Positions 1-64,000 of a stretch of 64,000 bases of DNA are shown here, one piece after another. The DNA lies in IMG/VR virus record IMGVR_UViG_3300045747_000505; one strand, 5' to 3'. A model generated the notes under the pieces. That model ran no database searches. It was not told the DNA's origin and saw nothing but the letters and a program-made list of their open reading frames with translations. Numbering within the stretch: position 1 is the first letter of the stretch; each line of letters starts with the position of its first letter. A program made the position numbers and the translations under genes. The stretch is from a virus. Lineage: Duplodnaviria > Caudoviricetes.

Positions 1-2
1 GT

Positions 3-1337
3 TCGAAGGATGAAGACGAAGCCAAGAAGCACGTGAAGAACAGCAACCGCTACTCCAACCTCGGCACCGAGCGATCAGGTAAGTCCGACTACGTCCCACC
101 GAAGAGCGCGCTGACCAAGCTGGCTGGGGCCGTCATGGGTCACCCAACCGGCGCGCCGAAGTACAAGGTCGGTGACACCGTCTCCTATGAGATGTCGCCT
201 GGGCAGGAGAAGGGTCGTGGTACATCCAAGATCGTGAAGCTCGGCAAGGACTATCACTACGCGCTCGAGAACGGCGCGTACGTCAATCAGACGGAGATCA
301 AGAAGGTCGTCAAAGAAGGCATCATGGATCTGTTCAAGGGCAAGGAGAAGCCGAAGGACCGTATTCACTCGCGTGAGATCACCGATGACGAACGTGCAAT
401 GATTTCACGCTACTTCCCGAGCAACAATGCCAAGCTGCGCGATCTGTCTGACAAGACGAAGCCGCTGTTCCCAACGAACGTTCATGCTTCGCTTGGTGTA
501 GCAAAGATCAACTTCTACGTGAAGAATGACAAGCTTGTTGCGAGCGTAGCTTGGCACTCGAGCTCCAGCGATGCTGGCAATCCAAACAAGCGTCCGCTCA
601 CACACTTTGATGTTGACATCAACGGTGAAGAGGATCTGCGCAAGCTGAAGAAGGAAATTAACGGCAACGCCGATACGCACGGTCACTACGACGAATCGAT
701 TCAGCACGTTGGCGAGAGCGCAGACAAGAAGCTGTTCCGCATCAGCTGCACCGACGACAAGGGTGGCAATCGTTCGATGCTGCTGCACGCCGCCGACGAA
801 GCTGCTTGCAAGGCGCACTGCGAGAAGAAGGGCTACAAGCTCAAGAAGGTCAAGGACGTGACTGGTGAGGAGGCACCGCCGACTCGCAAGGTACGCGAAG
901 GTCTTGGTCGCATGGCTCGCAAGACAAGCCTGATTCCACGCATGCCTGGTGAGACTGACAAGCGCCCAGCTGCAGACCGTTCGCAGAAGCAGTCGGTCAA
1001 GCCGTCAGAGCTCAAGGCGAAGGCAGACAAGAAGCCGATGAAGGAAGAGCACCTCGACGAAGTCAGCAACGCTCTCGTCGCCAAGGCGAAGCTCGCTGGT
1101 CTCGACAAGTCGAAGGCTCTTCAAGCCAAGGTCGACAAGGAAGGCGAGGGCAAGTACGGCTCACAGCGCAAGCCAGCAGCATCGGCTGACAAGGCCGAGT
1201 TCGAGCGCCTGCACAAGTTCAATCTGGCTGCTGAGAAGCGTTTGAACAAGGGCAACAAGGGTCCGTCGGAAGAAGAGCAGCACAAGGACTACAATCGCAA
1301 GCGCGCCACTGGTGGCGTCGGTCTTCGCAAGGACTAA
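3..1337 (+). CDS. 5'-truncated Lys/Glu-rich modular protein, putative internal head/virion cargo polyprotein
   Basis: Frame open from window start; modules separated by (V/L)xE sites (VVKE, HVGE, KVRE, HLDE-VSNAL) resembling T4 prohead-protease sites. Confidence 0.55.
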   Translation, partial: SKDEDEAKKHVKNSNRYSNLGTERSGKSDYVPPKSALTKLAGAVMGHPTGAPKYKVGDTVSYEMSPGQEKGRGTSKIVKLGKDYHYALENGAYVNQTEIKKVVKEGIMDLFKGKEKPKDRIHSREITDDERAMISRYFPSNNAKLRDLSDKTKPLFPTNVHASLGVAKINFYVKNDKLVASVAWHSSSSDAGNPNKRPLTHFDVDINGEEDLRKLKKEINGNADTHGHYDESIQHVGESADKKLFRISCTDDKGGNRSMLLHAADEAACKAHCEKKGYKLKKVKDVTGEEAPPTRKVREGLGRMARKTSLIPRMPGETDKRPAADRSQKQSVKPSELKAKADKKPMKEEHLDEVSNALVAKAKLAGLDKSKALQAKVDKEGEGKYGSQRKPAASADKAEFERLHKFNLAAEKRLNKGNKGPSEEEQHKDYNRKRATGGVGLRKD

Positions 1338-2087
1338 ATGCTCACCTTCAAACAGTACCTGCGCGAGGCGCCCCGTAAGAAGAAGGTAGATGACGATTGG
1401 ATTCGTGACTACCCTTCTGGTTACGGGTCGGTCCGAGACATGCAGCAGTATCTGTCTTGGGACGCTCGCAAGTCTGAGCGAGAGCTGCAGCTGTTCGTGC
1501 CAAAGCGACGCGATCCTGAGAAGGAGAAGCGTCGTGCCTCTGAGCGTCGGTACTATCAAACGCGTCGAGAGCAAGAGGCTGAAGAAGCTAAGCTGAAGGA
1601 AGAAACGATTCCAGTGCTGACCTCCTTCAAGGAGCAGCCACCCGGCGACAACAAGCCAGGCAGCGCCTTCTGGACCAGCACAGCCATTCAGACCAAGCAC
1701 GGTTACACCTCTGACTGGTATCGCTATGTCAAGCGAACCTTTCCAGAGTGGCAGACCGACTACGGCTACCTGTTTGAGGTCAAGCCTGGCGCTCGCCTCT
1801 TTGACCTTGGACACCACGAGCAGTTTTATCAGTGGGCGATGCAGTACGACAGAATGTCGAAGCCTAAGTCTGAGTGGACGCAAGAGTACAGCGAAAACGA
1901 CATGCGCTATCGCTTTCCGTGGGACAAGCTTGCGCACTACTTCGATGGCGTTCACACCTTCGGACACGACACCCGCGGTCTTGCCTACGGTTGGGACGTT
2001 GAATCAATCGCCTGGTTTGACACAAGCGTGTTGACCTACAAGGGCGCGGTGCGCCTCGACGGCGTTCTATATGACGAGGATGACTAA
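1338..2087 (+). CDS. hypothetical protein with MLTFKQYLRE leader; possible ART-like domain
   Basis: N-terminal FKxYLxE leader; KPGSAFWTS...GWDVES motifs; translationally coupled to neighbours. Confidence 0.5.
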   Translation: MLTFKQYLREAPRKKKVDDDWIRDYPSGYGSVRDMQQYLSWDARKSERELQLFVPKRRDPEKEKRRASERRYYQTRREQEAEEAKLKEETIPVLTSFKEQPPGDNKPGSAFWTSTAIQTKHGYTSDWYRYVKRTFPEWQTDYGYLFEVKPGARLFDLGHHEQFYQWAMQYDRMSKPKSEWTQEYSENDMRYRFPWDKLAHYFDGVHTFGHDTRGLAYGWDVESIAWFDTSVLTYKGAVRLDGVLYDEDD

Positions 2088-2410
2088 TGGATCTCGAACT
2101 ACGCGCTCACAGCATTGTATCATCGATGCTCAAGACGAACAAGCTCCTTGAGCTTGAACCAAAGGAGTTCGATGACTCCCTCCTTGACCACGCTAAAGAG
2201 GTCGGGCACGAGTACATTCACACGGTCGACAAGAACTACTGGTTGATTCGGCACTACGACGCTCGAGGCATTGAGTTCGTTCAGGTGCAATCGCCAAACA
2301 AGAAGATCAAGTACTTCACACCAAAGCTTGAAGAGGCATTGACCTTCAAGGAATTCCTACTTGCCGAAGAGCGAGGTCTTGGGTGGTGGCTTCGCGCACA
2401 ACTAAAATAA
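2087..2410 (+). CDS. hypothetical protein
   Basis: TAATG coupling; internal LTFKEFLLAE motif. Confidence 0.6.
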   Translation: MDLELRAHSIVSSMLKTNKLLELEPKEFDDSLLDHAKEVGHEYIHTVDKNYWLIRHYDARGIEFVQVQSPNKKIKYFTPKLEEALTFKEFLLAEERGLGWWLRAQLK

Positions 2411-2422
2411 TAAGAGGCTCAC

Positions 2423-2779
2423 GTGGAAAACATCATTCGCAACCTGCTCATGGCTCAACGGTGCGCGCACGTGCACCATTGGAAGACCAAGTCCTTCGCC
2501 ATGCACCTTGCGCTTGGCGAGCTGTACGAGAAGCTGACAGACTTCGCCGACGATCTGGCTGAGATGTACATGGGCAAGTACGGTCAAGACCTGAACATCA
2601 GTCAGAGCGATCCGAATCACTTCAGCGAACAAGACCCGCTCGAGTTCATTAAGCAGCTCTTCACTGTGTTGGAGCAGCTTGAGGGTAGCGTTCCGAAGGA
2701 CGGGTTCCTCGTCAACAAGTATCAAGAGCTGCTCGCCGAAGTCTCTCGCATCAAATACAAGCTAGAGAATCTGAAGTGA
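2423..2779 (+). CDS. ferritin/Dps-like four-helix protein (DUF5856-like)
   Basis: HVHHW...HLALGELYE...D..AE.YMGKYG pattern typical of phage Dps-like proteins. Confidence 0.7.
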   Translation: MENIIRNLLMAQRCAHVHHWKTKSFAMHLALGELYEKLTDFADDLAEMYMGKYGQDLNISQSDPNHFSEQDPLEFIKQLFTVLEQLEGSVPKDGFLVNKYQELLAEVSRIKYKLENLK

Positions 2780-2825
2780 CCTCCAGGGATTCGTAAATAG
2801 TGGAAACACTATACGGATCCCTCAA

Positions 2826-3413
2826 ATGAAAACCGTCGCCTACATTCATGGTCTTGCTGGGTCTCATCGGTCCTTCAACTACATGCTACGGGACCTGCCG
2901 GCGCACAAGAAGATCTGCATCAACTATGCGAGTCATCAACCGCTCGAGAAGTCGCTAGAGCAGATCGTTCACCTTCTACCGAAGGTCGTTCCAATCTCCA
3001 TCGTCGGGCACTCGCTCGGCGGCATCATCGCCCTCCTCATCGCCTGTCAGGGCATCATCAACGTCGAGCGCGTTCTCACCATCTCCTCGCCGATCGCTGG
3101 CAGCAAGGCAGCAAGCCTACTGCGCTGGGTGCCTGGACATCCGGCCGTGATGAGCGACGTCATGCCGCACAGCTCACGCATTCGAGAGCTGTTGGGTTCA
3201 TCCCTTCAGATCCCAGTCACGAACATCATCTCTATCGGCGGACAGCTCGGTGGCAGTCTGGAGCCGAACGACAGCGTTGTCGCCATCTCAAGTCAGAAGG
3301 CGCTGCCGTATGGCACCAAGATCGAGGTCAAGGCGAATCACTTTGAGGTGCTCTCACATGAGCGCACCGTTCAGATCATTCGCGAGGCATTGTTTCAGGA
3401 GGTATTCGCATGA
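2826..3413 (+). CDS. alpha/beta hydrolase (lipase/esterase-like)
   Basis: YIHG oxyanion motif, GHSLGG nucleophile elbow, ISSP, NDSVV Asp, NHF His. Confidence 0.85.
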   Translation: MKTVAYIHGLAGSHRSFNYMLRDLPAHKKICINYASHQPLEKSLEQIVHLLPKVVPISIVGHSLGGIIALLIACQGIINVERVLTISSPIAGSKAASLLRWVPGHPAVMSDVMPHSSRIRELLGSSLQIPVTNIISIGGQLGGSLEPNDSVVAISSQKALPYGTKIEVKANHFEVLSHERTVQIIREALFQEVFA

Positions 3414-4198
3414 ACATTCTGTCGCATCGAGCACGTCTAAGGGCCGGCGAGCGAAAGGCTAGTGAGCGCGCTGCTGAAGCCATGAAGTGCAAGGACGATC
3501 CGCTGTACTTCATCGAGCACTTCATTCGTCTACCAGTTGGCGGGGTTCTGCGTCCAATCCCGCTCTATGAGCTGCAGAAGAATCTGATCAACGAGCTGGC
3601 TACGCACAATCAACTGATCACCAAGCATCCGCGCCGCGCTGGCGTCAGCACGATTGCCATGGCGTATCTGGTTTGGGAGGTGTTGTTTCGCTCAGATGAG
3701 CCGCGCATCGTGCTCGCACCAAACTCCACGATGGCTCGACAGGCGTACGAGACGTTCCGCAGTTTGCTTGGCAGCGTGCCGTTCTGGCTGTCGTCGCCAG
3801 TCGCCTCATCGGTGAACATGTCGCTGGTGCTGATGAACGGCTCAGTCGTCTACTTCGCAGCGGCGAACGCCAATCTGCACTACACGATGACGCCAGCGTC
3901 AATCTACTTCACTGACTTCGCCTACTTCGATTTGGCTGTCGCAAACATTACTTGGGTGCAGCACATCAACTCGATGAATAGAGGCTCACGCGTCTTCATG
4001 CACTCGACGCCAAACACCGCGCTGGACATGTTCGCTCAGCTCTGGTCAAAGACCATCTTTGGTGTGCCACCACTGCACGCGCACAGCATTGGCTATTGGG
4101 ACCTACCGTACGCTTCGCAAGCTAAGTGGGACGCGAACGTTCAGACCTCAGGTCTATACAACACAAAGCGCGAGCTCGGCGCTGAAATACCAGGATAA
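3410..4198 (+). CDS. terminase-ATPase-domain paralog 1, degenerate
   Basis: Colinear with the N-terminal half of 4888..6432 (KCKDDPLYF, LYELQ, STPN); Walker A PRRAGVST, Walker B IYFTDF; no nuclease domain. Confidence 0.8.
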   Translation: MNILSHRARLRAGERKASERAAEAMKCKDDPLYFIEHFIRLPVGGVLRPIPLYELQKNLINELATHNQLITKHPRRAGVSTIAMAYLVWEVLFRSDEPRIVLAPNSTMARQAYETFRSLLGSVPFWLSSPVASSVNMSLVLMNGSVVYFAAANANLHYTMTPASIYFTDFAYFDLAVANITWVQHINSMNRGSRVFMHSTPNTALDMFAQLWSKTIFGVPPLHAHSIGYWDLPYASQAKWDANVQTSGLYNTKRELGAEIPG

Positions 4199-4201
4199 GC
4201 T

Positions 4202-4891
4202 ATGGCACTGATTCTCTCAAAGCGCGCTAAGGACAAGTACGACGCAATGTCCGTTGAGGACTTGTCCTGCTTCGACCCAATCTACTTCATCGAGCATCAC
4301 CTTGAGCTGCCACATCGTCGACGGTTCGATTTGAACGATGAGCAGCTTCATCTGGTGACGCGACTTCACGATGATTTTCTGGTCGTCTGCAAGCAAGACC
4401 GAGGTGTTGGCGTCACTCTCGCCTCCATCGCCTACGCGCTGTGGTACGCTCAGTTCCACAGCAACGTCTTCTGTCTGTTCGTGCTGCCAACCTCTACGAT
4501 GGCAGCGATGGTTCGCGACCAGGCATTGGCTATGTTCGGCTCTCAGAGCGCGAACGTCGGCGCGAGCATGACCTACTACAACCGCGCCGAGGTTCGCTTC
4601 GACAATGGAAGTCGCATTCACTTCTCTCGCCTTCACGATAACGTTGGCACGGGCTACTTAACTAACCTAATCGTCCTTGGCGACGTGACGGTGTGCAACA
4701 GCGAAGAAGTAGTAGACGGACTGAAGTCGCTGCTGCCGGCAATACCAGCAGACGGGCGGCTATTGATTCACGGATATCCAACCACTCAAGATCACTTCTT
4801 CTTCGACTTGTGGCAGATGGGGAACATTCGCTCGTCGAGAATCAATGGACGGACGCTGCACCCAGTTGACTTGGGTGGGGACTTCGTGTGA
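4202..4891 (+). CDS. terminase-ATPase-domain paralog 2, degenerate
   Basis: DPIYFIEH, QDRGVGVT, LWYAQF, YYNR..FDNGSRI, IVLGDV; no nuclease domain. Confidence 0.78.
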   Translation: MALILSKRAKDKYDAMSVEDLSCFDPIYFIEHHLELPHRRRFDLNDEQLHLVTRLHDDFLVVCKQDRGVGVTLASIAYALWYAQFHSNVFCLFVLPTSTMAAMVRDQALAMFGSQSANVGASMTYYNRAEVRFDNGSRIHFSRLHDNVGTGYLTNLIVLGDVTVCNSEEVVDGLKSLLPAIPADGRLLIHGYPTTQDHFFFDLWQMGNIRSSRINGRTLHPVDLGGDFV

Positions 4892-6432
4892 AAAATCCTC
4901 AGATTAAGCGCGCTTACGCGACTGATGAATACACACCTCAAATGGTGATGGAATTACGCAAGTGCAGGACAGATCCTGTCTACTTCATGCGCAACTACGT
5001 GATGATTCAACACCCAACACGTGGAACAATCAAGTTCGATCTCTTTGACTACCAAGAACGGTTCGTTCGACACATGCACTCGAACCGGTTTGTTGTTACA
5101 CTACAACCACGTCAGTGCGGCAAGACGCTGACTGTTGCCATGTATCTTCTTTGGTACGCTTGCTTCATTGATGACGCAACAGTGTTGATTGCTTCTAAGA
5201 ACCAATCACACGCCCTTGAGATCGCTGCTCGTGTTCGCTTCGCCTACGAAGAGTTGCCGAACTGGTTGAAACCAGGTATGAAGTACTACAATCGGCACAA
5301 TCTTGAAATGGACAATGGGTCCCGTATTGTCTCTGAAGCGACGACTGAGAAGACTGGTCGTGGTCTGTCCATCTCCAAGCTGTACCTTGACGAGCTGGCG
5401 TTCATCAACCCACGCATTCAAGAAGAGCTGTGGGCGTCGCTGGCACCAACGCTCTCGACTGGTGGTTCAGCCATCATGTCATCGACACCAAACGGCGACA
5501 CTGAGTTGTTCGCTCAGATCTGGCGCCGTGCTATGTCTGGCTCAGAGGACAAGGCTGGCACCAACTTCGCACCGTTCGAGGTGCACTGGCGTGAGCACCC
5601 AGAGCGAAGCGACGAGTACTGGCAGACGATGGTCAACATGCTTGGCGAGCTCAAGACTCGGCAGGAAGTTGGCTGTGAGTTCCTCAGCTCTGAAGCTATG
5701 CTCATCAGCTCGATGGTGCTCAACAAGCTTGCCGCCAAGATGGTCGACCATCTTGACATGGGCTACAAGTTCTGGGTGCCGAAGGATTCGCTTGGCGGTG
5801 CCGGCAAGACGTACTTTCTGTCCGTTGACCCTGCTACAGGCAACGGCAACGACTTCAGCGTCGTCGAGGTCTTCGACTTTCCAGGGTTGAATCAGATTGC
5901 CGAGTGGCGCAGCAATGACATCAACGTCCCGCTGCTCTACGCCAAGATCAAGTGGATGCTGAACCTGCTCTGTGAGGCGAGGGGGCGCGGGCGCGCCGAG
6001 GTCGTCTGGACGTTCGAGCGCAACGGCATCGGTGAGGCGCTGGCCGCACTCTACTTCAACGATGAGAAGCAGCCAGAGCACGCCGAGCTGTACTGCGACG
6101 TCCCAGGCAAGCTCGGCGTCTACACCACCGGCAAGAGCAAGATTCTGTCCTGCCTTCAGATCAAGCGATTGATCGAGAAGACGAAGGGTGGCATGACGAT
6201 CAACTCTGAGATTCTGCTGTTCGAGCTGAAGAACTTCATCGCCAAGGGTGGAACCTACGAGGGCAAGAAGGGCGCGACGGATGACTGCGTCATGGCGACG
6301 GTTGGCATCACTCGCCTGCTCAAGCGCCTCGCCGACTACAACGATGCTGCGTTCAAGCAGGTCAACGAGTACGTGAACCCTGAGGACGAAGAGGGCGATT
6401 CAGGCGAAGCGATGCCGTTCATGCTGGTCTGA
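4888..6432 (+). CDS. terL: terminase large subunit (T4 gp17-like)
   Basis: Walker A QPRQCGKT, Walker B LYLDE, SSTPNG motif III, nuclease SVDPATG...DFS and DDCVMA. Confidence 0.96.
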   Translation: MKNPQIKRAYATDEYTPQMVMELRKCRTDPVYFMRNYVMIQHPTRGTIKFDLFDYQERFVRHMHSNRFVVTLQPRQCGKTLTVAMYLLWYACFIDDATVLIASKNQSHALEIAARVRFAYEELPNWLKPGMKYYNRHNLEMDNGSRIVSEATTEKTGRGLSISKLYLDELAFINPRIQEELWASLAPTLSTGGSAIMSSTPNGDTELFAQIWRRAMSGSEDKAGTNFAPFEVHWREHPERSDEYWQTMVNMLGELKTRQEVGCEFLSSEAMLISSMVLNKLAAKMVDHLDMGYKFWVPKDSLGGAGKTYFLSVDPATGNGNDFSVVEVFDFPGLNQIAEWRSNDINVPLLYAKIKWMLNLLCEARGRGRAEVVWTFERNGIGEALAALYFNDEKQPEHAELYCDVPGKLGVYTTGKSKILSCLQIKRLIEKTKGGMTINSEILLFELKNFIAKGGTYEGKKGATDDCVMATVGITRLLKRLADYNDAAFKQVNEYVNPEDEEGDSGEAMPFMLV

Positions 6433-6433
6433 G

Positions 6434-6440
6434 ATAAATA
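6434..6440 (+). promoter_or_regulatory. late-type promoter ATAAATA (similar sites at 2794, 7231, 13498, 21595, 24641, 31279, 45032)
   Basis: Recurrent AT-rich box in short intergenic gaps 20-60 nt before structural/lysis genes. Confidence 0.75.
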
Positions 6441-6462
6441 CTATCTTAGACTTAGGATTCGC

Positions 6463-7206
6463 ATGGCAGGTTTTCTACTCTCGCCTTTTCAAAGCTACGT
6501 TCCGTTGGGGTTCGATGGCTTTCTGCTGAACTTCAATGAGCTCAATGGCTCAGCTACGACGGTTGACAGCTCGCCAGCTGGGCACCCGGTAACGCTTACC
6601 ACCGCCAGAGTTTCATCGACCTCAACTCCACTGAAGTTTCCTGGAAGCTCGCTTTACTCCTCTGCGACGCAATCAGGGTACTATGAAGTTTCGGCTGGTG
6701 GCGTCACGCCGATTGGCACCAACGATTTTTGCGTTGAGGGTTGGATTCGCCCTATTGCGACGGCGGCTCAACAGTCCGCAATCATTCTTCGAGCTTACCC
6801 GAACCTCACAGCCGGCATCGGAGCATTCGACATTTCGATTCACATCGAAGTTCTGACTGCGCCGCTCCGGTATTTTCTGCGGTATGCAATAAAGAATGCC
6901 GATGGGACAACATACTTCACGGTTGATGACACAACTTTAATCTCATTGGGCGGGTCCACTTGGTATCACTGGGCTATTGCTCGCGAAGGCGGCACCGTGC
7001 GCTTCTTCAGGGACGGTGCGCTCGTTGGTTCTGGCGCTTGCACAACAAACTTCACCTCATCACCATCGTGGCGCAGTGCTTTGTCGGTAAGCGTGTCTGG
7101 CAATCCTCGAGCGTTCGTTGGCGCGCAAGAGAGCGTAAAGCTGACAATCGGCAACGCCGTGTACACCCAAGCATTCATTCCGCCAACCTCAGAGCTGAAC
7201 TGGTAA
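6463..7206 (+). CDS. LamG/concanavalin-A-like domain virion protein
   Basis: DFCVEGWI, TWYHWAIAREGGTVRFFRDG; late promoter upstream. Confidence 0.8.
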   Translation: MAGFLLSPFQSYVPLGFDGFLLNFNELNGSATTVDSSPAGHPVTLTTARVSSTSTPLKFPGSSLYSSATQSGYYEVSAGGVTPIGTNDFCVEGWIRPIATAAQQSAIILRAYPNLTAGIGAFDISIHIEVLTAPLRYFLRYAIKNADGTTYFTVDDTTLISLGGSTWYHWAIAREGGTVRFFRDGALVGSGACTTNFTSSPSWRSALSVSVSGNPRAFVGAQESVKLTIGNAVYTQAFIPPTSELNW

Positions 7207-7267
7207 TCCTCTCCCCTGGTAGGTCTGCCAATAAATAGACCTGACCACCTAACAGGGAGATTTATCC

Positions 7268-8686
7268 ATGCTTCAAGACGGCATCACACTACTCGCCGGC
7301 ACCGTAGCCGTTGACTTTCAGGTCCAGTACGGTACGACATTCCCAGCAACTGGTAACAGCCCTGGCGAGCTGTTCTACAAGACTGACGGCATCGACACCA
7401 AGCTCTGGGTCTACAGCGGCTCGGACTGGGTAGCTTGCGCAACCGGCAGCGGCGTCACGCCTACGGTTCTGACTGGCGGTTCTGGCATTACGCTGGTTGG
7501 CGACATCATCACGGTGACGCTCGACTATGGCACGACGCTGCCGCCAGTCAGCAATGCTGGCAACATGTTCTTCAAGACGAACGACACGTCTGGCAACAAG
7601 CTGTACTTCTACGATGGTGCGGCTTGGGTCGCCTCCGCAGTCATTCCGACGCTCAACTCGCTGCTGCCAACGCAGACCGGCAACTCTGGCAAGGCGCTCG
7701 TCACTGACGGCTCTAACGCTTCATGGACTGACGTCACGGTCAACTTCGATTCGCTGACGGTCAAGGCAGCCGTTCGTGTCGCAACCACTGGCAACATTTC
7801 CCTGTCTGGCACGCAGACCATCGACGGCGTTGCTGTCATCGCTGGTGACCGTGTCCTCGCCAAGAATCAAACCACCGGCACGCAGAACGGTATCTTCACC
7901 GTCAATGCAGGTACGTGGACTCGCACATCTGACTTTGACAACTCACCGGCTGGTGAGGTTCTTGGTGGCGCGTTCTGCTTCGTTCAAGAAGGTACGGTCA
8001 ACGCTGACACTGGTTGGGTCCTCACCAACAACGGCACGATTACCTTCGGCACCACTGCTCTGACCTTCGCTCAGTTCACTGGTTCATCAGCGCCTGCCGC
8101 TGCTGGCTCTCTGACTGGCACGACTCTGGCATCAAACGTGACCGCGTCATCGCTGACCTCCGTCGGCACCGTCACGTCTGGCACTTGGTCTGGCTCGTTT
8201 GGCGCCGTGTCTGGTGCGAACCTGACGTCGCTGACCGCTGCCAATCTGTCCGGTACAACTCTTCCGGCTGGTATCGTCTCATCATCGTTGACCTCTGTCG
8301 GTACGCTCGCATCGCTCGCCGTTACAGGCGCTGTCACAGCTGGCGGCATTGAACTTGGCTATCGTAACATCCCGCGTGTGACCTCGGCTGCTACAACGCT
8401 TGACTCAACTGGCAAGGGTAAGCGTCTGGCGATCACTACCGGCTTCACCATCCCAGCCACGACCTACTCTGACTCTGTTGCCATCGCAGTTGGAGATGCC
8501 ATCAGCGTCTACAACGACTCAGCAACCAACGCGACGCTGACGCTTGGCACTGGTCTCACGGCGTATCGTGACGGCAACGGCACGGTGGTCAGCTCTGGCG
8601 GCACCGTGACACTCGCAGCCCGTGGCTCTTGCGTCATCTGGTACAACACAGTCACGCAGGTCGTCATCAGTGGCGCCGTGACCTAA
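7268..8686 (+). CDS. tail fibre-like structural protein
   Basis: T/G/S/A-rich; LSGTQTIDGV..GDRVL.KNQ..QNGI module; repeated SSLTSVGT; late promoter upstream. Confidence 0.8.
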   Translation: MLQDGITLLAGTVAVDFQVQYGTTFPATGNSPGELFYKTDGIDTKLWVYSGSDWVACATGSGVTPTVLTGGSGITLVGDIITVTLDYGTTLPPVSNAGNMFFKTNDTSGNKLYFYDGAAWVASAVIPTLNSLLPTQTGNSGKALVTDGSNASWTDVTVNFDSLTVKAAVRVATTGNISLSGTQTIDGVAVIAGDRVLAKNQTTGTQNGIFTVNAGTWTRTSDFDNSPAGEVLGGAFCFVQEGTVNADTGWVLTNNGTITFGTTALTFAQFTGSSAPAAAGSLTGTTLASNVTASSLTSVGTVTSGTWSGSFGAVSGANLTSLTAANLSGTTLPAGIVSSSLTSVGTLASLAVTGAVTAGGIELGYRNIPRVTSAATTLDSTGKGKRLAITTGFTIPATTYSDSVAIAVGDAISVYNDSATNATLTLGTGLTAYRDGNGTVVSSGGTVTLAARGSCVIWYNTVTQVVISGAVT

Positions 8687-8695
8687 GGAGTCGAC

Positions 8696-9466
8696 ATGAG
8701 TGGAATCTACATGTCACAGATCGCTGGGATCTACCCAACGATCGCCAACACCGGTGATCCGTACTTTGGCAACGTCGTGCTGCTCATGCACATGGACGCC
8801 AGCGGTCCCAGCGGCATCTATACTGACTCAAGTCCAATTGCTGCGGCGATGGATGCGGCGAACAATACGGCTGGCACAGTCGCCTCGAGAGCAACTGGAC
8901 CAACCCCAAAGTTTGGCGACACCTACGCTACCTTCGGAACCACATCGTCTGGCATTCTCGTGCCGGCCAATGCCGGTTTTGCTTGGGCGCAGGGTGTTGA
9001 CTTCACGGTCGAGTGCTGGGTGTACGTCACAACCGCCCCGTCTGCGCAGATTTGCGGCCAATGGGCCAACTCGGCGTCAACTGCGCCACGCAATCGTTGG
9101 CAGCTGCACCTGCAAGCAGGTAAGCCGGCTTGGTCAATCGCCCCAACTGATGGGGCTGGCACAGCCATCACGCTATCATCGTCAACGGCGCTCACTACAG
9201 GCGCTTGGAACCACGTTGCCGTCTCGCGCTCAGGTGCGTCGACTCGTATCTTCCTCAACGGTACTCAGACAGGCATCAACACCACGACGCAAAACATTGC
9301 CGTTACCTTCGACCAGACGGTCCGACTTGGCGTTGGACGCGTCATCACTCAAACAGCCGGCGGTCTCGGCACCACCGGTTTGATCGACGACTTCCGCATC
9401 ACAAGCGGTGTCGCTCGCTACACGACGGCCTTCACACCACCGACCGTCGCGTTCCCGAACGCGTAA
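8696..9466 (+). CDS. LamG domain tail-associated protein
   Basis: DPYFGNVVLLMHMD, DFTVECW, WNHVA.SR, IDDFRITSGVARY. Confidence 0.85.
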   Translation: MSGIYMSQIAGIYPTIANTGDPYFGNVVLLMHMDASGPSGIYTDSSPIAAAMDAANNTAGTVASRATGPTPKFGDTYATFGTTSSGILVPANAGFAWAQGVDFTVECWVYVTTAPSAQICGQWANSASTAPRNRWQLHLQAGKPAWSIAPTDGAGTAITLSSSTALTTGAWNHVAVSRSGASTRIFLNGTQTGINTTTQNIAVTFDQTVRLGVGRVITQTAGGLGTTGLIDDFRITSGVARYTTAFTPPTVAFPNA

Positions 9467-9522
9467 CGCTCGAACCTGAAAAGAAGCTTCGGTCCCTTTT
9501 CAGGTTGTGATATACTATACGC

Positions 9523-9756
9523 ATGTCTATAGTAGTATTCTGGCTTTCAGGGGATGTTGCCAACTTCGAACCCTTCACCGACCTTCAACTGGTTGAGTCG
9601 CTCGCCTTCGCCAATCGGGTGCGGAACGACCCAACCAAGTCGCACGTTACGATTTCGTCCGAGCTTGCTGGCTCCGTCGGCAAGGCTGGCGTTACGTCCG
9701 TCGAAGATGGAAAAACCCCAGACGGTCACGATTACACCTGGCGGAAACGCCGCTGA
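9523..9756 (+). CDS. hypothetical protein
   Basis: Follows the -10 box at 9511-9516. Confidence 0.6.
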   Translation: MSIVVFWLSGDVANFEPFTDLQLVESLAFANRVRNDPTKSHVTISSELAGSVGKAGVTSVEDGKTPDGHDYTWRKRR

Positions 9757-9829
9757 GCTGTTACACTTTTGAGTGTGCCGGGCGTCGCGTTCGGTGTATA
9801 ATGACCTGTCGGAACCAAGGAACCCCATC

Positions 9830-10258
9830 ATGCTTTACGTCAAGCTCACCGAATCTGGTCTGCCGCTCGAAGTCTCGAACGACTACCCCGCCGAACTCCT
9901 CGATGGGATTCGCGACCGCGCCTGGCAAAATCGCCACGACTGGACCAGCCGCGCTCAGGTCGATGGCATCGCTCGCTATCTGACCGCCATGACCGGCGAC
10001 CTCTACGTCGGCACCGAACGCAACGCCGAGTACGACATCGTTCGCGCTCCCAAGGTCGGTGACGAAGTCTCCTACGCCTTCAACGGCGACTGCTACCCCG
10101 ATGGCACCGTCGTCAAGGTCTCCAAGACCCTCATCGTGGAAACCTCCACTGGCAAGACCTACCGTCGTCATCGTGACACTGGCGGTTGGGTCTCATCGCC
10201 CGGTGGAACCTGGTACCTCGTCGGTGGTCACGTCTACACTCAAAACCCGAGCTTCTAA
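9830..10258 (+). CDS. hypothetical protein
   Basis: ATG after AAGGA RBS, downstream of promoter at 9797; phage-type codon bias. Confidence 0.7.
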   Translation: MLYVKLTESGLPLEVSNDYPAELLDGIRDRAWQNRHDWTSRAQVDGIARYLTAMTGDLYVGTERNAEYDIVRAPKVGDEVSYAFNGDCYPDGTVVKVSKTLIVETSTGKTYRRHRDTGGWVSSPGGTWYLVGGHVYTQNPSF

Positions 10259-10261
10259 ATC

Positions 10262-10540
10262 ATGTCATACGCACCCCTTCTGAACCTCAGAACCAAGCAG
10301 ACGGTGGACCCGGTCCTCACCGCCGACGACTGGCAGCTCTACGACATGGACGGCGTCGAAGAAGTCGCCAAGTCACTCAACACCTCGCTCGCCTACGCCG
10401 TGGACCTCAACAACGGTCGCGAGTACGTCGAGACGTTCATGGGTGTCGCCATGCGGCGCTACGACATGTTCGGTGCCTTCGACACCGAGCCGCGCTACGT
10501 CCTTCAAGCTCTCCTCAACGTCATCTACCCTCAAGGTTGA
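10262..10540 (+). CDS. hypothetical protein
   Basis: In operon; codon bias. Confidence 0.65.
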   Translation: MSYAPLLNLRTKQTVDPVLTADDWQLYDMDGVEEVAKSLNTSLAYAVDLNNGREYVETFMGVAMRRYDMFGAFDTEPRYVLQALLNVIYPQG

Positions 10541-10545
10541 ACATC

Positions 10546-10902
10546 ATGGCGAAATCCTCACCGAAGATCATGGACTACTCCGTCGAGCTCGCCCTCTACA
10601 AGGCAGCTTGTGAAGCCGCCAGCAAGGCCTGTGCCAGAAAGATCGACGAGAACCCTGGCGTCTGGTACCCGTGTGGCTTCGCCTGGGTCACGATCAAGCC
10701 TGCTCGTGGTCGCTTCATCGACATGCTGAAGAGCCTGCCCGGCGAAACCGGTCGCGTCGGTAGCTCCGGCGGCTGGATGATCTGGAACCCGAGCGGTCAT
10801 CCGACCCAGTGGATGGATGCCAAGATCGCCGGTTGCCACGCCTTCGCCAAGGTCCTGACCGACGCTGGCATGCGCTGCGAAGTCGACTCGCGCATCGACT
10901 GA
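10546..10902 (+). CDS. conserved phage hypothetical protein (CGFAWV family)
   Basis: PCGFAWV.IKPA...GG..IW...Q....A.AFA.VL...SRID; ORF-track start 10186 is likely too long. Confidence 0.7.
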   Translation: MAKSSPKIMDYSVELALYKAACEAASKACARKIDENPGVWYPCGFAWVTIKPARGRFIDMLKSLPGETGRVGSSGGWMIWNPSGHPTQWMDAKIAGCHAFAKVLTDAGMRCEVDSRID

Positions 10903-10974
10903 ATTTCCCTGCCGATGTGCCGCGGTCGGCGGTAGCACATCGGCTTCATTCTCGCCGACTTTAGGAGAAGCCCC

Positions 10975-11496
10975 ATGCAAATAGAAGACCTGAACCCTGC
11001 CGCTTATGCTGGCAACCTTGATGTCACTGAGCGTACTGCTGAGATTGCACGAAACGTTCATCGTCGCCCGCGGTCTGCCCGCCAACGCTCGTACAAGCAG
11101 ATTTTCGAGGATTCGCTGTTGGGCGTTTCGCTCGAGCACGCCGTGCTCGAATACCTCGTCAAGTACGCTCTTGACAATCGCCTCGATTGGACGGTGGAAT
11201 TCGCACCGGACGACAATCGGTCGTATGACCTCTCCATTCTGACTCCCAAGGGCAAATTCCTAGTGGATGTGAAGGCGATGCGAAATTCCGTAAGCGCCAA
11301 AACGTTCACTGTGAACCAATGGGAAGCGGAGAATGCGGACCCGCACACGATTTACATGGTCTTCGACACCGAGGATGAGACCAACTCCTGGTTCGTCGGC
11401 TGGTTTGAGTGTCAAGACCTTCAGCAAAGCTACAAATTCCACGGCTACTTTGTGTGGATGAGCCGTCTCCGCTCTGACGAACAGCTTCCCTTCTAA
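10975..11496 (+). CDS. PD-(D/E)xK-like nuclease, putative
   Basis: E-containing helix (GVSLEHAV), YDL, VDVK motif. Confidence 0.55.
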   Translation: MQIEDLNPAAYAGNLDVTERTAEIARNVHRRPRSARQRSYKQIFEDSLLGVSLEHAVLEYLVKYALDNRLDWTVEFAPDDNRSYDLSILTPKGKFLVDVKAMRNSVSAKTFTVNQWEAENADPHTIYMVFDTEDETNSWFVGWFECQDLQQSYKFHGYFVWMSRLRSDEQLPF

Positions 11497-11505
11497 GGAC
11501 CCATC

Positions 11506-12024
11506 ATGGCCGCCGACCCAGACGCTTTCATCCTTCGTTACCTCGGCGGCATGATCGCCGGCATGATCACCCTTGGCGCCCTGGCAGTTTCGGCTGCCGC
11601 CATTGCCAAGGGCTCCTCTTACCCGCTGCCGCTCGAGAGCAGCGGCAGCGTGATGTCGGTGGAGGGAACACCACGCGCCTTCATCTTCGGCACCGATCGC
11701 AACACGATCTCGCTGGACGGTGAGATCCTCGTCTGCCTTGGCACGAACGAGGTGAACACTCGCGAAGCTGCTTGCACGTCGCCGACTGGGCAGAACGCTT
11801 GGTCGCGCATGACCGAGATTCAGATCGTTGGGCATCGTCCGACGGCCTACGAGTATCGCTACGTCGGCACCTCGCGCCTGCTCATGGTGTACTTCTCTCC
11901 GGTTCGTCCGACGGCGCCCGTCTCGTCAGCCTCTCCGGCGTTCGTGCCGACGGGACCGGTCACCATCAACGCCGACAAGGTGATTGTTCAAAGAGGGCGT
12001 AACAGGCCCGGCCACAACCGCTGA
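11506..12024 (+). CDS. hypothetical exported/membrane protein
   Basis: N-terminal hydrophobic segment. Confidence 0.55.
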   Translation: MAADPDAFILRYLGGMIAGMITLGALAVSAAAIAKGSSYPLPLESSGSVMSVEGTPRAFIFGTDRNTISLDGEILVCLGTNEVNTREAACTSPTGQNAWSRMTEIQIVGHRPTAYEYRYVGTSRLLMVYFSPVRPTAPVSSASPAFVPTGPVTINADKVIVQRGRNRPGHNR

Positions 12025-12077
12025 TTTGTTACAACTTGGCTAAGTACAGGAGGCAACTCCTGTGGTATAATGTCAGC

Positions 12078-12341
12078 ATGGACAAATCTTCTTGCATCGC
12101 CGGTTCCACCGTTCACTTCGTCTGCGACGGACGCGGACGTGGCGGACACTACGCTGTCACCGCCGTGGTCGCCGAAGTGAGGCGCAAGAACGCGCTGGTG
12201 ATCGAGGCCAAGGGTTCGTACAGTCCCGGCACTCGCTGGCTCTGGCCGATCGCTGACCTCAAGACCGCCGAACAGTACGGTGCCGAGTGCGCCGCCACCC
12301 GCGCTGTCATTCGCGAAACGCATCCGGAACTCTTCTCATGA
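12078..12341 (+). CDS. hypothetical protein
   Basis: Directly after TATAAT 12066-12071; overlaps next ATG. Confidence 0.55.
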   Translation: MDKSSCIAGSTVHFVCDGRGRGGHYAVTAVVAEVRRKNALVIEAKGSYSPGTRWLWPIADLKTAEQYGAECAATRAVIRETHPELFS

Positions 12342-13495
12342 ACTTCGATTACGAAACCTTCTATGCCTTGGTAAAGGCATCCCCGCAGTGGCAGACCTTG
12401 GTCAGCACCGTCGAGGACTCACAGTGGCATCGTGAAGCCAACGTCGCCGTCCACACCGAAATGTGCTTGGCCTTCTACGACGAGAACTTCACCTTTCAGC
12501 GGACCGAGCGACAGCGCTTGATGACCTGCGTCGCCTTGACGTTCCACGACTTCGGCAAGCCGGAAGCGGAGGAGGTCGTCGGCCGCGACGACGGCACTCA
12601 CTATCGCCGCTACGCTGGGCACGAACCCGTTTCCGCAAATGAGTTCATAAGCTTCGTCTGCTCCAACACTGCCGTTCGCGACATGTTGTTGGCGGTATTG
12701 ACGTGGGAAGACATCCGCGCCATCAAGGTCATGATCGAACACCACTTGCCGTATGGCTTGAAGAACGAGACGAAGCGCCGCGACTTGCGCACGATGTTGC
12801 AGTACACGTTGGGCGACGAGGGCATGGTGGCCTTCTACGACATGTTGATGTCAGACTGTAACGGTCGCATCTCGGACGACCATGAGACGAAGCGTCAGAA
12901 CGTTTGGACGTGGATTCACGACTTCCACAAGGTTCAGCACGACCATCGTCCGACCATCAACGTCGGTCCGGTCATGTACGTCATGGTTGGTCCGGTGGGC
13001 GTCGGCAAGACGACGTACGTCGAGAAGTTGCGTGAGACGTGGCCAGACTTGATCGTCGTGTCAGAGGACGACTATCGCATGCAGTTCGCGATCGATCACT
13101 TCAACGACATCGACTCGGCCGAGTGGCCGCGGATGGACGCGAAGACGCAGTACGCAACCGCGTGGCAGTTCTGCTTCGACCACGCCAAGGAGTACGACAA
13201 GTACGCTCGGGCTCAGTTGGAAGCAGCCGTCAAGACCGGTCGCACCGTCGTCATCGATCGCACGAACCAGACGAAGAAGTCGCGTGGCATGTGGATCAGC
13301 GCTGGCAAGCAGCATCGCTACATCATCCGCTCGGTGGAGTTCTTCATCTCTGAAGGTGCCATGCACGCTCGGCAGAAGTCTCGGCCGGACAAGGACGTGC
13401 CGTACCACCGGGCTCACATGATCTACACAGCGATCACGACGCCGATGTACCCGACCGAGGTCGACGACTTCGAAGTGGTCTTCAGTGGCTGTTGA
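12338..13495 (+). CDS. HD-domain phosphoesterase / P-loop polynucleotide kinase fusion (HD-Pnk-like)
   Basis: H...HDFGK...H...EHH...D HD residues; GPVGVGKT P-loop; IDRTN kinase motif. Confidence 0.85.
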   Translation: MNFDYETFYALVKASPQWQTLVSTVEDSQWHREANVAVHTEMCLAFYDENFTFQRTERQRLMTCVALTFHDFGKPEAEEVVGRDDGTHYRRYAGHEPVSANEFISFVCSNTAVRDMLLAVLTWEDIRAIKVMIEHHLPYGLKNETKRRDLRTMLQYTLGDEGMVAFYDMLMSDCNGRISDDHETKRQNVWTWIHDFHKVQHDHRPTINVGPVMYVMVGPVGVGKTTYVEKLRETWPDLIVVSEDDYRMQFAIDHFNDIDSAEWPRMDAKTQYATAWQFCFDHAKEYDKYARAQLEAAVKTGRTVVIDRTNQTKKSRGMWISAGKQHRYIIRSVEFFISEGAMHARQKSRPDKDVPYHRAHMIYTAITTPMYPTEVDDFEVVFSGC

Positions 13496-13530
13496 AGATA
13501 AATAGAGGATGCTCATCATGAGGATCCTCT

Positions 13531-14037
13531 ATGCTTATCAAAGAACTGCTCGCTGAAGGCGACGTCATCCACGCTCGCTTCGGTAAATCGAAGATCGACG
13601 ACACACTGCCACCTGAGGTTCAAGCCAAGCTCGGCGCTCGCCTGACCAAGGGTGGCGTACCGGCTGGCGCCAAGGAAATCTCGATGATGCAGGCCTTCGG
13701 GTCTGGCTCCGAGAACGCGCTCGCCGATGCGGGCATCAAGCTCACCGAGAAGCCTGACGAGTGGTCTGACTTCGACGGTCAGGGCTACGCAGCCAAGCGC
13801 AACATTCACGAAGTCGCTCTCAAGAAGGTCGAGAAGGTTCTCGGCAAGCTGAAGACTTGGACTGGCAAGGAAGTGTTCGGCTACGACTCGAAGCCGAAGG
13901 GTCCACAGGTCAGCATCAAGATGAATCCGAAGGACCTCGGTGAGATCGCCATCATCAAGTTCGAGGATGGCACTCGCTATCTCGTCTCACCGACTGGTGC
14001 GAACACCTACATTCGCAACTGGCAGAAGATCGCCTGA
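13531..14037 (+). CDS. hypothetical protein with MLIKELLAE leader (putative virion cargo)
   Basis: Late promoter ATAAATA 13498-13504; leader ending LxE. Confidence 0.65.
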   Translation: MLIKELLAEGDVIHARFGKSKIDDTLPPEVQAKLGARLTKGGVPAGAKEISMMQAFGSGSENALADAGIKLTEKPDEWSDFDGQGYAAKRNIHEVALKKVEKVLGKLKTWTGKEVFGYDSKPKGPQVSIKMNPKDLGEIAIIKFEDGTRYLVSPTGANTYIRNWQKIA

Positions 14038-14038
14038 G

Positions 14039-14650
14039 ATGAAGCTCGCCGATCTGTTTGAGGGCGATACGAAGGTCGTCGACACCGAGGACAAGCTCAT
14101 CGATCTGATTCGGACCGAGTGCAGCACGTTCCTCGCTGCCTACAAGCAGACCGGCAAGTATCTCTTTCGCGGCGTCAAGGGCGCTGGTGCCTTCATCGAC
14201 CTCCCGATTCGCAAGGATCGCAAGCCGGTCGAGATGCCACAGGCCAAGCACAACGCGCTTGAGGCCTTCTTTCAAGAGAAGGGCTTCGAGGTCAATCGCA
14301 CCAACGGTCTCTTCGCCACCGCGCAGTTTCGCCTTGCCGAGGACTGGGGCGATCCCTACGTCATCTTCGTCAAGAACGGTTGGAAGTGCCTGGTGTTCGA
14401 CAACAAGCTTGACGACTACGCCTACTACGACCTCTCGGCTATCGCTGGTCTGTCTATGCGTGGCGATGATTCAGCGGCTGAGGAAGCCTTCGCGCGCCTG
14501 AGGCCACGCGAGTTTCAGACAACTGGCGCGCTGGCCGCCTTCATCAAGAAGGACCCAGTTGAAGCGCTGTTCGCTGGTGAGGGCTACATCGGCATCGATG
14601 TTGATTCGTCGATCTGGCCAACCGTCAAGCAAGCACTGGGATTGAAATGA
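14039..14650 (+). CDS. putative ART-fold protein, paralog A
   Basis: MKLADLFE leader; YLFRG, GLFAT, AEDWG.PY, VEAL; clear paralog of 14647..15390. Confidence 0.6.
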   Translation: MKLADLFEGDTKVVDTEDKLIDLIRTECSTFLAAYKQTGKYLFRGVKGAGAFIDLPIRKDRKPVEMPQAKHNALEAFFQEKGFEVNRTNGLFATAQFRLAEDWGDPYVIFVKNGWKCLVFDNKLDDYAYYDLSAIAGLSMRGDDSAAEEAFARLRPREFQTTGALAAFIKKDPVEALFAGEGYIGIDVDSSIWPTVKQALGLK

Positions 14651-15390
14651 GAGTTGCTGAGCTGTTCGAAGAGTTCGACCGCTACAAGGTTCACGACCTT
14701 GAGGAGCCAAAGGACAAGGAGGTCGAGAAGGTTGACGACGTTCAGAAGCTCGCCGAGAAGATTCGGGCCAACTGCAAGATCATGCTCAAGGCCTATCAGG
14801 AGACTGGCAAGGTTCTCTATCGCGGCGTGAAGGGTGATGGTGCCAATGTCATCGTCACTGGCATTCGTCCTGACCGCAAGCCGGTTCAGATGAACCTGAG
14901 CAAGCACAAGGCGCTCAACAAGTTCTTCGCGAGCAAGGGTCTCAAGGTCACGCGCGGCAACTCCATCTTCACGACGGCAAAGCAAACCGTTGCCGACGAT
15001 TGGGGTGATGTCTACGCGGTCTTCGTCAAGGACGGTTGGACGGCGCAGGTCTACGACAAGTGCATCAACACCTACTCGTTCTACACGATGCGTGACATCG
15101 GTGAAAAGCTTATCGCGCTCGCGGATCGAAAGAAGACTGCGAAGGACAAGAACTCTGGTGAACTTCAACGAAAGTGGGCTCAAGAAGACGTCGAAAAATG
15201 GCCAGGCGAAATCGACGGAATGTTGAAGAGACTTGGCCCGCGAGAGTTCTCCGATGACGCCGCTGACCTGATGACCATCCTTCGAAAGCAGTATCATGAA
15301 GCGCTCATCGTTGGCGACAGCTACATTGGCGTTCGCCGCAAGAGCCCGATGTTCAAGGAGCTCCTCAAAGAGCTTGACATCACATCCTAA
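14647..15390 (+). CDS. putative ART-fold protein, paralog B
   Basis: MRVAELFEE leader; VLYRG, SIFTT, ADDWG.VY, HEAL. Confidence 0.6.
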   Translation: MRVAELFEEFDRYKVHDLEEPKDKEVEKVDDVQKLAEKIRANCKIMLKAYQETGKVLYRGVKGDGANVIVTGIRPDRKPVQMNLSKHKALNKFFASKGLKVTRGNSIFTTAKQTVADDWGDVYAVFVKDGWTAQVYDKCINTYSFYTMRDIGEKLIALADRKKTAKDKNSGELQRKWAQEDVEKWPGEIDGMLKRLGPREFSDDAADLMTILRKQYHEALIVGDSYIGVRRKSPMFKELLKELDITS

Positions 15391-15492
15391 AGCCAAGACG
15401 AGCATCTTTCAAATCGAGTTATGATAGATCTATCGAGTCGTGAGTAGCACTCGGTATTTCTAGGTTGCCCACTGCAGAATCCAACGATTCCG

Positions 15493-15500
15493 TATAAATA
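15493..15500 (+). promoter_or_regulatory. T4-type late promoter TATAAATA upstream of gp32-like gene
   Basis: Exact T4 late consensus, intergenic. Confidence 0.75.
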
Positions 15501-15568
15501 GAATCGCTGACAACGAAGTCAGTGATTTGACAACCGAACCACAACTTTCTCATTTGAAGGAAAACATC

Positions 15569-16471
15569 ATGGCTAAGCGCTCCCTCGCACAACTCACCGA
15601 ACAATTCAAGCAGAAGACCAACGAAGGCTCCACCAACGCCTCGTGGAAATTGTTTTTCCCCTTCTGGAAGGCCGACATGGACACCGTGTCCACCGTGCGC
15701 TTCCTCCCCGACCTTGACGAAGACAATGCCATGGGTTTCCTTGTGGAGAACCTCTCCCACGAGCTGACCATCAATGGCAAGCGTCAAACGGTTCCGTGCT
15801 TGAAGATGTACGGCGAAGAGTGCCCGATCTGCACCCTGTCGCAAGGTTACTACGACGAGAAGTCGCCGGACCACAACGAACAGCTGGGCAAGAAGTACTA
15901 CCGCAAGAAGAGCTACATCGGCCAGGTCCTCGTGATCGACACACCGATCGAGCACGATCAGGACATGCTGGTCAAGCTCATCGAATTCGGCCCTGCCGTG
16001 TTCAAGCAGATTCAAGCCGCGTTCCAATCCGGCGACCTGGAAGAAGCACCGTTCGAACTGAAGGGTGGCTACAACTTCCGCATCAAGAAGTCCAAGAGCG
16101 GCGAGTACGCCTCCTACACGACGTCCAGCTTCGCCCCGAAGCAGACCGACGTGGGTGACGACGTCATCGAGAAGCTGAACCTGTACGACCTCAAGGAACA
16201 CCGCACCGCCAAGGTGTCGCGTGAAGTCCTCGAAGCCATGCTGGTCGCTGATCAGACCGGCGCTCAGTACGGCGATGCCAAGCCGGCTCAGGCCAAGACC
16301 GAAGGTCTCGCCCTCGTCAAGAAGGCCAAGGCCGAAGACGCAGCGGCTCCTGCCGCTGCTTCAGCCGACGCAGCTCCTGCTGCCGACGCTGGCGCCGCCA
16401 AGCCGTCCCTCGTCGATGTCCTCCGCGCTCGTGCCGCTGCCGCCAAGGCAGCTCAAGCCGCCGACGCGTAA
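15569..16471 (+). CDS. single-stranded DNA-binding protein (T4 gp32-like)
   Basis: VRFLP, CLKMYGEECPIC zinc site, GYNFRIKK, low-complexity C-terminal tail. Confidence 0.9.
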   Translation: MAKRSLAQLTEQFKQKTNEGSTNASWKLFFPFWKADMDTVSTVRFLPDLDEDNAMGFLVENLSHELTINGKRQTVPCLKMYGEECPICTLSQGYYDEKSPDHNEQLGKKYYRKKSYIGQVLVIDTPIEHDQDMLVKLIEFGPAVFKQIQAAFQSGDLEEAPFELKGGYNFRIKKSKSGEYASYTTSSFAPKQTDVGDDVIEKLNLYDLKEHRTAKVSREVLEAMLVADQTGAQYGDAKPAQAKTEGLALVKKAKAEDAAAPAAASADAAPAADAGAAKPSLVDVLRARAAAAKAAQAADA

Positions 16472-16477
16472 GCAACA

Positions 16478-16505
16478 AGAGGGTCGATCGCAAGGTCGAC
16501 CCTCT
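16478..16505 (+). terminator. GC-rich hairpin after gp32-like gene
   Basis: AGAGGGTCGA/TCGACCCTCT stem; weak U tract. Confidence 0.55.
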
Positions 16506-16523
16506 CCACTTTAAGGAGACTCA

Positions 16524-17672
16524 ATGGCAGGACTTTCATTCCTCAAAGAATTCAAGAAGTCGATGTCGAAGCTCGATACCGTTGACATCGGACAAATGCG
16601 TCCGGTTGAATGGTTGAGCACCGGCAACTACGCGCTGAACTACGGGCTCTCGGGCTCTTTTCTGCGTGGCATTCCGCTGAACCGTATCACGCTGTTCGCT
16701 GGCCCGTCTGGCGCTGGCAAGTCGTTCATCGGCTCGAACGTGATGGCTTGGGCGCAGAAGTTCAAGGACTATCACATTCTCGCAATCGACACCGAGAACG
16801 CCCTCGACGCTGAGTACCTCGGCAAGATCGGCGTCAACCTCGACGAAGAGCACTTCACGTACGCGCAGGTCACGACGATCGAGGACGTCAACTCCGTGCT
16901 CGCCGACTTCTTCGCCAGCTACCGCAAGGCCTACGGCAAGAACAACCCTGACTCGCCGAAGGTGCTCATCGTCATCGACTCGCTGGCCATGCTGTCAAGC
17001 AAGACCGAAATCGAGAACTACGACAAGGCCGGTGAGATCAAGTCGGACCAAGGCATTCTGGCCAAGCGTCGCAAGGCCATGCTGCGCCTCGCTCTCGGTC
17101 ACCTTCGCTCGCTGCCAATGGCGATGATCTGCACGGACCACGTCTATCCGCAGGACATCATGATGGGCGACGGCGCCTGGGCGATCACCAACTCGACGAA
17201 GTTCTCGTCCTCGATCATCGGCATCATCACGAAGCTGAAGCTCAAGGAAGAAGGCGTCATCACTGGTGTTCGCATGCGCTTCGAGACCTACAAGTCGCGC
17301 TTCGCCGTCATCGGCACCAAGCTCGAGCTGGAGGTTCCGTACGCCACCGGCATGTCAGCGTTCAGCGGTCTGATCGAGCTGCTCGAAGCCATGGGCGTCA
17401 TTGCCAAGGGCACGCAGCCTGGTGAGAAGACCGTCTACATCTGCGAGGTCAACGGCGAGCGCATCAAGTTCAAGAGCGAGCAGGACCTGACCGAAGAGAT
17501 CGTGCAGAAGATCTTTCAGCACCCGAAGGCGCAGCCGATCGACCCACGCCTCGAGCCAGAGACCGACGAAGAAGCCATTGAAGGCATCGTCGATCAGGAC
17601 GAGGTCGTCGCCCCAGCGGCAGCCGAGCTGGTGCTGAAGCGCAAGGCCAAGAAGGTTGAAGAGACAGCATGA
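16524..17672 (+). CDS. uvsX: RecA/UvsX recombinase
   Basis: STGNYALN, GPSGAGKS P-loop, IDTENA, VIDSL. Confidence 0.95.
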   Translation: MAGLSFLKEFKKSMSKLDTVDIGQMRPVEWLSTGNYALNYGLSGSFLRGIPLNRITLFAGPSGAGKSFIGSNVMAWAQKFKDYHILAIDTENALDAEYLGKIGVNLDEEHFTYAQVTTIEDVNSVLADFFASYRKAYGKNNPDSPKVLIVIDSLAMLSSKTEIENYDKAGEIKSDQGILAKRRKAMLRLALGHLRSLPMAMICTDHVYPQDIMMGDGAWAITNSTKFSSSIIGIITKLKLKEEGVITGVRMRFETYKSRFAVIGTKLELEVPYATGMSAFSGLIELLEAMGVIAKGTQPGEKTVYICEVNGERIKFKSEQDLTEEIVQKIFQHPKAQPIDPRLEPETDEEAIEGIVDQDEVVAPAAAELVLKRKAKKVEETA

Positions 17673-17911
17673 GAGCAGTCCACGTGGCACAGACCTTTGA
17701 CGAGGTCTCCATCAACGTCGAGGGAGGTCACCCTCTCACGATCGCGTGGCCGCGTGGTTCGCTCAAAGGCTTGCCTCTCGACCTGCAAGACGGCTATCGG
17801 CACTGGCTCAATCAGCGCCTGATCCTACAACTTGAAGAGCATGGGTTCTCGATCGAAGAGATCGACGAGATCCTCTACCAACTTTCTATCAACTACGAGA
17901 ACCAATCATGA
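17669..17911 (+). CDS. hypothetical protein
   Basis: Coupled ORF. Confidence 0.55.
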   Translation: MRAVHVAQTFDEVSINVEGGHPLTIAWPRGSLKGLPLDLQDGYRHWLNQRLILQLEEHGFSIEEIDEILYQLSINYENQS

Positions 17912-18105
17912 GCAAATCCCAAGAGCAAGGCGTCTCCATCAGCATCGTCCACGGCGGCTACGTGCTGTACGCACCCGACGCCAACGGCGACACGCGCACC
18001 GAGGTCTTCACCTCGACAGCCAAGCTGCTGAAGGCCATCCGCGGCGTCATCGACCAGCACACGCTGCTTCCGAAGAAGGCTGACAAAGACGACGCAGCCG
18101 AGTAA
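17908..18105 (+). CDS. hypothetical protein
   Basis: Coupled ORF followed by hairpin. Confidence 0.6.
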   Translation: MSKSQEQGVSISIVHGGYVLYAPDANGDTRTEVFTSTAKLLKAIRGVIDQHTLLPKKADKDDAAE

Positions 18106-18122
18106 GCTGCTCGTCCGCTGAC

Positions 18123-18146
18123 AAGAGGGTCGCATGCGACCCTCTT
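18123..18146. terminator. perfect 24-bp palindrome after uvsX block
   Basis: AAGAGGGTCGCATGCGACCCTCTT. Confidence 0.55.
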
Positions 18147-18220
18147 CGGGCATCCTAAAGCACGGTTGCGTGCGCTCAACTACTTGGTAGAATGTACCTC
18201 TACACCACCATAGGGTAACC

Positions 18221-18682
18221 TTGAGCTTCCTCTTCACTCTCGACGAATCAAAGCTGACCGAACAGCTGCCGCCGATCTTCGCCAAGGCTGAGAAGGATAT
18301 TGCGGCTGCCGCTCCGTTGTTTGAGATCGAGGGTTCAAAGCTTGAAGCGCTAGCGCGCGATGTGCCACAGCATCAAGCTCACTACTCTCATCGTGCTCTC
18401 GAGCTGAAGGCGCTGATGCAGTGGCTTGAGACTCGTCAGTCCCGTCAAGAGGCTGAAGCGCTCAAGCGACTGCTCGCTGGACAGCGCGCCTTCTCCGCAT
18501 CCGATCAGAAGATCCTCATCGGCGGCACCTCCGAAATCATTGAGACCAAGCAGCTCATCATTGAAGCGACGCAGTTCTATCGCCAGTTCGAGGAGATTGC
18601 CGAGTCGTTCAAGCAGATGGGTTGGATGGTCGGCCACATTACCAAACTACGCGTTGCTGAGCTCGGCGACGTCATCATCTAA
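18221..18682 (+). CDS. uvsY: UvsY-like recombination mediator
   Basis: Helical ~150 aa protein, KQMGWMVGHITKLRVAEL C-terminus, located between uvsX and uvsW. Confidence 0.7.
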   Translation: MSFLFTLDESKLTEQLPPIFAKAEKDIAAAAPLFEIEGSKLEALARDVPQHQAHYSHRALELKALMQWLETRQSRQEAEALKRLLAGQRAFSASDQKILIGGTSEIIETKQLIIEATQFYRQFEEIAESFKQMGWMVGHITKLRVAELGDVII

Positions 18683-18690
18683 GGATTCAC

Positions 18691-19401
18691 ATGACTGACA
18701 TCGAACGCTACATTCAACACGACCTTGACGACCTGCTGCAGAGCGTCGCATTCGAGCCGCGTGATGACCAAACAAAAGCCTATCTGTGGAAGCAGGCCGG
18801 CAGCCTGCTTCGGTATCAGGCCGAGATCGGGACCATCAGCGATTACATCGTTGATGTTCGGCTCTCAAACGATGAAGTTAAAGTCATTCTGCGCTACAAG
18901 CTATCGCCGACAGACGACGACTTCAAGATGGCCGCCAGCATGCTAAAGATTCACAAGGTCATCTATGATGAGACAGTCTTGTCTGCCGCGCAGCTGCCAC
19001 CAAGCGGCCCTCAGCAAGGCGGTTCGTATCAGCCTGCAAGCTCGCAGGGCACGATCTACAGCGGTGGCGCTGGCCACGGGACCTTCAGCGTCGCCGGCCA
19101 ACCGTACACAAGCATCGGCGCCTCAGTCGTTCCAGGCAATGGCATCGGTACCGTGACGAGCCAGCTTCAGCAAGCCAAGTCACGCTCGCCAAAGCTGCCG
19201 CCGATCATCTTCGAAGAGCACGACGACACCGGCGTGCTGATTCGCATGACGCTGACGCCTGACTGGCAGCTCACGGCGACCGACTCACTCAAGATCTCGG
19301 CGATGCTGTTCTCGGCTGCGACGCAACCCTACTCGTTCTCGGCTCACGCCTACGTCAAGGCCAATCAGCTCGAGCGCCACTTCACCTTCAAAGCCGTATG
19401 A
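18691..19401 (+). CDS. hypothetical protein; N-terminus resembles tail-sheath C-terminal domain
   Basis: VAFEPRDDQT...LL...GTISDYIV pattern, then G/S/Q-rich linker. Confidence 0.5.
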   Translation: MTDIERYIQHDLDDLLQSVAFEPRDDQTKAYLWKQAGSLLRYQAEIGTISDYIVDVRLSNDEVKVILRYKLSPTDDDFKMAASMLKIHKVIYDETVLSAAQLPPSGPQQGGSYQPASSQGTIYSGGAGHGTFSVAGQPYTSIGASVVPGNGIGTVTSQLQQAKSRSPKLPPIIFEEHDDTGVLIRMTLTPDWQLTATDSLKISAMLFSAATQPYSFSAHAYVKANQLERHFTFKAV

Positions 19402-20813
19402 CCAAGACGGTTCACATCACCGTTCGCGACGAGGTCTACTGCACGCTAGCAGGCCTCGAACCGCAGGACCTCGAGTTCCTCGAGAACAAGCTCGCGGTCA
19501 TGAAGGATGGCGCGTTCTTCATGCCAGCCTACAAGCTCGGGCGTTGGGATGGCAAGATTCGCTTTCTCGACAAGGGCGGCAAGATGTACTTTCGGCTGCT
19601 CGCCGACATCGAGCAGTACCTCACCGGCTGGGGCTATGACATCGAGCTGCACGATGAGCGCAAGCCATTCAAGACGGTTGACACCCGCGTCGACAAGACG
19701 TGGTTCACTAGCAAGCCTGACGTTGAGCTGAAGATTGAGCTGCGGCCCTATCAGGTTGACGCCATCAACGCTGCGCTTGAGGTTGGCTCTGGCTTCATCG
19801 AAGCTGCGACTGGCTCTGGCAAGACGTGGATGGTCGCTGCGCTCGCCGACGTGCTGAACAAGAACGAGCTGCGAGCGATGGTCATCGTGCCGTCGTCTGA
19901 CCTCGTCGCTCAGACCATCGCGACCTTTCACCTTGGCAAGCTGGACGTCGGCACCTACTCAGGCGATAAGAAGGACCTCGCGCACGCGACCGTCGTCGCC
20001 ACGTGGCAGGCGCTGCAGAACAATCCACGCATCGTCGAGGACTTTCACGCCATCATCGTTGACGAGGCGCACGGCGCGACAGCTCAGACGATTGGTGAGC
20101 TGATCAACGTTCACGGCAAGCACTGCGCCTATCGTTGGGGCTTCACCGGCACGATGCCGAAGCCGAAGCTGGATGCGATGACGCTGCGTGGTGCAGTTGG
20201 TGAGGTGCTGTATCGCATCACCGCAGCTCAGCTGATGGAGATGGGCTATCTGGCTAAGCTTGACATCGAGCCGATTCAGATCGTCGACGAGGATGTGACT
20301 GAGGAGTTCCCTGACTACTCGTCTGAGAAGACGTTCCTCGCCAAGAGCGGCAAGCGTCTTGACGTGCTCGCCGACCTCATCATCGCTCGCGCTGAGATGT
20401 ACGGCAACACGCTCGTGCTCGTCAACTCGATTCGACAGGGCAAGATGCTGCAGAAGCTGATTCACGACTCCGTGTTTCTGCACGGCGCCGATGACAACGA
20501 CGTGCGCGCCGAGTGGTACTCCGCCTTCGCCGATCGTGATGATCTGATCGTCATCGCGACGTCTGGCATCGCCTCCACTGGCATCTCGATCGATCGCGTG
20601 TTCTGCCTGTTCCTCATCGATGCTGGCAAGTCGTTCGTTCGCTGCATTCAGTCGATCGGTCGCTCGCTTCGCAAGGGCCACGACAAGGACAAGGCGCACT
20701 GCTGTGAGGTGCACTCGAACCTCAAGTGGTCGATGAAGCACTGGCGTGAGCGCAGCAAGTACTACAAGCAGGCTTCGTACAACGTGCTGAAGCCAGTCAA
20801 GTTGAAGATCTGA
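19398..20813 (+). CDS. uvsW: SF2 DNA helicase (UvsW-like)
   Basis: LRPYQ, ATGSGKT, IVDEAH, GFTGT, TGISI, QSIGR.LR. Confidence 0.93.
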   Translation: MTKTVHITVRDEVYCTLAGLEPQDLEFLENKLAVMKDGAFFMPAYKLGRWDGKIRFLDKGGKMYFRLLADIEQYLTGWGYDIELHDERKPFKTVDTRVDKTWFTSKPDVELKIELRPYQVDAINAALEVGSGFIEAATGSGKTWMVAALADVLNKNELRAMVIVPSSDLVAQTIATFHLGKLDVGTYSGDKKDLAHATVVATWQALQNNPRIVEDFHAIIVDEAHGATAQTIGELINVHGKHCAYRWGFTGTMPKPKLDAMTLRGAVGEVLYRITAAQLMEMGYLAKLDIEPIQIVDEDVTEEFPDYSSEKTFLAKSGKRLDVLADLIIARAEMYGNTLVLVNSIRQGKMLQKLIHDSVFLHGADDNDVRAEWYSAFADRDDLIVIATSGIASTGISIDRVFCLFLIDAGKSFVRCIQSIGRSLRKGHDKDKAHCCEVHSNLKWSMKHWRERSKYYKQASYNVLKPVKLKI

Positions 20814-21085
20814 TGCTCTTCTCGAATCCACCGCGCGTGCTCAATCAGCGCGACAAGCCGAAGACCGGCGTCTACGTCGGTCGACCCTCCAAGTTCGGTA
20901 ACCCGTTTGAAATCGGAAAGGATGGCTCAAGAGCCGAAGTCATTCAAAAGTACGAGCGCTGGCTTTCAACGCAACCCGCGGTGATTGAAGCAGCGAAGAC
21001 CGAGCTACGCGGTCAAAACCTAATCTGCTGGTGCGCTCCAAAAGCCTGCCACGCAACCATTCTTCTACACCTAGCCAATGAGTGA
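20813..21085 (+). CDS. DUF4326 family protein
   Basis: YVGRPSKFGNPF...LRGQNLICWCAPKACHA. Confidence 0.9.
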   Translation: MLFSNPPRVLNQRDKPKTGVYVGRPSKFGNPFEIGKDGSRAEVIQKYERWLSTQPAVIEAAKTELRGQNLICWCAPKACHATILLHLANE

Positions 21086-21597
21086 CCATGCAAATCCTCT
21101 CTGAAATCAATCGTCCCTACATCATCGACAGCTTCACCGCCCCAATGGGCGTGTCGCACTTCTGGACCTTCAGCGGTCACATGATGGACTTCAAGCTGGA
21201 GGAGACGCAGTACCTTGAGGAGATCGTCGGCAAGACGATTCGCATTCGCGCTCAAAACCTTGAGATCGATCTGCCGGCGTCGTGGCACATCATGATTCTC
21301 GATCAAGAGACCTACACGATCGACATGGTGCCGATCGCGCAGTGCGCCTCGTTCGACCAACCCGCTCTGCTCTTTTCACCTGATGACAGCAAGCCGAAGA
21401 TCGCCAAGGTGCAGGTCATTGATTTTCAGGATCGGGGTGTCTGCATAGCACCTGAGATTCCGAAGGGCTCCGCCATGATTCATCCGACAGGACCAGAATT
21501 GATGCACGGCAAGCAACTTTTCTACGGAATTATCGTCGGCCCACACGATTGCTATCGTTGGATCGGAGGCAAGACCGTAGGCGACATCATCGGCTAA
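21082..21597 (+). CDS. conserved phage hypothetical protein
   Basis: Coupled ORF, strong codon bias. Confidence 0.7.
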   Translation: MTMQILSEINRPYIIDSFTAPMGVSHFWTFSGHMMDFKLEETQYLEEIVGKTIRIRAQNLEIDLPASWHIMILDQETYTIDMVPIAQCASFDQPALLFSPDDSKPKIAKVQVIDFQDRGVCIAPEIPKGSAMIHPTGPELMHGKQLFYGIIVGPHDCYRWIGGKTVGDIIG

Positions 21598-21627
21598 ATA
21601 GACACTCGCACAACTGGAGCCCCGTGT

Positions 21628-22215
21628 ATGTCCTACTCAAAAGCCTTTGAAGCCGCCGTCGACCACGCGATGCTGTATGAGGTTGGAGGGTTCTGGAAGC
21701 TCACGCCTGAAGTTCGTGCGGGTCTCTGCGACACCAAAGAGCAGCGACGGGCGGTAGGCTATACAAACGATCCAGATGACGCTGGTGGCGAGACCAAGTT
21801 CGGTGTCGCCGGAAACGCCAACACGGATCTGAACATTCGGACGCTTGACTGGGACGGCGCAATGGCCGTCTATCACAAGCGCTATTGGCTCGCTGGAGCT
21901 TGCGACAAACTGCCACCTCGTCTCGCCGTTCTGCACTTTGATGGTTGCGTCAACAACGGCATCCGTCGTGCTGGCATCTTTCTGCAGCGCGCAGTTGGTG
22001 TCAGCCCAGACGGTGAGGTCGGTCCAGCGTCTCTCGCCAAGGTTCGACTGCTCGATGAGCTTCAGGTCTGCAATACGGTCTGTCGTTTTCGTGAGCAGTT
22101 CTACCGTGACATCGTAGCGGTCAAGCCGGTTCAAGCCAAATATCTCAACGGTTGGCTCCGTCGCATCAACGAGATGCAGACGTTCGTCACCAATCTTCCA
22201 ACCACCCTCGCCTAA
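21628..22215 (+). CDS. endolysin, glycoside hydrolase family 108 with PG-binding domain
   Basis: EVGG...DPDDAGGETKFGV; FDGCVNNG; LQRAVGVSPDG.VGP; KYLNGWLRR; late promoter upstream. Confidence 0.9.
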   Translation: MSYSKAFEAAVDHAMLYEVGGFWKLTPEVRAGLCDTKEQRRAVGYTNDPDDAGGETKFGVAGNANTDLNIRTLDWDGAMAVYHKRYWLAGACDKLPPRLAVLHFDGCVNNGIRRAGIFLQRAVGVSPDGEVGPASLAKVRLLDELQVCNTVCRFREQFYRDIVAVKPVQAKYLNGWLRRINEMQTFVTNLPTTLA

Positions 22216-22302
22216 GCAACCTCCATCGTGCTGACTCTTCTGAGCCGTCTAGTCGGCGCGCCAACCAATTCCTTGGTCTGATTACTCACCAAACAATGTA
22301 GA

Positions 22303-24234
22303 ATGAAAGCTATGCCCACCAACCAACCACAAGACATGATCCACGGTATCTACGAAACCTTCATTGCCAAGTCCCGCTACGCGCGCTATCTCGACGACAA
22401 GACTCGTCGTGAAAACTGGGATGAGACCGCTCATCGCTACATGGACTTCATGGCCGCGCACCTCAAGACGAAGCACGGCTACACGATGTCGCCCGAGCTC
22501 TACGACGAGCTGGCCAACGCCATCATCAACTGCGAAGTCATGCCGTCCATGCGGGCGCTGATGACCGCCGGCAAGGCGCTCACTCGCGACAACACCGCTG
22601 GCTACAACTGCGCCTATCTGCCGGTCGATGACCCGAAGTCGTTCGACGAAGCAATGTACATTCTGCTGTGCGGCACTGGCGTCGGCTTCAGCGTCGAGCG
22701 TCAGTACGTTCAGAAGATGCCTGAGATTCCAGATCGCATCTACGACAGCGAGACGACCGTGGTCGTGTCCGACTCGAAAGAGGGCTGGGCCAAGGCGCTG
22801 CGTCAAATCATCTCGCTGCTCTACAGCGGCGAGGCTCCACAGTGGAACACCGACAAGGTTCGTCCGGCCGGCGCTCGTCTGAAGACGTTCGGCGGTCGTG
22901 CCTCTGGTCCTGAGCCGTTGATGGCGCTGTTCGAGTTCGTCGTTCGCACCTTCAAGAACGCCGTTGGTCGCAAGCTGACCTCGCTCGAGTGCCATGACAT
23001 CATGTGCAAGATCGGCGAAGTGGTTGTGGTCGGTGGCGTTCGTCGCTCGGCCATGATCTCGCTGTCCAATCTGTCCGACGACCGTATGCGCCACGCCAAG
23101 GCCGGCGCCTGGTGGGAGACGCAAGGTCAGCGCGCGCTGGCAAACAACTCGGCGTGCTACACTGAGCGTCCAGACGTTGGCGCCTTCATGCGCGAGTGGC
23201 TGTCGCTGTACGAGTCGAAGTCAGGCGAGCGTGGCATCTTCAATCGCGAAGCAGCCATCAACGTCGTCAAGCGCAATGGTCGTCGTGACCCGAACTACGA
23301 GTTCGGCACCAACCCGTGCTCTGAGATCATTCTCCGTCCGTACCAGTTCTGCAACCTGACCGAGGTCATCGTTCGCGCCTCCGACAGTCTCGACGATCTG
23401 AAGCGCAAGTTCCGCATCGCTGCCATTCTCGGCACGTTCCAATCGACGCTCACGCACTTCCCGTACCTGCGCAAGATCTGGACGACCAACACCGAAGCAG
23501 AACGCCTGCTCGGCGTGTCGATGACCGGTGCGCTCGACCACGCGATGCTGAACAATCCAGATGATGCAAATCTGCCTGCCGTTCTGCAAGCCTTCCGTGA
23601 TCACGTCATCGAGGTCAACAAGGACTTCGCTGAGACGCTCGGCATTCCGCAGGCCGCTGCCACCACCGCAGTCAAGCCGTCTGGCACCGTGTCACAGCGC
23701 TGCAACACAGCCTCTGGCCTCCACGCTCGTCACAACGACTTCTACTATCGTCGCGTTCGCGCTGACAACAAGGATCCGCTGACGCAGTTCATGATCAGCG
23801 TTGGCGTTCCGCACGAGCCTGATGTGACCAAGCCGGCCAGCACGACCATCTTCACCTTCCCGATGAAGGCACCTGAAGGCGCGCTGCTTCGCAAGGACCT
23901 GACCGCCATTCAGCATCTGAAGCTGTGGCTCGTCTATCAGCGCCACTACTGTGAGCACAAGCCGTCGGTGACCGTCAGCGTGACCGAGAAGGAGTGGCCA
24001 GCGGTTGGCGCCTTCGTGTGGGACCACTTCGACGAAATGTCTGGCGTGTCGTTCCTGCCGATGGACGGTGGTTCATACCGTCAAGCTCCGTACGAGGACT
24101 GCACTGAGAAGCAGTTCGAAGAGCTGCTTGCCAAGCTGCCGTCGAACATCGAGTGGGACTCGATCGTCGAGATCAGCGACAACGTCGAGGGCGCTCAGAC
24201 GCTGGCCTGCACGGCCGGTGGTTGCGAGTTCTAA
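22303..24234 (+). CDS. nrdJ: class II (adenosylcobalamin-dependent) ribonucleotide reductase; true start may be 22312 or 22336
   Basis: PSMRALMTAG, NCAY, GGVRRSA, NPCSE, CNLTE, VKPSGT, C-terminal CxxGxC; no intein-sized insertion. Confidence 0.93.
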   Translation: MKAMPTNQPQDMIHGIYETFIAKSRYARYLDDKTRRENWDETAHRYMDFMAAHLKTKHGYTMSPELYDELANAIINCEVMPSMRALMTAGKALTRDNTAGYNCAYLPVDDPKSFDEAMYILLCGTGVGFSVERQYVQKMPEIPDRIYDSETTVVVSDSKEGWAKALRQIISLLYSGEAPQWNTDKVRPAGARLKTFGGRASGPEPLMALFEFVVRTFKNAVGRKLTSLECHDIMCKIGEVVVVGGVRRSAMISLSNLSDDRMRHAKAGAWWETQGQRALANNSACYTERPDVGAFMREWLSLYESKSGERGIFNREAAINVVKRNGRRDPNYEFGTNPCSEIILRPYQFCNLTEVIVRASDSLDDLKRKFRIAAILGTFQSTLTHFPYLRKIWTTNTEAERLLGVSMTGALDHAMLNNPDDANLPAVLQAFRDHVIEVNKDFAETLGIPQAAATTAVKPSGTVSQRCNTASGLHARHNDFYYRRVRADNKDPLTQFMISVGVPHEPDVTKPASTTIFTFPMKAPEGALLRKDLTAIQHLKLWLVYQRHYCEHKPSVTVSVTEKEWPAVGAFVWDHFDEMSGVSFLPMDGGSYRQAPYEDCTEKQFEELLAKLPSNIEWDSIVEISDNVEGAQTLACTAGGCEF

Positions 24235-24242
24235 TTCAACAA

Positions 24243-24264
24243 GCGAGAGCCACGTGGCTCTCGC
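24243..24264. repeat. perfect 22-bp palindrome between nrdJ and glutaredoxin
   Basis: GCGAGAGCCACGTGGCTCTCGC. Confidence 0.6.
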
Positions 24265-24282
24265 ACTTACTTAGGAGATCCA

Positions 24283-24549
24283 ATGTTCACTGTCTATTCC
24301 AAACCAGCCTGCACGTGGTGCGATCAAGCCAAAGCGCTGCTCAAGTCACAAGGGCACGAGTTCAGCGTTGTCAACCTCGACGTCGGGCAACCACAGGTCG
24401 AAACCGAAACCTACATCAGCCGTGAGGACCTGCTCGCTCGGCTTCCAGGCGTTCGCACAATGCCGCAAATCGTCTATCACGACGCCAACTCAGCCCGCCT
24501 CCTCGGCGGCTATCAAGAGCTGCAGTCCTTTCTGAGACAGGCCGCTTAA
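24283..24549 (+). CDS. glutaredoxin
   Basis: CTWC active site, TMPQI, GGY; adjacent to RNR. Confidence 0.92.
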   Translation: MFTVYSKPACTWCDQAKALLKSQGHEFSVVNLDVGQPQVETETYISREDLLARLPGVRTMPQIVYHDANSARLLGGYQELQSFLRQAA

Positions 24550-24594
24550 CACCATCCGCGCACATTTAATAGCATTAGTTGCCAAATAAGGAAT

Positions 24595-24620
24595 CGAAGA
24601 GGACCGTGAGGTCCTCTTCG
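24595..24620 (+). terminator. 11-bp stem, GTGA loop
   Basis: CGAAGAGGACC-GTGA-GGTCCTCTTCG. Confidence 0.55.
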
Positions 24621-24672
24621 GGCATTTAGGGGGCCGTCTCATAAATAGAGCAAACACCTATAGGGAGATCTC

Positions 24673-25086
24673 ATGGCAGACGCAGCAACACCGGTTTCAA
24701 TCTCAGCCTCAGGCATCAAGGCGATGTCCTCGCAGATGTTCGACATCATGGGCGTGCAGGTCAACGGCGCAGCTCTCGCAATCGGCTTCGCCTTCCTCGG
24801 CCTGCTCTTTCTGTTCTGGCGCTTTCAAAAGTCCGGCACGCTCGACTTCGCAGACATGATCACGAAGGACGGTCGCTCGGTCAGCCTCACGAAGGTGCTG
24901 CAGCTGTTGGGTGGCATCACTGGCACTTGGGTCATCATCAAGCTGACGCTGCACGGCGGCATCAACGAGGGCGTTCTCGGTCTCTATCTGACCTACGTCG
25001 GCGCCATTGAAGGTTGGAGCAAGTTCGTCTCCGCCAAGTACGGCTACAACGAAACGTCCGTCAAGGACGCGAAGAAGGTTGAGTAA
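24673..25086 (+). CDS. membrane protein, candidate holin
   Basis: 2-3 hydrophobic segments, charged C-terminus, late promoter at 24641. Confidence 0.55.
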   Translation: MADAATPVSISASGIKAMSSQMFDIMGVQVNGAALAIGFAFLGLLFLFWRFQKSGTLDFADMITKDGRSVSLTKVLQLLGGITGTWVIIKLTLHGGINEGVLGLYLTYVGAIEGWSKFVSAKYGYNETSVKDAKKVE

Positions 25087-27515
25087 TGAAGTTGAACTTT
25101 CGCCAAGGCGTAATCTCCTGCCAGCAGGTAGGACCACAGCCTGACTTTCTCGTTCTGGCATCAACGGCTGGCTTTGTCGACATCAAGGTCGCACCGACCC
25201 CACTGCTCGTCACGATCGCCCACGGGCGCTCTGATTACCTGCTCAAGTTCGACGCCAGCGTTTCGAGCGCTTGGGGTCCGTTGACCGACAACGTCGTCAA
25301 CTACCTCTACATCGACGTCGACCTAATCACTGGCGTGACCAGCCGCGGCATCACCACTCGCGAGCCGGTCGTCAGCACGCAAGAACCGCCAGCCGTGATT
25401 GGGCAGCACTGGTTTGACCTGACAACCACGACGATGAAGGTTCGAACACCAGACAACGCCAAGTGGCGCACGGTCATTCGCCTGTTCGTTGGACGTGTCA
25501 TTGGCACCTCGCAGCTCGTGGTGAACACCATCGGCAGCACTGTCAACCTCAACACGCCGTGCGACCCAGGCTATCTGCTCTTCGACGAGGGAATGCGACC
25601 ACTGCGCACCAGCGCCGGTGAGTTGCTGACCAGCGCGACGCAGGTTCGCGTTCACAGCACGGTCGGCACCTCTGGCGTGCTGACCAACTCCATCAACAAC
25701 TTCATTCCGGTTCGAGCCAACGAGTCCATCCCAGCGATGAGCCTCGTCTACTTCAGCGGCATTGACTCAGTCAGCCTCGCCAGCTCTGACCCAGCGCTTC
25801 TGATTCAGAAGAACCCAATCGGCATCATCGAGCAGCCGCTTGGTATCAATGAGGTTGGCGTCATCACTCAGACTGGCGAGATCACCTACGACGGTTGGAA
25901 CTGGTCCGCCGACATTGGCAAGCCACTCTACTGCGGGTTCCACGGTGAGCTCACCACAACCCGTCCAGTCAGCATTCAAGCCTATCGCGTCGGGTTTGTG
26001 AAGAATGCCAGAACCATTCTATTCTACGTAGACGCTGAAACGATCCCACAAGTGGTTGCTCAAGCAGGTTCGCTCATCTCTGGCGAGCCGCCAATCGTTG
26101 CCGTCACCTCAACGAACTCACACGGCGAGATCGTCACGACCGTCTCGCTGCCAGCCGCATCGGGTACTCAGAACGGCTACCTGTCGTCCTCGCTCTACAA
26201 CACGCTGGCTGGGCTCGACCCACGTGTCACCGCAGTTGAGGGCGACATCACAACGCTGCAGACGTCGAAGTCAAACGTCAATCACACTCACGTCATCGGC
26301 GATACAACTGGTCTTCAGCTCGCTCTTGACGGCAAGGCATTCACCAATCACACGCACACGGAGTATGCCGCAGTCATTCACTCACACGCTGAGTATGCCC
26401 TCATCTCGCATCTGCACGACTTCGCTGACATCACAGGTCTATCGGCGGCGCTGGCAGACAAGGCTGGTGTTACGCACACGCACATCATTGCTGATGTGAC
26501 TGGGCTGCAAGCCATTCTCGACGGCAAGGCTTCCACGACGCATACACACGTCATTGGCGACACGACTGGACTTCAGACGGCGCTCAACGGCAAGGCTGCG
26601 ACAGCGCACCAACACAACATCATCGACATCGTCGCGCTGCAAACAGCCCTCGATACCAAGGCCGCAGTCTCTCACACGCAAGCCGCTTCAACCATCACCG
26701 ACTTCAGCGAAGCCGTTGATGACCGTGTCGCCAGCCTGCTTGTCGCTGGCGCAAACATCACGCTGACCTACGACGACGTCGCAAACACGCTGACGGTCGC
26801 CTCAACAGCAAGCGGTGGCGGCAGCAGCGGTATCACGACGGTCAAGGGCAACATGGTCTATGACCTGACGCTTGGCAACGTCTATGAGACATTCACCCCA
26901 ACGACGCTGACACTGTTCGGCAACACGCTCTCAACGCAGCCGCTCATTCGCGCAGCCGACCTTGGTGGTGGCAACCTGCAGCTTGAGCTGGTCAACACCG
27001 GCGCGACAGCCAACAGCGGCCTGTGGGTTGGCGGCGAGAGTGGCTTCATCAATGACCGGCCAGCAACGCAAACAGACATTCACTGCTTCTCGTTCGACCG
27101 TCAGTTCGTCAGGTCATACAGCACGCAAGGCGGCTCAACGCTTGGCTTCGGTCTAGACGCCATTCTGGTTCAACCACAGCTGCTGGACATTCAGCAAACA
27201 TCGCTGACCAGCGTCGTCACGACGGTCAGCACATTCCCACGCGCTCAGACCGCTGCGAACAATGAGGCGACCACGACCAACAAGCTTCGTTTCAGCAACG
27301 CCTTCACGGTCACGAACTCTGGCGTCCTCGGCGAGATCACCACAATCGGCGTTGTCTCCTCTGGCTCACCAGTCGTAATCAAGGATGCCGCCGGCACGGT
27401 CAAGACCTCAGCGGTGTCAGCCATCACTGTTGGTGCTGGGCTTGACGTCGCTAACGTGACACCAACGGAGGTGATTGTCACCGCCCGTTGCCCGTCAGTT
27501 CCACTCACAATGTAA
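25086..27515 (+). CDS. tail fibre-like structural protein with HxH repeats
   Basis: Repeated HTH.I.D.TGLQ.AL.GKA units; T/S/G-rich. Confidence 0.8.
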   Translation: MKLNFRQGVISCQQVGPQPDFLVLASTAGFVDIKVAPTPLLVTIAHGRSDYLLKFDASVSSAWGPLTDNVVNYLYIDVDLITGVTSRGITTREPVVSTQEPPAVIGQHWFDLTTTTMKVRTPDNAKWRTVIRLFVGRVIGTSQLVVNTIGSTVNLNTPCDPGYLLFDEGMRPLRTSAGELLTSATQVRVHSTVGTSGVLTNSINNFIPVRANESIPAMSLVYFSGIDSVSLASSDPALLIQKNPIGIIEQPLGINEVGVITQTGEITYDGWNWSADIGKPLYCGFHGELTTTRPVSIQAYRVGFVKNARTILFYVDAETIPQVVAQAGSLISGEPPIVAVTSTNSHGEIVTTVSLPAASGTQNGYLSSSLYNTLAGLDPRVTAVEGDITTLQTSKSNVNHTHVIGDTTGLQLALDGKAFTNHTHTEYAAVIHSHAEYALISHLHDFADITGLSAALADKAGVTHTHIIADVTGLQAILDGKASTTHTHVIGDTTGLQTALNGKAATAHQHNIIDIVALQTALDTKAAVSHTQAASTITDFSEAVDDRVASLLVAGANITLTYDDVANTLTVASTASGGGSSGITTVKGNMVYDLTLGNVYETFTPTTLTLFGNTLSTQPLIRAADLGGGNLQLELVNTGATANSGLWVGGESGFINDRPATQTDIHCFSFDRQFVRSYSTQGGSTLGFGLDAILVQPQLLDIQQTSLTSVVTTVSTFPRAQTAANNEATTTNKLRFSNAFTVTNSGVLGEITTIGVVSSGSPVVIKDAAGTVKTSAVSAITVGAGLDVANVTPTEVIVTARCPSVPLTM
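26270..26690 (+). repeat. degenerate ~22-codon coding repeats (HxH...GLQxALxGKA)
   Basis: e.g. HTHVIGDTTGLQLALDGKA and HTHVIGDTTGLQTALNGKA; about 5 full units plus 2 short HxHxEY units. Confidence 0.8.
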
Positions 27516-27521
27516 GAAGCC

Positions 27522-28943
27522 ATGCCTACACTTTCAACACAGCAAGACCTCGACTCCACGCACGTTGGTAAGCGCGTTCTGCTCCGCGTCGTCGGCGCTG
27601 ACACGCTCGGGACTGTCTTTCTACCAGATGGCGCAACCTTTACAAACGGTGACTTCATTCACTTCTACGTGGATTCACTTGGCGCCGGCTCTCAGATTGA
27701 GTTCGGCTCATCTGGGACTACGCCAATAGTCTCCCAAACTCGTCTTTATCGTGTTGGGCAGAGTGGGACCATCTACTTCACTGGCTCAAGCTGGCAAGTA
27801 GAAGTTTCGCCAACGCTTGAGGCCGGCCCGCCAATCATCAAGCCAGCGCCGTTCGACGTTTGGAACACGACTGGTAATGTTGACTTTGGCCAGGCTTACG
27901 ACCACAACGCCTACATTCGCTCGACGGCTGCTTCACCAATCGTCGTCTCAGTCTTTGCGGACAGTCAGTGGACCGGCACCGCGGAGTATTGGATGGACGG
28001 CTTTGCACCAGACGTTGGCCCAATGCCAACTGGTGGCTTCGCCACCTTCAGCTGCCACGCTCCGGCCGGTGGTATCACTTTTGCGCCTGACCCAGGCGTC
28101 ACCATCAACACTCCGTCTACCTTGACGCTGACCAAGCTGCACGGCACCGCCAGGCTTACGAAGGTTGCAGCGAACGAGTGGGACCTCTTTGGCGACCTTG
28201 ACCCAATCGACCCAGGTGCTGCTCAAGTCGGCGTCTACAATCCAATCTTCAGCAACGTGCGTGTGCTGATGCACGGTGAGGGCACGGACGGCACGGCTAC
28301 CTACACTGACGCGTCCAACTATGGACACGCCGTTGACGGCTCGACCAGCAGTACTGTGAGCGTGTCGCACCTTCACGCCTATCGTGGTACCGCGTCGCTT
28401 CACATGAAGGCAGCAGTCAACTTTGGCATCGTCAATCAAACGGCAGACGAGTGGACCACGCTTGGCTCAGACGCTCGTCCGCTCACTTTTGAAATGGCGC
28501 TCTACCTCGACACCGGCGCAACTGGCGGTGTCATCTATGGTTCGCCATCGGTGACTGGCGGCGCGTTCGGCTGGCTCACGGCGACTCTTGTGAATCTCAA
28601 CGGTCCAAGCCGGTCGGTTCGCTTTGCTTACAATGGCGTTCAAACGCTCGTGCCAATCTCGTCTTGGGCATTCGACACCTTCAACATGATTGCCTTCGCA
28701 GTCCGCGGCGCAACCTCTCACGAGGTCGGTGTCTGGGTCAACGGCATCTGGCAAGGCTCAGCTGTCATGGCGGACACGATTGTGACAAGCATTGGTCTCG
28801 CCGACAGAAGTCTGAACATCGGTCGCTCACAAGGCAACGACCAGCTGATTGGTTGGTTCGATGAACTTCGCATCACTGAGCAGCTCTTCCTGCCATGGGG
28901 AGCGAACTACACGATCAATCCAGCCGCGTTCCCAGACTTGTAA
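27522..28943 (+). CDS. tail-associated protein with C-terminal LamG domain
   Basis: NPIFSNVRVLMHGEG, TFEMAL, VWVNG, GWFDELRIT. Confidence 0.8.
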   Translation: MPTLSTQQDLDSTHVGKRVLLRVVGADTLGTVFLPDGATFTNGDFIHFYVDSLGAGSQIEFGSSGTTPIVSQTRLYRVGQSGTIYFTGSSWQVEVSPTLEAGPPIIKPAPFDVWNTTGNVDFGQAYDHNAYIRSTAASPIVVSVFADSQWTGTAEYWMDGFAPDVGPMPTGGFATFSCHAPAGGITFAPDPGVTINTPSTLTLTKLHGTARLTKVAANEWDLFGDLDPIDPGAAQVGVYNPIFSNVRVLMHGEGTDGTATYTDASNYGHAVDGSTSSTVSVSHLHAYRGTASLHMKAAVNFGIVNQTADEWTTLGSDARPLTFEMALYLDTGATGGVIYGSPSVTGGAFGWLTATLVNLNGPSRSVRFAYNGVQTLVPISSWAFDTFNMIAFAVRGATSHEVGVWVNGIWQGSAVMADTIVTSIGLADRSLNIGRSQGNDQLIGWFDELRITEQLFLPWGANYTINPAAFPDL

Positions 28944-29024
28944 CGCGTTACGCTTGTTACAGGTTTGCGAGCACCTGAACCCTCAGGATGGTGTATAATG
29001 GTCTCACCAACACAGGAGCCAGAT

Positions 29025-29381
29025 GTGCGAACCATCACCCAAGCCGACCTCGACCGTGCCGATTCAATGGTAGGTCAGAAGGTCTGGAAGAATCCCAAGA
29101 CGACGTCCAAGTTTCAGCCGAAGCCCTTCAAGTCTGGCTCGAAGGTCAACACCGTCAAGGGTGTCGTCGTCCACGAACAGACCGGCTCGCTCGGCTTCAC
29201 CTTCGTTGAGGATGAAAGCGTCGTCGAGTGCGGTCGCTGCTCACTGGCTCCCGAATCGGCAGTGGCCAACACCACGTCCGCCCGAGGCACCTGGACTCGA
29301 CTGGAGCGCGAAGCCGCTGAACTGCTAGCGGTTTCCGAGCAGTGCACCTCACTCCCCGCCTTCATCTGCTACGACGTCTAA
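29025..29381 (+). CDS. hypothetical protein
   Basis: GTG after GGAG, downstream of promoter at 28994. Confidence 0.6.
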   Translation: MRTITQADLDRADSMVGQKVWKNPKTTSKFQPKPFKSGSKVNTVKGVVVHEQTGSLGFTFVEDESVVECGRCSLAPESAVANTTSARGTWTRLEREAAELLAVSEQCTSLPAFICYDV

Positions 29382-29398
29382 ACCACCAAGGACCCCAA

Positions 29399-29644
29399 AT
29401 GACCTTCCTTCAACACGCCTGGCGCATTGCCACCATCGCCCTCGCCACCGCCGCTGGGTTCGCCATGGCTGCCGAGATCGTCGTCGAGGGTCACGCTCGA
29501 GGCCAAGCGCTGCTCTCCATCTACATCATGGTCCCGACCATCTTCGCCCTCTTCGCCTGGTTCTTCACCTACATCGCCGGCCTCGCCGACCAAGGCTGTG
29601 GCGGTGGCCCTGGCACCGGTCGCATGGGTTGCGGTGGCTTCTGA
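29399..29644 (+). CDS. small two-TM membrane protein
   Basis: Two hydrophobic segments, Gly/Cys tail. Confidence 0.6.
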   Translation: MTFLQHAWRIATIALATAAGFAMAAEIVVEGHARGQALLSIYIMVPTIFALFAWFFTYIAGLADQGCGGGPGTGRMGCGGF

Positions 29645-29691
29645 ACCAAGGCTCAGGATGAGACGGTCGCTGCGAGTGATACAATGCTCGC

Positions 29692-30156
29692 ATGACCAGA
29701 CCAATCCTCACAATCAACCCCAACCGAATTGAACTCGATGAAGCCTACATGCAGATGGCCGAAGTTTGGGCGAAGCGCTCAAAGGCAAATCGACTGCAAG
29801 TCGGAGCCCTCGTGGTCGTCGGTCGACAAATCATCAGCGACGGCTACAACGGAATGCCATCCGGCTGGAAGGACGACGTTTGCGAGGTCTACGGACCGAA
29901 CGGCGACCTCATCACCAAGCCAGAGCTGCTTCACGCCGAGTCGAACGCCCTGCTCAAGCTCTGTCGCCACGGTGGCATGGGTGCGGACGGTGGCACGCTC
30001 TACTCAACCGATTCCCCATGTCCTGAGTGCGCCAAGCTGGCGAATCAGGCCGGCATTCGCCGTGCAGTCTACCGTCGGCAGTACCGACTCACAGATGGCC
30101 TTGACATGCTGAGAACCCTCGGCATCGAGGTCGTACAACTTCCACCAACACCATGA
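29692..30156 (+). CDS. dCMP deaminase
   Basis: VGA.V, GYNG, HAE.NA, PC..C zinc motif. Confidence 0.93.
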   Translation: MTRPILTINPNRIELDEAYMQMAEVWAKRSKANRLQVGALVVVGRQIISDGYNGMPSGWKDDVCEVYGPNGDLITKPELLHAESNALLKLCRHGGMGADGGTLYSTDSPCPECAKLANQAGIRRAVYRRQYRLTDGLDMLRTLGIEVVQLPPTP

Positions 30157-30365
30157 CCGTCGCCTTCATCGAAAAAGTCGAGAACCAACTCTACGAATCC
30201 GAGTGCGGTTGGAAGATGGCTCGCGAAAATGGCGACACGCCAAATGGTAACCCACTCAACGGATACTGGGTTCTGCGCAATCCTGCCGGTGAGTTCATCG
30301 ACTACGATCGGTATCGCTCCGACCTGATGAGCCGCAACGCCGTCAAATATTACTTCAACCACTGA
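30153..30365 (+). CDS. hypothetical protein
   Basis: Coupled ORF. Confidence 0.6.
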   Translation: MTVAFIEKVENQLYESECGWKMARENGDTPNGNPLNGYWVLRNPAGEFIDYDRYRSDLMSRNAVKYYFNH

Positions 30366-30376
30366 AAGAGGACACC

Positions 30377-30739
30377 ATGCCCGACATTCTGAACAAATCC
30401 ACCCTCGTCGTTCGCGAAGACTTCAACCCGACGAACGAGGCGCACGTCCGATCCCTCAAGGTCTTCCTTCAGACCGGCAACTGGGGTGACGTGCAGTTCT
30501 ACCCGCAGCTGCCCTTCATCGAAGTGCCGATGACCGTGCTGTTCACCTACACGTCGTTCTTGCTTGGCGTCGGCCGCGAGTCGGATGTCGAGAAGGCTGA
30601 ACGCCTCGCCGCCAAGAACCTGACGCCGACGCCGAAGGTGCTGCCGCGCAAGGAACGTGAGGCCGTCAAGGCCGAAGCGCTGGCCAAGGCGAACGCCCTG
30701 ATGGCCTCGATGCTGACCGCCGATGCAACTCAGAACTGA
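30377..30739 (+). CDS. hypothetical protein
   Basis: GAGG RBS, codon bias. Confidence 0.65.
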   Translation: MPDILNKSTLVVREDFNPTNEAHVRSLKVFLQTGNWGDVQFYPQLPFIEVPMTVLFTYTSFLLGVGRESDVEKAERLAAKNLTPTPKVLPRKEREAVKAEALAKANALMASMLTADATQN

Positions 30740-31268
30740 GCTCGACGACCGCACGCTCCGCTTCGACGGCGTCTCGATCGTGGATCCGAACGCCGTTTCG
30801 GCCGTGCTGCTTCGTGGCGTCCACCCGTGTCAGCTCCGCGTGACGCACTCCTCGCCCGACGTTGAGCAGTTCAACGCTCGGGTTGCTGAGCTTGAACGCC
30901 TGCTCCTCGACCACGACGAGCCCGTCAGCATCGACCTCAAGTGGGAGCTGCCACCCGAGTACCTCACCATCGACCTGACCGAGTACGTGGCCGACAAGGC
31001 TGCTGACTACGTGCTGACCCTCGCTGAGCCCGACCAGTTCAAAGCGCTGACTCGCGTCGCCGCCGAGCTGGTCGAGATCACCAAGCGTGGCATGGTCGAG
31101 TTCTTCAAGACCATCATCTACGTCATCGACACCTTTCGAGCCAACGGCACCGTGTGGGGCGTTGGCCGTGGGTCGTCGTGCGCCTCCTACATCCTCTTCA
31201 TTCTTGGGTTGCACTGTGTCGACTGCGTAAAGTATAATGTGCCAATGGAAGAATTCTTTCACGATTGA
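30723..31268 (+). CDS. DNA polymerase III alpha-like fragment 1 (palm, GRGS motif)
   Basis: ELVEI...FF..I..VI...WGVGRGSSCASYILFILG...D...Y....EEF, matching DnaE region just before the catalytic DxD. Confidence 0.88.
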   Translation: MQLRTELDDRTLRFDGVSIVDPNAVSAVLLRGVHPCQLRVTHSSPDVEQFNARVAELERLLLDHDEPVSIDLKWELPPEYLTIDLTEYVADKAADYVLTLAEPDQFKALTRVAAELVEITKRGMVEFFKTIIYVIDTFRANGTVWGVGRGSSCASYILFILGLHCVDCVKYNVPMEEFFHD

Positions 31269-31325
31269 AATCCTGACGATAAATAATAGAGCGGCATAGC
31301 CCGTTCAACCTTGGAGAACTTTCAA

Positions 31326-31556
31326 ATGGCAAGACTTGTACGCACTGCTCTTGGCGACATCGTCGACTTCGACCTTCTCGCAATCAAGCAGCAGCTTGCA
31401 TCCGCCCAACCACCGAAGGTCGTCGAAGACCGCAAGGTGGCAATCGACGAGAAGGATGGCGTTCGCACCTCCGTCGTCCCAGACATCGACTTTCTGGCTG
31501 TCGCCAATGAAGCCGCGGCAGTCAATGCCCGCGGCGCAGCGGCTCGCAAGAAGTAA
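31326..31556 (+). CDS. hypothetical protein (late)
   Basis: Late promoter at 31279; VRTALGDIVDFDLL. Confidence 0.6.
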   Translation: MARLVRTALGDIVDFDLLAIKQQLASAQPPKVVEDRKVAIDEKDGVRTSVVPDIDFLAVANEAAAVNARGAAARKK

Positions 31557-31589
31557 GTCGTCCTTCAAATACCCATAGCAAAGAGCAAT

Positions 31590-31922
31590 ATGCCACCGAA
31601 AATCACCGCCCTACGGGACGTCGTTCTGTTTCAATTCCTCGACATCACCGAGGGTTCGCGTGGTCGCTTCACTGACCGTGTGCTCGGCTCCGGCATCCTC
31701 ATCGCGCCGACGCAGTCGCGACAGAAGATTCACCGTTGGGGCAAGGTCTACGCCGTCGGTCCGAAGGCTGAGCCTGACCTCAAGGTCGGCGACTTCATTC
31801 TGATTCAGGCGATGCAGTGGATGGAGGGCGTCAAGCTCGACAAGGACACGAAGGTCTGGAAGACCGATCCGGCTCAGATCCTGCTCGTCACCGACGACAT
31901 CAACGAGACCTGGCATCAGTGA
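31590..31922 (+). CDS. GroES-like co-chaperonin
   Basis: ALRDVVL...SGILI...GKVYAVGP...LKVGD.IL. Confidence 0.85.
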   Translation: MPPKITALRDVVLFQFLDITEGSRGRFTDRVLGSGILIAPTQSRQKIHRWGKVYAVGPKAEPDLKVGDFILIQAMQWMEGVKLDKDTKVWKTDPAQILLVTDDINETWHQ

Positions 31923-31964
31923 TCGCAATCGAGCTTCTGAGCAAGCTCGCTTAAGGGCCGCATC

Positions 31965-33158
31965 TTGCTACTCCTCATCACCACCTTCATCACGGCCTTC
32001 GGCATTGAAGCCCTTGGCACGCTCGTCTCCGTCATTGGTCTGAGCCTGCTCTTCGGCGCCAACCCGATCATCATTGCGCTGGCCATCGCGCTGGACGTCA
32101 ACAAGATCATCAACGTCACGCTGCTCTACAGCCGTTGGCAGCAGCTTGGCTACATGATGCGCAGCTACGCGCTCGTCGCCACCTTCATCACGATGATCAT
32201 CACCTCAGCCGGAGCCTACTCGTTTCTGACTGGTGAGTTTCAAAAGGCGATGTTGGGATCGCAAGAGGGCTCCATTCAAGTCGCCACGCTCAAGGAGCAG
32301 CAGACGAAGTATGAGGCTCGCAAGAAGCAGATCGACGATCAGATTGCTCGCGTCCCAGACACGATGTCAGCCCGCGATCGTACTCGCGTCATCGCAAACT
32401 TCAAGGTCGAGCAGCGCGACCTTCAGCTCAAGATCGCTGAGATTGACAAGCAGCTTCCAACGATGCAGGTCAAGCAGCTCAGCATCGAGGCGAAGACCGG
32501 TCCAATCATCACCATCTCGAAGACCTTCAACATCACGCCTGAAGAGGCGATCAAGTGGGTCATTCTGACGATCATCTTCGTGTTCGACCCGCTCGCCGTG
32601 TTCGACATCGTGGCTGGCAACTTCCTCCTCGCCGAGTGGCGTCGTAAGCGAGCGCTGAAGGCTACGCCGATTGTTGACATCGCTCCACGCAGAAAGGAGC
32701 GCGATGTCTTTGGCGACGCCTACGACGAGGTTGAAGAAGCTCGTGCCGCCGTCGGCCAATCACGCTACTTCGCACCGCAAGAGCTCGTCGAGCGAATGTC
32801 CGACGAGGGTAAAGCCGAACCCCCAAAAGCTGATGTGGTGAGCGACGCTAGCTCGGTGTCGGCTCAGCCACAACCTCCAGATGAGCCTCAACAGTCAGCG
32901 GAAGTGGCTCAAGACATCTGGCATCCAGAAGCTCCGATCCTCGAAGACGTAGTCGATGAGACGGCTGAGCAGCAGCGTTGGTACCGCCAACGGCGCGGGC
33001 ACAACAAGTCACAAGCTCCAGATGACGTCGATCTCGACGAGCTGAACGCCGACGCCGACTCGATTCAACAGGCGTTGAAGGCACAGCGAGAGCGCCACAC
33101 GCTCGAGTCGCTTGGATTGGACCACAGCAAGGGTTTGCTCCGCACCATCGAACCGTGA
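31965..33158 (+). CDS. multi-TM coiled-coil membrane protein with acidic tail
   Basis: Three N-terminal TMs, coiled coil, IIFVFDPLAV TM, long acidic/Pro C-terminus. Confidence 0.7.
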   Translation: MLLLITTFITAFGIEALGTLVSVIGLSLLFGANPIIIALAIALDVNKIINVTLLYSRWQQLGYMMRSYALVATFITMIITSAGAYSFLTGEFQKAMLGSQEGSIQVATLKEQQTKYEARKKQIDDQIARVPDTMSARDRTRVIANFKVEQRDLQLKIAEIDKQLPTMQVKQLSIEAKTGPIITISKTFNITPEEAIKWVILTIIFVFDPLAVFDIVAGNFLLAEWRRKRALKATPIVDIAPRRKERDVFGDAYDEVEEARAAVGQSRYFAPQELVERMSDEGKAEPPKADVVSDASSVSAQPQPPDEPQQSAEVAQDIWHPEAPILEDVVDETAEQQRWYRQRRGHNKSQAPDDVDLDELNADADSIQQALKAQRERHTLESLGLDHSKGLLRTIEP

Positions 33159-33218
33159 CAACGGCTACACCAAGCGAACCTCTTGGTGTAGAATCTCTTC
33201 ACACTACTGCGAATCACA

Positions 33219-34139
33219 ATGGCAATCAAAAAAGTTTGGGTCGAGCGCTATCGGCCGAAGTCTGTTGCGGACATCATCATGCCGAACGAGCGTCTGCGCA
33301 AGACGTTCGACGCTTGGGTCGCTCAAGGTGAGTTCCCAAACATTCTGCTGTACGGCGGCCCCGGCACTGGCAAGACCTCGCTGAGTCTGGCGCTGCTCCG
33401 CGACATCGGCGTTCAGAAGCAGGACACGCTGCGCATCAACTGCTCGGACGAGAAGATCGACGCGCTGCGCGACAAGGTCAAGGGCTTCGCAACCACGATG
33501 CCGATCGGCAACTTCAAGGTCGTTCGCCTTGAAGAGTTCGACTACCTCAATCACGACGCTCAGGCTTTGCTGCGAGCTCTAATGGAGGACGTGAGTGACA
33601 CGTGCCGCTTCATTGCCACGTGCAATTACATCGGCAAGCTGACACCACCGCTGCGCTCGCGCTTTCAAGAGTTTCAGATTGCCGCACCGGGTCGTGAGGA
33701 CTCGCTCGTGCTGGCTGCAGAGATTCTCGAAGCCGAGGGCATTGCGTTCGAGCTCGATGACGTCGAGAAGGTCGTGGCCGCTGCGTACCCTGACCTGCGC
33801 AAGATGATTCAGCTGCTCGATGGCAACTCCATCGACGGCAGGCTCGACCTCGCCAACGCAGCAAGCGTCGCGGACTGGAAGCTCGAGTTGTTGCCAGCGC
33901 TCGAAGCCAGCGACCTCAAGGCTGCTCGCAAGATCGTGTGCGAGTCCGCCACCATCGAAGAGCTGCAGGACGTCTTTCGCTTTCTCTACGACAACCTTCA
34001 CCGCGTCAAGCGGTTGACCAAGAACCTCGACGACGCGATCGTGCTGCTCGCCGAGTATCAGTACAAGCACGCCTTCGCTGCGGACAAGGAAATCAACACC
34101 GCGGCGCTGTTCATCGAACTCAACAACCTGACCAAGTGA
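33219..34139 (+). CDS. clamp loader AAA+ subunit (T4 gp44/RFC-like)
   Basis: WVERYRP, GGPGTGKT, INCSD, LEEFDYL, TCNY, LRSR. Confidence 0.93.
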   Translation: MAIKKVWVERYRPKSVADIIMPNERLRKTFDAWVAQGEFPNILLYGGPGTGKTSLSLALLRDIGVQKQDTLRINCSDEKIDALRDKVKGFATTMPIGNFKVVRLEEFDYLNHDAQALLRALMEDVSDTCRFIATCNYIGKLTPPLRSRFQEFQIAAPGREDSLVLAAEILEAEGIAFELDDVEKVVAAAYPDLRKMIQLLDGNSIDGRLDLANAASVADWKLELLPALEASDLKAARKIVCESATIEELQDVFRFLYDNLHRVKRLTKNLDDAIVLLAEYQYKHAFAADKEINTAALFIELNNLTK

Positions 34140-34147
34140 GCCACACA

Positions 34148-34453
34148 ATGACCGACCATTCACCACACGCTGACGCCGACGAAACCACCAAGCGCGACCA
34201 CACGCGTCTCGAGCTGGCGCTGATGGAGCAAGCCCATCTGCTCTCGCATAAGGTCGAGCAGCTCACGCACCACCTCGAGCTGATGCAAGTCTCCACCATC
34301 GTTCAGAAGCTCGCGCTGCTGCAGTGCCTGCCCGAAGGCGGCGTGGTCGTCGAGGTGCCTGAGAACCAAGCTCCGCTGCTCGACGACGGCACTCGCCTCA
34401 CCCGCATTCGCGTGCTGGTTGTCGGCGACAAGCTCGACATCGAACCAGCGTGA
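34148..34453 (+). CDS. hypothetical protein
   Basis: ATG after gp44 stop; ORF-track start 33938 likely too long. Confidence 0.55.
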   Translation: MTDHSPHADADETTKRDHTRLELALMEQAHLLSHKVEQLTHHLELMQVSTIVQKLALLQCLPEGGVVVEVPENQAPLLDDGTRLTRIRVLVVGDKLDIEPA

Positions 34454-34665
34454 GAACCTTTCGCATCATTGAGCGAAATCTTGGTTCGAAGCAAGGCTTT
34501 CGCGTCGAGGAGCGGCGCTGGTTTCGCTGGCAAACGCATGTCTTCGACTACGGCGAGGGCTGGAACACCACGATCTGGTTCGACTCCTACGAGGAGGCCA
34601 AGGCTGGCATCCTAGCTATTGCCCCACCGTGTGACTTCGTAGTGGGTACAATCACTATTCTATGA
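34450..34665 (+). CDS. hypothetical protein
   Basis: Coupled ORF; FRIIER...FRVEERRWF.W. Confidence 0.55.
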   Translation: MRTFRIIERNLGSKQGFRVEERRWFRWQTHVFDYGEGWNTTIWFDSYEEAKAGILAIAPPCDFVVGTITIL

Positions 34666-35174
34666 GCGACCGTTCGGCATTCGATCTCTTCTCAGGACTT
34701 GCCAGCCTTTCACGAGGTGACAAGTCCTGGTTTCAAAACCTTTCACCTGAGGGACAGAAGGCGGCAGCGCCGTTTGTGATGGCGCGTTGGATGACTGGCA
34801 CCTCGGATGCCCAGCAAATCCTTCGCATAAATACCTTTGTCAATCCCTTCCTCTTCACCGGCACAACCGACAAGAGTGGTCTGTTCAAGCTTATGGCGGT
34901 CGCCGCCACTGGCAAGAACGCTCGCTACTCTTGGCTCAAGGGCCCAGGCCCGAAGAGCAAGAAGCTCTCGCTTGAGGTCATCAAGCAGTACTACGAGTGC
35001 TCGACGCGCGAGGCCAACACCTATCGCATCGACGCCGCAAGCCTGCTTGAGATGGCCGAAGAGTGTGGGTGGGAGAAGGACGAGATAGCAAAGCTGAAGA
35101 AAGAGGTAGATGATGGATCGGGAACAGCTGAGAAAGCAAGCGTCAAGCCGGCGAAGCCAAGTAAGCGTCGTTGA
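34662..35174 (+). CDS. clamp loader subunit A-like (T4 gp62-like)
   Basis: PFVMARWM...N...RYSWLK...VIKQYYECS.REA; near gp44. Confidence 0.65.
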   Translation: MSDRSAFDLFSGLASLSRGDKSWFQNLSPEGQKAAAPFVMARWMTGTSDAQQILRINTFVNPFLFTGTTDKSGLFKLMAVAATGKNARYSWLKGPGPKSKKLSLEVIKQYYECSTREANTYRIDAASLLEMAEECGWEKDEIAKLKKEVDDGSGTAEKASVKPAKPSKRR

Positions 35175-35862
35175 GGAGACCGTCAAGCCTGACGTCAAGT
35201 GGCCGTGCGAGTTCTGCGGTCACATCTTCTCGTTTGAGAAGTCCTTCATGAACCATCGCTGTCGCGAGCGTGATCGCATTGAAGTGCTGCGCGGTCCAAA
35301 GGGTCAGGCTGCCTACGCGCACTACAGCGACTGGATGCGCATGAAGAAGCGCAGCGTCCCGCCGATTGAATCGTTCGGCGCCTCCAAGCTCTACTCGACC
35401 TTCGTCAAGTTCGCCGAGTACGCCGACCGCACGCACATGCCGAACATCCCGCTCTTCATTCGGTTGATGGTTGAGCACGACATTTCACCGACGCTGTGGA
35501 GTCGCGATCAAACTTACTCGATGTACCTTCAGTGGTTCGACAACGCTCACCCGCCAGAGGTTCAGGTCCTTGAGTCGCTCGAGCTGCTCACCACGATTGC
35601 GCTCGACTACGAGTGCTATCGCCCAGACGTCTTCAAGGTGATGCCGCTCGGCTTGCTCGTGCAGCTCATTGAACGGCGCAAGCTCAGTCCGTGGTTTCTG
35701 CTGTCGTCGAAGGTCTTTCGCGACCACGTCGGCTCGCTGAACCAAGAGGACAAGGCGCGACTTCAGCGTGCGGTCAATGAGGGTGCGATGGTCAATCGCA
35801 TTCAACAGGACCAAAGCCGCTTCGCCTTCTTCAACAAGGTTACTCGGGAAGAGGGTCTCTAA
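35110..35862 (+). CDS. zinc-finger-containing hypothetical replication-region protein
   Basis: CEFC-x12-HRC motif. Confidence 0.7.
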   Translation: MMDREQLRKQASSRRSQVSVVEETVKPDVKWPCEFCGHIFSFEKSFMNHRCRERDRIEVLRGPKGQAAYAHYSDWMRMKKRSVPPIESFGASKLYSTFVKFAEYADRTHMPNIPLFIRLMVEHDISPTLWSRDQTYSMYLQWFDNAHPPEVQVLESLELLTTIALDYECYRPDVFKVMPLGLLVQLIERRKLSPWFLLSSKVFRDHVGSLNQEDKARLQRAVNEGAMVNRIQQDQSRFAFFNKVTREEGL

Positions 35863-36087
35863 GTGGCACGGCGTGTCTTCGCCTCGATGCCACTTGACTG
35901 CGCCAAGTTCTACAATCGTCTTATGAATAGGTTGGTGCTCAACATCTGGGCAGTTAGAATGGGTCTGTTCGATACGCTGCTGTGCGAGACGTCGGACCCA
36001 TTCGTCTTCGTGCGCTGGTGCGAAGCGCTACCAAGAATCATTGAAACCATCGAAGCCAACGGAGGCTCATCATCGACGTCGACATAG
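35863..36087 (+). CDS. hypothetical protein
   Basis: GTG immediately after previous stop; 3' end overlaps DnaE fragment 2. Confidence 0.4.
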   Translation: MARRVFASMPLDCAKFYNRLMNRLVLNIWAVRMGLFDTLLCETSDPFVFVRWCEALPRIIETIEANGGSSSTST

Positions 36088-36647
36088 ACACGCAAACCAG
36101 CTTCGACCCAGTGAAGCTCTTCCCATCGTGGGTTCGCGCCTCGGTCGTCCGCGATGGTCGCCTGACGCCACACCCATGCGGCGTCTACCCTCAGCGCATG
36201 CCACGCGACCCACTGACCAAGCTCGCCGCCATTCCGCACGAGGCAGCGGAGGACTTCGGCTTTCTCAAGGTCGACTTTCTGCACCTGAGCGCCTACAACG
36301 GGTTCAAGTCCCGTGAGGAGATCGAGCGCCTCGTCGCGCTTGAACCCAACTGGTCGCTGCTTCAGCTCACCTCAACGCACGGCAAGCTGTTTCAGCTGTC
36401 CAAGCATGGTGACATGTTGAAGGCGGTCAAGCCATCATCCGTCGAGGAGCTCGCGGACTGCATGGCGCTGATTCGACCTGGCAAGAAGGCTTTCCTCGGT
36501 CTCTACACGAAGGAGCGGGCTGCGGCTCGCGTGCTGCTGTACGCCAAGGACCCCGAGAGCGGCTACGCTTTCAAGAAGTCGCACGCGCTTGCGTACGCGC
36601 TGGTGGTCGTGCTTCAACTTCATCAGATTGAGCAGGGCAGCTTGTGA
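36072..36647 (+). CDS. DNA polymerase III alpha-like fragment 2 (catalytic DxD, KxD, FxKSHA); probable ATC start
   Basis: In-frame DVDID upstream of GTG 36111; HPCGVY, GFLKVDFL, FKKSHALAY; GGAGG at 36061-36065; in-frame stop at 36042. Confidence 0.85.
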   Translation: MDVDIDTQTSFDPVKLFPSWVRASVVRDGRLTPHPCGVYPQRMPRDPLTKLAAIPHEAAEDFGFLKVDFLHLSAYNGFKSREEIERLVALEPNWSLLQLTSTHGKLFQLSKHGDMLKAVKPSSVEELADCMALIRPGKKAFLGLYTKERAAARVLLYAKDPESGYAFKKSHALAYALVVVLQLHQIEQGSL

Positions 36648-36802
36648 ACGCGAAGCAGCTAGCGAAGGTCGCGTGGTTCGTCCATCGAACGGGCTGTGAT
36701 GCCGCCGAGGCTGAGAAGTTCCTGAAGGAGGCGAAGTTCAGAATCGACGAAGCCATCAAGCTTCGGCGCGACCACTGGCAGCGAGTGTACAGTAAATCGT
36801 AA
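36644..36802 (+). CDS. 52-aa UBA/EF-Ts-N-like three-helix miniprotein (not in ORF track)
   Basis: GTGA coupling; MNAKQLAKVAWFVHRTGCDAAEAEKFLKEAKFRIDEAIKLRR. Confidence 0.5.
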   Translation: MNAKQLAKVAWFVHRTGCDAAEAEKFLKEAKFRIDEAIKLRRDHWQRVYSKS

Positions 36803-36873
36803 CGCCGCTCAGTCGTTACACTCTGAACCCGCAGGCTGGTGTATAATGACTCAACGTCAACAAGGACACCACC

Positions 36874-37116
36874 ATGAAGTCTGCCACCAAAGTCGCCCTG
36901 TTTGCCTACCTTGAAGCCCTCAAGGCCGAAGGCTTCACGCACATTCATGCTGGTAGCGTCATCCCAATGCGCGCCGGACAAGCTGCCGTCGAAGCCAGGT
37001 GGACGCAATTCCCGCTGATCGGCGAGACCGAGCTGCCCGAAGGCATCTTCTACGATCGCCTGAGCGGCTGGTTCTTCTTCGATGAAGTCATGTACCTCAA
37101 GGTTCAAGTTCGCTAA
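36874..37116 (+). CDS. hypothetical protein
   Basis: After promoter at 36842, AAGGA RBS. Confidence 0.65.
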   Translation: MKSATKVALFAYLEALKAEGFTHIHAGSVIPMRAGQAAVEARWTQFPLIGETELPEGIFYDRLSGWFFFDEVMYLKVQVR

Positions 37117-37126
37117 GGAGCCGCCC

Positions 37127-37348
37127 ATGGCAATCACGAGCATGACCATTCGCGGTCTCGTTGATGAGGACGGCGACACCGTTATTCGCAACGTTGACGC
37201 CGCGACGCTGGTCCACTTTCTCAGCTACACTTGCAGCGAGGTGGCGGCGATGAGCTCAACCGAGTTCTTCTTCGCTGCTCTCAACTATCTCGAGATGTAT
37301 ACAAGCATCGCTGACACCGACTCCGCCAAGATCGACACGTGGTACTGA
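37127..37348 (+). CDS. hypothetical protein
   Basis: AAGGAG RBS. Confidence 0.6.
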   Translation: MAITSMTIRGLVDEDGDTVIRNVDAATLVHFLSYTCSEVAAMSSTEFFFAALNYLEMYTSIADTDSAKIDTWY

Positions 37349-37416
37349 ACCTCGATAAACCCACTTCACATCGGCTCATTGTGTGGTAGAATGATCTTCT
37401 CTACACGAAGGAGCCC

Positions 37417-37587
37417 ATGATGAGTAAGAAGCGATTGAAGGCCTGGGCCAATGGCGAGATCGATCTCGAGGACATGACCACTAAGGAGATCAAGTACGTA
37501 CTCGAGCTGGTCTTCACGAAGGTGACCGAAATCAAGTTCGCTCGCCCTGGTGTTGTCGTCTACGGTCAGCACTCGACGGTGCAGTAA
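37417..37587 (+). CDS. hypothetical protein (not in ORF track)
   Basis: AAGGAG RBS, TAATG coupling to next gene. Confidence 0.6.
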   Translation: MMSKKRLKAWANGEIDLEDMTTKEIKYVLELVFTKVTEIKFARPGVVVYGQHSTVQ

Positions 37588-37904
37588 TGGCCCACACGCT
37601 CGAGGAATACGAGGCCCAAAAGGGCTGGTCAAGCGAGTTGTTCGCTGACCACGCTGGTCAGCTGATGCGCGAGCTCATTGACCTTGGCGTGCGCGTCACC
37701 ATTCATCGCACGGTCATTCACCTGCGTGGCAAGACCGGCTCGATCAAGGCCTACGTTCATCACAACGGCCGCTCACCCGAGTGGGCAACGCTGACGAATT
37801 GGCGTGGCGAGGAGCTCGGCTCCTTTCACCACACCGACTTTGATCAATTGGCTGCTTCGGTGAAGTGTGCCATTCTGGAGAGTAAATACTGGGTTACAGT
37901 TTGA
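37587..37904 (+). CDS. hypothetical protein
   Basis: Coupled ORF. Confidence 0.6.
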   Translation: MAHTLEEYEAQKGWSSELFADHAGQLMRELIDLGVRVTIHRTVIHLRGKTGSIKAYVHHNGRSPEWATLTNWRGEELGSFHHTDFDQLAASVKCAILESKYWVTV

Positions 37905-37967
37905 AGTGTAACATCGCCCCCTCGTTACACCTGAACTCTGTACAGTGGAGTACAATGAGCACCTGAT

Positions 37968-38252
37968 TTGGAAGGGACTTTGAAAGTGAAGATTGTCTAC
38001 GAACCGCTGCCCGCCGGCATCAAAGCTCACAAGTTCTATCCGGGCGAGCGCTGCGTCCTCATCGACGACAAGCACCTCGCGGTTTGGGTCGACAATCAAC
38101 TCATTCAAGCCGACCGTCCACTCCCGCAAAACAGCGGCTACCTGCGCGTCACCAACGAGCCGTTGCCCTCCATCCTCTACGCCCACCACACTCAAATTGC
38201 CCACATCGCTCGCGAACGCATCACCCTGCCGTTCGCACTAAAGGAGTTCTGA
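37968..38252 (+). CDS. hypothetical protein
   Basis: After promoter at 37951; TGATG coupling; start uncertain. Confidence 0.55.
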   Translation: MEGTLKVKIVYEPLPAGIKAHKFYPGERCVLIDDKHLAVWVDNQLIQADRPLPQNSGYLRVTNEPLPSILYAHHTQIAHIARERITLPFALKEF

Positions 38253-39298
38253 TGAAAGACGTTCTGTTTCAAGTGACCTACGGGTCGCGCCTCTACGGCA
38301 CCAACACGCCCACCTCGGACACCGACCTCAAGTCCGTGTTTCTGCCAGCCATAGACGACCTGCTGCTCGGGCGCAAGCTCGGCACCTCCAAGACGCGCGT
38401 GCACAGCGACGGGTCGCCAGTGCCCGACAAGAGCTCGATGCCTGACAACGGCGTGGAGCACGAGTACTTCCCGCTTCAGACCTTCGTGCGCGACTTCGTG
38501 CAGGGTCAGACGTACGCGCTCGAGATGGCGTGGGCGGTCCTCGCCAACGGGCCGGATGGCCACACTCTTCAAGCGGCTCGTGAGCACGAGCTGATGGTCG
38601 AGCTGGTCGAGAAGTTCGGCAACTGCTCGGTGTACTCGATGGTCAGCTTCGCGATGAAGCAGACGTTCGACTACGTGAAGCGCGGTGAACGGCTGGAGCA
38701 GGCTCGTGAGCTGCTCGACGTGCTGAACGTCTGCATGGAGATGTTCGACTGTCTCGACGCAATGGACCCAGGCAGCTATCTGAACCCGCGCCTCGACACC
38801 GTGCTGCCCGACGGCGAAAAGCTCCTTCACAAGCTGTCTCGTGAAACCAACCTCGAGCTCGGCACCAGCGTGAACAACAACCGCGCCTTCGAGACGCTGA
38901 AGCTCAACGGCCGTGAGTACCTCGAGACTACGGCGGTGTCACACCTCGTGCTCGCCGTGCAGAAGCTGGTCAGCGAGTACGGTGAGCGCACCAATCGCGC
39001 TGCGAAGGAAGTTGTCGACTACAAGTCGCTGAGCCACGCGGTGCGCGTCTATGAGCAGGCTCTCGAGCTGCTGGACACCGGCCGACTGACGTTCCCACGT
39101 CCGAACGCCGACTACCTGCGCTCAGTGAAGCAGGGTCTCGTGCCGCTCGAAGAGGTGAAGGCTCGACTGCTCGAGCTGGACGAGGAAGTCCTCGCCAAGC
39201 AAGAGAGCTCTACTCAACGTCGCAAGACGCCAGAGCTGGTCGAGGCATCGGAAGAATGGTTGCTGACGAAGCTCCGCCAGCTGTACCTTCTTGACTGA
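38252..39298 (+). CDS. Pol-beta-superfamily nucleotidyltransferase (T4 NrdC.11/RlaP-like)
   Basis: GSRLYGTNTPTSDTDLK; KSLSHAVR...LL.TG...FPRPNA.YL..VKQG. Confidence 0.88.
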   Translation: MKDVLFQVTYGSRLYGTNTPTSDTDLKSVFLPAIDDLLLGRKLGTSKTRVHSDGSPVPDKSSMPDNGVEHEYFPLQTFVRDFVQGQTYALEMAWAVLANGPDGHTLQAAREHELMVELVEKFGNCSVYSMVSFAMKQTFDYVKRGERLEQARELLDVLNVCMEMFDCLDAMDPGSYLNPRLDTVLPDGEKLLHKLSRETNLELGTSVNNNRAFETLKLNGREYLETTAVSHLVLAVQKLVSEYGERTNRAAKEVVDYKSLSHAVRVYEQALELLDTGRLTFPRPNADYLRSVKQGLVPLEEVKARLLELDEEVLAKQESSTQRRKTPELVEASEEWLLTKLRQLYLLD

Positions 39299-39764
39299 TC
39301 GCCTGTTGTAGCAAGTCGAGGGCCTTACGGTCCTCGCTTGACCGCTTCAGTCGAATCTCCGTTCCGGCTGGAATCAAATTGACTCGGCGGCGTCGAACTT
39401 TCGGCGCCGCTTCGAGGGCATAGTTGAAGTTATTGCCGATGAGGCGCGTGACGTGCGCCAGCTCAAATGTCTTGTAGATTCGATTCGTCATCGGCGTAAT
39501 ACCGAGACGACTGAATTCAAAGCTCAGCGGATATTGACCTGACCCACGGTAGAACCATTGCGTGACGACCGAGAGGATTTGTCGAACGTCAAGGCGCTCT
39601 TGCTGAGCGAAATCAAGAACGTATGCACCAATCTCCTCCTCGGAGATATTGTCGATCACGACGAGATAGTTCTCTCGCCGATACTCAAGCACTGATAGGT
39701 AGTAGAGATTGCCGCTGTCGCTGGCGAACTCCACAATGAGTGAGGGCACTCTCTTCTTCGCCAT
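39210..39764 (-). CDS. conserved hypothetical protein (only convincing minus-strand gene)
   Basis: Minus-strand ATAAATA at 39791-39797 and AGGAG RBS precede ATG; protein-like composition. Confidence 0.7.
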   Translation of the reverse strand: MAKKRVPSLIVEFASDSGNLYYLSVLEYRRENYLVVIDNISEEEIGAYVLDFAQQERLDVRQILSVVTQWFYRGSGQYPLSFEFSRLGITPMTNRIYKTFELAHVTRLIGNNFNYALEAAPKVRRRRVNLIPAGTEIRLKRSSEDRKALDLLQQAISQEGTAGGASSATILPMPRPALASCDVE

Positions 39765-39790
39765 ACTGGCTCCTACTGATTTGTGTCTCC

Positions 39791-39797
39791 TATTTAT
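39791..39797 (-). promoter_or_regulatory. late-type promoter ATAAATA on minus strand
   Basis: TATTTAT on + strand, 27 nt upstream of ATG of 39210..39764. Confidence 0.65.
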
Positions 39798-39917
39798 TGG
39801 TTCGGGACCGCCCTCTTTCAGGACGAGGGCGTTACAGGTTCAGGGGCGTTACACTTGACCGATGTACAAACCCTAGGTTCGCATTATAATGACTTCATCG
39901 TCAACTGGAGATCAACC

Positions 39918-40250
39918 ATGTCTACCGTCACCCTGAACAGCCTGATGTCCCAGATCAAGACCCTCTCGATCGCCGACCAGCGCGCTCTGAACAAGCTGCT
40001 CTGCGCGAATCTGAAGGCCGCCATGAAGGTCGCCGCAGTTGGCAAAGCCATCACGTTCGACATCGGCGACAAGGTCGTGTTCGACGCCAAGACCCGTGGC
40101 ATCATCAACGCCGAGATCATCGGCTTCAGCCGTGACCTGTCCAAGATCAAGTGCAAGCAGATTGGTGGCCTCCGCCCCGGCTGCCTGTGGACCGTCACCG
40201 CCAACCTCGTGACGACCGCCAAGGCTCTCACAGCCGCTCTGCCGAAGTGA
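39918..40250 (+). CDS. hypothetical protein
   Basis: GGAG RBS after promoter at 39885. Confidence 0.7.
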   Translation: MSTVTLNSLMSQIKTLSIADQRALNKLLCANLKAAMKVAAVGKAITFDIGDKVVFDAKTRGIINAEIIGFSRDLSKIKCKQIGGLRPGCLWTVTANLVTTAKALTAALPK

Positions 40251-40257
40251 GGAAACC

Positions 40258-40425
40258 GTGAGCCTCCGCAAAGCCATCTCCAACTGGTTTCTCGCCTCGT
40301 GGTGGTTCGTGCCACCGACGCAGCCGGTCTACGTGCCACCGCCGAAGCCGAACCTGACCGTGACACGTCACACTCGGCCTCGCTGCCCGACCGGTCCAGC
40401 CCGAGGCGTCTACATTCAGCGCTGA
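40258..40425 (+). CDS. small Pro-rich hypothetical protein (not in ORF track)
   Basis: GAGG RBS, GTG start. Confidence 0.4.
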   Translation: MSLRKAISNWFLASWWFVPPTQPVYVPPPKPNLTVTRHTRPRCPTGPARGVYIQR

Positions 40426-40535
40426 TCGTTACAGACCCTGAAAATTGTTACACCTCAGGGTCAACACTTCGTCCTAAAAAGGGATATAGTAACACTTGTC
40501 GAAAGACTTGTTCCACAACCTCACCGGAGTTCATC

Positions 40536-42116
40536 ATGTCAGTCAATCGCTTCGCTCGCCTTTCCCTCGTCGCCTCGGCCGTTTGCGTCCTGGCCGCGTG
40601 TGGTGGTGGCGGTGACGGTGGCTCGACGAGTTCCTCACCCGCTCCTGTCGGCAACGCCCCTGTGTCCAACGCGCCGGTCGTCGATAGTCCCGTGTCCAAC
40701 CCGCCTGTTGTCGCTGGCCCCACCCTCTTCAAGCTTCGTCTCAACGGCGTCGCCTTCACCAGCCGCGACACCCTCGTCAAGACCACCAGCGCCCCCACGG
40801 TAGCCGCCGCCAGCACCCGCGCCCACGCCATGGGCGTCGACAAGGACCTGCCCGAGCTGGAAGGTGCCGAACACGACTTCACGAACACCGTTCGCGAAGG
40901 TCTGCTCTCTGGCCTTGGAACTTCGCTCGTCGACGTCGACGGCAAGGAAGTTCCGTGCAAGCTGAGCAAGGCCAACATCGAGGTCACCAACCTCTTCACG
41001 ATGAACTACGCCACGGGCGACATGATCGCCACGATTCTGGCGCCGAGTCAGGTCAATCTGATCACTCGCAACGAAGTCACCAAGTGCCACGTCTCCTACG
41101 AGCAGCACGACTACGTCATCACTGGCGCTGGCAAGGTCATCAAGGCCGACGAGCTCCGAATCTACGACATCAAGGATGTGCTGGCCGCTCACGACGACGC
41201 CTTCAACACCTCCGGCTCCGCCGTGCTGTACTACAACGACTTCATGTACCGCACGCTCGAGGTCACGGCCGACACCGCTCAACTCGTCGATCTGACCCAA
41301 GCCAACGCTCCGATCCTCACCGAGCGTGGCCGAGTCGTCTACGACGGCACGTACCTCATCGGTCAAGCTGCCTTCATCGAAGGCAAGTTCTACCCGCGCG
41401 ACGACACGACTCACGGCTCGCTCATCGTCTACCAACGCAACTCCGCCAAGTTCGGCATCATCTGGGCCAACACCAGCCGCCACTACGGCCTCTTCATCGG
41501 CACCGATGGCAAGACCTATCTGAACGAAGGCCGCACCGGCTCTGGTGATGGTCCCGAGTTCGACGGCATGCACACGCTGGACCCAGCCGGTCTGATGGCT
41601 GGAACCTCCAACGGTCGTGGCCCGGTCTTCATGCCGCCTGAGCTGACGATGCCCGACGGTGGCTGGGACTACACCAGCGAGGTCGCGCTGCTGCCCGAGG
41701 TTGCTCCCGGCCCCATCGGTGGTCGAGTTGGTGAGTGGGTCATCGGCAACAACTGCCAACCGTGGAACATGCGCACTGGCCAGACCGCGAAGGTGATGAC
41801 TCAGCCCACTTGGACTCAGCCGAACTACGCTCGCGTCATCGACGGCAAGCTGCTCTGCGTCTCGAACGGCAGCAACGAGTTCGTTCAGCATGACCTGATC
41901 ACGAACCAAGCCTCGAAGATCAATCTGGGCGACAAGGGCTACATGGTCGGCAAGTACAAGATGTACGCTGACCGTGCGATGGTCGAGGTCCTCGACACGC
42001 AAACCGCCGACCGCAAGTACGTCAACGTCGACTTCAGGACCGGCACCGTCAAGAACCTCGGTGTGATCAGCGGCGATTCACGCAAGGTCGTCGACCTCCT
42101 CTCTGCTGGCAACTGA
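40536..42116 (+). CDS. lipoprotein, beta-rich (possible beta-propeller)
   Basis: Lipobox LAAC-GGGG then Ser/Pro linker; own promoter and GGAG RBS. Confidence 0.8.
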   Translation: MSVNRFARLSLVASAVCVLAACGGGGDGGSTSSSPAPVGNAPVSNAPVVDSPVSNPPVVAGPTLFKLRLNGVAFTSRDTLVKTTSAPTVAAASTRAHAMGVDKDLPELEGAEHDFTNTVREGLLSGLGTSLVDVDGKEVPCKLSKANIEVTNLFTMNYATGDMIATILAPSQVNLITRNEVTKCHVSYEQHDYVITGAGKVIKADELRIYDIKDVLAAHDDAFNTSGSAVLYYNDFMYRTLEVTADTAQLVDLTQANAPILTERGRVVYDGTYLIGQAAFIEGKFYPRDDTTHGSLIVYQRNSAKFGIIWANTSRHYGLFIGTDGKTYLNEGRTGSGDGPEFDGMHTLDPAGLMAGTSNGRGPVFMPPELTMPDGGWDYTSEVALLPEVAPGPIGGRVGEWVIGNNCQPWNMRTGQTAKVMTQPTWTQPNYARVIDGKLLCVSNGSNEFVQHDLITNQASKINLGDKGYMVGKYKMYADRAMVEVLDTQTADRKYVNVDFRTGTVKNLGVISGDSRKVVDLLSAGN

Positions 42117-42237
42117 CCATCGTAAGGTGTAACAGAGACGAAAAACTGTTACACCTTCGAACCAACAGCTGAACCAAAAAGAGGATATAGTAACACTTGT
42201 CGAAAGGCTCGTCTCAACAACCTCACCGGAGCTCACC

Positions 42238-42975
42238 ATGTCTGCCACCCTTCGCCTTGCCATTGTCGCCTCAGCCGTTCTCGCCCTGTCCGCTTGCGGA
42301 GGTGGCGGCAGCGGTTCGACGGCTTCTTCAGCCCCCACAGTCGTGGCGCTGAGCGACGTCACTGGCGTCTACACCAGCGGCGATGACACGGTCATCCTCG
42401 CGTCCGACAACACCTACTGGAGCGTTGGCCAAGTGGTTGACACCGGCGGCTTCTCCGTGGATGCTGCCGGTCGCTTCGAGAGCTGGAACTACAACGTTGG
42501 TGATGGTAGCTGGCAACCAGCCGGCACGGTCAGCGCCAGCGGTCTGACGTACACCAAGAGCGGTGAATCCTTCACTCGCGTTCCGAGCAACAGCGCCGTG
42601 TCTGGCGCCATCGGCAACCTTGTCCCGGCAACATACCCGCTGACCGGCGCGATGTTCAACTCGGCCGTCGTCGACACTGGAGCGGTCTATCTGGTTGTGG
42701 CCGGTAACGACTTCATTCACGGCAACATGGGTGGCTGTGGCTTCACCGGCACCGTGAAGAACACTGGCCGTGGCTACTCCAGCGTCGTCATCAAGATGGC
42801 TGGTGTTGATCTGAACAATCCCGATGCTTGCATCTTCCCGAGCGCACGGTTCGAGGGAGTTGCCTCCTTCAACATCACGACCGGCAAGTTCACCTTCATC
42901 ACGCGGAACCTGTCTGCCCCGAACGCCATCTTCTTCGCCGAAACCCCCAAGGGTCCAGTCGACCCGACCCTGTAA
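42238..42975 (+). CDS. lipoprotein
   Basis: Lipobox LSAC-GGGG; upstream region near-identical to that of 40536. Confidence 0.8.
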   Translation: MSATLRLAIVASAVLALSACGGGGSGSTASSAPTVVALSDVTGVYTSGDDTVILASDNTYWSVGQVVDTGGFSVDAAGRFESWNYNVGDGSWQPAGTVSASGLTYTKSGESFTRVPSNSAVSGAIGNLVPATYPLTGAMFNSAVVDTGAVYLVVAGNDFIHGNMGGCGFTGTVKNTGRGYSSVVIKMAGVDLNNPDACIFPSARFEGVASFNITTGKFTFITRNLSAPNAIFFAETPKGPVDPTL

Positions 42976-42991
42976 GCCTTCTTCGCCAGGT

Positions 42992-43051
42992 GTAACGATT
43001 TCAGGATCGTTACACCTTTCGGTTGTACGAAATCCCAGGATGATGTATAAT
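42992..43051 (+). promoter_or_regulatory. representative GTAAC-N12-GTTACAC ... TATAAT promoter (family of 12 listed in findings)
   Basis: GTAAC 42992, GTTACAC 43009, TATAAT 43046. Confidence 0.75.
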
Positions 43052-43078
43052 GGACACATCCACTCTTCGAACCTGATC

Positions 43079-44392
43079 ATGACCAACTTCGCACAAGTCA
43101 TTCAAGCCTGCCAGGATGCCAACGGCGCCGGCTCCAAGGCCACCATCGCTGCAACCCTCGCCATGGCGGACAAGGACGCTCGTGACCTGATCATCGCTGC
43201 GATGAACCCTTACGCCACCTACGGCGTCAAGCAGTACGACATGCCGACGACCTGGCAAAAGCCCGGCTACTGTGGCGTTGGCCAGATGTTCGACCTGCTT
43301 CAAGCCCTCGAATCACGCTCGCTGACCGGCGATGCCGCCCGTGCTGCCGTGACCGCCAACCTGGCTCTGTTCGATGAGACGCTCGGCACCATGCTGACGC
43401 GAGTGCTGGACAAGGACCTTCGCGCCGGCTTCAGCGCTTCGACCGCCAACAAGGCCTGGGAGAAGGCTGGCTTCGAGGAGCGCGTTCCCGAGTTCGACGT
43501 GATGCTCGCCGACAAGTGCGAGGACACCGCCGACTTCGAACGGTACGTCACGTTCCCGTGCCAAGCGGACTGGAAGTACGACGGTCAGCGCACCATCTGC
43601 ATCGTCCGTCAAGGTCAGCCGGTCGAGTACCGCTCGCGCCCTGGCCTGATCATGGAACATCTGGCTGGCATCTACGACGCTGACCTGATGAACATTCGGT
43701 ACAACCTCGGCTACGACTTCGTCATGGACGGTGAATCGTTCGCCGGTGACTTCACCGAAACGATGAACGCCAAGAAGTCCGGCAACGACGCCGCCAAGGC
43801 TGCCCTTCGTCTTCGTGCCTTCTTTCTGATGCCGCTCACCGACTGGATGGCTCAGAAGACGACGATCACGATGCGTCAGAACCGTCTCGCCCTCGATTAC
43901 CTGATCACGCACGCAAACTGCAAGCGCATCGAGATCAGCAAGGGTCGCGAGGTCAAGGACTTTCAGGACATGACCGAGTACTGCAACCACGTCATCGACG
44001 TCGAGAAGCAGGAAGGTCTGATTCTGAAGGAGTGGGACGCCGTCTACACGTGGGACCGCTCGTTCGCCTGGACCAAGGTCAAGCGCTTCTACGACGTCGA
44101 TGCTCGCTTCATCTCGTTCTACCCCGGCAAGCCGAAGTCGCGCCTCGCCAACACGGTCGGCGGTGCCAAGTGCGTCGCCTTTCTGGAAAGCGGTGAGCGC
44201 GTCGAGTTCGACGTCGGCTCTGGCTTCAGCGACAAGCAGCGCGACGACATGCGCGACAACCCCGCCAAGTGGCTCGCCGCGACGCACGTCATCAAGTATC
44301 AAGACGTCTCGCGCTCGAAGAACAAGACGGTCGCCTCCCTTCGCTTCTGCACGTACCAACACAGCCGCGACGACAAGCTCGTCGAGATCTGA
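43079..44392 (+). CDS. ATP-dependent DNA ligase
   Basis: DWKYDGQR, DGE, EGLILK, WTKVK, VGSGFSD. Confidence 0.93.
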   Translation: MTNFAQVIQACQDANGAGSKATIAATLAMADKDARDLIIAAMNPYATYGVKQYDMPTTWQKPGYCGVGQMFDLLQALESRSLTGDAARAAVTANLALFDETLGTMLTRVLDKDLRAGFSASTANKAWEKAGFEERVPEFDVMLADKCEDTADFERYVTFPCQADWKYDGQRTICIVRQGQPVEYRSRPGLIMEHLAGIYDADLMNIRYNLGYDFVMDGESFAGDFTETMNAKKSGNDAAKAALRLRAFFLMPLTDWMAQKTTITMRQNRLALDYLITHANCKRIEISKGREVKDFQDMTEYCNHVIDVEKQEGLILKEWDAVYTWDRSFAWTKVKRFYDVDARFISFYPGKPKSRLANTVGGAKCVAFLESGERVEFDVGSGFSDKQRDDMRDNPAKWLAATHVIKYQDVSRSKNKTVASLRFCTYQHSRDDKLVEI

Positions 44393-44412
44393 ACCGTCAA
44401 GGAATCCCCATC

Positions 44413-44574
44413 ATGATCCACTTCCATCGCATCAACAAGCTTCGTCACGAATCGTTTCTCAAGAACGGTCCTGGCAGCTCCGACTGGTCCAAGGACGAGA
44501 AGGTCCTTGCCGGCGTGGCTGCGGTGCTCGTCGCGATTCTGGTTGTCAGCATTCTCGTTCGCTACTTCAGGTAA
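44413..44574 (+). CDS. small membrane protein
   Basis: C-terminal TM. Confidence 0.5.
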   Translation: MIHFHRINKLRHESFLKNGPGSSDWSKDEKVLAGVAAVLVAILVVSILVRYFR

Positions 44575-44580
44575 ATCATC

Positions 44581-44778
44581 ATGAGCTTCAACATTCACTG
44601 GTCTGAAAACGCCGCGTGGTCCATCTGTCTCTCGACAATGTTCCTCGCCATCATGGGTGCCATCGGCGCCATTGCCTGGGGCAGCGCCACCAAGGTGACC
44701 GAGTGCCACAAGGCACAAGCTGCTGCCTTCGCCTCGTCCAACCCCGATGCCCTTACGAAGGTCCCGCTCTGCCCATGA
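44581..44778 (+). CDS. small membrane protein
   Basis: One TM, two Cys. Confidence 0.55.
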   Translation: MSFNIHWSENAAWSICLSTMFLAIMGAIGAIAWGSATKVTECHKAQAAAFASSNPDALTKVPLCP

Positions 44779-45035
44779 CCGACGCCGTCGTCGTCTATGA
44801 CATGATCACGACGCGCGAGCGGGCGTGCATCATGATGCGCAAGCTGGCGCTGAAGAAGCACGCCAAGCTCGGCTTCTCCTACGAGCTGCGTGATCTCGAC
44901 CTCGAGTTCACCGGCAAGTTCTCGCATCCGATCGAGATCGCCGCTGAAAAGGCAGGCGTTCGCGTCGATGGTGAGGTCGTTGGCGGTGGCGATGCAGTGC
45001 GCTTCATTGTGCGTCGGGCGATCGCTCGGGCATAA
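44775..45035 (+). CDS. hypothetical protein
   Basis: ATGA coupling. Confidence 0.55.
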   Translation: MTDAVVVYDMITTRERACIMMRKLALKKHAKLGFSYELRDLDLEFTGKFSHPIEIAAEKAGVRVDGEVVGGGDAVRFIVRRAIARA

Positions 45036-45062
45036 ATACAACGATGAACTACTGGGTGTCCC

Positions 45063-45239
45063 TTGAAGCTGTACGACTTTTCTGCTTACGCTCACCGAAG
45101 AGCGGAGCGCCACGCTGCTGAAGCGGTGGCACGAGTCGTGGCGACCGTCGAGCAGCCCTGCTCAGTCGTCGAGCTCAAGACCAAGGTCAACGAGTGGTTT
45201 CGTCTTCACAACGAGGTGCTTCGTCAAGCACACAACTAA
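45063..45239 (+). CDS. hypothetical protein (not in ORF track)
   Basis: TTG start after ATAAATA 45032; TAATG coupling to next gene. Confidence 0.45.
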   Translation: MKLYDFSAYAHRRAERHAAEAVARVVATVEQPCSVVELKTKVNEWFRLHNEVLRQAHN

Positions 45240-46087
45240 TGCTCATTCGACTTCACTCTGATCTTCACCTCGAAGGTTTCTACGGGCGCGACGCCGAGAC
45301 GCTCGCTCTCGACTTCATTCCACCAGACTTCCGTGATGCTGAAGCGATGCTGGTGCTGGCTGGCGACATCTCGTCGCACGGCCCGCAGGTGCTCGACTTC
45401 ATCGAGGTCTGCCGTCAACGGTTCAAGTACGTGCTGTACATTCCAGGCAACCACGAGTACTACCGGCACAACTACGACACGTACGGCGTGACGCTCGACC
45501 ACGAGCTCATCGCTCGCTACGGCGAGGCCAGCGCTCAAGTGTTCTGGGCGATCAACTGTGTGACGTGCACCGACATCGACGGTGTGCGCTTCGTCTACGG
45601 CACGCTGTGGGGTGATGGTGGTCCGACGATCGCCGACCAAGCCAAGACCGGCTGGTTTCTCAATGACTTCCGCCTCATCAAGCGACGGTTCAGCGATGCC
45701 GACGGTTCGACGCGCGATCGCCTCCTCACCGTGGCTGACATGATCAAGATCTACAAGGAGCACCGCGACACCATCGACACCTTTCTGCGGCTTGAGGATG
45801 GTCCAGAGAAGAGCGTCGTGGTCACTCACCACCTGCCGAGTCGTCGTCTCGTGTCGCCCCGCTTCCGTGAGAAGGACGGCAGCGACGGAGCGAACGGTGG
45901 GTTCGTCGGTGACTGCGAGTTCATTCTCGCCTACGACCACGCGCCGGACCTCTGGCTGCACGGTCACACGCACGACTTCATCGACACAAAGTTGTGGAAT
46001 ACCCGCGTCGTCTGCAACCCAACTGGGTATCGTGGCGAGTGGGACAATGGTCTGTCCGGAACGAATAACTTCTTCATCGAGGTGTAA
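45239..46087 (+). CDS. calcineurin-like metallophosphoesterase
   Basis: SDLH, AGD, GNHEYY, THH, HGHTH. Confidence 0.93.
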   Translation: MLIRLHSDLHLEGFYGRDAETLALDFIPPDFRDAEAMLVLAGDISSHGPQVLDFIEVCRQRFKYVLYIPGNHEYYRHNYDTYGVTLDHELIARYGEASAQVFWAINCVTCTDIDGVRFVYGTLWGDGGPTIADQAKTGWFLNDFRLIKRRFSDADGSTRDRLLTVADMIKIYKEHRDTIDTFLRLEDGPEKSVVVTHHLPSRRLVSPRFREKDGSDGANGGFVGDCEFILAYDHAPDLWLHGHTHDFIDTKLWNTRVVCNPTGYRGEWDNGLSGTNNFFIEV

Positions 46088-46088
46088 T

Positions 46089-46268
46089 GTGATTCAGATT
46101 TGGAAGCAACCTGAAATGCCGTTGTTCGACTTCGAGCCGATCGCCGATGACGTGCTGATTTGGTTTGATACTCAGCACAACGTCGAGTATATCTTCAACG
46201 TCACTCGTCAAATGTGGCTTTGGTGGTATTCGGGCTCCTCAATCGAAGAAGTAAAGTCAGTTGGCTGA
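46089..46268 (+). CDS. hypothetical protein
   Basis: GTG start after stop; aromatic-rich. Confidence 0.4.
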   Translation: MIQIWKQPEMPLFDFEPIADDVLIWFDTQHNVEYIFNVTRQMWLWWYSGSSIEEVKSVG

Positions 46269-46656
46269 CATCATTCAATTCAGACCTCGCGTAGCGCCAC
46301 CAACATTTGCGGTGCTGCGCGAGCGTGCCGTCGAGGATATTACTTCTGATTGGGAGCGCTTCGCGCACGATAATCACCTCAACGATTACTTCATTCAAAG
46401 CGTTCCGCAGTGGACCGAAATCGGTCGCAATTACCTGGGCGATTTGAATTTGATTAGCGTCGTCGAGCAGAAGGTCAAGCTCGACCTGCAAATTACAGCA
46501 CCCTCCTACGACGGCGAGCGTCTCGGCTGGACGGCGTCCTTTGGGCTTTTCGAGTACGGTCTGACTGTCACTCCACCGATGGTCTTCGAAACGTACGCTC
46601 GCTGTTTTGCCGTGCTGCTCTTCCTTCGGTTGAAGCGTGACCTGTTGAAGTTGTAA
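46261..46656 (+). CDS. hypothetical protein
   Basis: DIIQFRPR leader; coupled. Confidence 0.6.
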   Translation: MADIIQFRPRVAPPTFAVLRERAVEDITSDWERFAHDNHLNDYFIQSVPQWTEIGRNYLGDLNLISVVEQKVKLDLQITAPSYDGERLGWTASFGLFEYGLTVTPPMVFETYARCFAVLLFLRLKRDLLKL

Positions 46657-46700
46657 CAACCCAACTTCGTTACACCTGGATTGCAGGTTCGGTGTATAAT
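46653..46700 (+). promoter_or_regulatory. short-spacing variant of the GTTACAC promoter
   Basis: GTAAC 46653, GTTACAC 46669, TATAAT 46695. Confidence 0.72.
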
Positions 46701-46726
46701 GGCTCAACGCCTACCGGAACCCAATC

Positions 46727-46930
46727 ATGTCCCCCACCACCTTCGTCTACACCTTCATCGTCTACGCGCTGGTCTACGAAATCGTCGCTGCCGACGATGA
46801 CAGCGCGCAGCGCGCCGCGAGCATCAAGCTCCTTCAGGACAAGATCACCGACCCCGGCTCCGCCTACTACTGGGAGCGGGACGAGGACAGCCCCGAGGTC
46901 TTCCGCTTCATCGAACGCTTTGTGGAGTGA
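46727..46930 (+). CDS. hypothetical protein
   Basis: After promoter at 46695; first of several small ORFs (about 46933-47097, 47099-47266). Confidence 0.55.
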   Translation: MSPTTFVYTFIVYALVYEIVAADDDSAQRAASIKLLQDKITDPGSAYYWERDEDSPEVFRFIERFVE

Positions 46931-47268
46931 TCATGCACTACACTCACAACTTCCCGCACGAAATCGTCTGGCTCGAAGCTCGCATCGCCGAGCTCGAAAC
47001 CATGCTTGGTCGCAAGCCGAGCGTGAGCCGCCAGATCACCGACCTCAAGCGTCAGATCCGCGAACGCGAACTGGCTCTCACCTTTCACGGATTCTGAAAT
47101 GAAAAATCGCTTCACCAAGGACTACGGCCGCTACACCATCTTCGGCTGTGGCGTCATCACGCTCCGCTCGCAGCACGCGATCGACACGTGCCTGGACTAC
47201 GGATTTCCGATCCACACGCTCTTCGGCCGCAAGTTCGGTTTCTCCATCTTCCACGTGGCGAAGTGACC

Positions 47269-47823
47269 ATGCTCACCTACTTCAAAGAGGTCGACCTCGA
47301 CGAGGGCTTCGCCGTCCTCGGCCTGCCCAAGAGCCAGCGCCTCATCGGCGGCAGAACGTTCGACCCTGCCGCCGGCAAGGAGCTCTACCTTGCCATGCTG
47401 CTCGCTGACCAACCCCTTCGGTGCTGGCAGTGCGGTCTGCTGGCGAACTGCTTCATTCTGAACCGTGGCAAGAACGACCACGTGCGTCGTCCGGTTCTCG
47501 ACCTTTACAGCAAGAACAACGGCGTTTACACGCTGATGACTCGGGATCACATCATCCCGAAGTCGCGTGGAGGCACGAACGATGTCGCCAACCTGCGCGT
47601 CGGCTGCGGTCCGTGCAACCACTCACGTGGCAACTACATGACCGAGGAAGAGGTCGCCTTTCGCGACGCCAACCCGCACCTCTGGAAGCCCGAGCTCGAC
47701 AAGGGTGAGACGGTGCTGGCGCCGAAGATGACGCCAGCTCAGAAGCGTCGTCGGTGCCGTCGTCGCAAGAGCAAGTCGACCTTCCCGAGCCGCGTTACAA
47801 CCTGCGCTCTGGCCTTGGCGTGA
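47269..47823 (+). CDS. HNH endonuclease-domain protein
   Basis: CWQC...TRDHIIPKSRGG.N...NL...CGPCN..RGN. Confidence 0.88.
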   Translation: MLTYFKEVDLDEGFAVLGLPKSQRLIGGRTFDPAAGKELYLAMLLADQPLRCWQCGLLANCFILNRGKNDHVRRPVLDLYSKNNGVYTLMTRDHIIPKSRGGTNDVANLRVGCGPCNHSRGNYMTEEEVAFRDANPHLWKPELDKGETVLAPKMTPAQKRRRCRRRKSKSTFPSRVTTCALALA

Positions 47824-48101
47824 CCAAGTTCACCGAAGCTGAACAAGCCGCGCTTGATTGGCTTGTTTACGAAGGCGGCAGCATGCTCGTCTCGAAGATC
47901 CCTGACCGAAACGAGGTCGATGGCGTCTTTCGTAACATCACGCCCGGCCTGCCGGTGTTTCGCAAGCTCGAGAAGCGTGGCCTCCTCTACTTCACCGAGG
48001 GTGAAGAGCTCAAGCTGGACGATGGTTCAATTTTTCAATTTACGCCGGACGTCTACCTCGTAACAGATCCGTCAGGATGTTACACCTTTCAAGTAGCCTG
48101 A
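47820..48101 (+). CDS. hypothetical protein
   Basis: GTGA coupling. Confidence 0.5.
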   Translation: MTKFTEAEQAALDWLVYEGGSMLVSKIPDRNEVDGVFRNITPGLPVFRKLEKRGLLYFTEGEELKLDDGSIFQFTPDVYLVTDPSGCYTFQVA

Positions 48102-48128
48102 ACCGCCTTTTCGTGATAGAATGACATC

Positions 48129-49538
48129 ATGCAAACGGAGATCACAATGACTGATGCACTCAATGCCCAACTCGCCGACGCGCTCACCACGCTCGGCGCC
48201 GCCATGGAAGAACGCAACCTTCGCCAACTGGTTAGCGTCCGCACCATCGACCGTCTCGAACCCATCGAAGGCGCCGACCTGATCGAGCTCGCCGTGATCG
48301 GTGGCTGGAAGGTCGTTGTCAAGCGTGGTGAGTTTCAACCGCTCGACCAGTGCGTCTACTTCGAGATCGACTGCTTCCTCCCCGATGGCAATCCGGCCTG
48401 GCAATTCCTGGTCGACAAGTCCAGCCGCCTGTTTCAAGGCGTCAAGGGTCACAAGTTGCGCACCATCAAGCTGCGCGGCCAGATCAGTCAGGGCCTGATC
48501 CTGCCGATCGACGCTCTGCCGGTCGTTGCCTACGTTGCGGCCACCGGCGCCGTTGGCCGCAAGCACCTCGGTGCCATGCTGACCGACGAAGTTCGCAACG
48601 AGGCTGACACGCTCTGCCAAGTCATCGGCATGAAGGACGACGAAGGTGTCGAGACCGAGGTCACCGACTTCGACTTCGCCAGCCTGCTCGGTGTCGTCAA
48701 GTGGGAAGCCGAGCTGCCCGCCTGCCTGGCTGGTCAAGCTCAAGGTCTGTTCCCGAGCTTCATTCGCAAGACCGATCAAGAGCGCTGCCAGAACCTGGTT
48801 GGCGAGATCTTCGGCTACGATGACCGGCTGGTTCCGTTCGACGTCACGCCGCTGATCCCTGAAGCGCTGGCTGCTCTGCAAGAGCAAGGCATTCTGAAGC
48901 AGGTCGATGGCGAGTGGTTCAAGCTCCTGAAGGCCAAGGCCGACCGTGACGCTCGCTACGAGATCACGATGAAGCTCGACGGCAGCAGCACGACGTTCTT
49001 CCACCGCGACGGCGAGGTCGGTGTTTGCAGCCGCAACCTGCAGCTCAAGATCAGCGAAGAGAACGCCGAGAACAGCTTCGTTCGCATGCTGTTCGACAGC
49101 GGCCTGAACTGGGCTCTGCCGACGCTCGGCAACGTCGCCATTCAAGGCGAGCTGATGGGTCCTGGCATTCAAGGCAACCGTGAGAACCTGAAGCAGTTCG
49201 AGTTCTTCGTGTTCGACGTGCAGCTGATCGACGAAGGTCGCTTCATGACCGCCGACGAACGGATGGCGCTGATGAACCAGCTGGCTCGAATTGGCGTCAA
49301 CATGGGCATCGTCCATCACGCTCCGGTGTTCGACGGCAAGAAGTTCGTCAGCGACTTCATCACGCCGACCTTCACGCTGGACGAGCTGGGCATCACCGAT
49401 GTCGCTGGACTGCTGAAGTTCGTCGAAGGTCCGAGCCTGAACCACGCCATCCGTGAAGGTGACGTCTTCAAGCGCGACGACGGCAAGTTCAGCTTCAAGG
49501 GAATCAACAACCTGTTCCTGGCCAAGGAGAAGGAATGA
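48129..49538 (+). CDS. RNA ligase, DRB0094/Rnl5 family
   Basis: RQLVSVR..I.PIEGAD.IE..GGWKVVV, KLRGQISQGL, KTDQERCQN, KLDGSS, QGE.MGPGIQGN, FVFD, EG.VFK. Confidence 0.92.
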   Translation: MQTEITMTDALNAQLADALTTLGAAMEERNLRQLVSVRTIDRLEPIEGADLIELAVIGGWKVVVKRGEFQPLDQCVYFEIDCFLPDGNPAWQFLVDKSSRLFQGVKGHKLRTIKLRGQISQGLILPIDALPVVAYVAATGAVGRKHLGAMLTDEVRNEADTLCQVIGMKDDEGVETEVTDFDFASLLGVVKWEAELPACLAGQAQGLFPSFIRKTDQERCQNLVGEIFGYDDRLVPFDVTPLIPEALAALQEQGILKQVDGEWFKLLKAKADRDARYEITMKLDGSSTTFFHRDGEVGVCSRNLQLKISEENAENSFVRMLFDSGLNWALPTLGNVAIQGELMGPGIQGNRENLKQFEFFVFDVQLIDEGRFMTADERMALMNQLARIGVNMGIVHHAPVFDGKKFVSDFITPTFTLDELGITDVAGLLKFVEGPSLNHAIREGDVFKRDDGKFSFKGINNLFLAKEKE

Positions 49539-49756
49539 CCACGACCAACCTCACCTTCGACGCTGTGTCGATGCTGAAGCTCCTGGCCAAGCAGATTCAG
49601 GCGGACATCGACTACGCCTACCCGCACAACGGCCTTGCCGGAGACCGGAGCAAGCATCTCTTCAACCCCGGCAAGGGCCACACGGCCCTCGTCTCCATTC
49701 AAGGCGAAGTGCGCGCCATGGAAGCCGTGCTCGACAACCTCAAGGAATCAACGTGA
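49535..49756 (+). CDS. hypothetical protein
   Basis: Coupled ORF. Confidence 0.55.
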   Translation: MTTTNLTFDAVSMLKLLAKQIQADIDYAYPHNGLAGDRSKHLFNPGKGHTALVSIQGEVRAMEAVLDNLKEST

Positions 49757-49965
49757 CCTGGCTCGCAGACGTCTCCAAGGATCGCCCGACCGGCGATGCG
49801 CTCGACAAGGTCATGGCTCAACGCGCCAAGCTGATCGCGCAAATCGAAGCCCTCAAGGCCTCGCCGTGTGGCAAGTCTCAGTCTGCCATCAACGGTCGCC
49901 TCGAGGACCTCACCGCGCTGGCCAAAAAGGTCACCGCTATTGATCGCAAGATCGGAAGAACATGA
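49753..49965 (+). CDS. hypothetical protein
   Basis: AAGGA RBS, GTGA coupling. Confidence 0.5.
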   Translation: MTWLADVSKDRPTGDALDKVMAQRAKLIAQIEALKASPCGKSQSAINGRLEDLTALAKKVTAIDRKIGRT

Positions 49966-50243
49966 CCTCAGCTACTGACTTCGCATCGCTTGACCTGCTT
50001 GACCCACCAGCCGTTGTGGCTCGTGGCGCCGTGCTGCCAGGCGTGCCGAAGCCACCAGCAGCACGGCGCGCTGTACCGAAGGTTCAAGACCCGCGCTTCC
50101 CGCACATTCGGTTCCTCAAGAACGAAGGTTCGCTGCTGCGCGATTTGAACGACCGAATCGGGCCACAGGTCATCGCGTTCATTCCAACCGTCGCCATCAT
50201 GGGCGGTGTCGTCTTCGTCGCTCGTCACTTTCTATTCGGCTAG
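49962..50243 (+). CDS. hypothetical protein, C-terminal TM
   Basis: Coupled ORF. Confidence 0.5.
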   Translation: MTSATDFASLDLLDPPAVVARGAVLPGVPKPPAARRAVPKVQDPRFPHIRFLKNEGSLLRDLNDRIGPQVIAFIPTVAIMGGVVFVARHFLFG

Positions 50244-50246
50244 CCA

Positions 50247-50630
50247 ATGGCACGCTCCAATCTCACCGTCGCGCAGAAGGTCGTTGTCGTGGCGGCGATC
50301 GTCACGGTGTTTCTCACGCTGTTCGGCTGGTTCGTTCTTTGGTGGGATGGTATCTTCACCGGACTGAACCACTTCGGTCTGCCGTGGTGGGCAGCGCTGC
50401 TCTGTCTCATCGTGCTCTTTGTTCTGCTACCACGCCTCACAAGCTTCTGTTGCATGCTGCTTGGCGTCTGGACCGCCTACGTCCTTTGGGACTGGTGGTT
50501 CATCTTCGCGGTCTCGCTCTACATGCCAACCATCGCGACCTTCATTAAAGGTCTCGTCTTCAGTCTCATTGTCGCAGTCTTTGAAGTACTGCTAACCGTC
50601 GTGACCATCGTCTTTGGAAACAAATCATGA
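50247..50630 (+). CDS. multi-pass membrane protein
   Basis: Mostly hydrophobic, about 4 TMs. Confidence 0.65.
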   Translation: MARSNLTVAQKVVVVAAIVTVFLTLFGWFVLWWDGIFTGLNHFGLPWWAALLCLIVLFVLLPRLTSFCCMLLGVWTAYVLWDWWFIFAVSLYMPTIATFIKGLVFSLIVAVFEVLLTVVTIVFGNKS

Positions 50631-51766
50631 TCAATCAACTGCTTCTCTGGTTCGCGCTGCTGCCGATCGGGCTTGGCGTCGCCATCTGGTACTTCCTGCG
50701 TGGGCAAGACACTCGCTACACCGGACCACGCTCGATCTACTTCGGCGCCGCCTTCGCCTTCGTCGGCGTGCTGATCTCGGCTGGAGCCTTCTACGGCTCG
50801 AGCGCCGCAGCCACTGCCGACACTGAAATCTGGAACGGGCAGGTCACCGGTAAGGACCGTGAGCACGGCACCTACGAGCAGCCGTACTCGTGCAACTGTC
50901 GAACCGTGACGACCGGGTCCGGCAACAATCAAACGTCCACGACCGTGTGCGACACCTGCTATGAGACGCACTACACCGTCAAGTGGACGTGCAACTCCAC
51001 CATCGGCGGCTTCACCATCGATAGCAAGGACTCGACGTCGAGCAGCGTCTATCGCTCAGCGGACCCGAGCTTCTACGTGCAAGCGCAGCCCGGCGACCCG
51101 GCAGCCAAGACGCACACGTACACCAACTACGTGCAAGCCGTGCCTGAGAGCCTGTTCAAGCCGTCGCCAGCAGCCCTCAAGGCGAAGTTCGCAGGGCTCG
51201 TCCCGGCCTATCCGGATCAGATCTTCAACTTCTACAACATCAATCGCTTTCTGACGCCGGGCTACTCGACCCCTGACGCAGCGGCTTGGAACCGTGACAT
51301 CAGTCTGATGCTGCGCGAGCTCGGTCCCAAGAAGCAAGTCAACCTCATCGTGGTCGTCGCCAAGACGGCGGACATGGACTATGAGTACGCTCTGCGAGAT
51401 GCGTGGGAAGGCGTCAACAAGAACGACGTCGTCGTCCTCATCGGCAGCGCAGCGTGGCCCAAGATCGACTACGTTCGAGTGCTGAGCTGGACTAAGAAGG
51501 AGATCTTCAAGATCGAGCTGCGCGATTCAATTCAAGCTCTCAACACGATTCAGCGCGAACCCATTCTGAACCTGATCAGCGCACAGATCAACAAGAACTT
51601 CGAACGGCGCCACATGAGCGAGTTCAAGTACCTCGAAGCCGAGATCGATCCTCCGACGTGGCTGCTGATTCTGCTAGCGGTCAGCCTGATCCTCTCAGCC
51701 GGTGGTATCGCTGCTGCCGAGCTCGGAATGTTCGCCAAGAAGAAGTCTAGGTTCGGACGCTACTGA
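50627..51766 (+). CDS. membrane protein with Cys-rich periplasmic insert and TPM-like domain
   Basis: Two N-terminal TMs, CNC...CDTC...C, alpha/beta domain (VNLIVVV, NDVVVLIG), C-terminal TM. Confidence 0.7.
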   Translation: MINQLLLWFALLPIGLGVAIWYFLRGQDTRYTGPRSIYFGAAFAFVGVLISAGAFYGSSAAATADTEIWNGQVTGKDREHGTYEQPYSCNCRTVTTGSGNNQTSTTVCDTCYETHYTVKWTCNSTIGGFTIDSKDSTSSSVYRSADPSFYVQAQPGDPAAKTHTYTNYVQAVPESLFKPSPAALKAKFAGLVPAYPDQIFNFYNINRFLTPGYSTPDAAAWNRDISLMLRELGPKKQVNLIVVVAKTADMDYEYALRDAWEGVNKNDVVVLIGSAAWPKIDYVRVLSWTKKEIFKIELRDSIQALNTIQREPILNLISAQINKNFERRHMSEFKYLEAEIDPPTWLLILLAVSLILSAGGIAAAELGMFAKKKSRFGRY

Positions 51767-51849
51767 ACCTGAAAAGAGCGAACCTGAGGGTTCGCTTACC
51801 AACTATAATCGCATCTGTTCTATCAACCCTCCACACCACCGGAGTCCAA

Positions 51850-52413
51850 ATGAAAGCTTCCAACGTCATCGTCATCGCCACCGTCGGTGCCATCGCTCTC
51901 GTCGGCATCGCCACCTACGTCTCCAACGCGAACCTCGGCAATCGCCTCGAGGTCTCCATCAAGGCCAAGTACGCCGACAACGAGAACGTCTACGCGCAAG
52001 GCACGCAGAAGGTCATCGAGATCGCGCAAGTGCCCGAGATGTACCGTGATGACGTCAGCAAGGTCACCCGCGACGCCATCGGCGGCCGCTACGGTGAAGG
52101 CGGCTCGAAGGCCGTTTTCCAGATGCTGCGTGAGCAGAACCCGCAGCTCGACGCCAGCATGTACAAAGCCATTCAACAGGCCATCGAAGCGTTCCGCAAC
52201 GAGTTCAGGAACTCGCAGACCGAGCTGCTCGACAAGTGCCGCAACTACGAGACGCTGCGCGGCAACGTGTGGTCTGGCATGTGGCTGAGCATCGCCGGCT
52301 ACCCGAAGCAGGACATCAACAAGATGTGCACCATCGTGTCGACCGCCAAGGCCGCCGCGACCTTCGAGTCCAAGCGCGACACCGGCATCACCCTTCGTCC
52401 GGCCCCGAAGTGA
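51850..52413 (+). CDS. membrane-anchored helical protein (LemA-like)
   Basis: N-terminal TM, helical soluble domain, W..IAGYP. Confidence 0.6.
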   Translation: MKASNVIVIATVGAIALVGIATYVSNANLGNRLEVSIKAKYADNENVYAQGTQKVIEIAQVPEMYRDDVSKVTRDAIGGRYGEGGSKAVFQMLREQNPQLDASMYKAIQQAIEAFRNEFRNSQTELLDKCRNYETLRGNVWSGMWLSIAGYPKQDINKMCTIVSTAKAAATFESKRDTGITLRPAPK

Positions 52414-52511
52414 GCAAGCAGCAGGGCTCGACCCTGCTCGACCTGGTCATCTGGGTTGTGCTCGGTCTGATTCTCTACCTCGCGATCATCGAGCCAACCC
52501 TTCACCCCTAA
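52410..52511 (+). CDS. 33-aa single-TM peptide
   Basis: GTGA coupling; hydrophobic core. Confidence 0.4.
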   Translation: MSKQQGSTLLDLVIWVVLGLILYLAIIEPTLHP

Positions 52512-52523
52512 GGACATCATCAC

Positions 52524-53171
52524 ATGTGGTCATCAATCAAAGGCGCCATCTTCGAAGCCGATCCGGCCGAAGCCACCAAGGCAGCGCCCGCACCGGCTGG
52601 ACAAGCCAAGCCAGCCATCACTGGCGCTCCCATCGCCATCTCGGCCGGCGTCAATCAAGACATGGTCGGCGCGATCAAGAAGGTCACGCTCTCTCGCAAC
52701 TCGGCCTACACTCGCCTGCTTCAAGCAGCCGAAGCGCTGGCTGACGTCATTCCCGACGCCGTGATGCGCCTCAAGGCCGCGCACAAGACCGGCGGTGCTG
52801 GCGCCACTGGGCAGCAGATCGGTGCCGCAGTCGACATTCACCTGCAGGACGTCGATGCCGAGGTTGGTCGCTTCAAGGCCAGCGTCGAGGGCAAGATCAA
52901 GTCCGAGGTCGGTCAGCTCGAGAACGAAGTGCAGATGGCTGCCGCAGGCATCACGACTGCCAACTCGCAGATCGAAGCCGCACGCAAGCGCATCATCGAG
53001 CTCGAAGACGCCATTCGCGACCTCAACGCCAAGGGCGCCGCAGCGCAAGCCAGCGCGCTCACAACCCGCGCTCAGTACGAGAACGCGATCAACGAGTTCA
53101 CCACGGCCGCTGCCACAGTTCGCGATGAGCTGAACGCCAGCAAGGCCGCCATTCTTTCCACCCTCAAGTAA
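52524..53171 (+). CDS. coiled-coil hypothetical protein
   Basis: AAGGA RBS; long heptad C-terminal half. Confidence 0.75.
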   Translation: MWSSIKGAIFEADPAEATKAAPAPAGQAKPAITGAPIAISAGVNQDMVGAIKKVTLSRNSAYTRLLQAAEALADVIPDAVMRLKAAHKTGGAGATGQQIGAAVDIHLQDVDAEVGRFKASVEGKIKSEVGQLENEVQMAAAGITTANSQIEAARKRIIELEDAIRDLNAKGAAAQASALTTRAQYENAINEFTTAAATVRDELNASKAAILSTLK

Positions 53172-53183
53172 GGACAATCCACC

Positions 53184-54209
53184 GTGTCAGACCTCAATCA
53201 AAAGATGAAGTCCTTCTGGGAACGCCCAGAAGGCAACACCGGCATGATCGTGCTGGCGCTTGGCGCCGCCGGTCTCTGGTTCGCCAAGGACGCGCTGCTC
53301 AGCGGCGTGACCACGCTGCGCTCGCTCGTCAACGAGACGATCTTCCTCACCATCAGCGGCGTGGCTCTGTTCCTGCTGCTCAACATCATCTTCAACCCGC
53401 GGGTGCAGAACCTCGTCACCTACGGCTTCAAGTCGATCATGCGCCTGATCACGCAGGCCTTCGTCGAGATCGATCCGATCGGCATCATGAGGTCCTACGT
53501 CGATCGCATGAAGGACAAGCGCGAGGTCATGAGCACGCTGCGTGACAAGTTGAAGGGTCAGCTCCGAATCATCGAGCAGAAGATCAAGGACAACTCGACT
53601 GGCTACGACAACGCCATGCGCATGGTCAAGGTCGCCAAGGAGCAGGGCAAGACCGCAGCGCTGACCGTGCAGTCCCGTCAAGCTGGCCGGCTCGAGAAGC
53701 TGAACGCCGAGACCTATCTGCCCCTCAGGGCTCAGATGGAAGCGCACCTTCGTGCCGCCAACAAGTACCATGAGGTGACCGGCATCGTCATCGAGGACCT
53801 GGAGAACGAGGTCACCGCTCAGTCTGATCGTCGCAAGATGATGACCGCCTCCTACGGTGTGATGAAGGCTGCCAAGTCGATCATGTCCAGCGGCGGCACC
53901 GAGCGCGAGCTGTTCGACCAAGCCATGGAGTACGTGGTCGAGGACTACGGCATGAAGCTCGGCGAGATCGAGCAGTTCATCGAGAACTCGCAGCCCTTCG
54001 TCGACGGTCTCGACATGCAGAACGGCATGTACGAAGCCTCGGCCCTCGAACGTCTTCAGGCCTGGGAAGCCAAGGCCGATGGCATTCTGCTCTCGCCGAA
54101 GGACAAGCAGCAGCTGCAGCTCGAGAACGCTCCGACCGCAGCGACCTTCAACTTCGCCATCGGCAACCCGGCAGCCGTCGACTACGACGCGCTCATTCGC
54201 AAGCAGTAA
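53184..54209 (+). CDS. TM-anchored long coiled-coil protein (PspA/IM30-like)
   Basis: Two N-terminal TMs then about 250 aa helical; DPI.I....V..M motif. Confidence 0.7.
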   Translation: MSDLNQKMKSFWERPEGNTGMIVLALGAAGLWFAKDALLSGVTTLRSLVNETIFLTISGVALFLLLNIIFNPRVQNLVTYGFKSIMRLITQAFVEIDPIGIMRSYVDRMKDKREVMSTLRDKLKGQLRIIEQKIKDNSTGYDNAMRMVKVAKEQGKTAALTVQSRQAGRLEKLNAETYLPLRAQMEAHLRAANKYHEVTGIVIEDLENEVTAQSDRRKMMTASYGVMKAAKSIMSSGGTERELFDQAMEYVVEDYGMKLGEIEQFIENSQPFVDGLDMQNGMYEASALERLQAWEAKADGILLSPKDKQQLQLENAPTAATFNFAIGNPAAVDYDALIRKQ

Positions 54210-54246
54210 CACGGTGGAACCAACGGCTACGGCCGTTGGAGTGGCG

Positions 54247-54272
54247 GGGACGAGATCGAAAGGTCTCGTCCC
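54247..54272 (+). terminator. hairpin with GAAA loop after PspA-like gene
   Basis: GGGACGAGATC-GAAA-GGTCTCGTCCC. Confidence 0.6.
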
Positions 54273-54283
54273 TTGTTGCGTTG

Positions 54284-54329
54284 TGAACCTAGAACAAGTC
54301 AACACAACTTTTCGCCTTCAAGCTATAAT
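54284..54329 (+). promoter_or_regulatory. TGAACC-N34-TATAAT promoter of PBP-OmpA gene
   Basis: TGAACC starts 40 nt before -10 box, as at 9471, 51764 and 57475. Confidence 0.6.
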
Positions 54330-54385
54330 GTCTTCACGCTCTTCAAGAGCGAGCTGACCATCTCAACCGCAACTCAAGGAAACAA

Positions 54386-56080
54386 ATGCTGTCACGTATG
54401 AAACCCCTCCCGAAGGCCATTCTGCTCGCGCTCGTCGTGGGTGGTGCCGTCTTCGCCTACAAGCAATTCGCTGGTGACTACTTCAAGCCGAAGGCTGAGG
54501 TCGCCGTGGCCGTGCCCGACAAGATCGATCTGCCGACCGCCGTCGCTGGTGCTGCAACCTCGACCACGATCGGCGCCACGCCGGTGACGAGCGCCGAACC
54601 GATTCGCGCTGACATTCTGGCGTGGAACGCTCAGATGGGCCTGCCCTACGCCAATGGTGGTGTCACGACCGCCGCTGGCTCGCTGATGGCCAAGCGCGGT
54701 CTGACCGTGACGCTCACGCGTCAGGACATGTACGACCAGATGCAATCCAACCTGGCCGCCTACGCCAAGGACCCGAAGACCGGCACGCAGATCGCCGTGA
54801 TCATGGGCGACGGCTATCCGGCCTTCGCCATCGGTGCGAACACCGCGCTGAAGCCGTTCAATCAGAACGTCGTCGTCATCGGCTCGCTCGGCTACAGCCG
54901 TGGTGAGGACAAGTGCGTGGTCGACGACAAGCTGTCGAGCTTGCGTGGTGCCGTTGTCGCTGGCGTGCTCGGCGATGGTGACATCAACATCTGCATCAAG
55001 AAGGCTGCCGACGACGGCATTGCCGTGAACTCCAACCCGAAGACCTACGACCCGGCCGCGCTCAACTTCGTCGGCACCAAGGACTTCGTCGAAGCCGACG
55101 AGAAGTTCATCGCTGGCTACTGTGAAGACCGCAAGAACACCGTCACCGGCAAGTCTGGCAACGTGTGCGTGAACGGCTCGGCCACGTGGACGCCTGGCGA
55201 CGTGAAGCTCGCGACCAAGCGTGGTCACATCAAGGTCATGGCCTCCACGAAGGAATACGCTTGGCAGATGCCGGCGACGATCATCGCCAACAAGCAGTGG
55301 GCAGCCGCTCACGCTGATCAGGTCAAGGCGTTCCTCGCCGCGGCCCTCGAAGGTGGTGAGATCGTTCGCAGCAACCCCGCCGAGCTGCTCAAGGGTGCTG
55401 CAGTCAGTGCCGCCGTGTACAAGGAAGAAGCCGCAGCCTACTGGGCGAAGTACTACACCGGCGTCGTCGAGATGGACAAGACTGGCAACCAGATCTTCCT
55501 CGGTGGTTCGACCTCCAGCGGTCTGGCTGACAATGCGTTCCTCTTCGGTCTGAACGGCAACGACAACCTGTACAAGAAGGTCTACACGGTCTATGGCAAC
55601 ATCGCCGTCAAGTACTTCCCCGACGTGATGCCTGGTGGTCTGCGTGACTACGACTCAGTCGTCGACACGAGCTACCTGCAAGCGCTGCTCGGTGCCTCCA
55701 CGGCTCTGGCTGCTCCGCAGACTCCGTCGTTCGGTGGTCAGACGACTGGCACCTTCGCCGCTCGGACCTACGCCATCGAGTTCGACACTGGCAAGGCGAC
55801 CTTCACGCCGAAGACCGTGGCCGTGCTCAACACCGTGCTGGACAACGCTGCGGTCACCGCGCTGAACGTCCAGATCAATGGTCACACCGACTCGGTCGGC
55901 GACCCGACCAGCAATCTGGCCCTGTCCAAGGCTCGTGCCGAGGCCGTCAAGAACTTCCTGATGACCAACGCTCCGAAGAACTTCCCGGCAGAGCGCGTCA
56001 CGACCCGTGGCTTCGGCGACACGATGCCGATCGGCACCAACGCTCAGAACCGCCGCGTTGAAATCGTCTTCCTCAAGTAA
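54386..56080 (+). CDS. periplasmic substrate-binding protein fused to C-terminal OmpA-like peptidoglycan-binding domain
   Basis: Signal anchor, type-2 PBP-like body, GHTDSVG...NLALSKARAEAV...GFG...NRRVEI. Confidence 0.88.
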   Translation: MLSRMKPLPKAILLALVVGGAVFAYKQFAGDYFKPKAEVAVAVPDKIDLPTAVAGAATSTTIGATPVTSAEPIRADILAWNAQMGLPYANGGVTTAAGSLMAKRGLTVTLTRQDMYDQMQSNLAAYAKDPKTGTQIAVIMGDGYPAFAIGANTALKPFNQNVVVIGSLGYSRGEDKCVVDDKLSSLRGAVVAGVLGDGDINICIKKAADDGIAVNSNPKTYDPAALNFVGTKDFVEADEKFIAGYCEDRKNTVTGKSGNVCVNGSATWTPGDVKLATKRGHIKVMASTKEYAWQMPATIIANKQWAAAHADQVKAFLAAALEGGEIVRSNPAELLKGAAVSAAVYKEEAAAYWAKYYTGVVEMDKTGNQIFLGGSTSSGLADNAFLFGLNGNDNLYKKVYTVYGNIAVKYFPDVMPGGLRDYDSVVDTSYLQALLGASTALAAPQTPSFGGQTTGTFAARTYAIEFDTGKATFTPKTVAVLNTVLDNAAVTALNVQINGHTDSVGDPTSNLALSKARAEAVKNFLMTNAPKNFPAERVTTRGFGDTMPIGTNAQNRRVEIVFLK

Positions 56081-56090
56081 GACGTGACAC

Positions 56091-56114
56091 GAGGCAGCGC
56101 AAGCTGCCTCCTTT
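56091..56114 (+). terminator. hairpin with GCAA loop after PBP-OmpA gene
   Basis: GAGGCAGC-GCAA-GCTGCCTC followed by CTTT. Confidence 0.6.
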
Positions 56115-56152
56115 CAAAAGAACCTGCTCAGGTTCTTCTAAAAGGAGCTCCA

Positions 56153-56320
56153 ATGTTCACGCTCATGATCATCTACTCAGCATCGACGCAAGGTGCTATG
56201 ACCAGTCAGCTGAAGGACTTCGCCACCAAGGATGAAGCTGATGCGGTGGCTGCTAGCCTCAGAGAGCGAGCCAACCAAATCGCCGGCTACCTCACGATCA
56301 TCAAGCTCTACGAAGTATGA
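56153..56320 (+). CDS. hypothetical protein
   Basis: AAAGGAG RBS before ATG; coupled to permease. Confidence 0.55.
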   Translation: MFTLMIIYSASTQGAMTSQLKDFATKDEADAVAASLRERANQIAGYLTIIKLYEV

Positions 56321-57090
56321 GCTCACTCTTCACGCCATTCAGTCTGGGGCGGCGCTTCAGCGTCAAGTTCCTTGCGGCCGGTCAGCTAGTCATTCTACTT
56401 GCTCTCTGGTTCGTCGCCCCAGCCTCTTCAGGCATTCCAAACCCGCTCGACATCGCGAGCTCTTGGAATGACCTTGCTCTGCACAGCGGGCTGCTCGTCG
56501 AGCTCGGCAACTCGGCGCTCGTCATCGCCGAAGCCATCGTGCTGTCGACGGTCATTGCGCTGACGCTCGCCTACCTCGGCACCGCAGACATCTTCAAGGC
56601 CGCTGGCTCGCTCACATCAGCACTTCGCTTTCTCGGCTTCGCTGGTCTCACGTATCTCTTCACGCTGTGGACTAGCAACGGTCATCAGCTCAAGCTCTCG
56701 CTGCTGACCTTTGGCATGACGGTCTTTCTGGCTCGCTCGGCCATTGACATCGTCAACTCCATTCAGCCGAGTGAGGTCGACTACGGTCGCAGCCTCGGGC
56801 TCAGCGGTTGGGGTCTGACTTGGGAGCTGGCCGTTCGTGGTCGTCTGCACGACATGCTCGACCTCATTCGTCAGAACGCTGCGGTTGGTTGGACGCTGCT
56901 CGCCATGGTCGAGGGCATCACTCGCAGTCAAGGTGGCATCGGTGGCATGCTCCTCAATCAGAACAAGGCCTTCAACCTCTCGGCCGTCTTCGCCATTCAA
57001 CTGACCATTCTTGCCTACGGCATTCTTCAAGACGTGGCGCTGGCCTACGCTCGCACCGTTGTCTGCCCATACCTCAACACTCACAAGTAA
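56317..57090 (+). CDS. ABC transporter permease (SsuC/TauC-like)
   Basis: About 6 TMs; EAA-like loop EVDYGRSLG.SGW; GWT....E....GGIG. Confidence 0.88.
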   Translation: MSSLFTPFSLGRRFSVKFLAAGQLVILLALWFVAPASSGIPNPLDIASSWNDLALHSGLLVELGNSALVIAEAIVLSTVIALTLAYLGTADIFKAAGSLTSALRFLGFAGLTYLFTLWTSNGHQLKLSLLTFGMTVFLARSAIDIVNSIQPSEVDYGRSLGLSGWGLTWELAVRGRLHDMLDLIRQNAAVGWTLLAMVEGITRSQGGIGGMLLNQNKAFNLSAVFAIQLTILAYGILQDVALAYARTVVCPYLNTHK

Positions 57091-57098
57091 GGACCGCC

Positions 57099-57470
57099 AT
57101 GTTCCCAGACGACGCATTTGAATACGCCCAGGTCGCCGCCAAGACCATTCCCGCCGCCAAGTCAATCAACGAACCCTACTCGCCAGCCGACGCCGCAGCG
57201 GCCAAGACATCGGCCATTCCGCCGGTGGTGTTCGCCGTCATCAACGAGCTGCTCGCCACGCACGTCTCCAATGGTCGTGCGACCTTCAAGCAGTCCGACA
57301 TCATCGAGGGCGTCAGAACTCGCACGGGGGAGCCCTTTCAGCACCAGTGGTTGTCGTTCGCAGATGTCTATAAGGCGCGGGGCTGGCACGTCTCCAGCGA
57401 CGTTCCTGGTTACAACGAGAGCTATCCGGCGCTGTACACGTTCTCCGACGCTTCACGCTGGGCATCGTAA
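57099..57470 (+). CDS. conserved phage hypothetical protein, paralog 1
   Basis: AIP..V...NELL...GW.V..D.PGYNESY...YTF. Confidence 0.7.
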   Translation: MFPDDAFEYAQVAAKTIPAAKSINEPYSPADAAAAKTSAIPPVVFAVINELLATHVSNGRATFKQSDIIEGVRTRTGEPFQHQWLSFADVYKARGWHVSSDVPGYNESYPALYTFSDASRWAS

Positions 57471-57557
57471 CGCTTGAACCTAGGTTTGGCGAACCTAAGC
57501 AGGCGACGGTGGAGTATGATGGCACTACCAACTCCACTTCACCGTCGAAAGCACACC

Positions 57558-57881
57558 ATGGCAGTCAAGCCCCTTTCACCTGCTGAAATCGTCGCCAAGC
57601 GCGTCGCCGCCATTCCCGACGGCATCATCACCGAGCTCAACGAGTTCCTTGTTCAGGCGTACAAGCCTGGCCAGTCAGTCGCGATTCACTTCGGCTTGCT
57701 GAACAAGTGGCTGACCGCCGAGAACATGCACAATGGGCAGTCCGCCATGCGCGAGACCATCGTCGACCTGTTCCGCGACGCGTGGATCGTCACCGAGCGC
57801 ATCGCCGACGCGAACGAGGACTTCGAGCCGTACTACACCTTCGCCGCGCCGACCCCGCATCGCAACGCCGAGCGGGACTAA
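57558..57881 (+). CDS. conserved phage hypothetical protein, paralog 2
   Basis: PLSPAE...AIP.....NE.L...W.V....NE.F.P.YTF. Confidence 0.65.
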   Translation: MAVKPLSPAEIVAKRVAAIPDGIITELNEFLVQAYKPGQSVAIHFGLLNKWLTAENMHNGQSAMRETIVDLFRDAWIVTERIADANEDFEPYYTFAAPTPHRNAERD

Positions 57882-57884
57882 GCG

Positions 57885-58679
57885 ATGCCGCGCACGTACG
57901 CTCGTGCCGAGCGCCTGCTGACCATCGACAAGCTGGACATTCGCTACGGCGCGAAGATCGTGCTGCGCGATGTCAATCTGCACGTCGACAACATCACGCG
58001 CGTCGGCCTCAGTCAAGGTCAGTGCGTCGCGCTGCTCGGCCCGTCGGGCATCGGCAAGACGCAGCTGTTCCGAGCCATCGCTGGCCTTCAACCACCGACT
58101 CAAGGGTCAGTGACGCTGGCCGACGGCAAGCCGGTGATCGCTGGTCAGATCGGCGTTGTGCAGCAAGCCTATCCGCTGCTCGCCCATCGCACGGTCATGG
58201 GCAACCTTCGTCTCGCCGCCGACAAGCACGGCACGCCGCTGGACCAGATCAACCACTACCTCGAGTACTTCGAGCTGGCGGACAAGGTCGACAGCTACCC
58301 GTCGCAGCTCAGCGGTGGTCAACGGCAGCGCATCGCCATCATTCAACAGCTCGTGTGCTCCAATCACATTCTGCTGATGGACGAACCGTTCAGCGGTCTC
58401 GACCCCATCGCCAAGGGCAAGGTCTACGACACCATCACGAAGGTCACCACCGAGCACGAGCTCAACACGGTCATCTTCACCACCCATGACATTGGCTCGG
58501 CCGTTCGGCTGGCCGACGAGCTCTGGGTGCTTGGTCGCCAGCCTGGTCTGCTTGGCGCCACGGTGGTCAAGCGCATTGACCTCATCGCCGCTGGTCTCGC
58601 TTGGGACAAGGGCATCAATCACAACCCGAAGTTCTGGCCGATGGTCAATGAGCTTCACGACCTCTTCAAAACACTATGA
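57885..58679 (+). CDS. ABC transporter ATP-binding subunit (SsuB/TauB-like)
   Basis: GPSGIGKT, Q-loop, LSGGQRQR, LLMDEPFSGLD, TTHD. Confidence 0.95.
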   Translation: MPRTYARAERLLTIDKLDIRYGAKIVLRDVNLHVDNITRVGLSQGQCVALLGPSGIGKTQLFRAIAGLQPPTQGSVTLADGKPVIAGQIGVVQQAYPLLAHRTVMGNLRLAADKHGTPLDQINHYLEYFELADKVDSYPSQLSGGQRQRIAIIQQLVCSNHILLMDEPFSGLDPIAKGKVYDTITKVTTEHELNTVIFTTHDIGSAVRLADELWVLGRQPGLLGATVVKRIDLIAAGLAWDKGINHNPKFWPMVNELHDLFKTL

Positions 58680-59047
58680 CCACCTACGTCATCAAGTACA
58701 AGGATTCGCCAGGCGGTCCAGCCGGTGGCCCGATCAACGTCTACAACCTTGGCAGCGGCTTCGAAGCCACGCTCGAGGAGGCGACGCAGTACACGAACTG
58801 GCACGAGGCCAAGGAGAAGTGCGGCGAGCTCTGCGGCGTCGAGGGCGTCTACGAGTACGAGGTCGAGCTCTCGCGCCTCAAGCTCTCGCAACCGCAGCCG
58901 AACTTCATCACGCGCGAGCAGCTCATCGGCGCCATTCAAGAAGCGACCGACGTCTACAGCTACTACGATGATGAGGGCCACGTCACTCGAACCGTCACGT
59001 ACGTCGACGCGAACCTCCTCATCAAGGCCATTCAGGAGTTGTCATGA
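58676..59047 (+). CDS. hypothetical protein
   Basis: Coupled ORF. Confidence 0.55.
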   Translation: MTTYVIKYKDSPGGPAGGPINVYNLGSGFEATLEEATQYTNWHEAKEKCGELCGVEGVYEYEVELSRLKLSQPQPNFITREQLIGAIQEATDVYSYYDDEGHVTRTVTYVDANLLIKAIQELS

Positions 59048-59271
59048 ACCTCTTCGACCTCTTTGAAGAACTGTGGCCTGGCGAACCGCTTGATGCCTAT
59101 GATGAGCTGCTGTGGCTCACGCCCTACCCATGCGCTGACGTCGCCACCATCGAGCAGCGACTGCGTGAGTTTCGTGCTGCCAACGGCCCGGTCATCGCCA
59201 AAGCCATCAATGTCGGCTACGCTGCGCTGCCAACCAGCATTCATCCCGAACCTAAAAACGACCCGACCTGA
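59044..59271 (+). CDS. hypothetical protein
   Basis: Coupled ORF. Confidence 0.55.
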   Translation: MNLFDLFEELWPGEPLDAYDELLWLTPYPCADVATIEQRLREFRAANGPVIAKAINVGYAALPTSIHPEPKNDPT

Positions 59272-59332
59272 ACCGAAGGTTTGGTTGTACAATGGCTTCA
59301 CCATCCACCCATTCCACCTACCGGAGTTCCAC

Positions 59333-59629
59333 ATGTCCTTTTCCCGTATGAAGCCCCTGCCGAAAGCCCTTCTGCTCGCCGTCCTCGTCGGCGGTGCCGT
59401 CTTCGCCTACAAGACCTTCGTTCCCTCCACGCCCAAGGCCGTCGAGCCTCCGCCGGTCGCTGCCGTTCAAGTGCCGGCCGAAGTGCCCGTCGCCGCACAG
59501 GTCCCTGTCGCCACCGTGCGCAGCACCTCCACCCCTGTCGCTGAACCGCCTGCCGCTCAGGCTCCGGCTCTCACGCCCGCCCCGACCAACGCCGGTCTGG
59601 ACGCCCTCCTCGGCACTGGCAAGAAGTGA
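59333..59629 (+). CDS. signal-anchored Pro/Ala-rich protein sharing its N-terminus with 54386..56080
   Basis: SRMKPLPKA.LLA..VGGAVFAYK duplicated. Confidence 0.75.
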   Translation: MSFSRMKPLPKALLLAVLVGGAVFAYKTFVPSTPKAVEPPPVAAVQVPAEVPVAAQVPVATVRSTSTPVAEPPAAQAPALTPAPTNAGLDALLGTGKK

Positions 59630-60552
59630 ACACCATGCAAGACAAGTACCTCTCTCCGACCCTCGGCGCGGTCGTCATTGCGGTTCTCGCGATGGTTGCC
59701 GTTGACGCCAAGGCGCAGACCGTCATGGGCATCGCCTCGGGCCAGGTCGGCAGCACGACCCACTCGATGATGACCGACGTCGCCAGGGTCTGCCCGAACG
59801 TGAACGTCGTCACCAGCGAAGGCTCGCTCGACAACATCTTCCGCATCTCCAGCGACAAGGCGGTGCAGCTGGGCTACACCCAAGAAGATGCCGCCGTGTA
59901 TCAGAACGGGCAAGACCCCGAGATGATGAAGAAGATTCAGATGCTCTTTCCGCTGTTCAGCGCCGAGATGCACCTGGTCGTTCCCGCAAACAGCAAGATC
60001 AACTCGCTGGCTGATCTGGCCGGCAAGAAGGTCTACGTGTCGGCCGAGGGCACTGGCACCTGGGTTTCGACCGAGGTGATTCGCAAGCTCACTGGCATCG
60101 CGTGGTCTGGCTTCAACATCACCAAGAAGGAAGACGGTCTCAAGGCGATTCAGCAGGGGCTGGTCGATGCTGGCTTCTTCGTCGAGGGTGCACCGGTCAG
60201 CCTGCTCGCGAACGCGCAGGGTATCAAGCTGATTCCGATCAGCCATCCCGCGCTCGACGGCTTCAAGTACTACACCAAGACGATGATCCCGTCGGGTGCT
60301 TACGCGTGGCAGACTGGCACGACGCCGACCTACAAGGTCAAGTTCGCGCTGATGACCTACGCGTTCAAGCAGCAGTACCAAACCGAGATCGGCAGCCTGG
60401 TGTCGTGCATCACGCGCAACATCGGCAAGCTGCAAGCCACCGGCCACGCCAAGTGGCGCAACGTGGACCCGTCCGAGATCGACAAGATCAGCTGGGCGGT
60501 CCATCCCGCGGCTCTGGCCGCGATCAAGCGTGAAACCAAGGGAGGCAAGTGA
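59626..60552 (+). CDS. TAXI-family TRAP solute-binding protein
   Basis: IASGQVGST, SEGSLDNI, QED, LFSAEMHLVV, SLADLAGKKV, GT.VST. Confidence 0.88.
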   Translation: MNTMQDKYLSPTLGAVVIAVLAMVAVDAKAQTVMGIASGQVGSTTHSMMTDVARVCPNVNVVTSEGSLDNIFRISSDKAVQLGYTQEDAAVYQNGQDPEMMKKIQMLFPLFSAEMHLVVPANSKINSLADLAGKKVYVSAEGTGTWVSTEVIRKLTGIAWSGFNITKKEDGLKAIQQGLVDAGFFVEGAPVSLLANAQGIKLIPISHPALDGFKYYTKTMIPSGAYAWQTGTTPTYKVKFALMTYAFKQQYQTEIGSLVSCITRNIGKLQATGHAKWRNVDPSEIDKISWAVHPAALAAIKRETKGGK

Positions 60553-60788
60553 TCATGACCATCCTCTACATCGTTCTCGGCTTCATCGCCGTCATCTGGA
60601 TCGCCGTCACCGGCTTCGCCCTGCTAGTGAACGTCATCACCTCGTCTGGCCAGGCCGGCTTCTGGGCCTCCATGTTCCGCCGCTGCACTCCGATGGAGGT
60701 GGCCCTCATGTCGCCTGGTCTGCTTTGGGTCCTGCCGCTCGCAGCAGCCGCTACCGCCATCCGCGGCATTTCACGGCTGCGCAAGTAA
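60549..60788 (+). CDS. small membrane protein
   Basis: Two TMs. Confidence 0.6.
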   Translation: MIMTILYIVLGFIAVIWIAVTGFALLVNVITSSGQAGFWASMFRRCTPMEVALMSPGLLWVLPLAAAATAIRGISRLRK

Positions 60789-60792
60789 GACG

Positions 60793-61314
60793 ATGGCCAC
60801 GCACCTCATTCCGACCGTCGGCGCCACGTGGACTCGCGCCACCAAGGTCGACGGCCTCAAGGCCAAGCACATGGGCGCTCTGCTGACGGACAACACCGTC
60901 GTCAGCAAGTTCCTCATCGACACGATCGAGGGTGAGGAGCCCATCGAGCCGACGAACATGTTCTGCATCGGCGTGACGAATGATGCGTGGCAGCAGCCGC
61001 CGCGAAAGCTGCTGCGCAAGTACGACGTCATCGACGTCACACCCGACGGTTGGCTCGTCTGCGTACCGAAGCCTGACAACCGCATCGACTACTTCACGCT
61101 CACGCTCGAGCACGTCTCGAAGTTCGTCGACGCTCGCATGGGTGACACGTTCGTCATTCAAGGCATCTACGGCAAGACCATGCCTGGCCTAGGCGAGAAC
61201 ATGCAAGAGCTCGTCATCGGCGATGCCATCTGCCGCCAGGTCAATGAGTTCACCGACCAGTGGGTCGTCGAGAAATCGCTGTTCGCCAGGTCCTACAAAG
61301 ATGTAACGACCTAA
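60793..61314 (+). CDS. hypothetical protein
   Basis: Coupled ORF, codon bias. Confidence 0.65.
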   Translation: MATHLIPTVGATWTRATKVDGLKAKHMGALLTDNTVVSKFLIDTIEGEEPIEPTNMFCIGVTNDAWQQPPRKLLRKYDVIDVTPDGWLVCVPKPDNRIDYFTLTLEHVSKFVDARMGDTFVIQGIYGKTMPGLGENMQELVIGDAICRQVNEFTDQWVVEKSLFARSYKDVTT

Positions 61315-61418
61315 CCTAAACTGTTACGCTTTCGACCCAACCAGGATCTCGAAAGCGTGGTATAATCACTCAACGCTCTGAAAGCGCTTTCCATCAACCT
61401 ACCCAAGGAACTTTCCAC

Positions 61419-62078
61419 ATGACCAAAGCCGTCCTCTTCGTTTCGTCCAACATTCAAGCCGCGCTGCTCAACGAGTTCCTGCTCGCCGAGATGCAGGACG
61501 GCTTCTGGCGTGACATGCGTCCCGCCGGCCACGGCGCCGTCTGGGCCGGCGTCTCAGTCATGGTGACGCCCACCGATGCCGTCGGTCCGCTCGGCTTCAC
61601 GCCGTTGAAGAACTACGACTTCCTCAATCCCGAGTTCACCAAGCTGAACGAAGCCAAGCTGGTCGCCATTGCGCAGACCGTCAAACCCAACATGACCTTC
61701 AAGGCCCTGAAGAAGGAGCTCATCGAGCTGGCCCGCATCATCGGCGGTCGCATGACCGACAAGACCAAGGAGCCTGCACGCCTCTTCCGTGGCAACAACC
61801 GCGCCGACTTCGACGTGATCCGCTCGGTCGAACGCCAAAAGGTCGTGACCGTCGCCGGCGCCAAGGCGGCAGTCGATGCCGCTGCCGCTGACGTCAAGAA
61901 GACCGCCGTCAAGAAGAAGACTGAACCCATCGCCGAGCCGGTGGTCGCCGCCAAGAAGACCGCAACCAAGAAGTCCAACAAGGTCAAGCTCGACGTCGAA
62001 GAAGGCGTGACCATCACCGTGACCTCGAGTGGCGCCACCGTTCGCAAGGTCGCCGCCAAGACCACCGCCAAGGCCTGA
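61419..62078 (+). CDS. hypothetical protein with Lys/Ala/Thr-rich basic tail
   Basis: AAGGA RBS; E..DGFW.D.RP..H..W domain; KKTAVKKK...KVAAKTTAKA tail. Confidence 0.75.
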   Translation: MTKAVLFVSSNIQAALLNEFLLAEMQDGFWRDMRPAGHGAVWAGVSVMVTPTDAVGPLGFTPLKNYDFLNPEFTKLNEAKLVAIAQTVKPNMTFKALKKELIELARIIGGRMTDKTKEPARLFRGNNRADFDVIRSVERQKVVTVAGAKAAVDAAAADVKKTAVKKKTEPIAEPVVAAKKTATKKSNKVKLDVEEGVTITVTSSGATVRKVAAKTTAKA

Positions 62079-62081
62079 ACC

Positions 62082-62360
62082 ATGGCAACCCTCACCACGA
62101 CTGTCGAGCTGATGCCGTTCGCCGTACCAGATGGTGTCATTGTCAAGCAGCCGCCACGCAACCGTGGCGATGGTTTCTCACCATTGCCGAAGATGAATCT
62201 GAACCAGCTGGACTACGCGACGCTCGATGCCCTTTGCCGAGAGTGGCGTGCCGAAGTGTTCAGCCGAGCCGGTGTTACCGACAGCGCGCCGTCCGCGACG
62301 CGCTCGGCCTACGTCAACAACTTCTCGCAGTGGGACGACGGCGCCATCGAACCGCGCTGA
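62082..62360 (+). CDS. hypothetical protein
   Basis: Follows previous gene, ends before terminator. Confidence 0.6.
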   Translation: MATLTTTVELMPFAVPDGVIVKQPPRNRGDGFSPLPKMNLNQLDYATLDALCREWRAEVFSRAGVTDSAPSATRSAYVNNFSQWDDGAIEPR

Positions 62361-62379
62361 GTTCAGCGCACCCAACGAC

Positions 62380-62401
62380 AGGGACCGAACGGTCCCTTTT
62401 T
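62380..62401 (+). terminator. intrinsic terminator
   Basis: AGGGACCGAACGGTCCC followed by TTTTT. Confidence 0.75.
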
Positions 62402-62593
62402 GGTGCCCGCAAGATTATAACATTATCCCAGCGTAATACAGGATGATGCCGATGATTTAACAGAGGATAATGAGAACTACTTCACAGTCTGAGTAAGGTT
62501 AAGCGACGTAAATGTAGGCGTAATGTTGTATAATGCTCCCAGAGCACTGAACAACAGCATGCTCGACCCCCATACTCTAAAGGGCACCTACAC

Positions 62594-64000
<1,407 letters not shown>

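Follow-up and report, generated by a model that had tools for sequence, protein, structure and literature searches.

An uncultured jumbo phage carries two tandem genes, A and B, directly upstream of the gene for its large terminase (TerL), and their products very probably represent dead paralogs of the TerL ATPase domain (TerL-N) that form a family maintained by selection. Large terminases, which belong to the most thoroughly studied molecular motors, are described as homomeric rings acting with the small terminase (TerS) and the portal. A selected family of dead TerL-ATPase paralogs beside terL would amount to an overlooked accessory layer, either of packaging control or of evasion of terminase-sensing immunity; the natural series of zero, one or two copies, together with the cultured carriers Xoo-sp13, 121Q, CBB and Phosso, makes the question directly testable.

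Locus organization

The window, that is, the whole 64,000-nucleotide stretch of DNA that we analysed, holds the genes in the order hydrolase, A, B and terL, all on the plus strand. The first gene (2826..3413) encodes an esterase/lipase-like alpha/beta-hydrolase with Pfam matches to PGAP1, Abhydrolase_6 and Lipase_3; its stop overlaps the start of copy A (3410..4198, 262 aa) as ATGA, and AGGAGG lies 7 nt before the A start. A gap of 3 nt separates A from copy B (4202..4891, 229 aa), whose stop in turn overlaps the GTG start of terL (4888..6432, 514 aa) as GTGA. The copies and terL are tightly linked in an operon by these overlapping and abutting starts and stops, and both ORFs are intact and placed exactly as described in the initial annotation of this DNA. 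No T4-late-like promoter motif was found upstream of the cassette, sigma-70 and terminator scans of the cassette gave matches at chance level only, and megablast of the locus DNA against cultured phages returned zero matches.

Homology and predicted fold

The genuine TerL is of the T4 gp17 type, with matches to Pfam Terminase_6N and Terminase_6C, a profile match to T4 gp17 (3ezk) at E = 4e-133 and 47% identity to the TerL of RsoM2USA. It keeps Walker A, the arginine finger, Walker B with the catalytic Glu and the RNase H-like nuclease domain. Copies A and B are colinear with its ATPase domain: in BLASTP, A aligns to TerL residues 22–265 (E = 5e-26, 23% identity), B to residues 11–232 (E = 2e-22, 27% identity) and A to B (E = 2e-16). 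Both match the TerL family PHROG 5989 (A at 4e-25, B at 6e-15), and A also matches Pfam Terminase_6N (6e-5).

AF2 models, computed from input alignments that consist mostly of TerL sequences, reach a pLDDT of 94 for A and 90 for B, with a TMq to T4 gp17 (2o0j) of 0.84 and 0.77, respectively; 2o0j and 2o0h are the best Foldseek matches of both models. The lid region of B is shorter. Both ORFs stop at the ATPase/nuclease boundary, a C-terminal limit that is precise and conserved; neither has a Pfam match to Terminase_6C, and the RNase H-like nuclease domain is absent. Sequence comparison and modelling together identify A and B as ATPase-domain paralogs of T4-type TerL with the same predicted fold, that of an ASCE P-loop ATPase. 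The initial annotation had proposed two tandem TerL ATPase-domain copies, devoid of the nuclease domain and dependent for their interpretation on a terminase ATPase fold; the homology searches, the ORF ends and the models agree with it on each of these points.

The fold and domain boundaries are shared with the ATPase domains of T4 gp17 and P74-26 TerL (Terminase_6N; 2o0h, 2o0j, 4zni), as are the N-terminal DPxYF motif, the Q motif, the P-loop Arg, Gly and Ser/Thr and the STP coupling motif. Unlike these enzymes, A and B lack the Walker A Lys, the Asp/Glu pair, the arginine finger and the nuclease, and they evolve 2–5 times faster.

Catalytic and pocket residues

Walker A reads PRQCGKT in TerL, PRRAGVS in A and DRGVGVT in B, with Lys replaced by Val in both copies, and Walker B changes from LYLDE to IYFTD in A and IVLGD in B, with loss of the Asp/catalytic Glu pair; these are the substitutions first noted for the locus, and our motif alignment reproduces them. 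The position of the trans arginine finger is occupied by Tyr in A and by Thr in B. TerL R158 aligns with P74-26 R139, in a column that was located by comparing the 4zni and 4znj (R139A) chains. Every true TerL that was aligned keeps RQxGK[ST] and DE, and every short upstream copy that was aligned lacks them, save that of L022/L023 (L numbers denote uncultured relatives).

We counted residue conservation in 48 family representatives and 64 TerLs. Lys79 and Glu169 occur in 0% of the representatives, and the Lys is present in 100% of the TerLs. The pocket scaffold is kept across the family, both on the adenine side (Phe and Gln) and in the P-loop (Arg, Gly and Ser/Thr): Arg75, Gly78, Ser/Thr80, Phe33 and Phe208 are found in 100% of the representatives and Gln56 in 79%. 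In P74-26, the residue equivalent to Arg75 (R39) makes contact with the gamma-phosphate of ATP (10.1101/080440). The trans arginine finger is present in most single-copy members, among them the copies of L007, L009, L014, L022 and Xoo-sp13; it is lost in A, B and the L008 copy.

Selection and origin

Three diverged relatives from metagenomes (L004, L005 and L006) have the order A-B-terL intact, with orthologs 80–84% identical for A and 59–66% identical for B. The dN/dS ratio is 0.15–0.17 for A and 0.24–0.29 for B (bootstrap upper bounds at most 0.42) and 0.09 for TerL, and dN of the copies is 2–5 times that of TerL. Across four lineages at dS 0.4–1.1, we found zero stops or frameshifts in the copies. 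A and B are under purifying selection and are not decaying; with neither frameshifts nor neutral evolution and with conserved synteny, the earlier suggestion that the copies are retained as non-catalytic genes stands.

A second argument of the initial annotation, parallel loss of the same residues in two very divergent copies, does not hold in that form. In the nearest relatives, the single copy already lacks the Lys and clusters with A and B. The pair therefore probably descends from a gene that was inactive before it was duplicated, and this shared, already dead ancestor weakens the parallel-loss argument. In a maximum-likelihood (ML) tree with long branches, 14 copies stand apart from their cognate TerLs (SH-aLRT 94), and a recent origin within the window clade survives an AU test (delta lnL 18.4, p = 0.107). 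A partial tandem duplication probably first copied the 5' half of terL; the copy, inactive by then, was probably duplicated again in the window lineage to give A and B.

Copies among relatives and in the wider family

In close relatives, the interval from a conserved alpha/beta-hydrolase gene to terL holds zero, one or two copies. Orthologs of the hydrolase (50–55% identity) immediately precede the copy in L007, L008 and L009, and in L010, L012, L035 and L016 they immediately precede terL itself, with no copy between; the hydrolase gene order also occurs in L095, L097 and L109. The hydrolase gene is the conserved upstream border of the cassette. A cryptic copy upstream of terL in L010, L012, L035 and L016 was considered and rejected, the ORF there being the hydrolase. 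In the copy-less close relatives L010, L011, L012 and L035, TerL is 69–73% identical. Two tandem copies occur, among the relatives examined, only in the window lineage (window, L004, L005 and L006).

An IMG/VR scan with TerL alone as query gave no pattern matches, whereas an alignment query did, and a word-indexed search with the family alignment made few additions. Among the best 150 matches of an exhaustive HMMER search, short, Lys-less and Glu-less TerL-N proteins form at least 48 clusters (50% identity). The copy lies directly upstream of terL in all five family contexts examined further; in Phosso, the copy is 52 kb from terL. Cultured carriers are Xoo-sp13 (gp242), Phosso and the Rak2-like phage 121Q (gp3), and the family spans Rak2-like phages, XacN1/Xoo-sp13-like phages and the present uncultured jumbo-phage clade. 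Homology to the copies was not detectable for XacN1 ORF256, which occupies the slot of Xoo-sp13 gp242. The latter protein and the single copies of L007, L008, L009, L014, L095 and L097 are homologous Lys-less and Glu-less TerL-N proteins in the same slot; most of these single copies keep the arginine finger, whereas A and B lost it.

Genes of this kind have been seen before. An 'unusual truncated large terminase' was noted in 2017 in Rak2-like phages and in phiM12/phiN3 (Buttimer et al., PMC5259590), a report that makes no mention of catalytic-residue loss, selection or family breadth, and the initial description of the locus as an undescribed system was therefore overstated. In Rak2-like phages (vB_PcaM_CBB CBB_274, 121Q gp3 and Hallingskeid CDS0387) and in the Sinorhizobium phages phiM12/phiN3, a short ORF lies directly before terL in the same orientation, as A and B do; it likewise gives a partial match to the gp17 ATPase domain and lacks the nuclease domain. 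We confirmed the layout of short ORF and then terL in 121Q and Hallingskeid. The Walker A Lys is replaced there too (RQRGTT in Hallingskeid CDS0387, PRIGTT in 121Q gp3). These phages have one copy only, whereas the window phage has two, and their copy resembles A and B only distantly (profile E of 1e-7 to 1e-11). Judged by sequence, A and B are members of this large 'truncated large terminase' family of T4-superfamily jumbo phages. A literature search for a 'pseudo-ATPase' terminase or for inactive TerL paralogs returned nothing.

Possible roles of the copies

We tentatively favour a reading in which A and B are non-catalytic partners or regulators of TerL, although we would give it somewhat less than an even chance. 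With the pocket scaffold kept, and with the arginine finger kept by most single-copy members, the copies would most likely still bind nucleotide and/or dock on TerL through the ATPase-ATPase ring interface. They may then serve the packaging enzyme as partners or regulators that do not hydrolyse ATP; they could, for example, restrain or chaperone TerL on its way to the portal, or tune ring assembly. Close relatives with TerL 69–73% identical have no copies and package DNA, so the copies are dispensable for packaging as such and would be accessory modulators, not core motor parts. A complex prediction of TerL(1-500) with A and B gave an ipSAE of 0.00, a value that counts neither for nor against binding. 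Three observations sit less well with a partner role: (i) the arginine finger, which would speak for docking on the ring, is missing from A and B, (ii) the copy number of zero to two and the dN of 2–5 times that of TerL also fit a conflict gene and (iii) the Phosso copy is far from terL.

A more specific form of the partner reading, which we consider rather improbable, makes the dead paralogs stoichiometric TerL partners, nucleotide-bound and non-hydrolysing, on the TerL ring interface, with A and B as subfunctionalised duplicates. Non-catalytic paralog subunits are familiar from other oligomeric P-loop ATPases, for example clamp-loader delta/delta-prime and the Rad51 paralogs. By analogy, A and B would resemble these in combining a degenerate site with retained fold and interface elements and a gene beside the active paralog; viral packaging ATPase rings, unlike such assemblies, are described as homomeric. 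If this form were true, the packaging enzyme of these jumbo phages would be a hetero-oligomer with dedicated non-catalytic subunits and a clamp-loader-like division of labour, which to our knowledge has never been described for a viral packaging motor.

Alternative explanations

The copies might instead be anti-defence mimics that, without activating them, occupy or blunt the host sensors of TerL, be these STAND NTPases of the Avs1-3 type or others, an explanation that we regard as unlikely. Direct binding is how Avs1-3 detect the TerL fold (PMC13581612), and a TerL-like fold is retained in the predicted models of A and B. Variation between close relatives in the presence and number of copies (zero, one or two), and a rate of evolution several times that of TerL, are typical of arms-race genes, and translation just before terL would have a mimic ready when TerL appears. 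However, target binding activates Avs sensors, so that a faithful mimic would be expected to set off immunity, not to prevent it, and a non-activating binding mode has to be assumed. The buried P-loop Arg, Gly and Ser/Thr, present at 100%, would moreover be unneeded by a pure surface mimic, and we found no paper describing a terminase decoy.

That A and B are neutral debris, functionless and decaying leftovers from duplication of terL or from homing endonucleases acting at its locus, is very improbable and is contradicted by the selection data: HNH homing endonucleases have a hot spot at the terL locus of this clade (L006, L098 and L109) and partial fragments do occur (for example, a 126-aa piece in L022), but the reading frames are free of stops and frameshifts in four lineages with dN/dS of 0.15–0.29, residues are invariant family-wide, the C-terminal domain boundary is precise and conserved, and the genes have a strong SD sequence and are translationally coupled.

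Replacement of TerS by the copies, with takeover of both the upstream slot and DNA recognition, was a further option of the initial annotation that we reject as hardly credible, because gp16-like TerS coexists with copies in relatives (L008, L009/L051, L014, L028/30/36 and Xoo-sp13). T4 gp16 is encoded directly upstream of terL, as the copies are, the annotation of the Xoo-sp13 homolog reads 'terminase small subunit', Rak2 was reported to lack gene 16 (PMC3622015) and we found no gp16-like gene within the 64-kb window; the contigs that a search with copy B retrieved were all short and did not extend past the window start. Against this, the nearest relatives, whether or not they carry a copy, encode a gp16-like TerS (E of 1e-47 to 1e-53) 5–13 kb before terL, which is the sole TerS of those without copies, and XacN1 has one as well. 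Neither A nor B has a Pfam or PHROG match to TerS, and an hhalign comparison between the copy family and the gp16 cluster (PF11053/phrog_445 type) gave a probability of 0.1%. Xoo-sp13 gp242 is accordingly not a small terminase, and we correct its annotation. By synteny, the TerS gene of the window phage would lie roughly 0.5–8 kb before the window start.

Results

The window comes from an uncultured jumbo phage, and ORF B described below is also recorded in a 273-kb contig. The large terminase, TerL (4888–6432), is of the T4 gp17 type (profile E = 4e-133 to PDB 3ezk) and is closest to that of Ralstonia phage RsoM2USA (47%), followed by XacN1 (43%), Xoo-sp13 (41%), and PA5oct (38%). Directly upstream lie, in this order, ORFs A (3410–4198, 262 aa) and B (4202–4891, 229 aa), which are colinear with TerL residues ~11–265 (BLASTP E = 5e-26 and 2e-22, respectively), align with each other (E = 2e-16), both match TerL families, and both stop precisely at the border between the ATPase and nuclease domains. 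AlphaFold2 models of A and B (pLDDT 94 and 90) adopt the terminase ATPase fold, matching the ATPase domain of T4 gp17 (TMq 0.84 and 0.77) from input alignments rich in TerL sequences. The two TerL-ATPase-like ORFs reported in the initial annotation are real.

A, B, and terL are packed as one unit with an α/β-hydrolase gene (lipase/esterase-like, 2826–3413) that is kept immediately upstream of the cassette across this jumbo-phage clade. The start codon of A overlaps the hydrolase stop (ATGA) and is preceded by AGGAGG at 7 nt, 3 nt separate A from B, and the GTG start of terL overlaps the stop of B (GTGA). The window is enriched in T4-late-promoter-like NATAAATA motifs (11 found versus 2.2 expected; positions include 6433, 7230, 13497, 15493, 24640, 31278, 34826, and 45031), two of them just upstream of structural-like genes after terL (gene starts 6463 and 7268); the scan of the window found none before the hydrolase/A/B/terL block. 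Directly downstream of terL, two paralogous Laminin_G_3 (concanavalin-like) proteins (6463–7206 and 8696–9466) flank a 472-aa ORF (7268–8686) with head-decoration/tail-fibre-like PHROG matches.

Alignment confirmed the loss of the Walker A Lys, the Walker B Asp-Glu pair, and the nuclease domain in both ORFs. Walker A reads RQCGKT in TerL, RRAGVS in A, and RGVGVT in B; Walker B with the catalytic Glu reads LYLDE, IYFTD, and IVLGD. The arginine finger of TerL (R158), 11 residues before the catalytic Glu, is Tyr in A and Thr in B; its column corresponds to R139 of P74-26 TerL (Arg in chain 4zni, Ala in the R139A mutant chain 4znj). We compared 48 copies, i.e. short paralogs of the TerL ATPase domain, with 64 TerLs. 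Lys79 (0%), Glu169 (0%), Arg158 (42% Arg), Tyr55, and Arg240 are lost across the copies, while Phe33, Arg75, Gly78, Ser/Thr80, and Phe208 are kept in 100%, Gln56 is kept in 79%, and the DPxYF, NGS, and STP motifs are also kept. Arg75 corresponds to R39 of P74-26 TerL, a residue in contact with the ATP γ-phosphate (10.1101/080440). Such conservation suggests a nucleotide pocket under constraint that would not support hydrolysis. Some full-length TerL relatives (P0050, P0094, P0096, P0101, P0112, P0149, and P0153) show SRQxG(I/V/M)(S/T) where GK[ST] would stand, and keep the Asp-Glu pair; they may have a deviant P-loop, so Lys loss by itself should not be taken to mean that a protein is inactive.

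The A–B order and reading frames are intact in three diverged metagenomic relatives (L004, L005, and L006). Nei-Gojobori dN/dS at dS 0.4–1.1 was 0.15–0.17 for A, 0.24–0.29 for B, and 0.07 for the TerL ATPase domain (bootstrap upper bounds 0.26, 0.42, and 0.10), so that the copies are constrained and evolve 2–5 times faster than TerL. As the initial annotation had supposed, function has been retained, and on these sequence data A and B are predicted to be functional pseudo-ATPases.

The copy family is widespread. When 1.84 billion representatives were searched exhaustively with HMMER, 13,612 matched, and the best 150 of these include 48 short proteins (<370 aa) lacking both Lys and the Asp-Glu pair. 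All five further members looked up are encoded immediately in front of terL, and one of them repeats the hydrolase-copy-terL order on a 349-kb contig. Sinorhizobium phage Phosso encodes a 281-aa Lys-less, Glu-less paralog (L106:1297–2139; PV764938.1, about 250012–250500) 52 kb from its terL; linkage is therefore not universal.

Among 80 IMG/VR loci recovered with a TerL alignment, copy number between the hydrolase gene and terL is zero (L010, L012, L035, and L016), one (L007, L008, and L009/L051), or two (the window, L004, L005, and L006). L014 has one copy upstream of terL, with no hydrolase ortholog detected at the locus, and single copies also occur in more distant loci (L022/23, L028–30, L036, and Xoo-sp13 gp242). 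The Walker A Lys and catalytic Glu are present in every true TerL and absent from all surveyed copies except that of L022/23. There, a 206-aa copy (L022:4563–5180) has intact GKT and DE motifs, and a 126-aa fragment (L022:2948–3325) lies 1.8 kb further upstream, identically in L023; the two may represent a young duplication stage. The terL locus carries an inserted HNH/NUMOD3 homing-endonuclease gene in L006 (1062–1664, between B and terL), L098 (2540–3142), and L109 (6541–7542), and the insertion divides terL into separate ATPase and nuclease ORFs in L098 and probably also in L109/L110.

A and B cluster with the inactive single copies of L007 and L008 (SH-aLRT 90), which argues against the parallel loss of catalytic residues proposed initially; duplication of an already inactive copy would be the simplest history. 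The whole family may have one ancient origin, but the tree contains long branches, and a recent origin within the window clade is not rejected by the AU test (p = 0.107).

Discussion

We favour A and B as putative non-catalytic partners or regulators of TerL, because buried pocket residues are invariant in the family, the arginine finger of the ring interface persists in most single copies, and the copy genes are translationally coupled to terL. A mimic aimed at terminase-sensing immunity remains a candidate: the patchy distribution of 0, 1, or 2 copies and their fast evolution would fit, but the bacterial Avs sensors are activated by target binding itself (PMC13581612). The suggestion that the copies replace the small terminase, TerS, fails, since relatives that carry copies, like those that lack them, have a gp16-like TerS (PF11053/phrog_445-like) 5–13 kb upstream of terL. 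It was found in L008, L009, L051, L011, and L012 (E 1e-47 to 1e-53), in L014, L035, L028/30/36, RsoM2USA, and Phosso, in Xoo-sp13 (MN047793.1, 160618–161052; E 4e-38, ~8 kb upstream of terL), and equivalently in XacN1 (AP018399.1, 154284–154712). None was found within the 64-kb window; synteny would place the TerS of this phage just before the window start. Neutral decay is ruled out by dN/dS and the intact frames.

The copies form a large, conserved family beside one of the best-known viral motors, and their function is testable. The initial description as a candidate undescribed system is overstated, in that Buttimer et al. (PMC5259590) reported an 'unusual' truncated large terminase in all Rak2-like phages and phiM12/phiN3; that paper holds no functional analysis of the gene, which is absent from the jumbo-phage review PMC7824862. 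The kind has never been characterised, and two tandem copies without arginine finger, as in the window lineage, are a new variant. The ORF upstream of terL in Rak2-like phages is a remote family member, with Walker A RQRGTT in Hallingskeid CDS0387 and PRIGTT in 121Q gp3. Xoo-sp13 gp242 (L003:5271–5966) bears the annotation 'terminase small subunit' but belongs to this family as a Lys-less TerL-ATPase paralog. Both Xanthomonas jumbo phages, Xoo-sp13 (gp247, L108:1381–2118) and XacN1 (ORF261, L107:1492–2274), have a third, very remote TerL-N/P-loop-like ORF ~5 kb upstream of terL, which matches the copy profile at E 1.6e-9 and 9e-6, respectively.

Follow-up and report, generated by a model that had tools for sequence, protein, structure and literature searches.

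A freshwater jumbo phage of 273 kb (its contig is 273,537 nt) carries the catalytic core of a C-family DNA polymerase (Pol III alpha) on two small genes, cut just upstream of the catalytic aspartates. In the 64-kb stretch of its DNA analyzed here (the window), fragment 1 occupies 30723..31268 on the plus strand and encodes 181 aa; fragment 2, also on the plus strand, occupies 36072..36647 and encodes 191 aa when read from an ATC codon. An earlier, sequence-only reading had placed two ORFs at these positions, 4.8 kb apart and about 373 aa in sum; the positions and the 4.8-kb gap agree, and the products total 372 aa (181 + 191). The two genes probably encode both halves of the minimal split Pol III alpha that characterizes group 2.2 (Rak2-like) jumbo phages, a non-covalent pair that would act as a distributive templated polymerase beside a family B replisome. 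That reading also mentioned split Pol III-like genes in some jumbo phages, and exactly such an enzyme, encoded beside a family B polymerase, was described in group 2.2 by Iyer, Anantharaman, Krishnan, Burroughs and Aravind (2021, Viruses 13:63, section 3.4.1; PMC7824862), so the observation made here is the less novel for it.

Fragment 1 is the N-terminal part of a C-family palm. It scores above the cut-off to Pfam DNA_pol3_alpha (PF07733, E 2.8e-10) and matches phrog_11127, "DNA polymerase," over its full length (E 4e-33). The loop GVGRGSS (residues 146-152, positions 31158-31178), including G148-R-G-S151-S152, is invariant in an alignment of 61 sequences, and the ORF holds both the GRGSS loop and the MEEFFHD-stop terminus picked out beforehand. 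In the predicted structure (pLDDT 90), residues 70-181 align to residues 272-394 of E. coli Pol III alpha (Z 12.8, rmsd 3.7, 111 aligned), the first part of its palm. Residues 1-69 form a family-specific N-terminal domain with invariant R10, R13 and D15; structural comparison detected no match for it, and an atlas search with the N-terminal 72 residues gave no usable match.

Fragment 2 encodes the second palm part with truncated fingers and no thumb. Its match to phrog_11778 is full-length (E 8e-49), its match to Pfam DNA_pol3_finger (PF17657) is weak (E 2.2e-4, 0.9 bit below cut-off), and Pol III alpha is the sole match in PDB profile searches (E 8e-7). The three motifs first read in it, DVDID (36075-36089; D2, D4, D6), KVDFL (residues 66-70; K66, D68) and FKKSHA (residues 167-172), are all in frame to 36647, together with H34-x-x-G37, R135-P-G-K138 and K168-K-S-H171...Y175. 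Among 123 fragment 2 sequences, with identity down to 28%, K66, D68 and P136 are invariant, and D2, D4, D6, H34, G37, R135, K138, K168, H171 and Y175 are at least 90% conserved. Over residues 1-191, the predicted structure (pLDDT 96) superposes on residues 400-783 of E. coli Pol III alpha (Z 10.0, rmsd 3.4, 187 aligned); with Taq Pol III alpha it aligns at 462-840 (Z 10.7). D2/D4 fall on E. coli D401/D403 and K66/D68 on K553/D555. All of the top 17 Foldseek hits to fragment 2 are C-family polymerases, and non-C-family folds never rise above Z 4.1 in the structural comparison of either fragment. With the catalytic positions invariant or close to it across alignments of 61 and 123 relatives, chance does not account for the observation.

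The phage proteins share with DnaE and PolC (PDB 2hnh, 3e0d, 3f2b) the Pol-beta-fold palm, the GS loop, the DxD motif, a third aspartate following a lysine, and the RPG and KSH finger motifs. Whereas DnaE/PolC is one chain of about 1160 aa, the phage form is two chains without PHP, thumb, distal fingers, clamp-binding motif, HhH, OB or tau-binding tail; the extra 69-aa N-terminal domain of fragment 1 has no detected counterpart in DnaE/PolC. The lack of PHP, HhH, OB and clamp-binding domains had been claimed before, and the claim holds: Pfam PHP, HHH_6 and tRNA_anti have no match in either fragment, and the aligned ranges end at E. coli residue 783, with about half of residues 400-783 having no counterpart in fragment 2.

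The break point is fixed. EFFHD-stop closes fragment 1 and Met-DxDxD opens fragment 2 in a comparison of 120 + 120 relatives (DxDxD stands at residues 2-6 behind an N-terminal Met in 108 of the 120 for fragment 2). Among the 353 relatives of fragment 1, of 181-199 aa, nearly all have the EFFHD end, and the 499 relatives of fragment 2, mostly 189-191 aa, span 100% of the ATC-started protein. Relative to DnaE, fragment 1 stops five residues before the DxD and fragment 2 starts one residue before it, leaving only about five residues of the DnaE loop absent. A split intein cannot fit, because only those few loop residues are missing and no extra residues occur at the break; intein N- and C-parts were sought at the fragment ends, against DnaE and across the same relatives, and none are present, as the sequence-only reading had it. 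In the cyanobacterial split dnaE (Synechocystis, Nostoc), two distant genes yield products spliced by an intein into full-length DnaE, with the break in the fingers. The phage halves differ in having no intein residues and a break before the DxD, and must stay separate chains.

Split polymerase genes of this kind are found in about 100 isolates and at least 592 IMG/VR contigs, and PHROGs contains both halves (11127, 11778). There the two genes always stand apart, at distances that range from 0.8 to 159 kb in IMG/VR contigs and from 4 kb to more than 200 kb in isolates. The closest public proteins to both fragments are metagenomic, and among isolates RsoM2USA (37% and 49% identity), XacN1 and Xoo-sp13 come nearest; megablast of 30000-37000 against isolated phages found no DNA match. 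The phage has in common with group 2.2 isolates the same two proteins, with an N-half that binds NTP and a C-half that binds metal and template, as well as genes apart and a jumbo-phage context with T4-like replication genes. It differs in being distant from them, with no DNA match, in starting its catalytic half from ATC, and in having halves only 4.8 kb apart, clustered with the clamp loader and a zinc-finger gene.

That a DnaE gene has broken, is decaying or was misassembled here, or that a split intein rejoins the two halves, is almost certainly wrong. The pieces together are one third of DnaE length and the second has no standard start codon, as such an account would have it, but about 100 isolates with complete genomes have the two-gene arrangement, as do hundreds of contigs. 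Three independent assemblies agree letter for letter over the fragment 2 region, and a 24-kb contig of a relative (83% identity in fragment 2) keeps the same gene order. The catalytic residues are invariant, and the ends EFFHD-stop and Met/Ile-DxD leave no residues for intein halves. Arrangement, assemblies, residues and fragment ends together refute it.

The start of fragment 2 is unusual. Its frame opens after TGA 36042-36044, and its first ATG, GTG or TTG is the GTG at 36111, downstream of DVDID. Because DVDID lies upstream of every standard start, fragment 2 must begin at ATC 36072; the first reading was right that the protein opens at DVDID, but not with a standard start codon. A GGAGG Shine-Dalgarno sequence (36061..36065, plus strand) precedes this ATC by 6 nt, and three other lineages share the layout of AGGAGA or GGGAGA, 6 nt, then ATC GAC. 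A public gene call (P0127, 149 aa) begins later still than GTG 36111 and loses DVDID. Across lineages the start codon is ATC in four and TTG or GTG in nine. From the sequence, then, the catalytic half appears to be translated in this phage from a weak ATC start, and poor translation should be expected. A 74-aa ORF (35863..36087, plus strand) runs 16 nt into fragment 2, and its C-terminal ETIEAN is kept in the relative with 83% identity in fragment 2. An origin of the fragment 2 N-terminus by read-through of TGA 36042, or by frameshifting out of the 74-aa ORF, was considered and rejected, because upstream of the TGA the frame contains additional stops and nothing polymerase-like, and because relatives begin at Met/Leu/Val-DxD with a separate upstream ORF.

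A representative search also found two rare natural single-chain forms, of 353 and 375 aa, that unite these two parts. A search for longer homologues, with a blind spot at 336-384 aa, returned full-length DnaE only. A tree that combines fragment 2 with both unsplit forms and an outgroup of DnaE puts the unsplit forms at separate positions among the split ones (one sits in a clade with SH-aLRT 95), and in their nearest split relatives fragment 1 is not adjoining. One of the two adjoins a gene for an SF3-type helicase on a small contig.

The two-subunit enzyme first proposed from sequence is well supported by the conserved split, the fixed break, the lack of room for an intein, the catalytic residues and a model of the pair. 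Structure prediction of both halves together, suggested earlier as a check, gives a heterodimer with ipSAE 0.89 (controls reach 0.02 at best); 58 of 80 solved complexes attain that mark, against 2 of 110 mismatched pairs. Separate runs share at least 96% of contacts, with partner pLDDT of at least 91, and residues 144-147, flanking GRGSS, are predicted to contact the DxD strand. The pass may owe something to the likeness of the model to solved Pol III structures, since the prediction concerns halves of a fold on which the predictor had been trained. We infer that the unspliced halves associate non-covalently into a single active site. Fragment 1 would contribute the helical part of the Pol-beta-fold palm, its GRGSS loop holding the triphosphate of the incoming nucleotide, and fragment 2 would contribute three carboxylates (D2, D4 and D68, with K66) and cut-down fingers (RPGK, KKSH...Y).

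As to activity and substrate, the lack of PHP, thumb, clamp-binding, HhH and OB elements makes a distributive DNA-templated DNA polymerase without its own proofreading most likely. A DnaQ-like exonuclease, found in 4 of 11 related long contigs, could conceivably be a proofreading partner. With the thumb and most of the fingers gone, DNA may be gripped too weakly for templated synthesis without partners. Loss of these parts, and of all DNA-tethering domains, might instead mark a change of substrate, giving a nucleotidyltransferase that has ceased to copy a template (it could be a terminal transferase, make nucleotide signals, or add groups to DNA). Many non-templated transferases have the Pol-beta fold, and the family-specific N-terminal domain of fragment 1, with its invariant residues, would suit such a role. 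We consider this quite unlikely. The RPGK and KSH...Y finger motifs are C-family-specific and almost invariant; in DnaE they position the incoming dNTP, and they include a histidine thought to exclude the ribose 2'-OH. Their retention argues for a templated DNA polymerase over a DNA-modifying enzyme, and the genes lie amid replication genes (clamp loader, SSB, UvsX, helicase, ligase).

Between the two halves, as reported at the outset, lie GroES-like and clamp-loader genes, and Pfam and PHROGs matches bear this out. The gp31/GroES-like co-chaperonin gene (31590..31922, plus strand, 110 aa) matches phrog_931 (E 1.4e-6), phrog_3188 (E 1.2e-4) and Cpn10 (E 3.3e-4, 0.1 bit below cut-off). The clamp-loader AAA+ ATPase is T4 gp44-like (33219..34139, plus strand, 306 aa; phrog_168 E 5e-79, Pfam AAA E 2e-14, Gp44_lid E 1.4e-3), and a clamp loader lies 0.8-3 kb from fragment 1 in all seven long IMG/VR contigs containing fragment 1. 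Besides the clamp loader, the window holds genes for a gp32-like SSB, UvsX, a helicase, a ligase and a terminase. A single copy of the T4 late-promoter motif TATAAATA is present in the 64 kb, away from both halves, and a scan for sigma-70 promoters and terminators gave nothing decisive.

Upstream of fragment 2 lies a gene for a C2H2(C)-type zinc-finger protein with a helical C-terminal domain (35110..35862, plus strand, 250 aa; phrog_11058 E 1.6e-32). Its C33, C36, H49 and C51 are invariant in a 12-sequence alignment. A PDB profile comparison matches the finger to the classical C2H2 type (E 6.5e-7), and 6 of the 12 sequences match Pfam zf-C2H2. The gene is present in all 11 long IMG/VR contigs, no more than 2.4 kb upstream of fragment 2 in eight of them, and also just upstream of fragment 2 in PA5oct, Atu_ph07, Phosso, and Vibrio, Erwinia and E. 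coli phages. An atlas search with the protein gave no usable match. It is a candidate accessory component of the split polymerase. Its phyletic range is that of the split polymerase; the gene lies directly upstream of the catalytic half in most lineages and stays there even where fragment 1 is 30-220 kb distant. One could go further and suppose a third component, with the zinc-finger protein as a DNA-binding accessory subunit replacing the thumb, fragment 1 tying the enzyme to the clamp loader, the catalytic half limiting (given its weak starts, ATC in four lineages and TTG or GTG in nine), and the unsplit forms serving as sole replicases of small elements, but this fuller scheme is on balance unlikely.

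A nucleic-acid-binding zinc-finger gene adjoining the catalytic half, and an enzyme accessory to a family B replicase, would also fit the primase-like role raised in the sequence-only reading, i.e. starting chains de novo or extending RNA primers for the replicase (a Pol alpha-like hand-off). This is very unlikely. C-family polymerases are not known to prime de novo, and the finger is of the classical C2H2 type, not a primase zinc ribbon; relatives already carry a DnaG-type primase-helicase (PMC8504454; PMC7824862). The same reading held that the split enzyme is not the replicase, which is plausible from relatives: RsoM2USA encodes a family B polymerase, and so do 7 of 11 related long IMG/VR contigs, among them the single record that is 98% complete. 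Against it, none was seen among the large ORFs of the window. The preferred split Pol III alpha would fill gaps, extend primers or serve in repair alongside a T4-like family B replisome, and would not carry out bulk replication. Chimalliviruses likewise build a jumbo-phage DNA polymerase from separate polypeptides, but theirs is a family B enzyme of group 1 nucleus-forming phages and is the replicase, in a report that does not mention Pol III (bioRxiv 2026, PMC13648687).

C-family polymerases were formerly thought of as large bacterial replicases. At about 370 aa, the two-chain core is the smallest version known, and hundreds of jumbo phages keep it beside a family B replicase. The core is relevant to how much of Pol III catalysis requires and to the origin of the C family, a point published in 2021. 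Added here are one distant example, the exact break point, the ATC starts, the unsplit forms and two conserved gene linkages.

The window lies on a 273,537-nt contig of a T4-related jumbo phage, and the genes it encodes include those for a gp32-like SSB, UvsX, a helicase, ribonucleotide reductase, dCMP deaminase, DNA and RNA ligases, terminase and virion proteins. Family profiles bear out the claim of the sequence-only reading that two DnaE-like polymerase halves are encoded here. Fragment 1 (30723-31268, + strand, 181 aa), the N-terminal palm part of Pol III alpha, matches Pfam DNA_pol3_alpha (E = 2.8e-10, spanning positions 16-95 of 260) and, over the whole length, phrog_11127 ("DNA polymerase"; E = 4e-33). 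Fragment 2, the catalytic half, occupies a + strand frame running from just after TGA 36042-36044 to 36647; it matches phrog_11778 over the whole length (E = 8e-49) and Pfam DNA_pol3_finger weakly. The region between them is coding on the + strand. It holds the GroES-like (gp31/GroES-like, 31590-31922) and clamp-loader (T4 gp44-like, 33219-34139; phrog_168, E = 5e-79) genes already placed there by the earlier reading, a 397-aa protein whose N-terminus is hydrophobic, two proteins without an assigned function, a 250-aa zinc-finger protein (35110-35862; phrog_11058), and a 74-aa ORF (35863-36087) that directly precedes fragment 2 and overlaps its start.

Two observations concern other parts of the window. 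Three consecutive ORFs (3410-4198, 4202-4891, 4888-6432) hit one shared stretch of terminase large-subunit families (phrog_5989 positions about 109-266, 120-263 and 92-333) and might represent the ATPase region copied in tandem before the full terminase. The T4 late-promoter-like sequence TATAAATA occurs once in the 64 kb, at 15493-15500, 27 nt before the gp32-like SSB gene (15527), against a chance expectation of 0.05.

A split minimal Pol III alpha encoded beside a family B polymerase was described by Iyer et al. (PMC7824862), who proposed a role in one-strand synthesis or repair; the earlier statement that such genes had been noted in jumbo phages is thus correct. Before that, fragment 1 had been recognized in phage CBB and called a truncated Pol III alpha (PMC5259590), and the paper on RsoM2USA, among the nearest isolated phages, lists a family B polymerase, a DnaQ-like epsilon and a primase-helicase and leaves both halves hypothetical (PMC8504454). 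A literature search found no paper on the split enzyme later than that of Iyer et al., and no biochemistry. Genes for a family B polymerase occur in RsoM2USA and on 7 of 11 long related contigs, one of which is the sole record that is 98% complete.

The division into two genes is genuine, ancient and exact. About 100 isolated jumbo phages encode the halves in separate genes, with 4 kb to over 200 kb between them, and their hosts include Escherichia, Klebsiella, Salmonella, Pseudomonas, Erwinia, Xanthomonas, Ralstonia, Agrobacterium, Sinorhizobium and Vibrio, among others. Fragment 2 occurs on at least 592 IMG/VR contigs; on 7 of 11 long ones fragment 1 is found too, every time as a gene of its own, at distances of 0.8, 5.5, 6.6, 11.5, 32.6, 52 and 159 kb. 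Misassembly of a contiguous gene is ruled out by the many complete genomes, and by the same gene order on a 24-kb contig of a relative that is 83% identical in fragment 2. Nearly all relatives end fragment 1 at EFFHD-stop. The reported absence of intein motifs extends to the break itself, where the sequence leaves no room for intein parts, which excludes splicing of the halves.

The claim that fragment 2 starts at DVDID presents a difficulty: although the motif is there (36075-36089), the first ATG, GTG or TTG of the frame (GTG 36111) lies downstream of it. The sequence before the motif reads GGAGG (36061-36065), CTC, ATC (36069), ATC (36072), then GAC GTC GAC ATA GAC, and fragment 2 most likely initiates at ATC 36072, which gives a protein of 191 aa. 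Comparative evidence points to this codon. The 499 homologues, mostly of 189-191 aa, cover 100% of the protein read from it; in 108 of the best 120 relatives DxDxD occupies residues 2-6, right after the initiator; three other lineages (70-77% identical) also lack a standard start codon and share the window's layout of a purine-rich Shine-Dalgarno, six bases and ATC GAC; and three independent assemblies from other samples are identical to the window, letter for letter, in this region. Initiators among the 120 closest relatives are ATG (99), a Leu codon (5), GTG (4) and ATC (4). RsoM2USA reads ATG GAC ATC GAC and the 83% relative TTG GAT GTA GAC. Four lineages (70-100% identical; window 36061-36113, and the other lineages L003 1049-1066, L012 about 249-265 and L013 about 31-47) share ATC as the apparent start of the catalytic half, each with a Shine-Dalgarno 6 nt upstream, and these are interspersed among users of ATG, TTG and GTG. 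The public call P0127 (36198-36647, 149 aa) begins at Met43 and leaves out the catalytic DxD; two relatives' calls are likewise short (177-178 aa) because of their ATC starts. The stop of the 74-aa ORF (TAG 36085-36087) falls 13 nt inside fragment 2, and its C-terminal ETIEAN is kept in the 83% relative; translational coupling of this ORF with the ATC start is possible.

Two neighbors travel with the split polymerase. A clamp-loader gene lies 0.8-3 kb from fragment 1 on all seven long contigs that have it, and the four long contigs without fragment 1 lack the clamp loader too. The zinc-finger protein, which goes unmentioned by Iyer et al. (PMC7824862), has one classical, invariant C2H2(C) finger, C-x2-C-x12-H-x-C (C33, C36, H49, C51), alongside a helical domain that is also conserved; phrog_11058 has no functional annotation. 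Its gene matches the split polymerase in phyletic range and usually sits directly upstream of the catalytic half: it is on 11 of 11 long contigs, no more than 2.4 kb upstream of fragment 2 in eight and near fragment 1 in the other three. PA5oct, Atu_ph07, Phosso and phages of Vibrio, Erwinia and E. coli show this linkage to fragment 2 as well, with fragment 1 lying 30-220 kb away. Linkage alone is compatible with two readings: what is left of a single ancestral cluster, still intact in the window, or the sign of a third component.

Profiles built from both alignments find Pol III alpha as their sole match among solved structures, and AlphaFold models (pLDDT 90 for fragment 1, 96 for fragment 2) match C-family polymerases only. 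Fragment 1 residues 70-181 superpose on E. coli Pol III alpha 272-394 (Z 12.8, rmsd 3.7, 111 aligned), while fragment 2 residues 1-191 superpose on E. coli 400-783 (Z 10.0, rmsd 3.4, 187 aligned) and Taq 462-840 (Z 10.7). The alignment pairs D2 and D4 with E. coli D401 and D403, and K66 and D68 with K553 and D555; all catalytic Asp positions are kept, as claimed earlier. About five residues of the DnaE loop are missing at the break. Fragment 2 lacks about half of E. coli 400-783, presumably the thumb and part of the fingers, going by published domain limits; nothing in either half corresponds to residues beyond 783 or before 272, the latter agreeing with the reported lack of a PHP domain. GVGRGSS is invariant in 61 aligned sequences, and K66, D68 and P136 in 123, down to 28% identity; D2, D4, D6, H34, G37, R135, K138, K168, H171 and Y175 of fragment 2 are at least 90% conserved. 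The catalytic positions are strongly constrained. Fragment 1 residues 1-69 (30723-30929) gave no match in the structure alignments, and form a domain conserved family-wide (invariant L7, R10, L12, R13, D15, G16).

The multimer modeling suggested earlier, run with both alignments, gives ipSAE 0.89 for the two halves against 0.02 for the best control; of 80 solved complexes 58 attained that mark, as did 2 of 110 mismatched pairs. At least 96% of contacts recur between runs, with partner pLDDT at least 91. Residues 144-147, flanking GRGSS, contact the DxD strand (5-8), and the N-terminal domain of fragment 1 (5-16) contacts fragment 2 (31, 53-55). Because solved structures exist for the fold that the two chains divide between them, the pass may reflect that likeness, and the model supports, rather than shows, binding of one half to the other. 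Independent support for association comes from two natural single-chain forms (353 and 375 aa; L005 231-2766 and L004 1066-2193, on short metagenomic contigs), in which a short linker joins both parts. The 353-aa form, directly after a 493-aa DUF5906 (SF3 helicase-type) gene on a 3.9-kb contig, preserves a DnaE-like linker before DxD. In the tree the two fall apart from one another, among split forms.

Beyond homology, conservation and co-occurrence, we infer how the split polymerase works. Most likely a non-covalent heterodimer rebuilds a single Pol-beta-fold active site, in which one chain would supply the triphosphate-binding loop and the other the metal ligands and nucleotide-binding finger motifs. 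The retained C-family finger motifs, and the position of the genes among replication genes, suggest DNA-templated DNA synthesis; the missing thumb, clamp-binding and exonuclease parts suggest that this synthesis is short, distributive and partner-dependent. The split polymerase of this phage is confirmed as a new, distant example of an already published kind, to which this analysis adds the exact conserved break point, the probable ATC start, a fold-level map onto E. coli Pol III alpha, a family-specific N-terminal domain, rare unsplit forms and two conserved gene linkages.

Follow-up and report, generated by a model that had tools for sequence, protein, structure and literature searches.

The closest described system is an operon type that Ravi et al. 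(2024, mSystems, PMC11237479) described computationally, through comparative genomics only, with OGG56892.1 (Candidatus Handelsmanbacteria) and AKJ06548.1 (Archangium) as examples, and for which they propose the same solute-plus-peptidoglycan reading as is favored below. Another report, based on a set of 189 phage pspA genes, states in one sentence that ABC systems adjoin 15 huge-phage pspA genes (Yuan & Chen, bioRxiv 2026-10-24, 10.64898/2026.10.24.761521); the OmpA fusion, coiled-coil partner, TAXI protein and bacterial origin discussed here are not described there. The module type itself is already known, and the five-gene form found in phages differs in composition from the published one.

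The window analyzed here is a 64,000-nucleotide stretch of a giant freshwater phage of the Caudoviricetes (IMG/VR record IMGVR_UViG_3300045747_000505). All genes listed at 50247-60788 are real ORFs on the + strand, and they form two separable modules, A and B, rather than one operon. Module A (50247-52413) has as its core a 379-aa membrane protein and a LemA-like protein. Module B (52524-58679, extended to 60552) encodes, in order, a coiled-coil protein, a 2-TM hairpin protein, a binding-OmpA fusion, a permease and an ABC ATPase, and 3' of this five-gene core are a small TM-linker protein and then a TAXI binding protein. A sequence-only reading had taken the block for a single operon and machine, which does not hold, since the 379-aa/LemA-like pair is an independent module missing from several phages that carry module B. 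Its inventory of the block is borne out: against the six or more membrane proteins it proposed, eight proteins show TM segments in a crude hydropathy scan, which also picks up the signal peptide of TAXI; two long coiled-coil proteins are present at 52524-53171 and 53184-54209; phage hypotheticals are interleaved at 56084-56320, 57105-57881 and 58676-59271; and the importer set is complete, with binding protein, permease and ABC ATPase all present.

Module A begins with a 127-aa protein (50247-50630, + strand) that has ~4 TM segments in the hydropathy scan and no family match in Pfam and PHROG searches; the stop of its gene overlaps the next gene's start. The 379-aa protein (50627-51766, + strand) is a viral-only membrane protein of phrog_2087 (PHROG 2.2e-86) with TM segments at its N- and C-terminal ends and a Cys-rich stretch. 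It has tblastn matches in 498 phage records, and its Atlas neighbors are viral and without a Pfam family. The label "TPM-like" given to it previously finds no support in Pfam, NCBIfam or a PDB profile search. The 187-aa LemA-like protein (51850-52413, + strand; phrog_1383, PHROG 1.1e-65) has one N-terminal TM segment. PHROG annotates phrog_1383 as a virion structural protein, the Atlas model matches a PF04011 cluster with TM 0.57/0.64, and Pfam LemA is matched by one of seven relatives only (E 0.064). The 379-aa/LemA-like pair, found in about 500 phage records and lacking in RsoM2USA, LR756500 and two near-complete relatives, is a widespread phage membrane module in its own right and no more than a neighbor of module B.

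The first gene of module B (52524-53171, + strand) encodes a 215-aa cytoplasmic protein. Besides its coiled coil it has a short hydrophobic motif at the N terminus, a Pro/Ala linker and a small helical domain, and its database matches are to generic coiled coils only. Its gene lies just upstream of that of the 341-aa protein in 12 phage loci and in Burkholderiales chromosomes, and its architecture recurs in Lak-C1, LR756500, RsoM2USA gp55 and an Acidobacteriota 243-aa protein. The second gene (53184-54209, + strand) encodes the 341-aa protein, in which 2 TM segments accompany a long helical hairpin on the cytoplasmic side (residues about 97-235) that resembles Vipp1/PspA/ESCRT-III. In the AF2 model the hairpin has a pLDDT of about 90, and the top 14 Foldseek matches are all Vipp1/PspA/ESCRT-III. 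VIA-align superposes the hairpin on Vipp1 with Z 12.8 (rmsd 1.6 A, 134 residues), a comparison in which many unrelated long helical hairpins score Z 11-12. Of 32 relatives of the 341-aa protein, 8 match PF04012 below threshold, and the window protein itself has no match to it; hhalign against an operon-linked PspA gives E about 1e-3 (probability 19-24%), and an Atlas shape search returns generic hairpin proteins only. The putative link to PspA at the sequence level is weak, and the earlier name "PspA-like" is backed by the convergence of individually weak lines, namely the structure match, sub-threshold PF04012 and hhalign. The family of PspA-like 341-aa proteins comprises at least 1801 clusters.

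The third gene (54386-56080, + strand) encodes a 564-aa protein that starts with a TM anchor and continues with a TauA/SsuA-fold binding domain (about 60-450) and an OmpA-like peptidoglycan-binding domain (about 460-560), as judged from Pfam, a structural model and Foldseek. The fusion of a solute-binding protein to OmpA had been read from the sequence, and is confirmed by PF00691 (60.2 bits versus a cut-off of 27.2) and by the model of the binding domain (pLDDT 93), for which the best Foldseek matches are TauA (4e-12), SsuA, NrtA and CmpA; no significant sequence match of this domain to solved proteins was found. In 94 sequences, the conserved positions of the binding protein are rich in Asp, Asn, Trp and Tyr, and D502 and R517 of the OmpA domain, which we take to be the peptidoglycan-contacting residues of OmpA-like domains, are invariant. 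The fourth gene (56317-57090, + strand) encodes a 257-aa ABC permease that is 60-69% identical among phage relatives. Its previous assignment as SsuC-like agrees with matches to TauC (3.6e-5), SsuC (7e-4) and BPD_transp_1 (3.3e-3), all of which are below cut-off. The fifth gene (57885-58679, + strand) encodes a 264-aa ABC ATPase (PF00005, 92.7 bits, 3.9e-26) in which, as proposed, all motifs are intact: the translation shows Walker A, signature, Walker B, D-loop and H-loop. Its nearest named families are importer ATPases, with every score below the family cut-off.

Small + strand ORFs are inserted among these genes. A 78-aa ORF (56084-56320) between binding protein and permease has a weak relative in only 2 loci. 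Between permease and ATPase are two phage hypotheticals of 121 and 135 aa (57105-57881), the first of which (57105-57470) is kept in this position in 7 related loci; no gene separates permease from ATPase in those Burkholderiales, Acidobacteriota and Myxococcota loci that were read in detail. Two translationally coupled hypotheticals of 123 and 75 aa (58676-59271) precede a 98-aa "headless anchor" (59333-59629, + strand) with one TM segment and a Pro/Ala linker. An 80-nt stretch of its gene differs from the binding-protein gene start by 12 mismatches (about 85% identity); its 5' end is a partial duplicate of that gene start. Relatives of the anchor precede TAXI in 5 loci, RsoM2USA gp53 has the same architecture, and the stop of the anchor gene overlaps the start of the 308-aa TAXI-family binding protein (59626-60552, + strand). 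This protein carries a signal peptide and is, as anticipated, a TAXI receptor (TIGR02122, 107.1 bits versus a cut-off of 84.35; PF16868, 1.7e-17), with 50-54% identity in phage relatives and 42% in RsoM2USA gp52. TAXI was not found within 8 kb of bacterial module copies (tblastn, E 1e-5). The tightly packed gene run ends with genes for a 79-aa protein, which has 2 TM segments, and for a 173-aa hypothetical (60549-61314, + strand).

TATAAT occurs 12 times on the + strand of the window and twice on the - strand. Four copies lie in intergenic gaps of the block (51804, 54324, 61361 and 62529), in keeping with the phage-type promoters proposed earlier, though a generic sigma-70 promoter scan found none. 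On the + strand, a 9-bp hairpin at 51776-51797 (-13.9 kcal/mol, z -4.5) is followed by TATAAT at 51804-51809, and this element (51776-51809) is likely a unit boundary and promoter. A 12-bp hairpin at 54246-54273 (-23.5 kcal/mol, z -3.8), also on the + strand, is followed by a weak U tract and by TATAAT at 54324-54329; this element (54246-54329) marks the border where the coiled-coil genes give way to those of the transporter. The block is therefore split into at least 3 transcription units, and co-expression of the coiled-coil and transporter genes is putative only.

Gene-neighborhood analysis in phages and bacteria, which had been proposed as a check, found module B conserved in both and module A separable. 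The order of module B is kept in 12 related IMG/VR jumbo-phage contigs (50-68% amino acid identity), in Prevotella Lak megaphages and in huge phage LR756500, where the match is by sequence for three genes and by architecture alone for the other two. Prevotella phage Lak-C1 has a homolog of the 341-aa protein (E 5e-30) in addition to the binding-OmpA protein, permease and ATPase. Cultured phage RsoM2USA keeps the coiled-coil, PspA-like, anchor and TAXI proteins, and has no permease, binding-OmpA protein or ABC genes, so import may not be the essential activity of the module. A scan of one genome per prokaryote species yielded 282 confirmed binding-domain relatives. Of the 80 loci retained, those in which all five genes were detected are mostly Burkholderiales contigs, and Undibacterium, Massilia, Collimonas, Caballeronia and others carry the same five genes in ordinary chromosomes; flanks in Undibacterium and a Massilia-like MAG are ordinary chromosomal genes. 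With this many relatives, and with the architecture already published (PMC11237479), tethering of a binding protein to the wall is, within this system, not the rarity it was taken for. In bacteria, a histidine kinase and an OmpR-type regulator adjoin the module in two different arrangements, and the Undibacterium kinase is a second KdpD paralog, distinct from the copy beside kdpA. This neighbor suggests a stress link in bacteria, which we count for the explanation preferred below.

The phage binding proteins form one clade (100% SH-aLRT), whose sister group is the Massilia-type copies of bacteria (95%) and which falls within a Pseudomonadota clade (99%). It is well supported that 52524-58679 is a phage copy of a bacterial five-gene envelope module, vertically inherited in a jumbo-phage clade. 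The nesting of this clade among Burkholderiales-type copies likewise makes a capture long ago from a Burkholderiales-type host a well-supported, if phylogeny-based, proposal. The single clade and the order kept in 12 contigs also fit the previous description of the block as domesticated, not freshly captured.

The explanation that we consider probable, with moderate confidence, is that this captured module combines membrane sealing with a wall-tethered importer. Expressed from the phage's own TATAAT promoters, the 564-aa protein would be held in the inner membrane by its N-terminal helix and at peptidoglycan by its OmpA domain. Its TauA/SsuA-type domain would bind a small periplasmic solute and pass it to a type I ABC importer formed by the 257-aa permease and 264-aa ATPase. 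Beside the transporter, on the cytoplasmic side, the 2-TM PspA/ESCRT-III-like protein may form a membrane-stabilizing or -shaping assembly together with its coiled-coil partner. The combined effect would be an inner membrane that stays sealed, energized and attached to the wall, with solute supplied, while a very large phage runs through its long infection cycle. The roles suggested previously for the block, envelope maintenance, import and breach sensing, are likewise hypothetical. On the phage side, the secreted TAXI protein and small anchor are an addition that probably acts as a second receptor.

Other explanations are less probable. The genes could be a plain nutrient-uptake auxiliary set, in which a nitrogen, sulfur or carbon compound (nitrate, sulfonate, taurine-like) feeds replication and the coiled-coil genes are unrelated neighbors. 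The binding-domain fold, the permease nearest TauC/SsuC and ATPase matches to PHROG families filed as auxiliary metabolic genes agree with this idea, but in genomes that range from Lak megaphages to Burkholderiales chromosomes both coiled-coil genes directly precede the binding protein, and the Asp/Asn/Trp/Tyr-rich conserved positions were judged unlike an anion pocket. Moreover, the bacterial flanks read in detail contain no sulfonate, taurine or nitrate enzyme, and their only recurrent neighbor is the two-component system; we therefore regard simple uptake as unlikely. Slightly more doubtful still is a sensing or anchoring device, in which the OmpA-fused and TAXI receptors signal ligand or wall state to the ESCRT-III-like protein and the ABC proteins act as regulator or motor. 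RsoM2USA, with coiled-coil, PspA-like, anchor and TAXI proteins in the absence of ABC genes, would suit such a device, as would the dual attachment to inner membrane and wall, which recalls MotB-type stators. So would TAXI in 5 related phage genomes, where, as had been noted for the block, it has no TRAP membrane partner. However, permease and ATPase are intact, with 56-69% identity across the phage clade, the module has no output domain and, to our knowledge, characterized transporters with this permease type are importers.

A lysis-timing cassette, with the 2-TM protein as holin or antiholin and the coiled-coil protein as a spanin-like partner, is highly improbable. Of the 32 relatives of the 341-aa protein, 9 have sub-threshold matches to PF07332 (Holin-X), and for the coiled-coil protein there is a PHROG match to an Rz-like spanin family (9.4e-5), but these matches span only generic TM or coiled-coil stretches, no endolysin is adjacent, and the same genes reside in bacterial chromosomes beside the two-component system, away from prophage genes. 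A chimeric assembly, or contaminating host sequence fused to a phage contig, which had been raised as a condition that would undo the earlier reading, is scarcely credible. Although module genes have close bacterial relatives, 12 independent viral contigs, including one with terminal repeats, show the module flanked by phage genes in a constant order, the RNA ligase among them, and phage-specific small ORFs are inserted within the module. In addition, composition is even throughout the window, and the stretch is also found in sequencing runs of several pond and wetland studies.

Compared with the operon of PMC11237479, the module B form advanced here as a captured envelope module shares the OmpA-fused binding protein with an N-terminal signal or TM segment, a permease and ABC ATPase next to it, and helical proteins of the ESCRT-III superfamily encoded in the same run of genes. 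An orthologous binding protein is found in an Acidobacteriota operon of exactly the published layout, where a PF04012 PspA directly precedes it and a TM protein and AAA ATPase follow the ABC genes. Whereas the published operon has a soluble PspA and a separate TM-Snf7, the five-gene form of phages and Burkholderiales has one 2-TM PspA-like protein, and it lacks the tandem AAA+ ATPase; module B has no AAA+ partner. Phage copies add the small inserted ORFs, the TAXI protein and the duplicated anchor. The alpha1-alpha2/3 hairpin of the 341-aa protein superposes on Vipp1 residues 24-157 at 1.6 A, and the Asn-Pro of operon-linked PspA aligns with a conserved Asp-Pro at the hairpin start of the 341-aa family. 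However, the window protein has no Pfam-level match to PspA/Vipp1, and it carries two TM helices in place of their amphipathic helix alpha0.

The phage module is like TauABC, SsuABC and NrtABCD (NitT/TauT, TC 3.A.1.16-17) in binding-domain fold, permease type and ATPase type. Its binding protein differs in being membrane-anchored, wall-tethered and about 100 residues larger, and in carrying a distinct conserved signature; no catabolic genes are linked to module B. Cyanophage PstS and other phage-borne solute-binding auxiliary genes provide a precedent for a periplasmic binding protein that the infected cell receives from a phage. Instead of one receptor for use with a transporter of the host, module B encodes a whole transporter together with membrane-associated helical proteins.

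The block at 50247-60788 is a single run of + strand genes in a window whose G+C content is even, at 55-62%. Upstream of it lies an RNA ligase gene (48129-49538; PF21189, PF09414, phrog_968), and the block itself opens with a gene for a 127-aa protein with roughly four transmembrane (TM) segments (50247-50630), followed by genes for a 379-aa membrane protein (50627-51766) and a 187-aa single-TM protein (51850-52413), a pair that we call module A. Module B, again on the + strand, encodes a 215-aa coiled-coil protein (52524-53171), a 341-aa helical protein with two TM segments (53184-54209), a 564-aa protein that fuses a binding domain to an OmpA domain (54386-56080), a permease (56317-57090) and an ABC ATPase (57885-58679). 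A 98-aa anchor protein (59333-59629, +) and a TAXI protein (59626-60552, +) follow. Seven small hypothetical genes lie between and right behind the named genes, and farther downstream are genes for a 219-aa protein that has a Lys/Ala-rich tail and matches no family (61419-62078), and for a multicopper oxidase (start at 62594). The contig that carries the 564-aa protein in the database is 273,537 bases long. When the block was compared by megablast with 50,697 phage records, no match was returned.

The sequence-only reading of this DNA treated the block as one operon of envelope and transport genes. The block is two modules, of which the first occurs alone in the phages XacN1 and FLC9, and the second without the 379-aa gene in the huge phage LR756500. 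A total of 498 phage records contain relatives of the 379-aa protein (phrog_2087), among them Ackermannviridae-type phages, T5-like vibriophages, XacN1 and FLC9; in the last two, the gene is followed by a LemA-like gene and the rest of the block is absent. The 379-aa gene is missing from two related phage genomes that are nearly complete, from the cultured Ralstonia phage RsoM2USA and from LR756500, and in the Prevotella megaphage Lak-C1 it lies ~180 kb from module B. The TPM-like label once given to the 379-aa protein is unsupported: Pfam, NCBIfam and PDB profiles yielded no TPM match at E-values up to 10. The LemA-like label of the 187-aa protein survives by shape, with TM-scores of 0.57/0.64 over 141 residues between its Atlas model and a PF04011 cluster, but not by profile: one of seven relatives matches Pfam LemA (E 0.064), and a six-frame search of five genomes with PF04011 found no match. 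PDB profile searches with the 379-aa and LemA-like families returned nothing meaningful. The LemA-like gene is separated from the coiled-coil gene by 110 nucleotides (52414-52523), a distance that is not conserved: it is 14-30 nucleotides in five of the six related loci in which both genes are called.

Module B is conserved as a unit. The order coiled-coil, 341-aa, binding-OmpA, permease and ATPase is kept in all 12 IMG/VR relatives, which are jumbo-phage contigs with 50-68% identity across the module (30-45% for the coiled-coil protein), and all five genes recur in this order in Lak-C1. LR756500 also carries a five-gene set, in which the two helical proteins (368 and 253 aa) match by architecture and position only, their homology to the coiled-coil proteins of the window not being demonstrable. 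Synteny across independent contigs leads us to reject an assembly chimera derived from a host, an outcome that the earlier reading named as fatal to its proposal. Interpretation as a lysis cassette was also considered and rejected. At 90% identity, the 341-aa family falls into at least 1801 clusters, and no fewer than 819 clusters make up the binding-OmpA family. The module spans gut Lak megaphages to freshwater phages as well as many bacterial species, and few unstudied envelope gene sets of very large phages are as widespread.

The OmpA domain of the 564-aa protein matches PF00691 at 60.2 bits (cut-off 27.2) and many solved OmpA-like domains in the PDB, with E-values down to 1e-25. Its positions D502 and R517, which we take to be the Asp and Arg that touch peptidoglycan in OmpA-like domains, are invariant in 94 sequences, and a TM segment occupies residues 7-25 of the protein. 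The sequence signal of the binding domain is almost nil (NMT1 at E 0.003), and a PDB profile search with this domain alone gave no significant match. Its structural model (pLDDT 93, pTM 0.91) has TauA, SsuA, NrtA, CmpA and Thi5 as best Foldseek matches (4e-12 to 1e-8), with target-normalized TM-scores of 0.74-0.77 for TauA and SsuA. The proposed fusion of a substrate-binding protein to an OmpA domain thus holds, both by PF00691 (60.2 bits) and by the TauA/SsuA fold (Foldseek 4e-12), and the ABC ATPase has complete catalytic motifs, as claimed. For the SsuC-like permease, TauC/SsuC are the nearest families, with all scores below cut-off (TauC at 3.6e-5, 23 bits versus 342; BPD_transp_1 at 17.6 bits, cut-off 26.4). 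Because a signature of ~55 binding-domain positions is kept across six phyla and phages, the sequences suggest one ligand common to all these domains.

The 341-aa protein was previously called PspA-like, and we consider it a probable but unproven member of the PspA/ESCRT-III superfamily. In its model, two TM helices (residues 21-39 and 52-70) precede a confident hairpin at residues 97-235. The first 14 Foldseek matches are all Vipp1, PspA or ESCRT-III proteins (best E 7e-3), but the window protein has no PF04012 match; 8 of 32 relatives match this family below threshold (best E 0.0044). VIA-align ranks Vipp1 top (Z 12.8, 1.6 A over 134 residues) and gives Z 12.3 for PspA 4whe, as against Z 11-12 for unrelated hairpins, and an Atlas shape search found generic hairpin proteins only. 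CHMP3 appeared at E 0.43 in a PDB profile search with the family. An hhalign comparison places residues 85-216 of the 341-aa family on residues 8-133 of Acidobacteriota PspA at E ~1e-3 and a probability of 19-24%; in this low-probability alignment, a conserved Asp-Pro falls on the Asn-Pro of PspA in the expected register. With hhalign, nothing was found between the 341-aa family and a 301-aa TM protein of Acidobacteriota, or between the coiled-coil family and a 243-aa protein of the same phylum. An Atlas search with the coiled-coil protein retrieved unnamed clusters, mainly from Bacteroidota.

Phage copies carry additions downstream of module B. The TAXI protein matches TIGR02122 (NCBIfam) at 107.1 bits, with a cut-off of 84.35, and the TAXI and 219-aa genes follow the module in every relative whose contig extends beyond the ATPase; the 219-aa protein is 40-43% identical in related phage loci. 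The TAXI protein was said to lack a TRAP membrane partner, and this observation extends beyond the window: no TRAP membrane component lies near the TAXI gene here, and no DctQM/DctM-type partner (PF06808, E <= 1) was found in five related phage genomes, three of them at least 94% complete, in a search that matched control genomes. TAXI genes were not found beside bacterial module copies. The anchor gene is a partial duplicate of the start of the binding-OmpA gene (59341-59420 versus 54391-54470; ~85% DNA identity, 22 of 26 residues). In RsoM2USA, gp55, gp54, gp53 and gp52 are the coiled-coil, PspA-like, anchor-plus-linker and TAXI proteins, and the permease and binding-OmpA protein are absent; the anchor-plus-linker design of gp53 is that of the 98-aa protein in the window. 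In phage copies, small ORFs are placed between one transporter gene and the next, and one such ORF is conserved.

Potential expression signals divide the block further. A direct motif count gave 12 TATAAT sites on the + strand of the window and two on the - strand. At eight + strand sites (9797, 12066, 28994, 36842, 39885, 43046, 46695 and 61361), GTTACA lies ~31-32 nucleotides 5' of TATAAT, with GTTACG at 61361 and a poorer fit to the spacing at 36842 and 46695. All eight of these promoter-like sites are just 5' of gene starts. TATAAT at 51804 and 54324 has no GTTACA box. Stable hairpins lie ahead of three TATAAT sites (51804, 54324 and 61361), and a further hairpin, at 62380-62397, has a U tract and resembles a terminator. 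A generic sigma-70 scan of the block found no promoter, and no RNA data that carry the block or the binding-protein gene are listed. Given the hairpins and TATAAT sites between gene groups, likely transcription units end at 51766 or span 51850-54209 (the LemA-like gene and both helical proteins), 54386-61314 (the transporter genes and TAXI) and 61419-62360.

A scan for the binding domain in one genome per prokaryote species confirmed 282 relatives. All five module B genes are contiguous in Burkholderiales and in Serratia microhaemolytica. In Undibacterium sp. TJN19, the module sits amid ordinary genes on a contig of 1.8 Mb and adjoins a divergent kinase/regulator pair, and a Massilia-like copy has cellular flanks as well. 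The gene-neighbourhood check proposed earlier uncovered a recurring two-component system in bacteria, consisting of a kinase and an OmpR-type regulator in two arrangements. The loci concerned are that of TJN19 (L098, 4952-7915) and L020-L050; in genera other than Undibacterium, the pair is downstream of the module instead. In three Undibacterium genomes, the kinase of the pair is a second KdpD-domain protein, separate from the product of the kdpD gene beside kdpA.

A maximum-likelihood analysis of 90 binding-protein sequences (four duplicate loci omitted) unites the phage copies in one clade (100% SH-aLRT) that is sister to Massilia-type bacterial copies (95%) inside a Pseudomonadota clade (99%). 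We infer from this tree that phages acquired the module from a host of Burkholderiales type, a direction of transfer that is not proven because the tree is rooted on the very long LR756500 branch. Loci L018 and L019, on short contigs assigned to metagenome-assembled genomes (MAGs) of Acinetobacter and Pseudobdellovibrionaceae, fall within the phage clade, and L019 additionally bears the phage 379-aa/LemA-like pair. Both are probably phage fragments, and their host labels are therefore not trustworthy. Close module copies also occur in candidate-phyla-radiation MAGs of Paceibacterota, Lloydbacteria and Saccharimonadales (L052, L053, L056 and L060), one of which (L060) is near-identical to a Terriglobia copy; these copies may be due to mis-binning, to contigs from phages or to transfer.

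Our functional readings are drawn from the parts of the module and their neighbourhood. The binding-OmpA protein, permease and ATPase would form an importer for a small solute, anchored in the inner membrane and in the wall, beside which an ESCRT-III-like membrane assembly would act. Bacterial copies are probably controlled by a sensor of envelope or osmotic-stress type, and phage copies probably keep the infected-cell membrane intact through a long cycle. As the RsoM2USA form has no permease or binding-OmpA protein, the main role of the module may be something other than import. A different reading, which we regard as improbable, is that the wall-tethered receptor, rather than taking up a nutrient, reads wall state, for instance by binding a peptidoglycan-derived sugar or amine, and signals ESCRT-III-like repair; huge phages would then use it to shield infected cells from membrane breach, for example by pore formers of abortive infection, by superinfecting phages or by holins that leak prematurely. 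Wall-state sensing is compatible with the RsoM2USA form without ABC genes and with a binding-domain signature rich in Asp, Asn, Trp and Tyr from Acidobacteriota to phages. If the module stabilizes or repairs the inner membrane, phages with long cycles would have in it a general means of keeping the host working, and a bacterial ESCRT-III-like system tied to transport would gain its first function. RsoM2USA and isolates of Undibacterium, Collimonas, Caballeronia, Massilia, Albitalea and Serratia microhaemolytica are culturable test systems.

Module B shares with NitT/TauT-type ABC importers the class II binding protein of TauA/SsuA/NrtA fold and the ATPase with intact catalytic motifs. The TAXI-family binding protein is that of TAXI-TRAP transporters, with no fused DctQM-type membrane component found near it or in the five related genomes. 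Unlike PspA/IM30, which has an N-terminal amphipathic membrane-binding helix, the 341-aa protein has two hydrophobic TM segments in this place.

The closest counterpart is an operon type, the PspA/Snf7-linked PBPB+OmpA ABC system, already described by Ravi et al. 2024 (PMC11237479), and occurrence of the module beside PspA in huge phages is described in a 2026 preprint (Yuan & Chen, 10.64898/2026.10.24.761521). The window differs in having no tandem (inactive plus active) AAA+ ATPase, which is not found in every such operon (PMC11237479). There is no AAA gene within 50247-62360; a single-domain AAA ATPase (306 aa; PF00004, 2.1e-14) is encoded ~19 kb upstream (33219-34139), too far to link with module B, and each of five related phage genomes has its best AAA match on the strand of the module, 16-22 kb farther upstream. 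The published layout is the order seen in Acidobacteriota, where genes for a 243-aa protein, a PF04012 PspA protein, binding-OmpA, permease, ATPase, a 301-aa TM protein and an AAA ATPase succeed one another, with the PF04012 protein preceding binding-OmpA. In the window, the ESCRT-III slot directly upstream of binding-OmpA is occupied by the 2-TM hairpin protein, with its low-probability PspA alignment. Shared with the operon of Ravi et al. 2024 are a periplasmic-binding fold joined to OmpA with an N-terminal signal or TM segment, and an ABC permease and ATPase in one gene run of conserved order. Module B is securely identified as a phage version of this PspA-linked ABC module with its tether to the wall. 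It is of an already described, experimentally untouched kind, to which the window contributes evidence of capture from a Burkholderiales-type host, the bacterial two-component link, and the TAXI and anchor additions.
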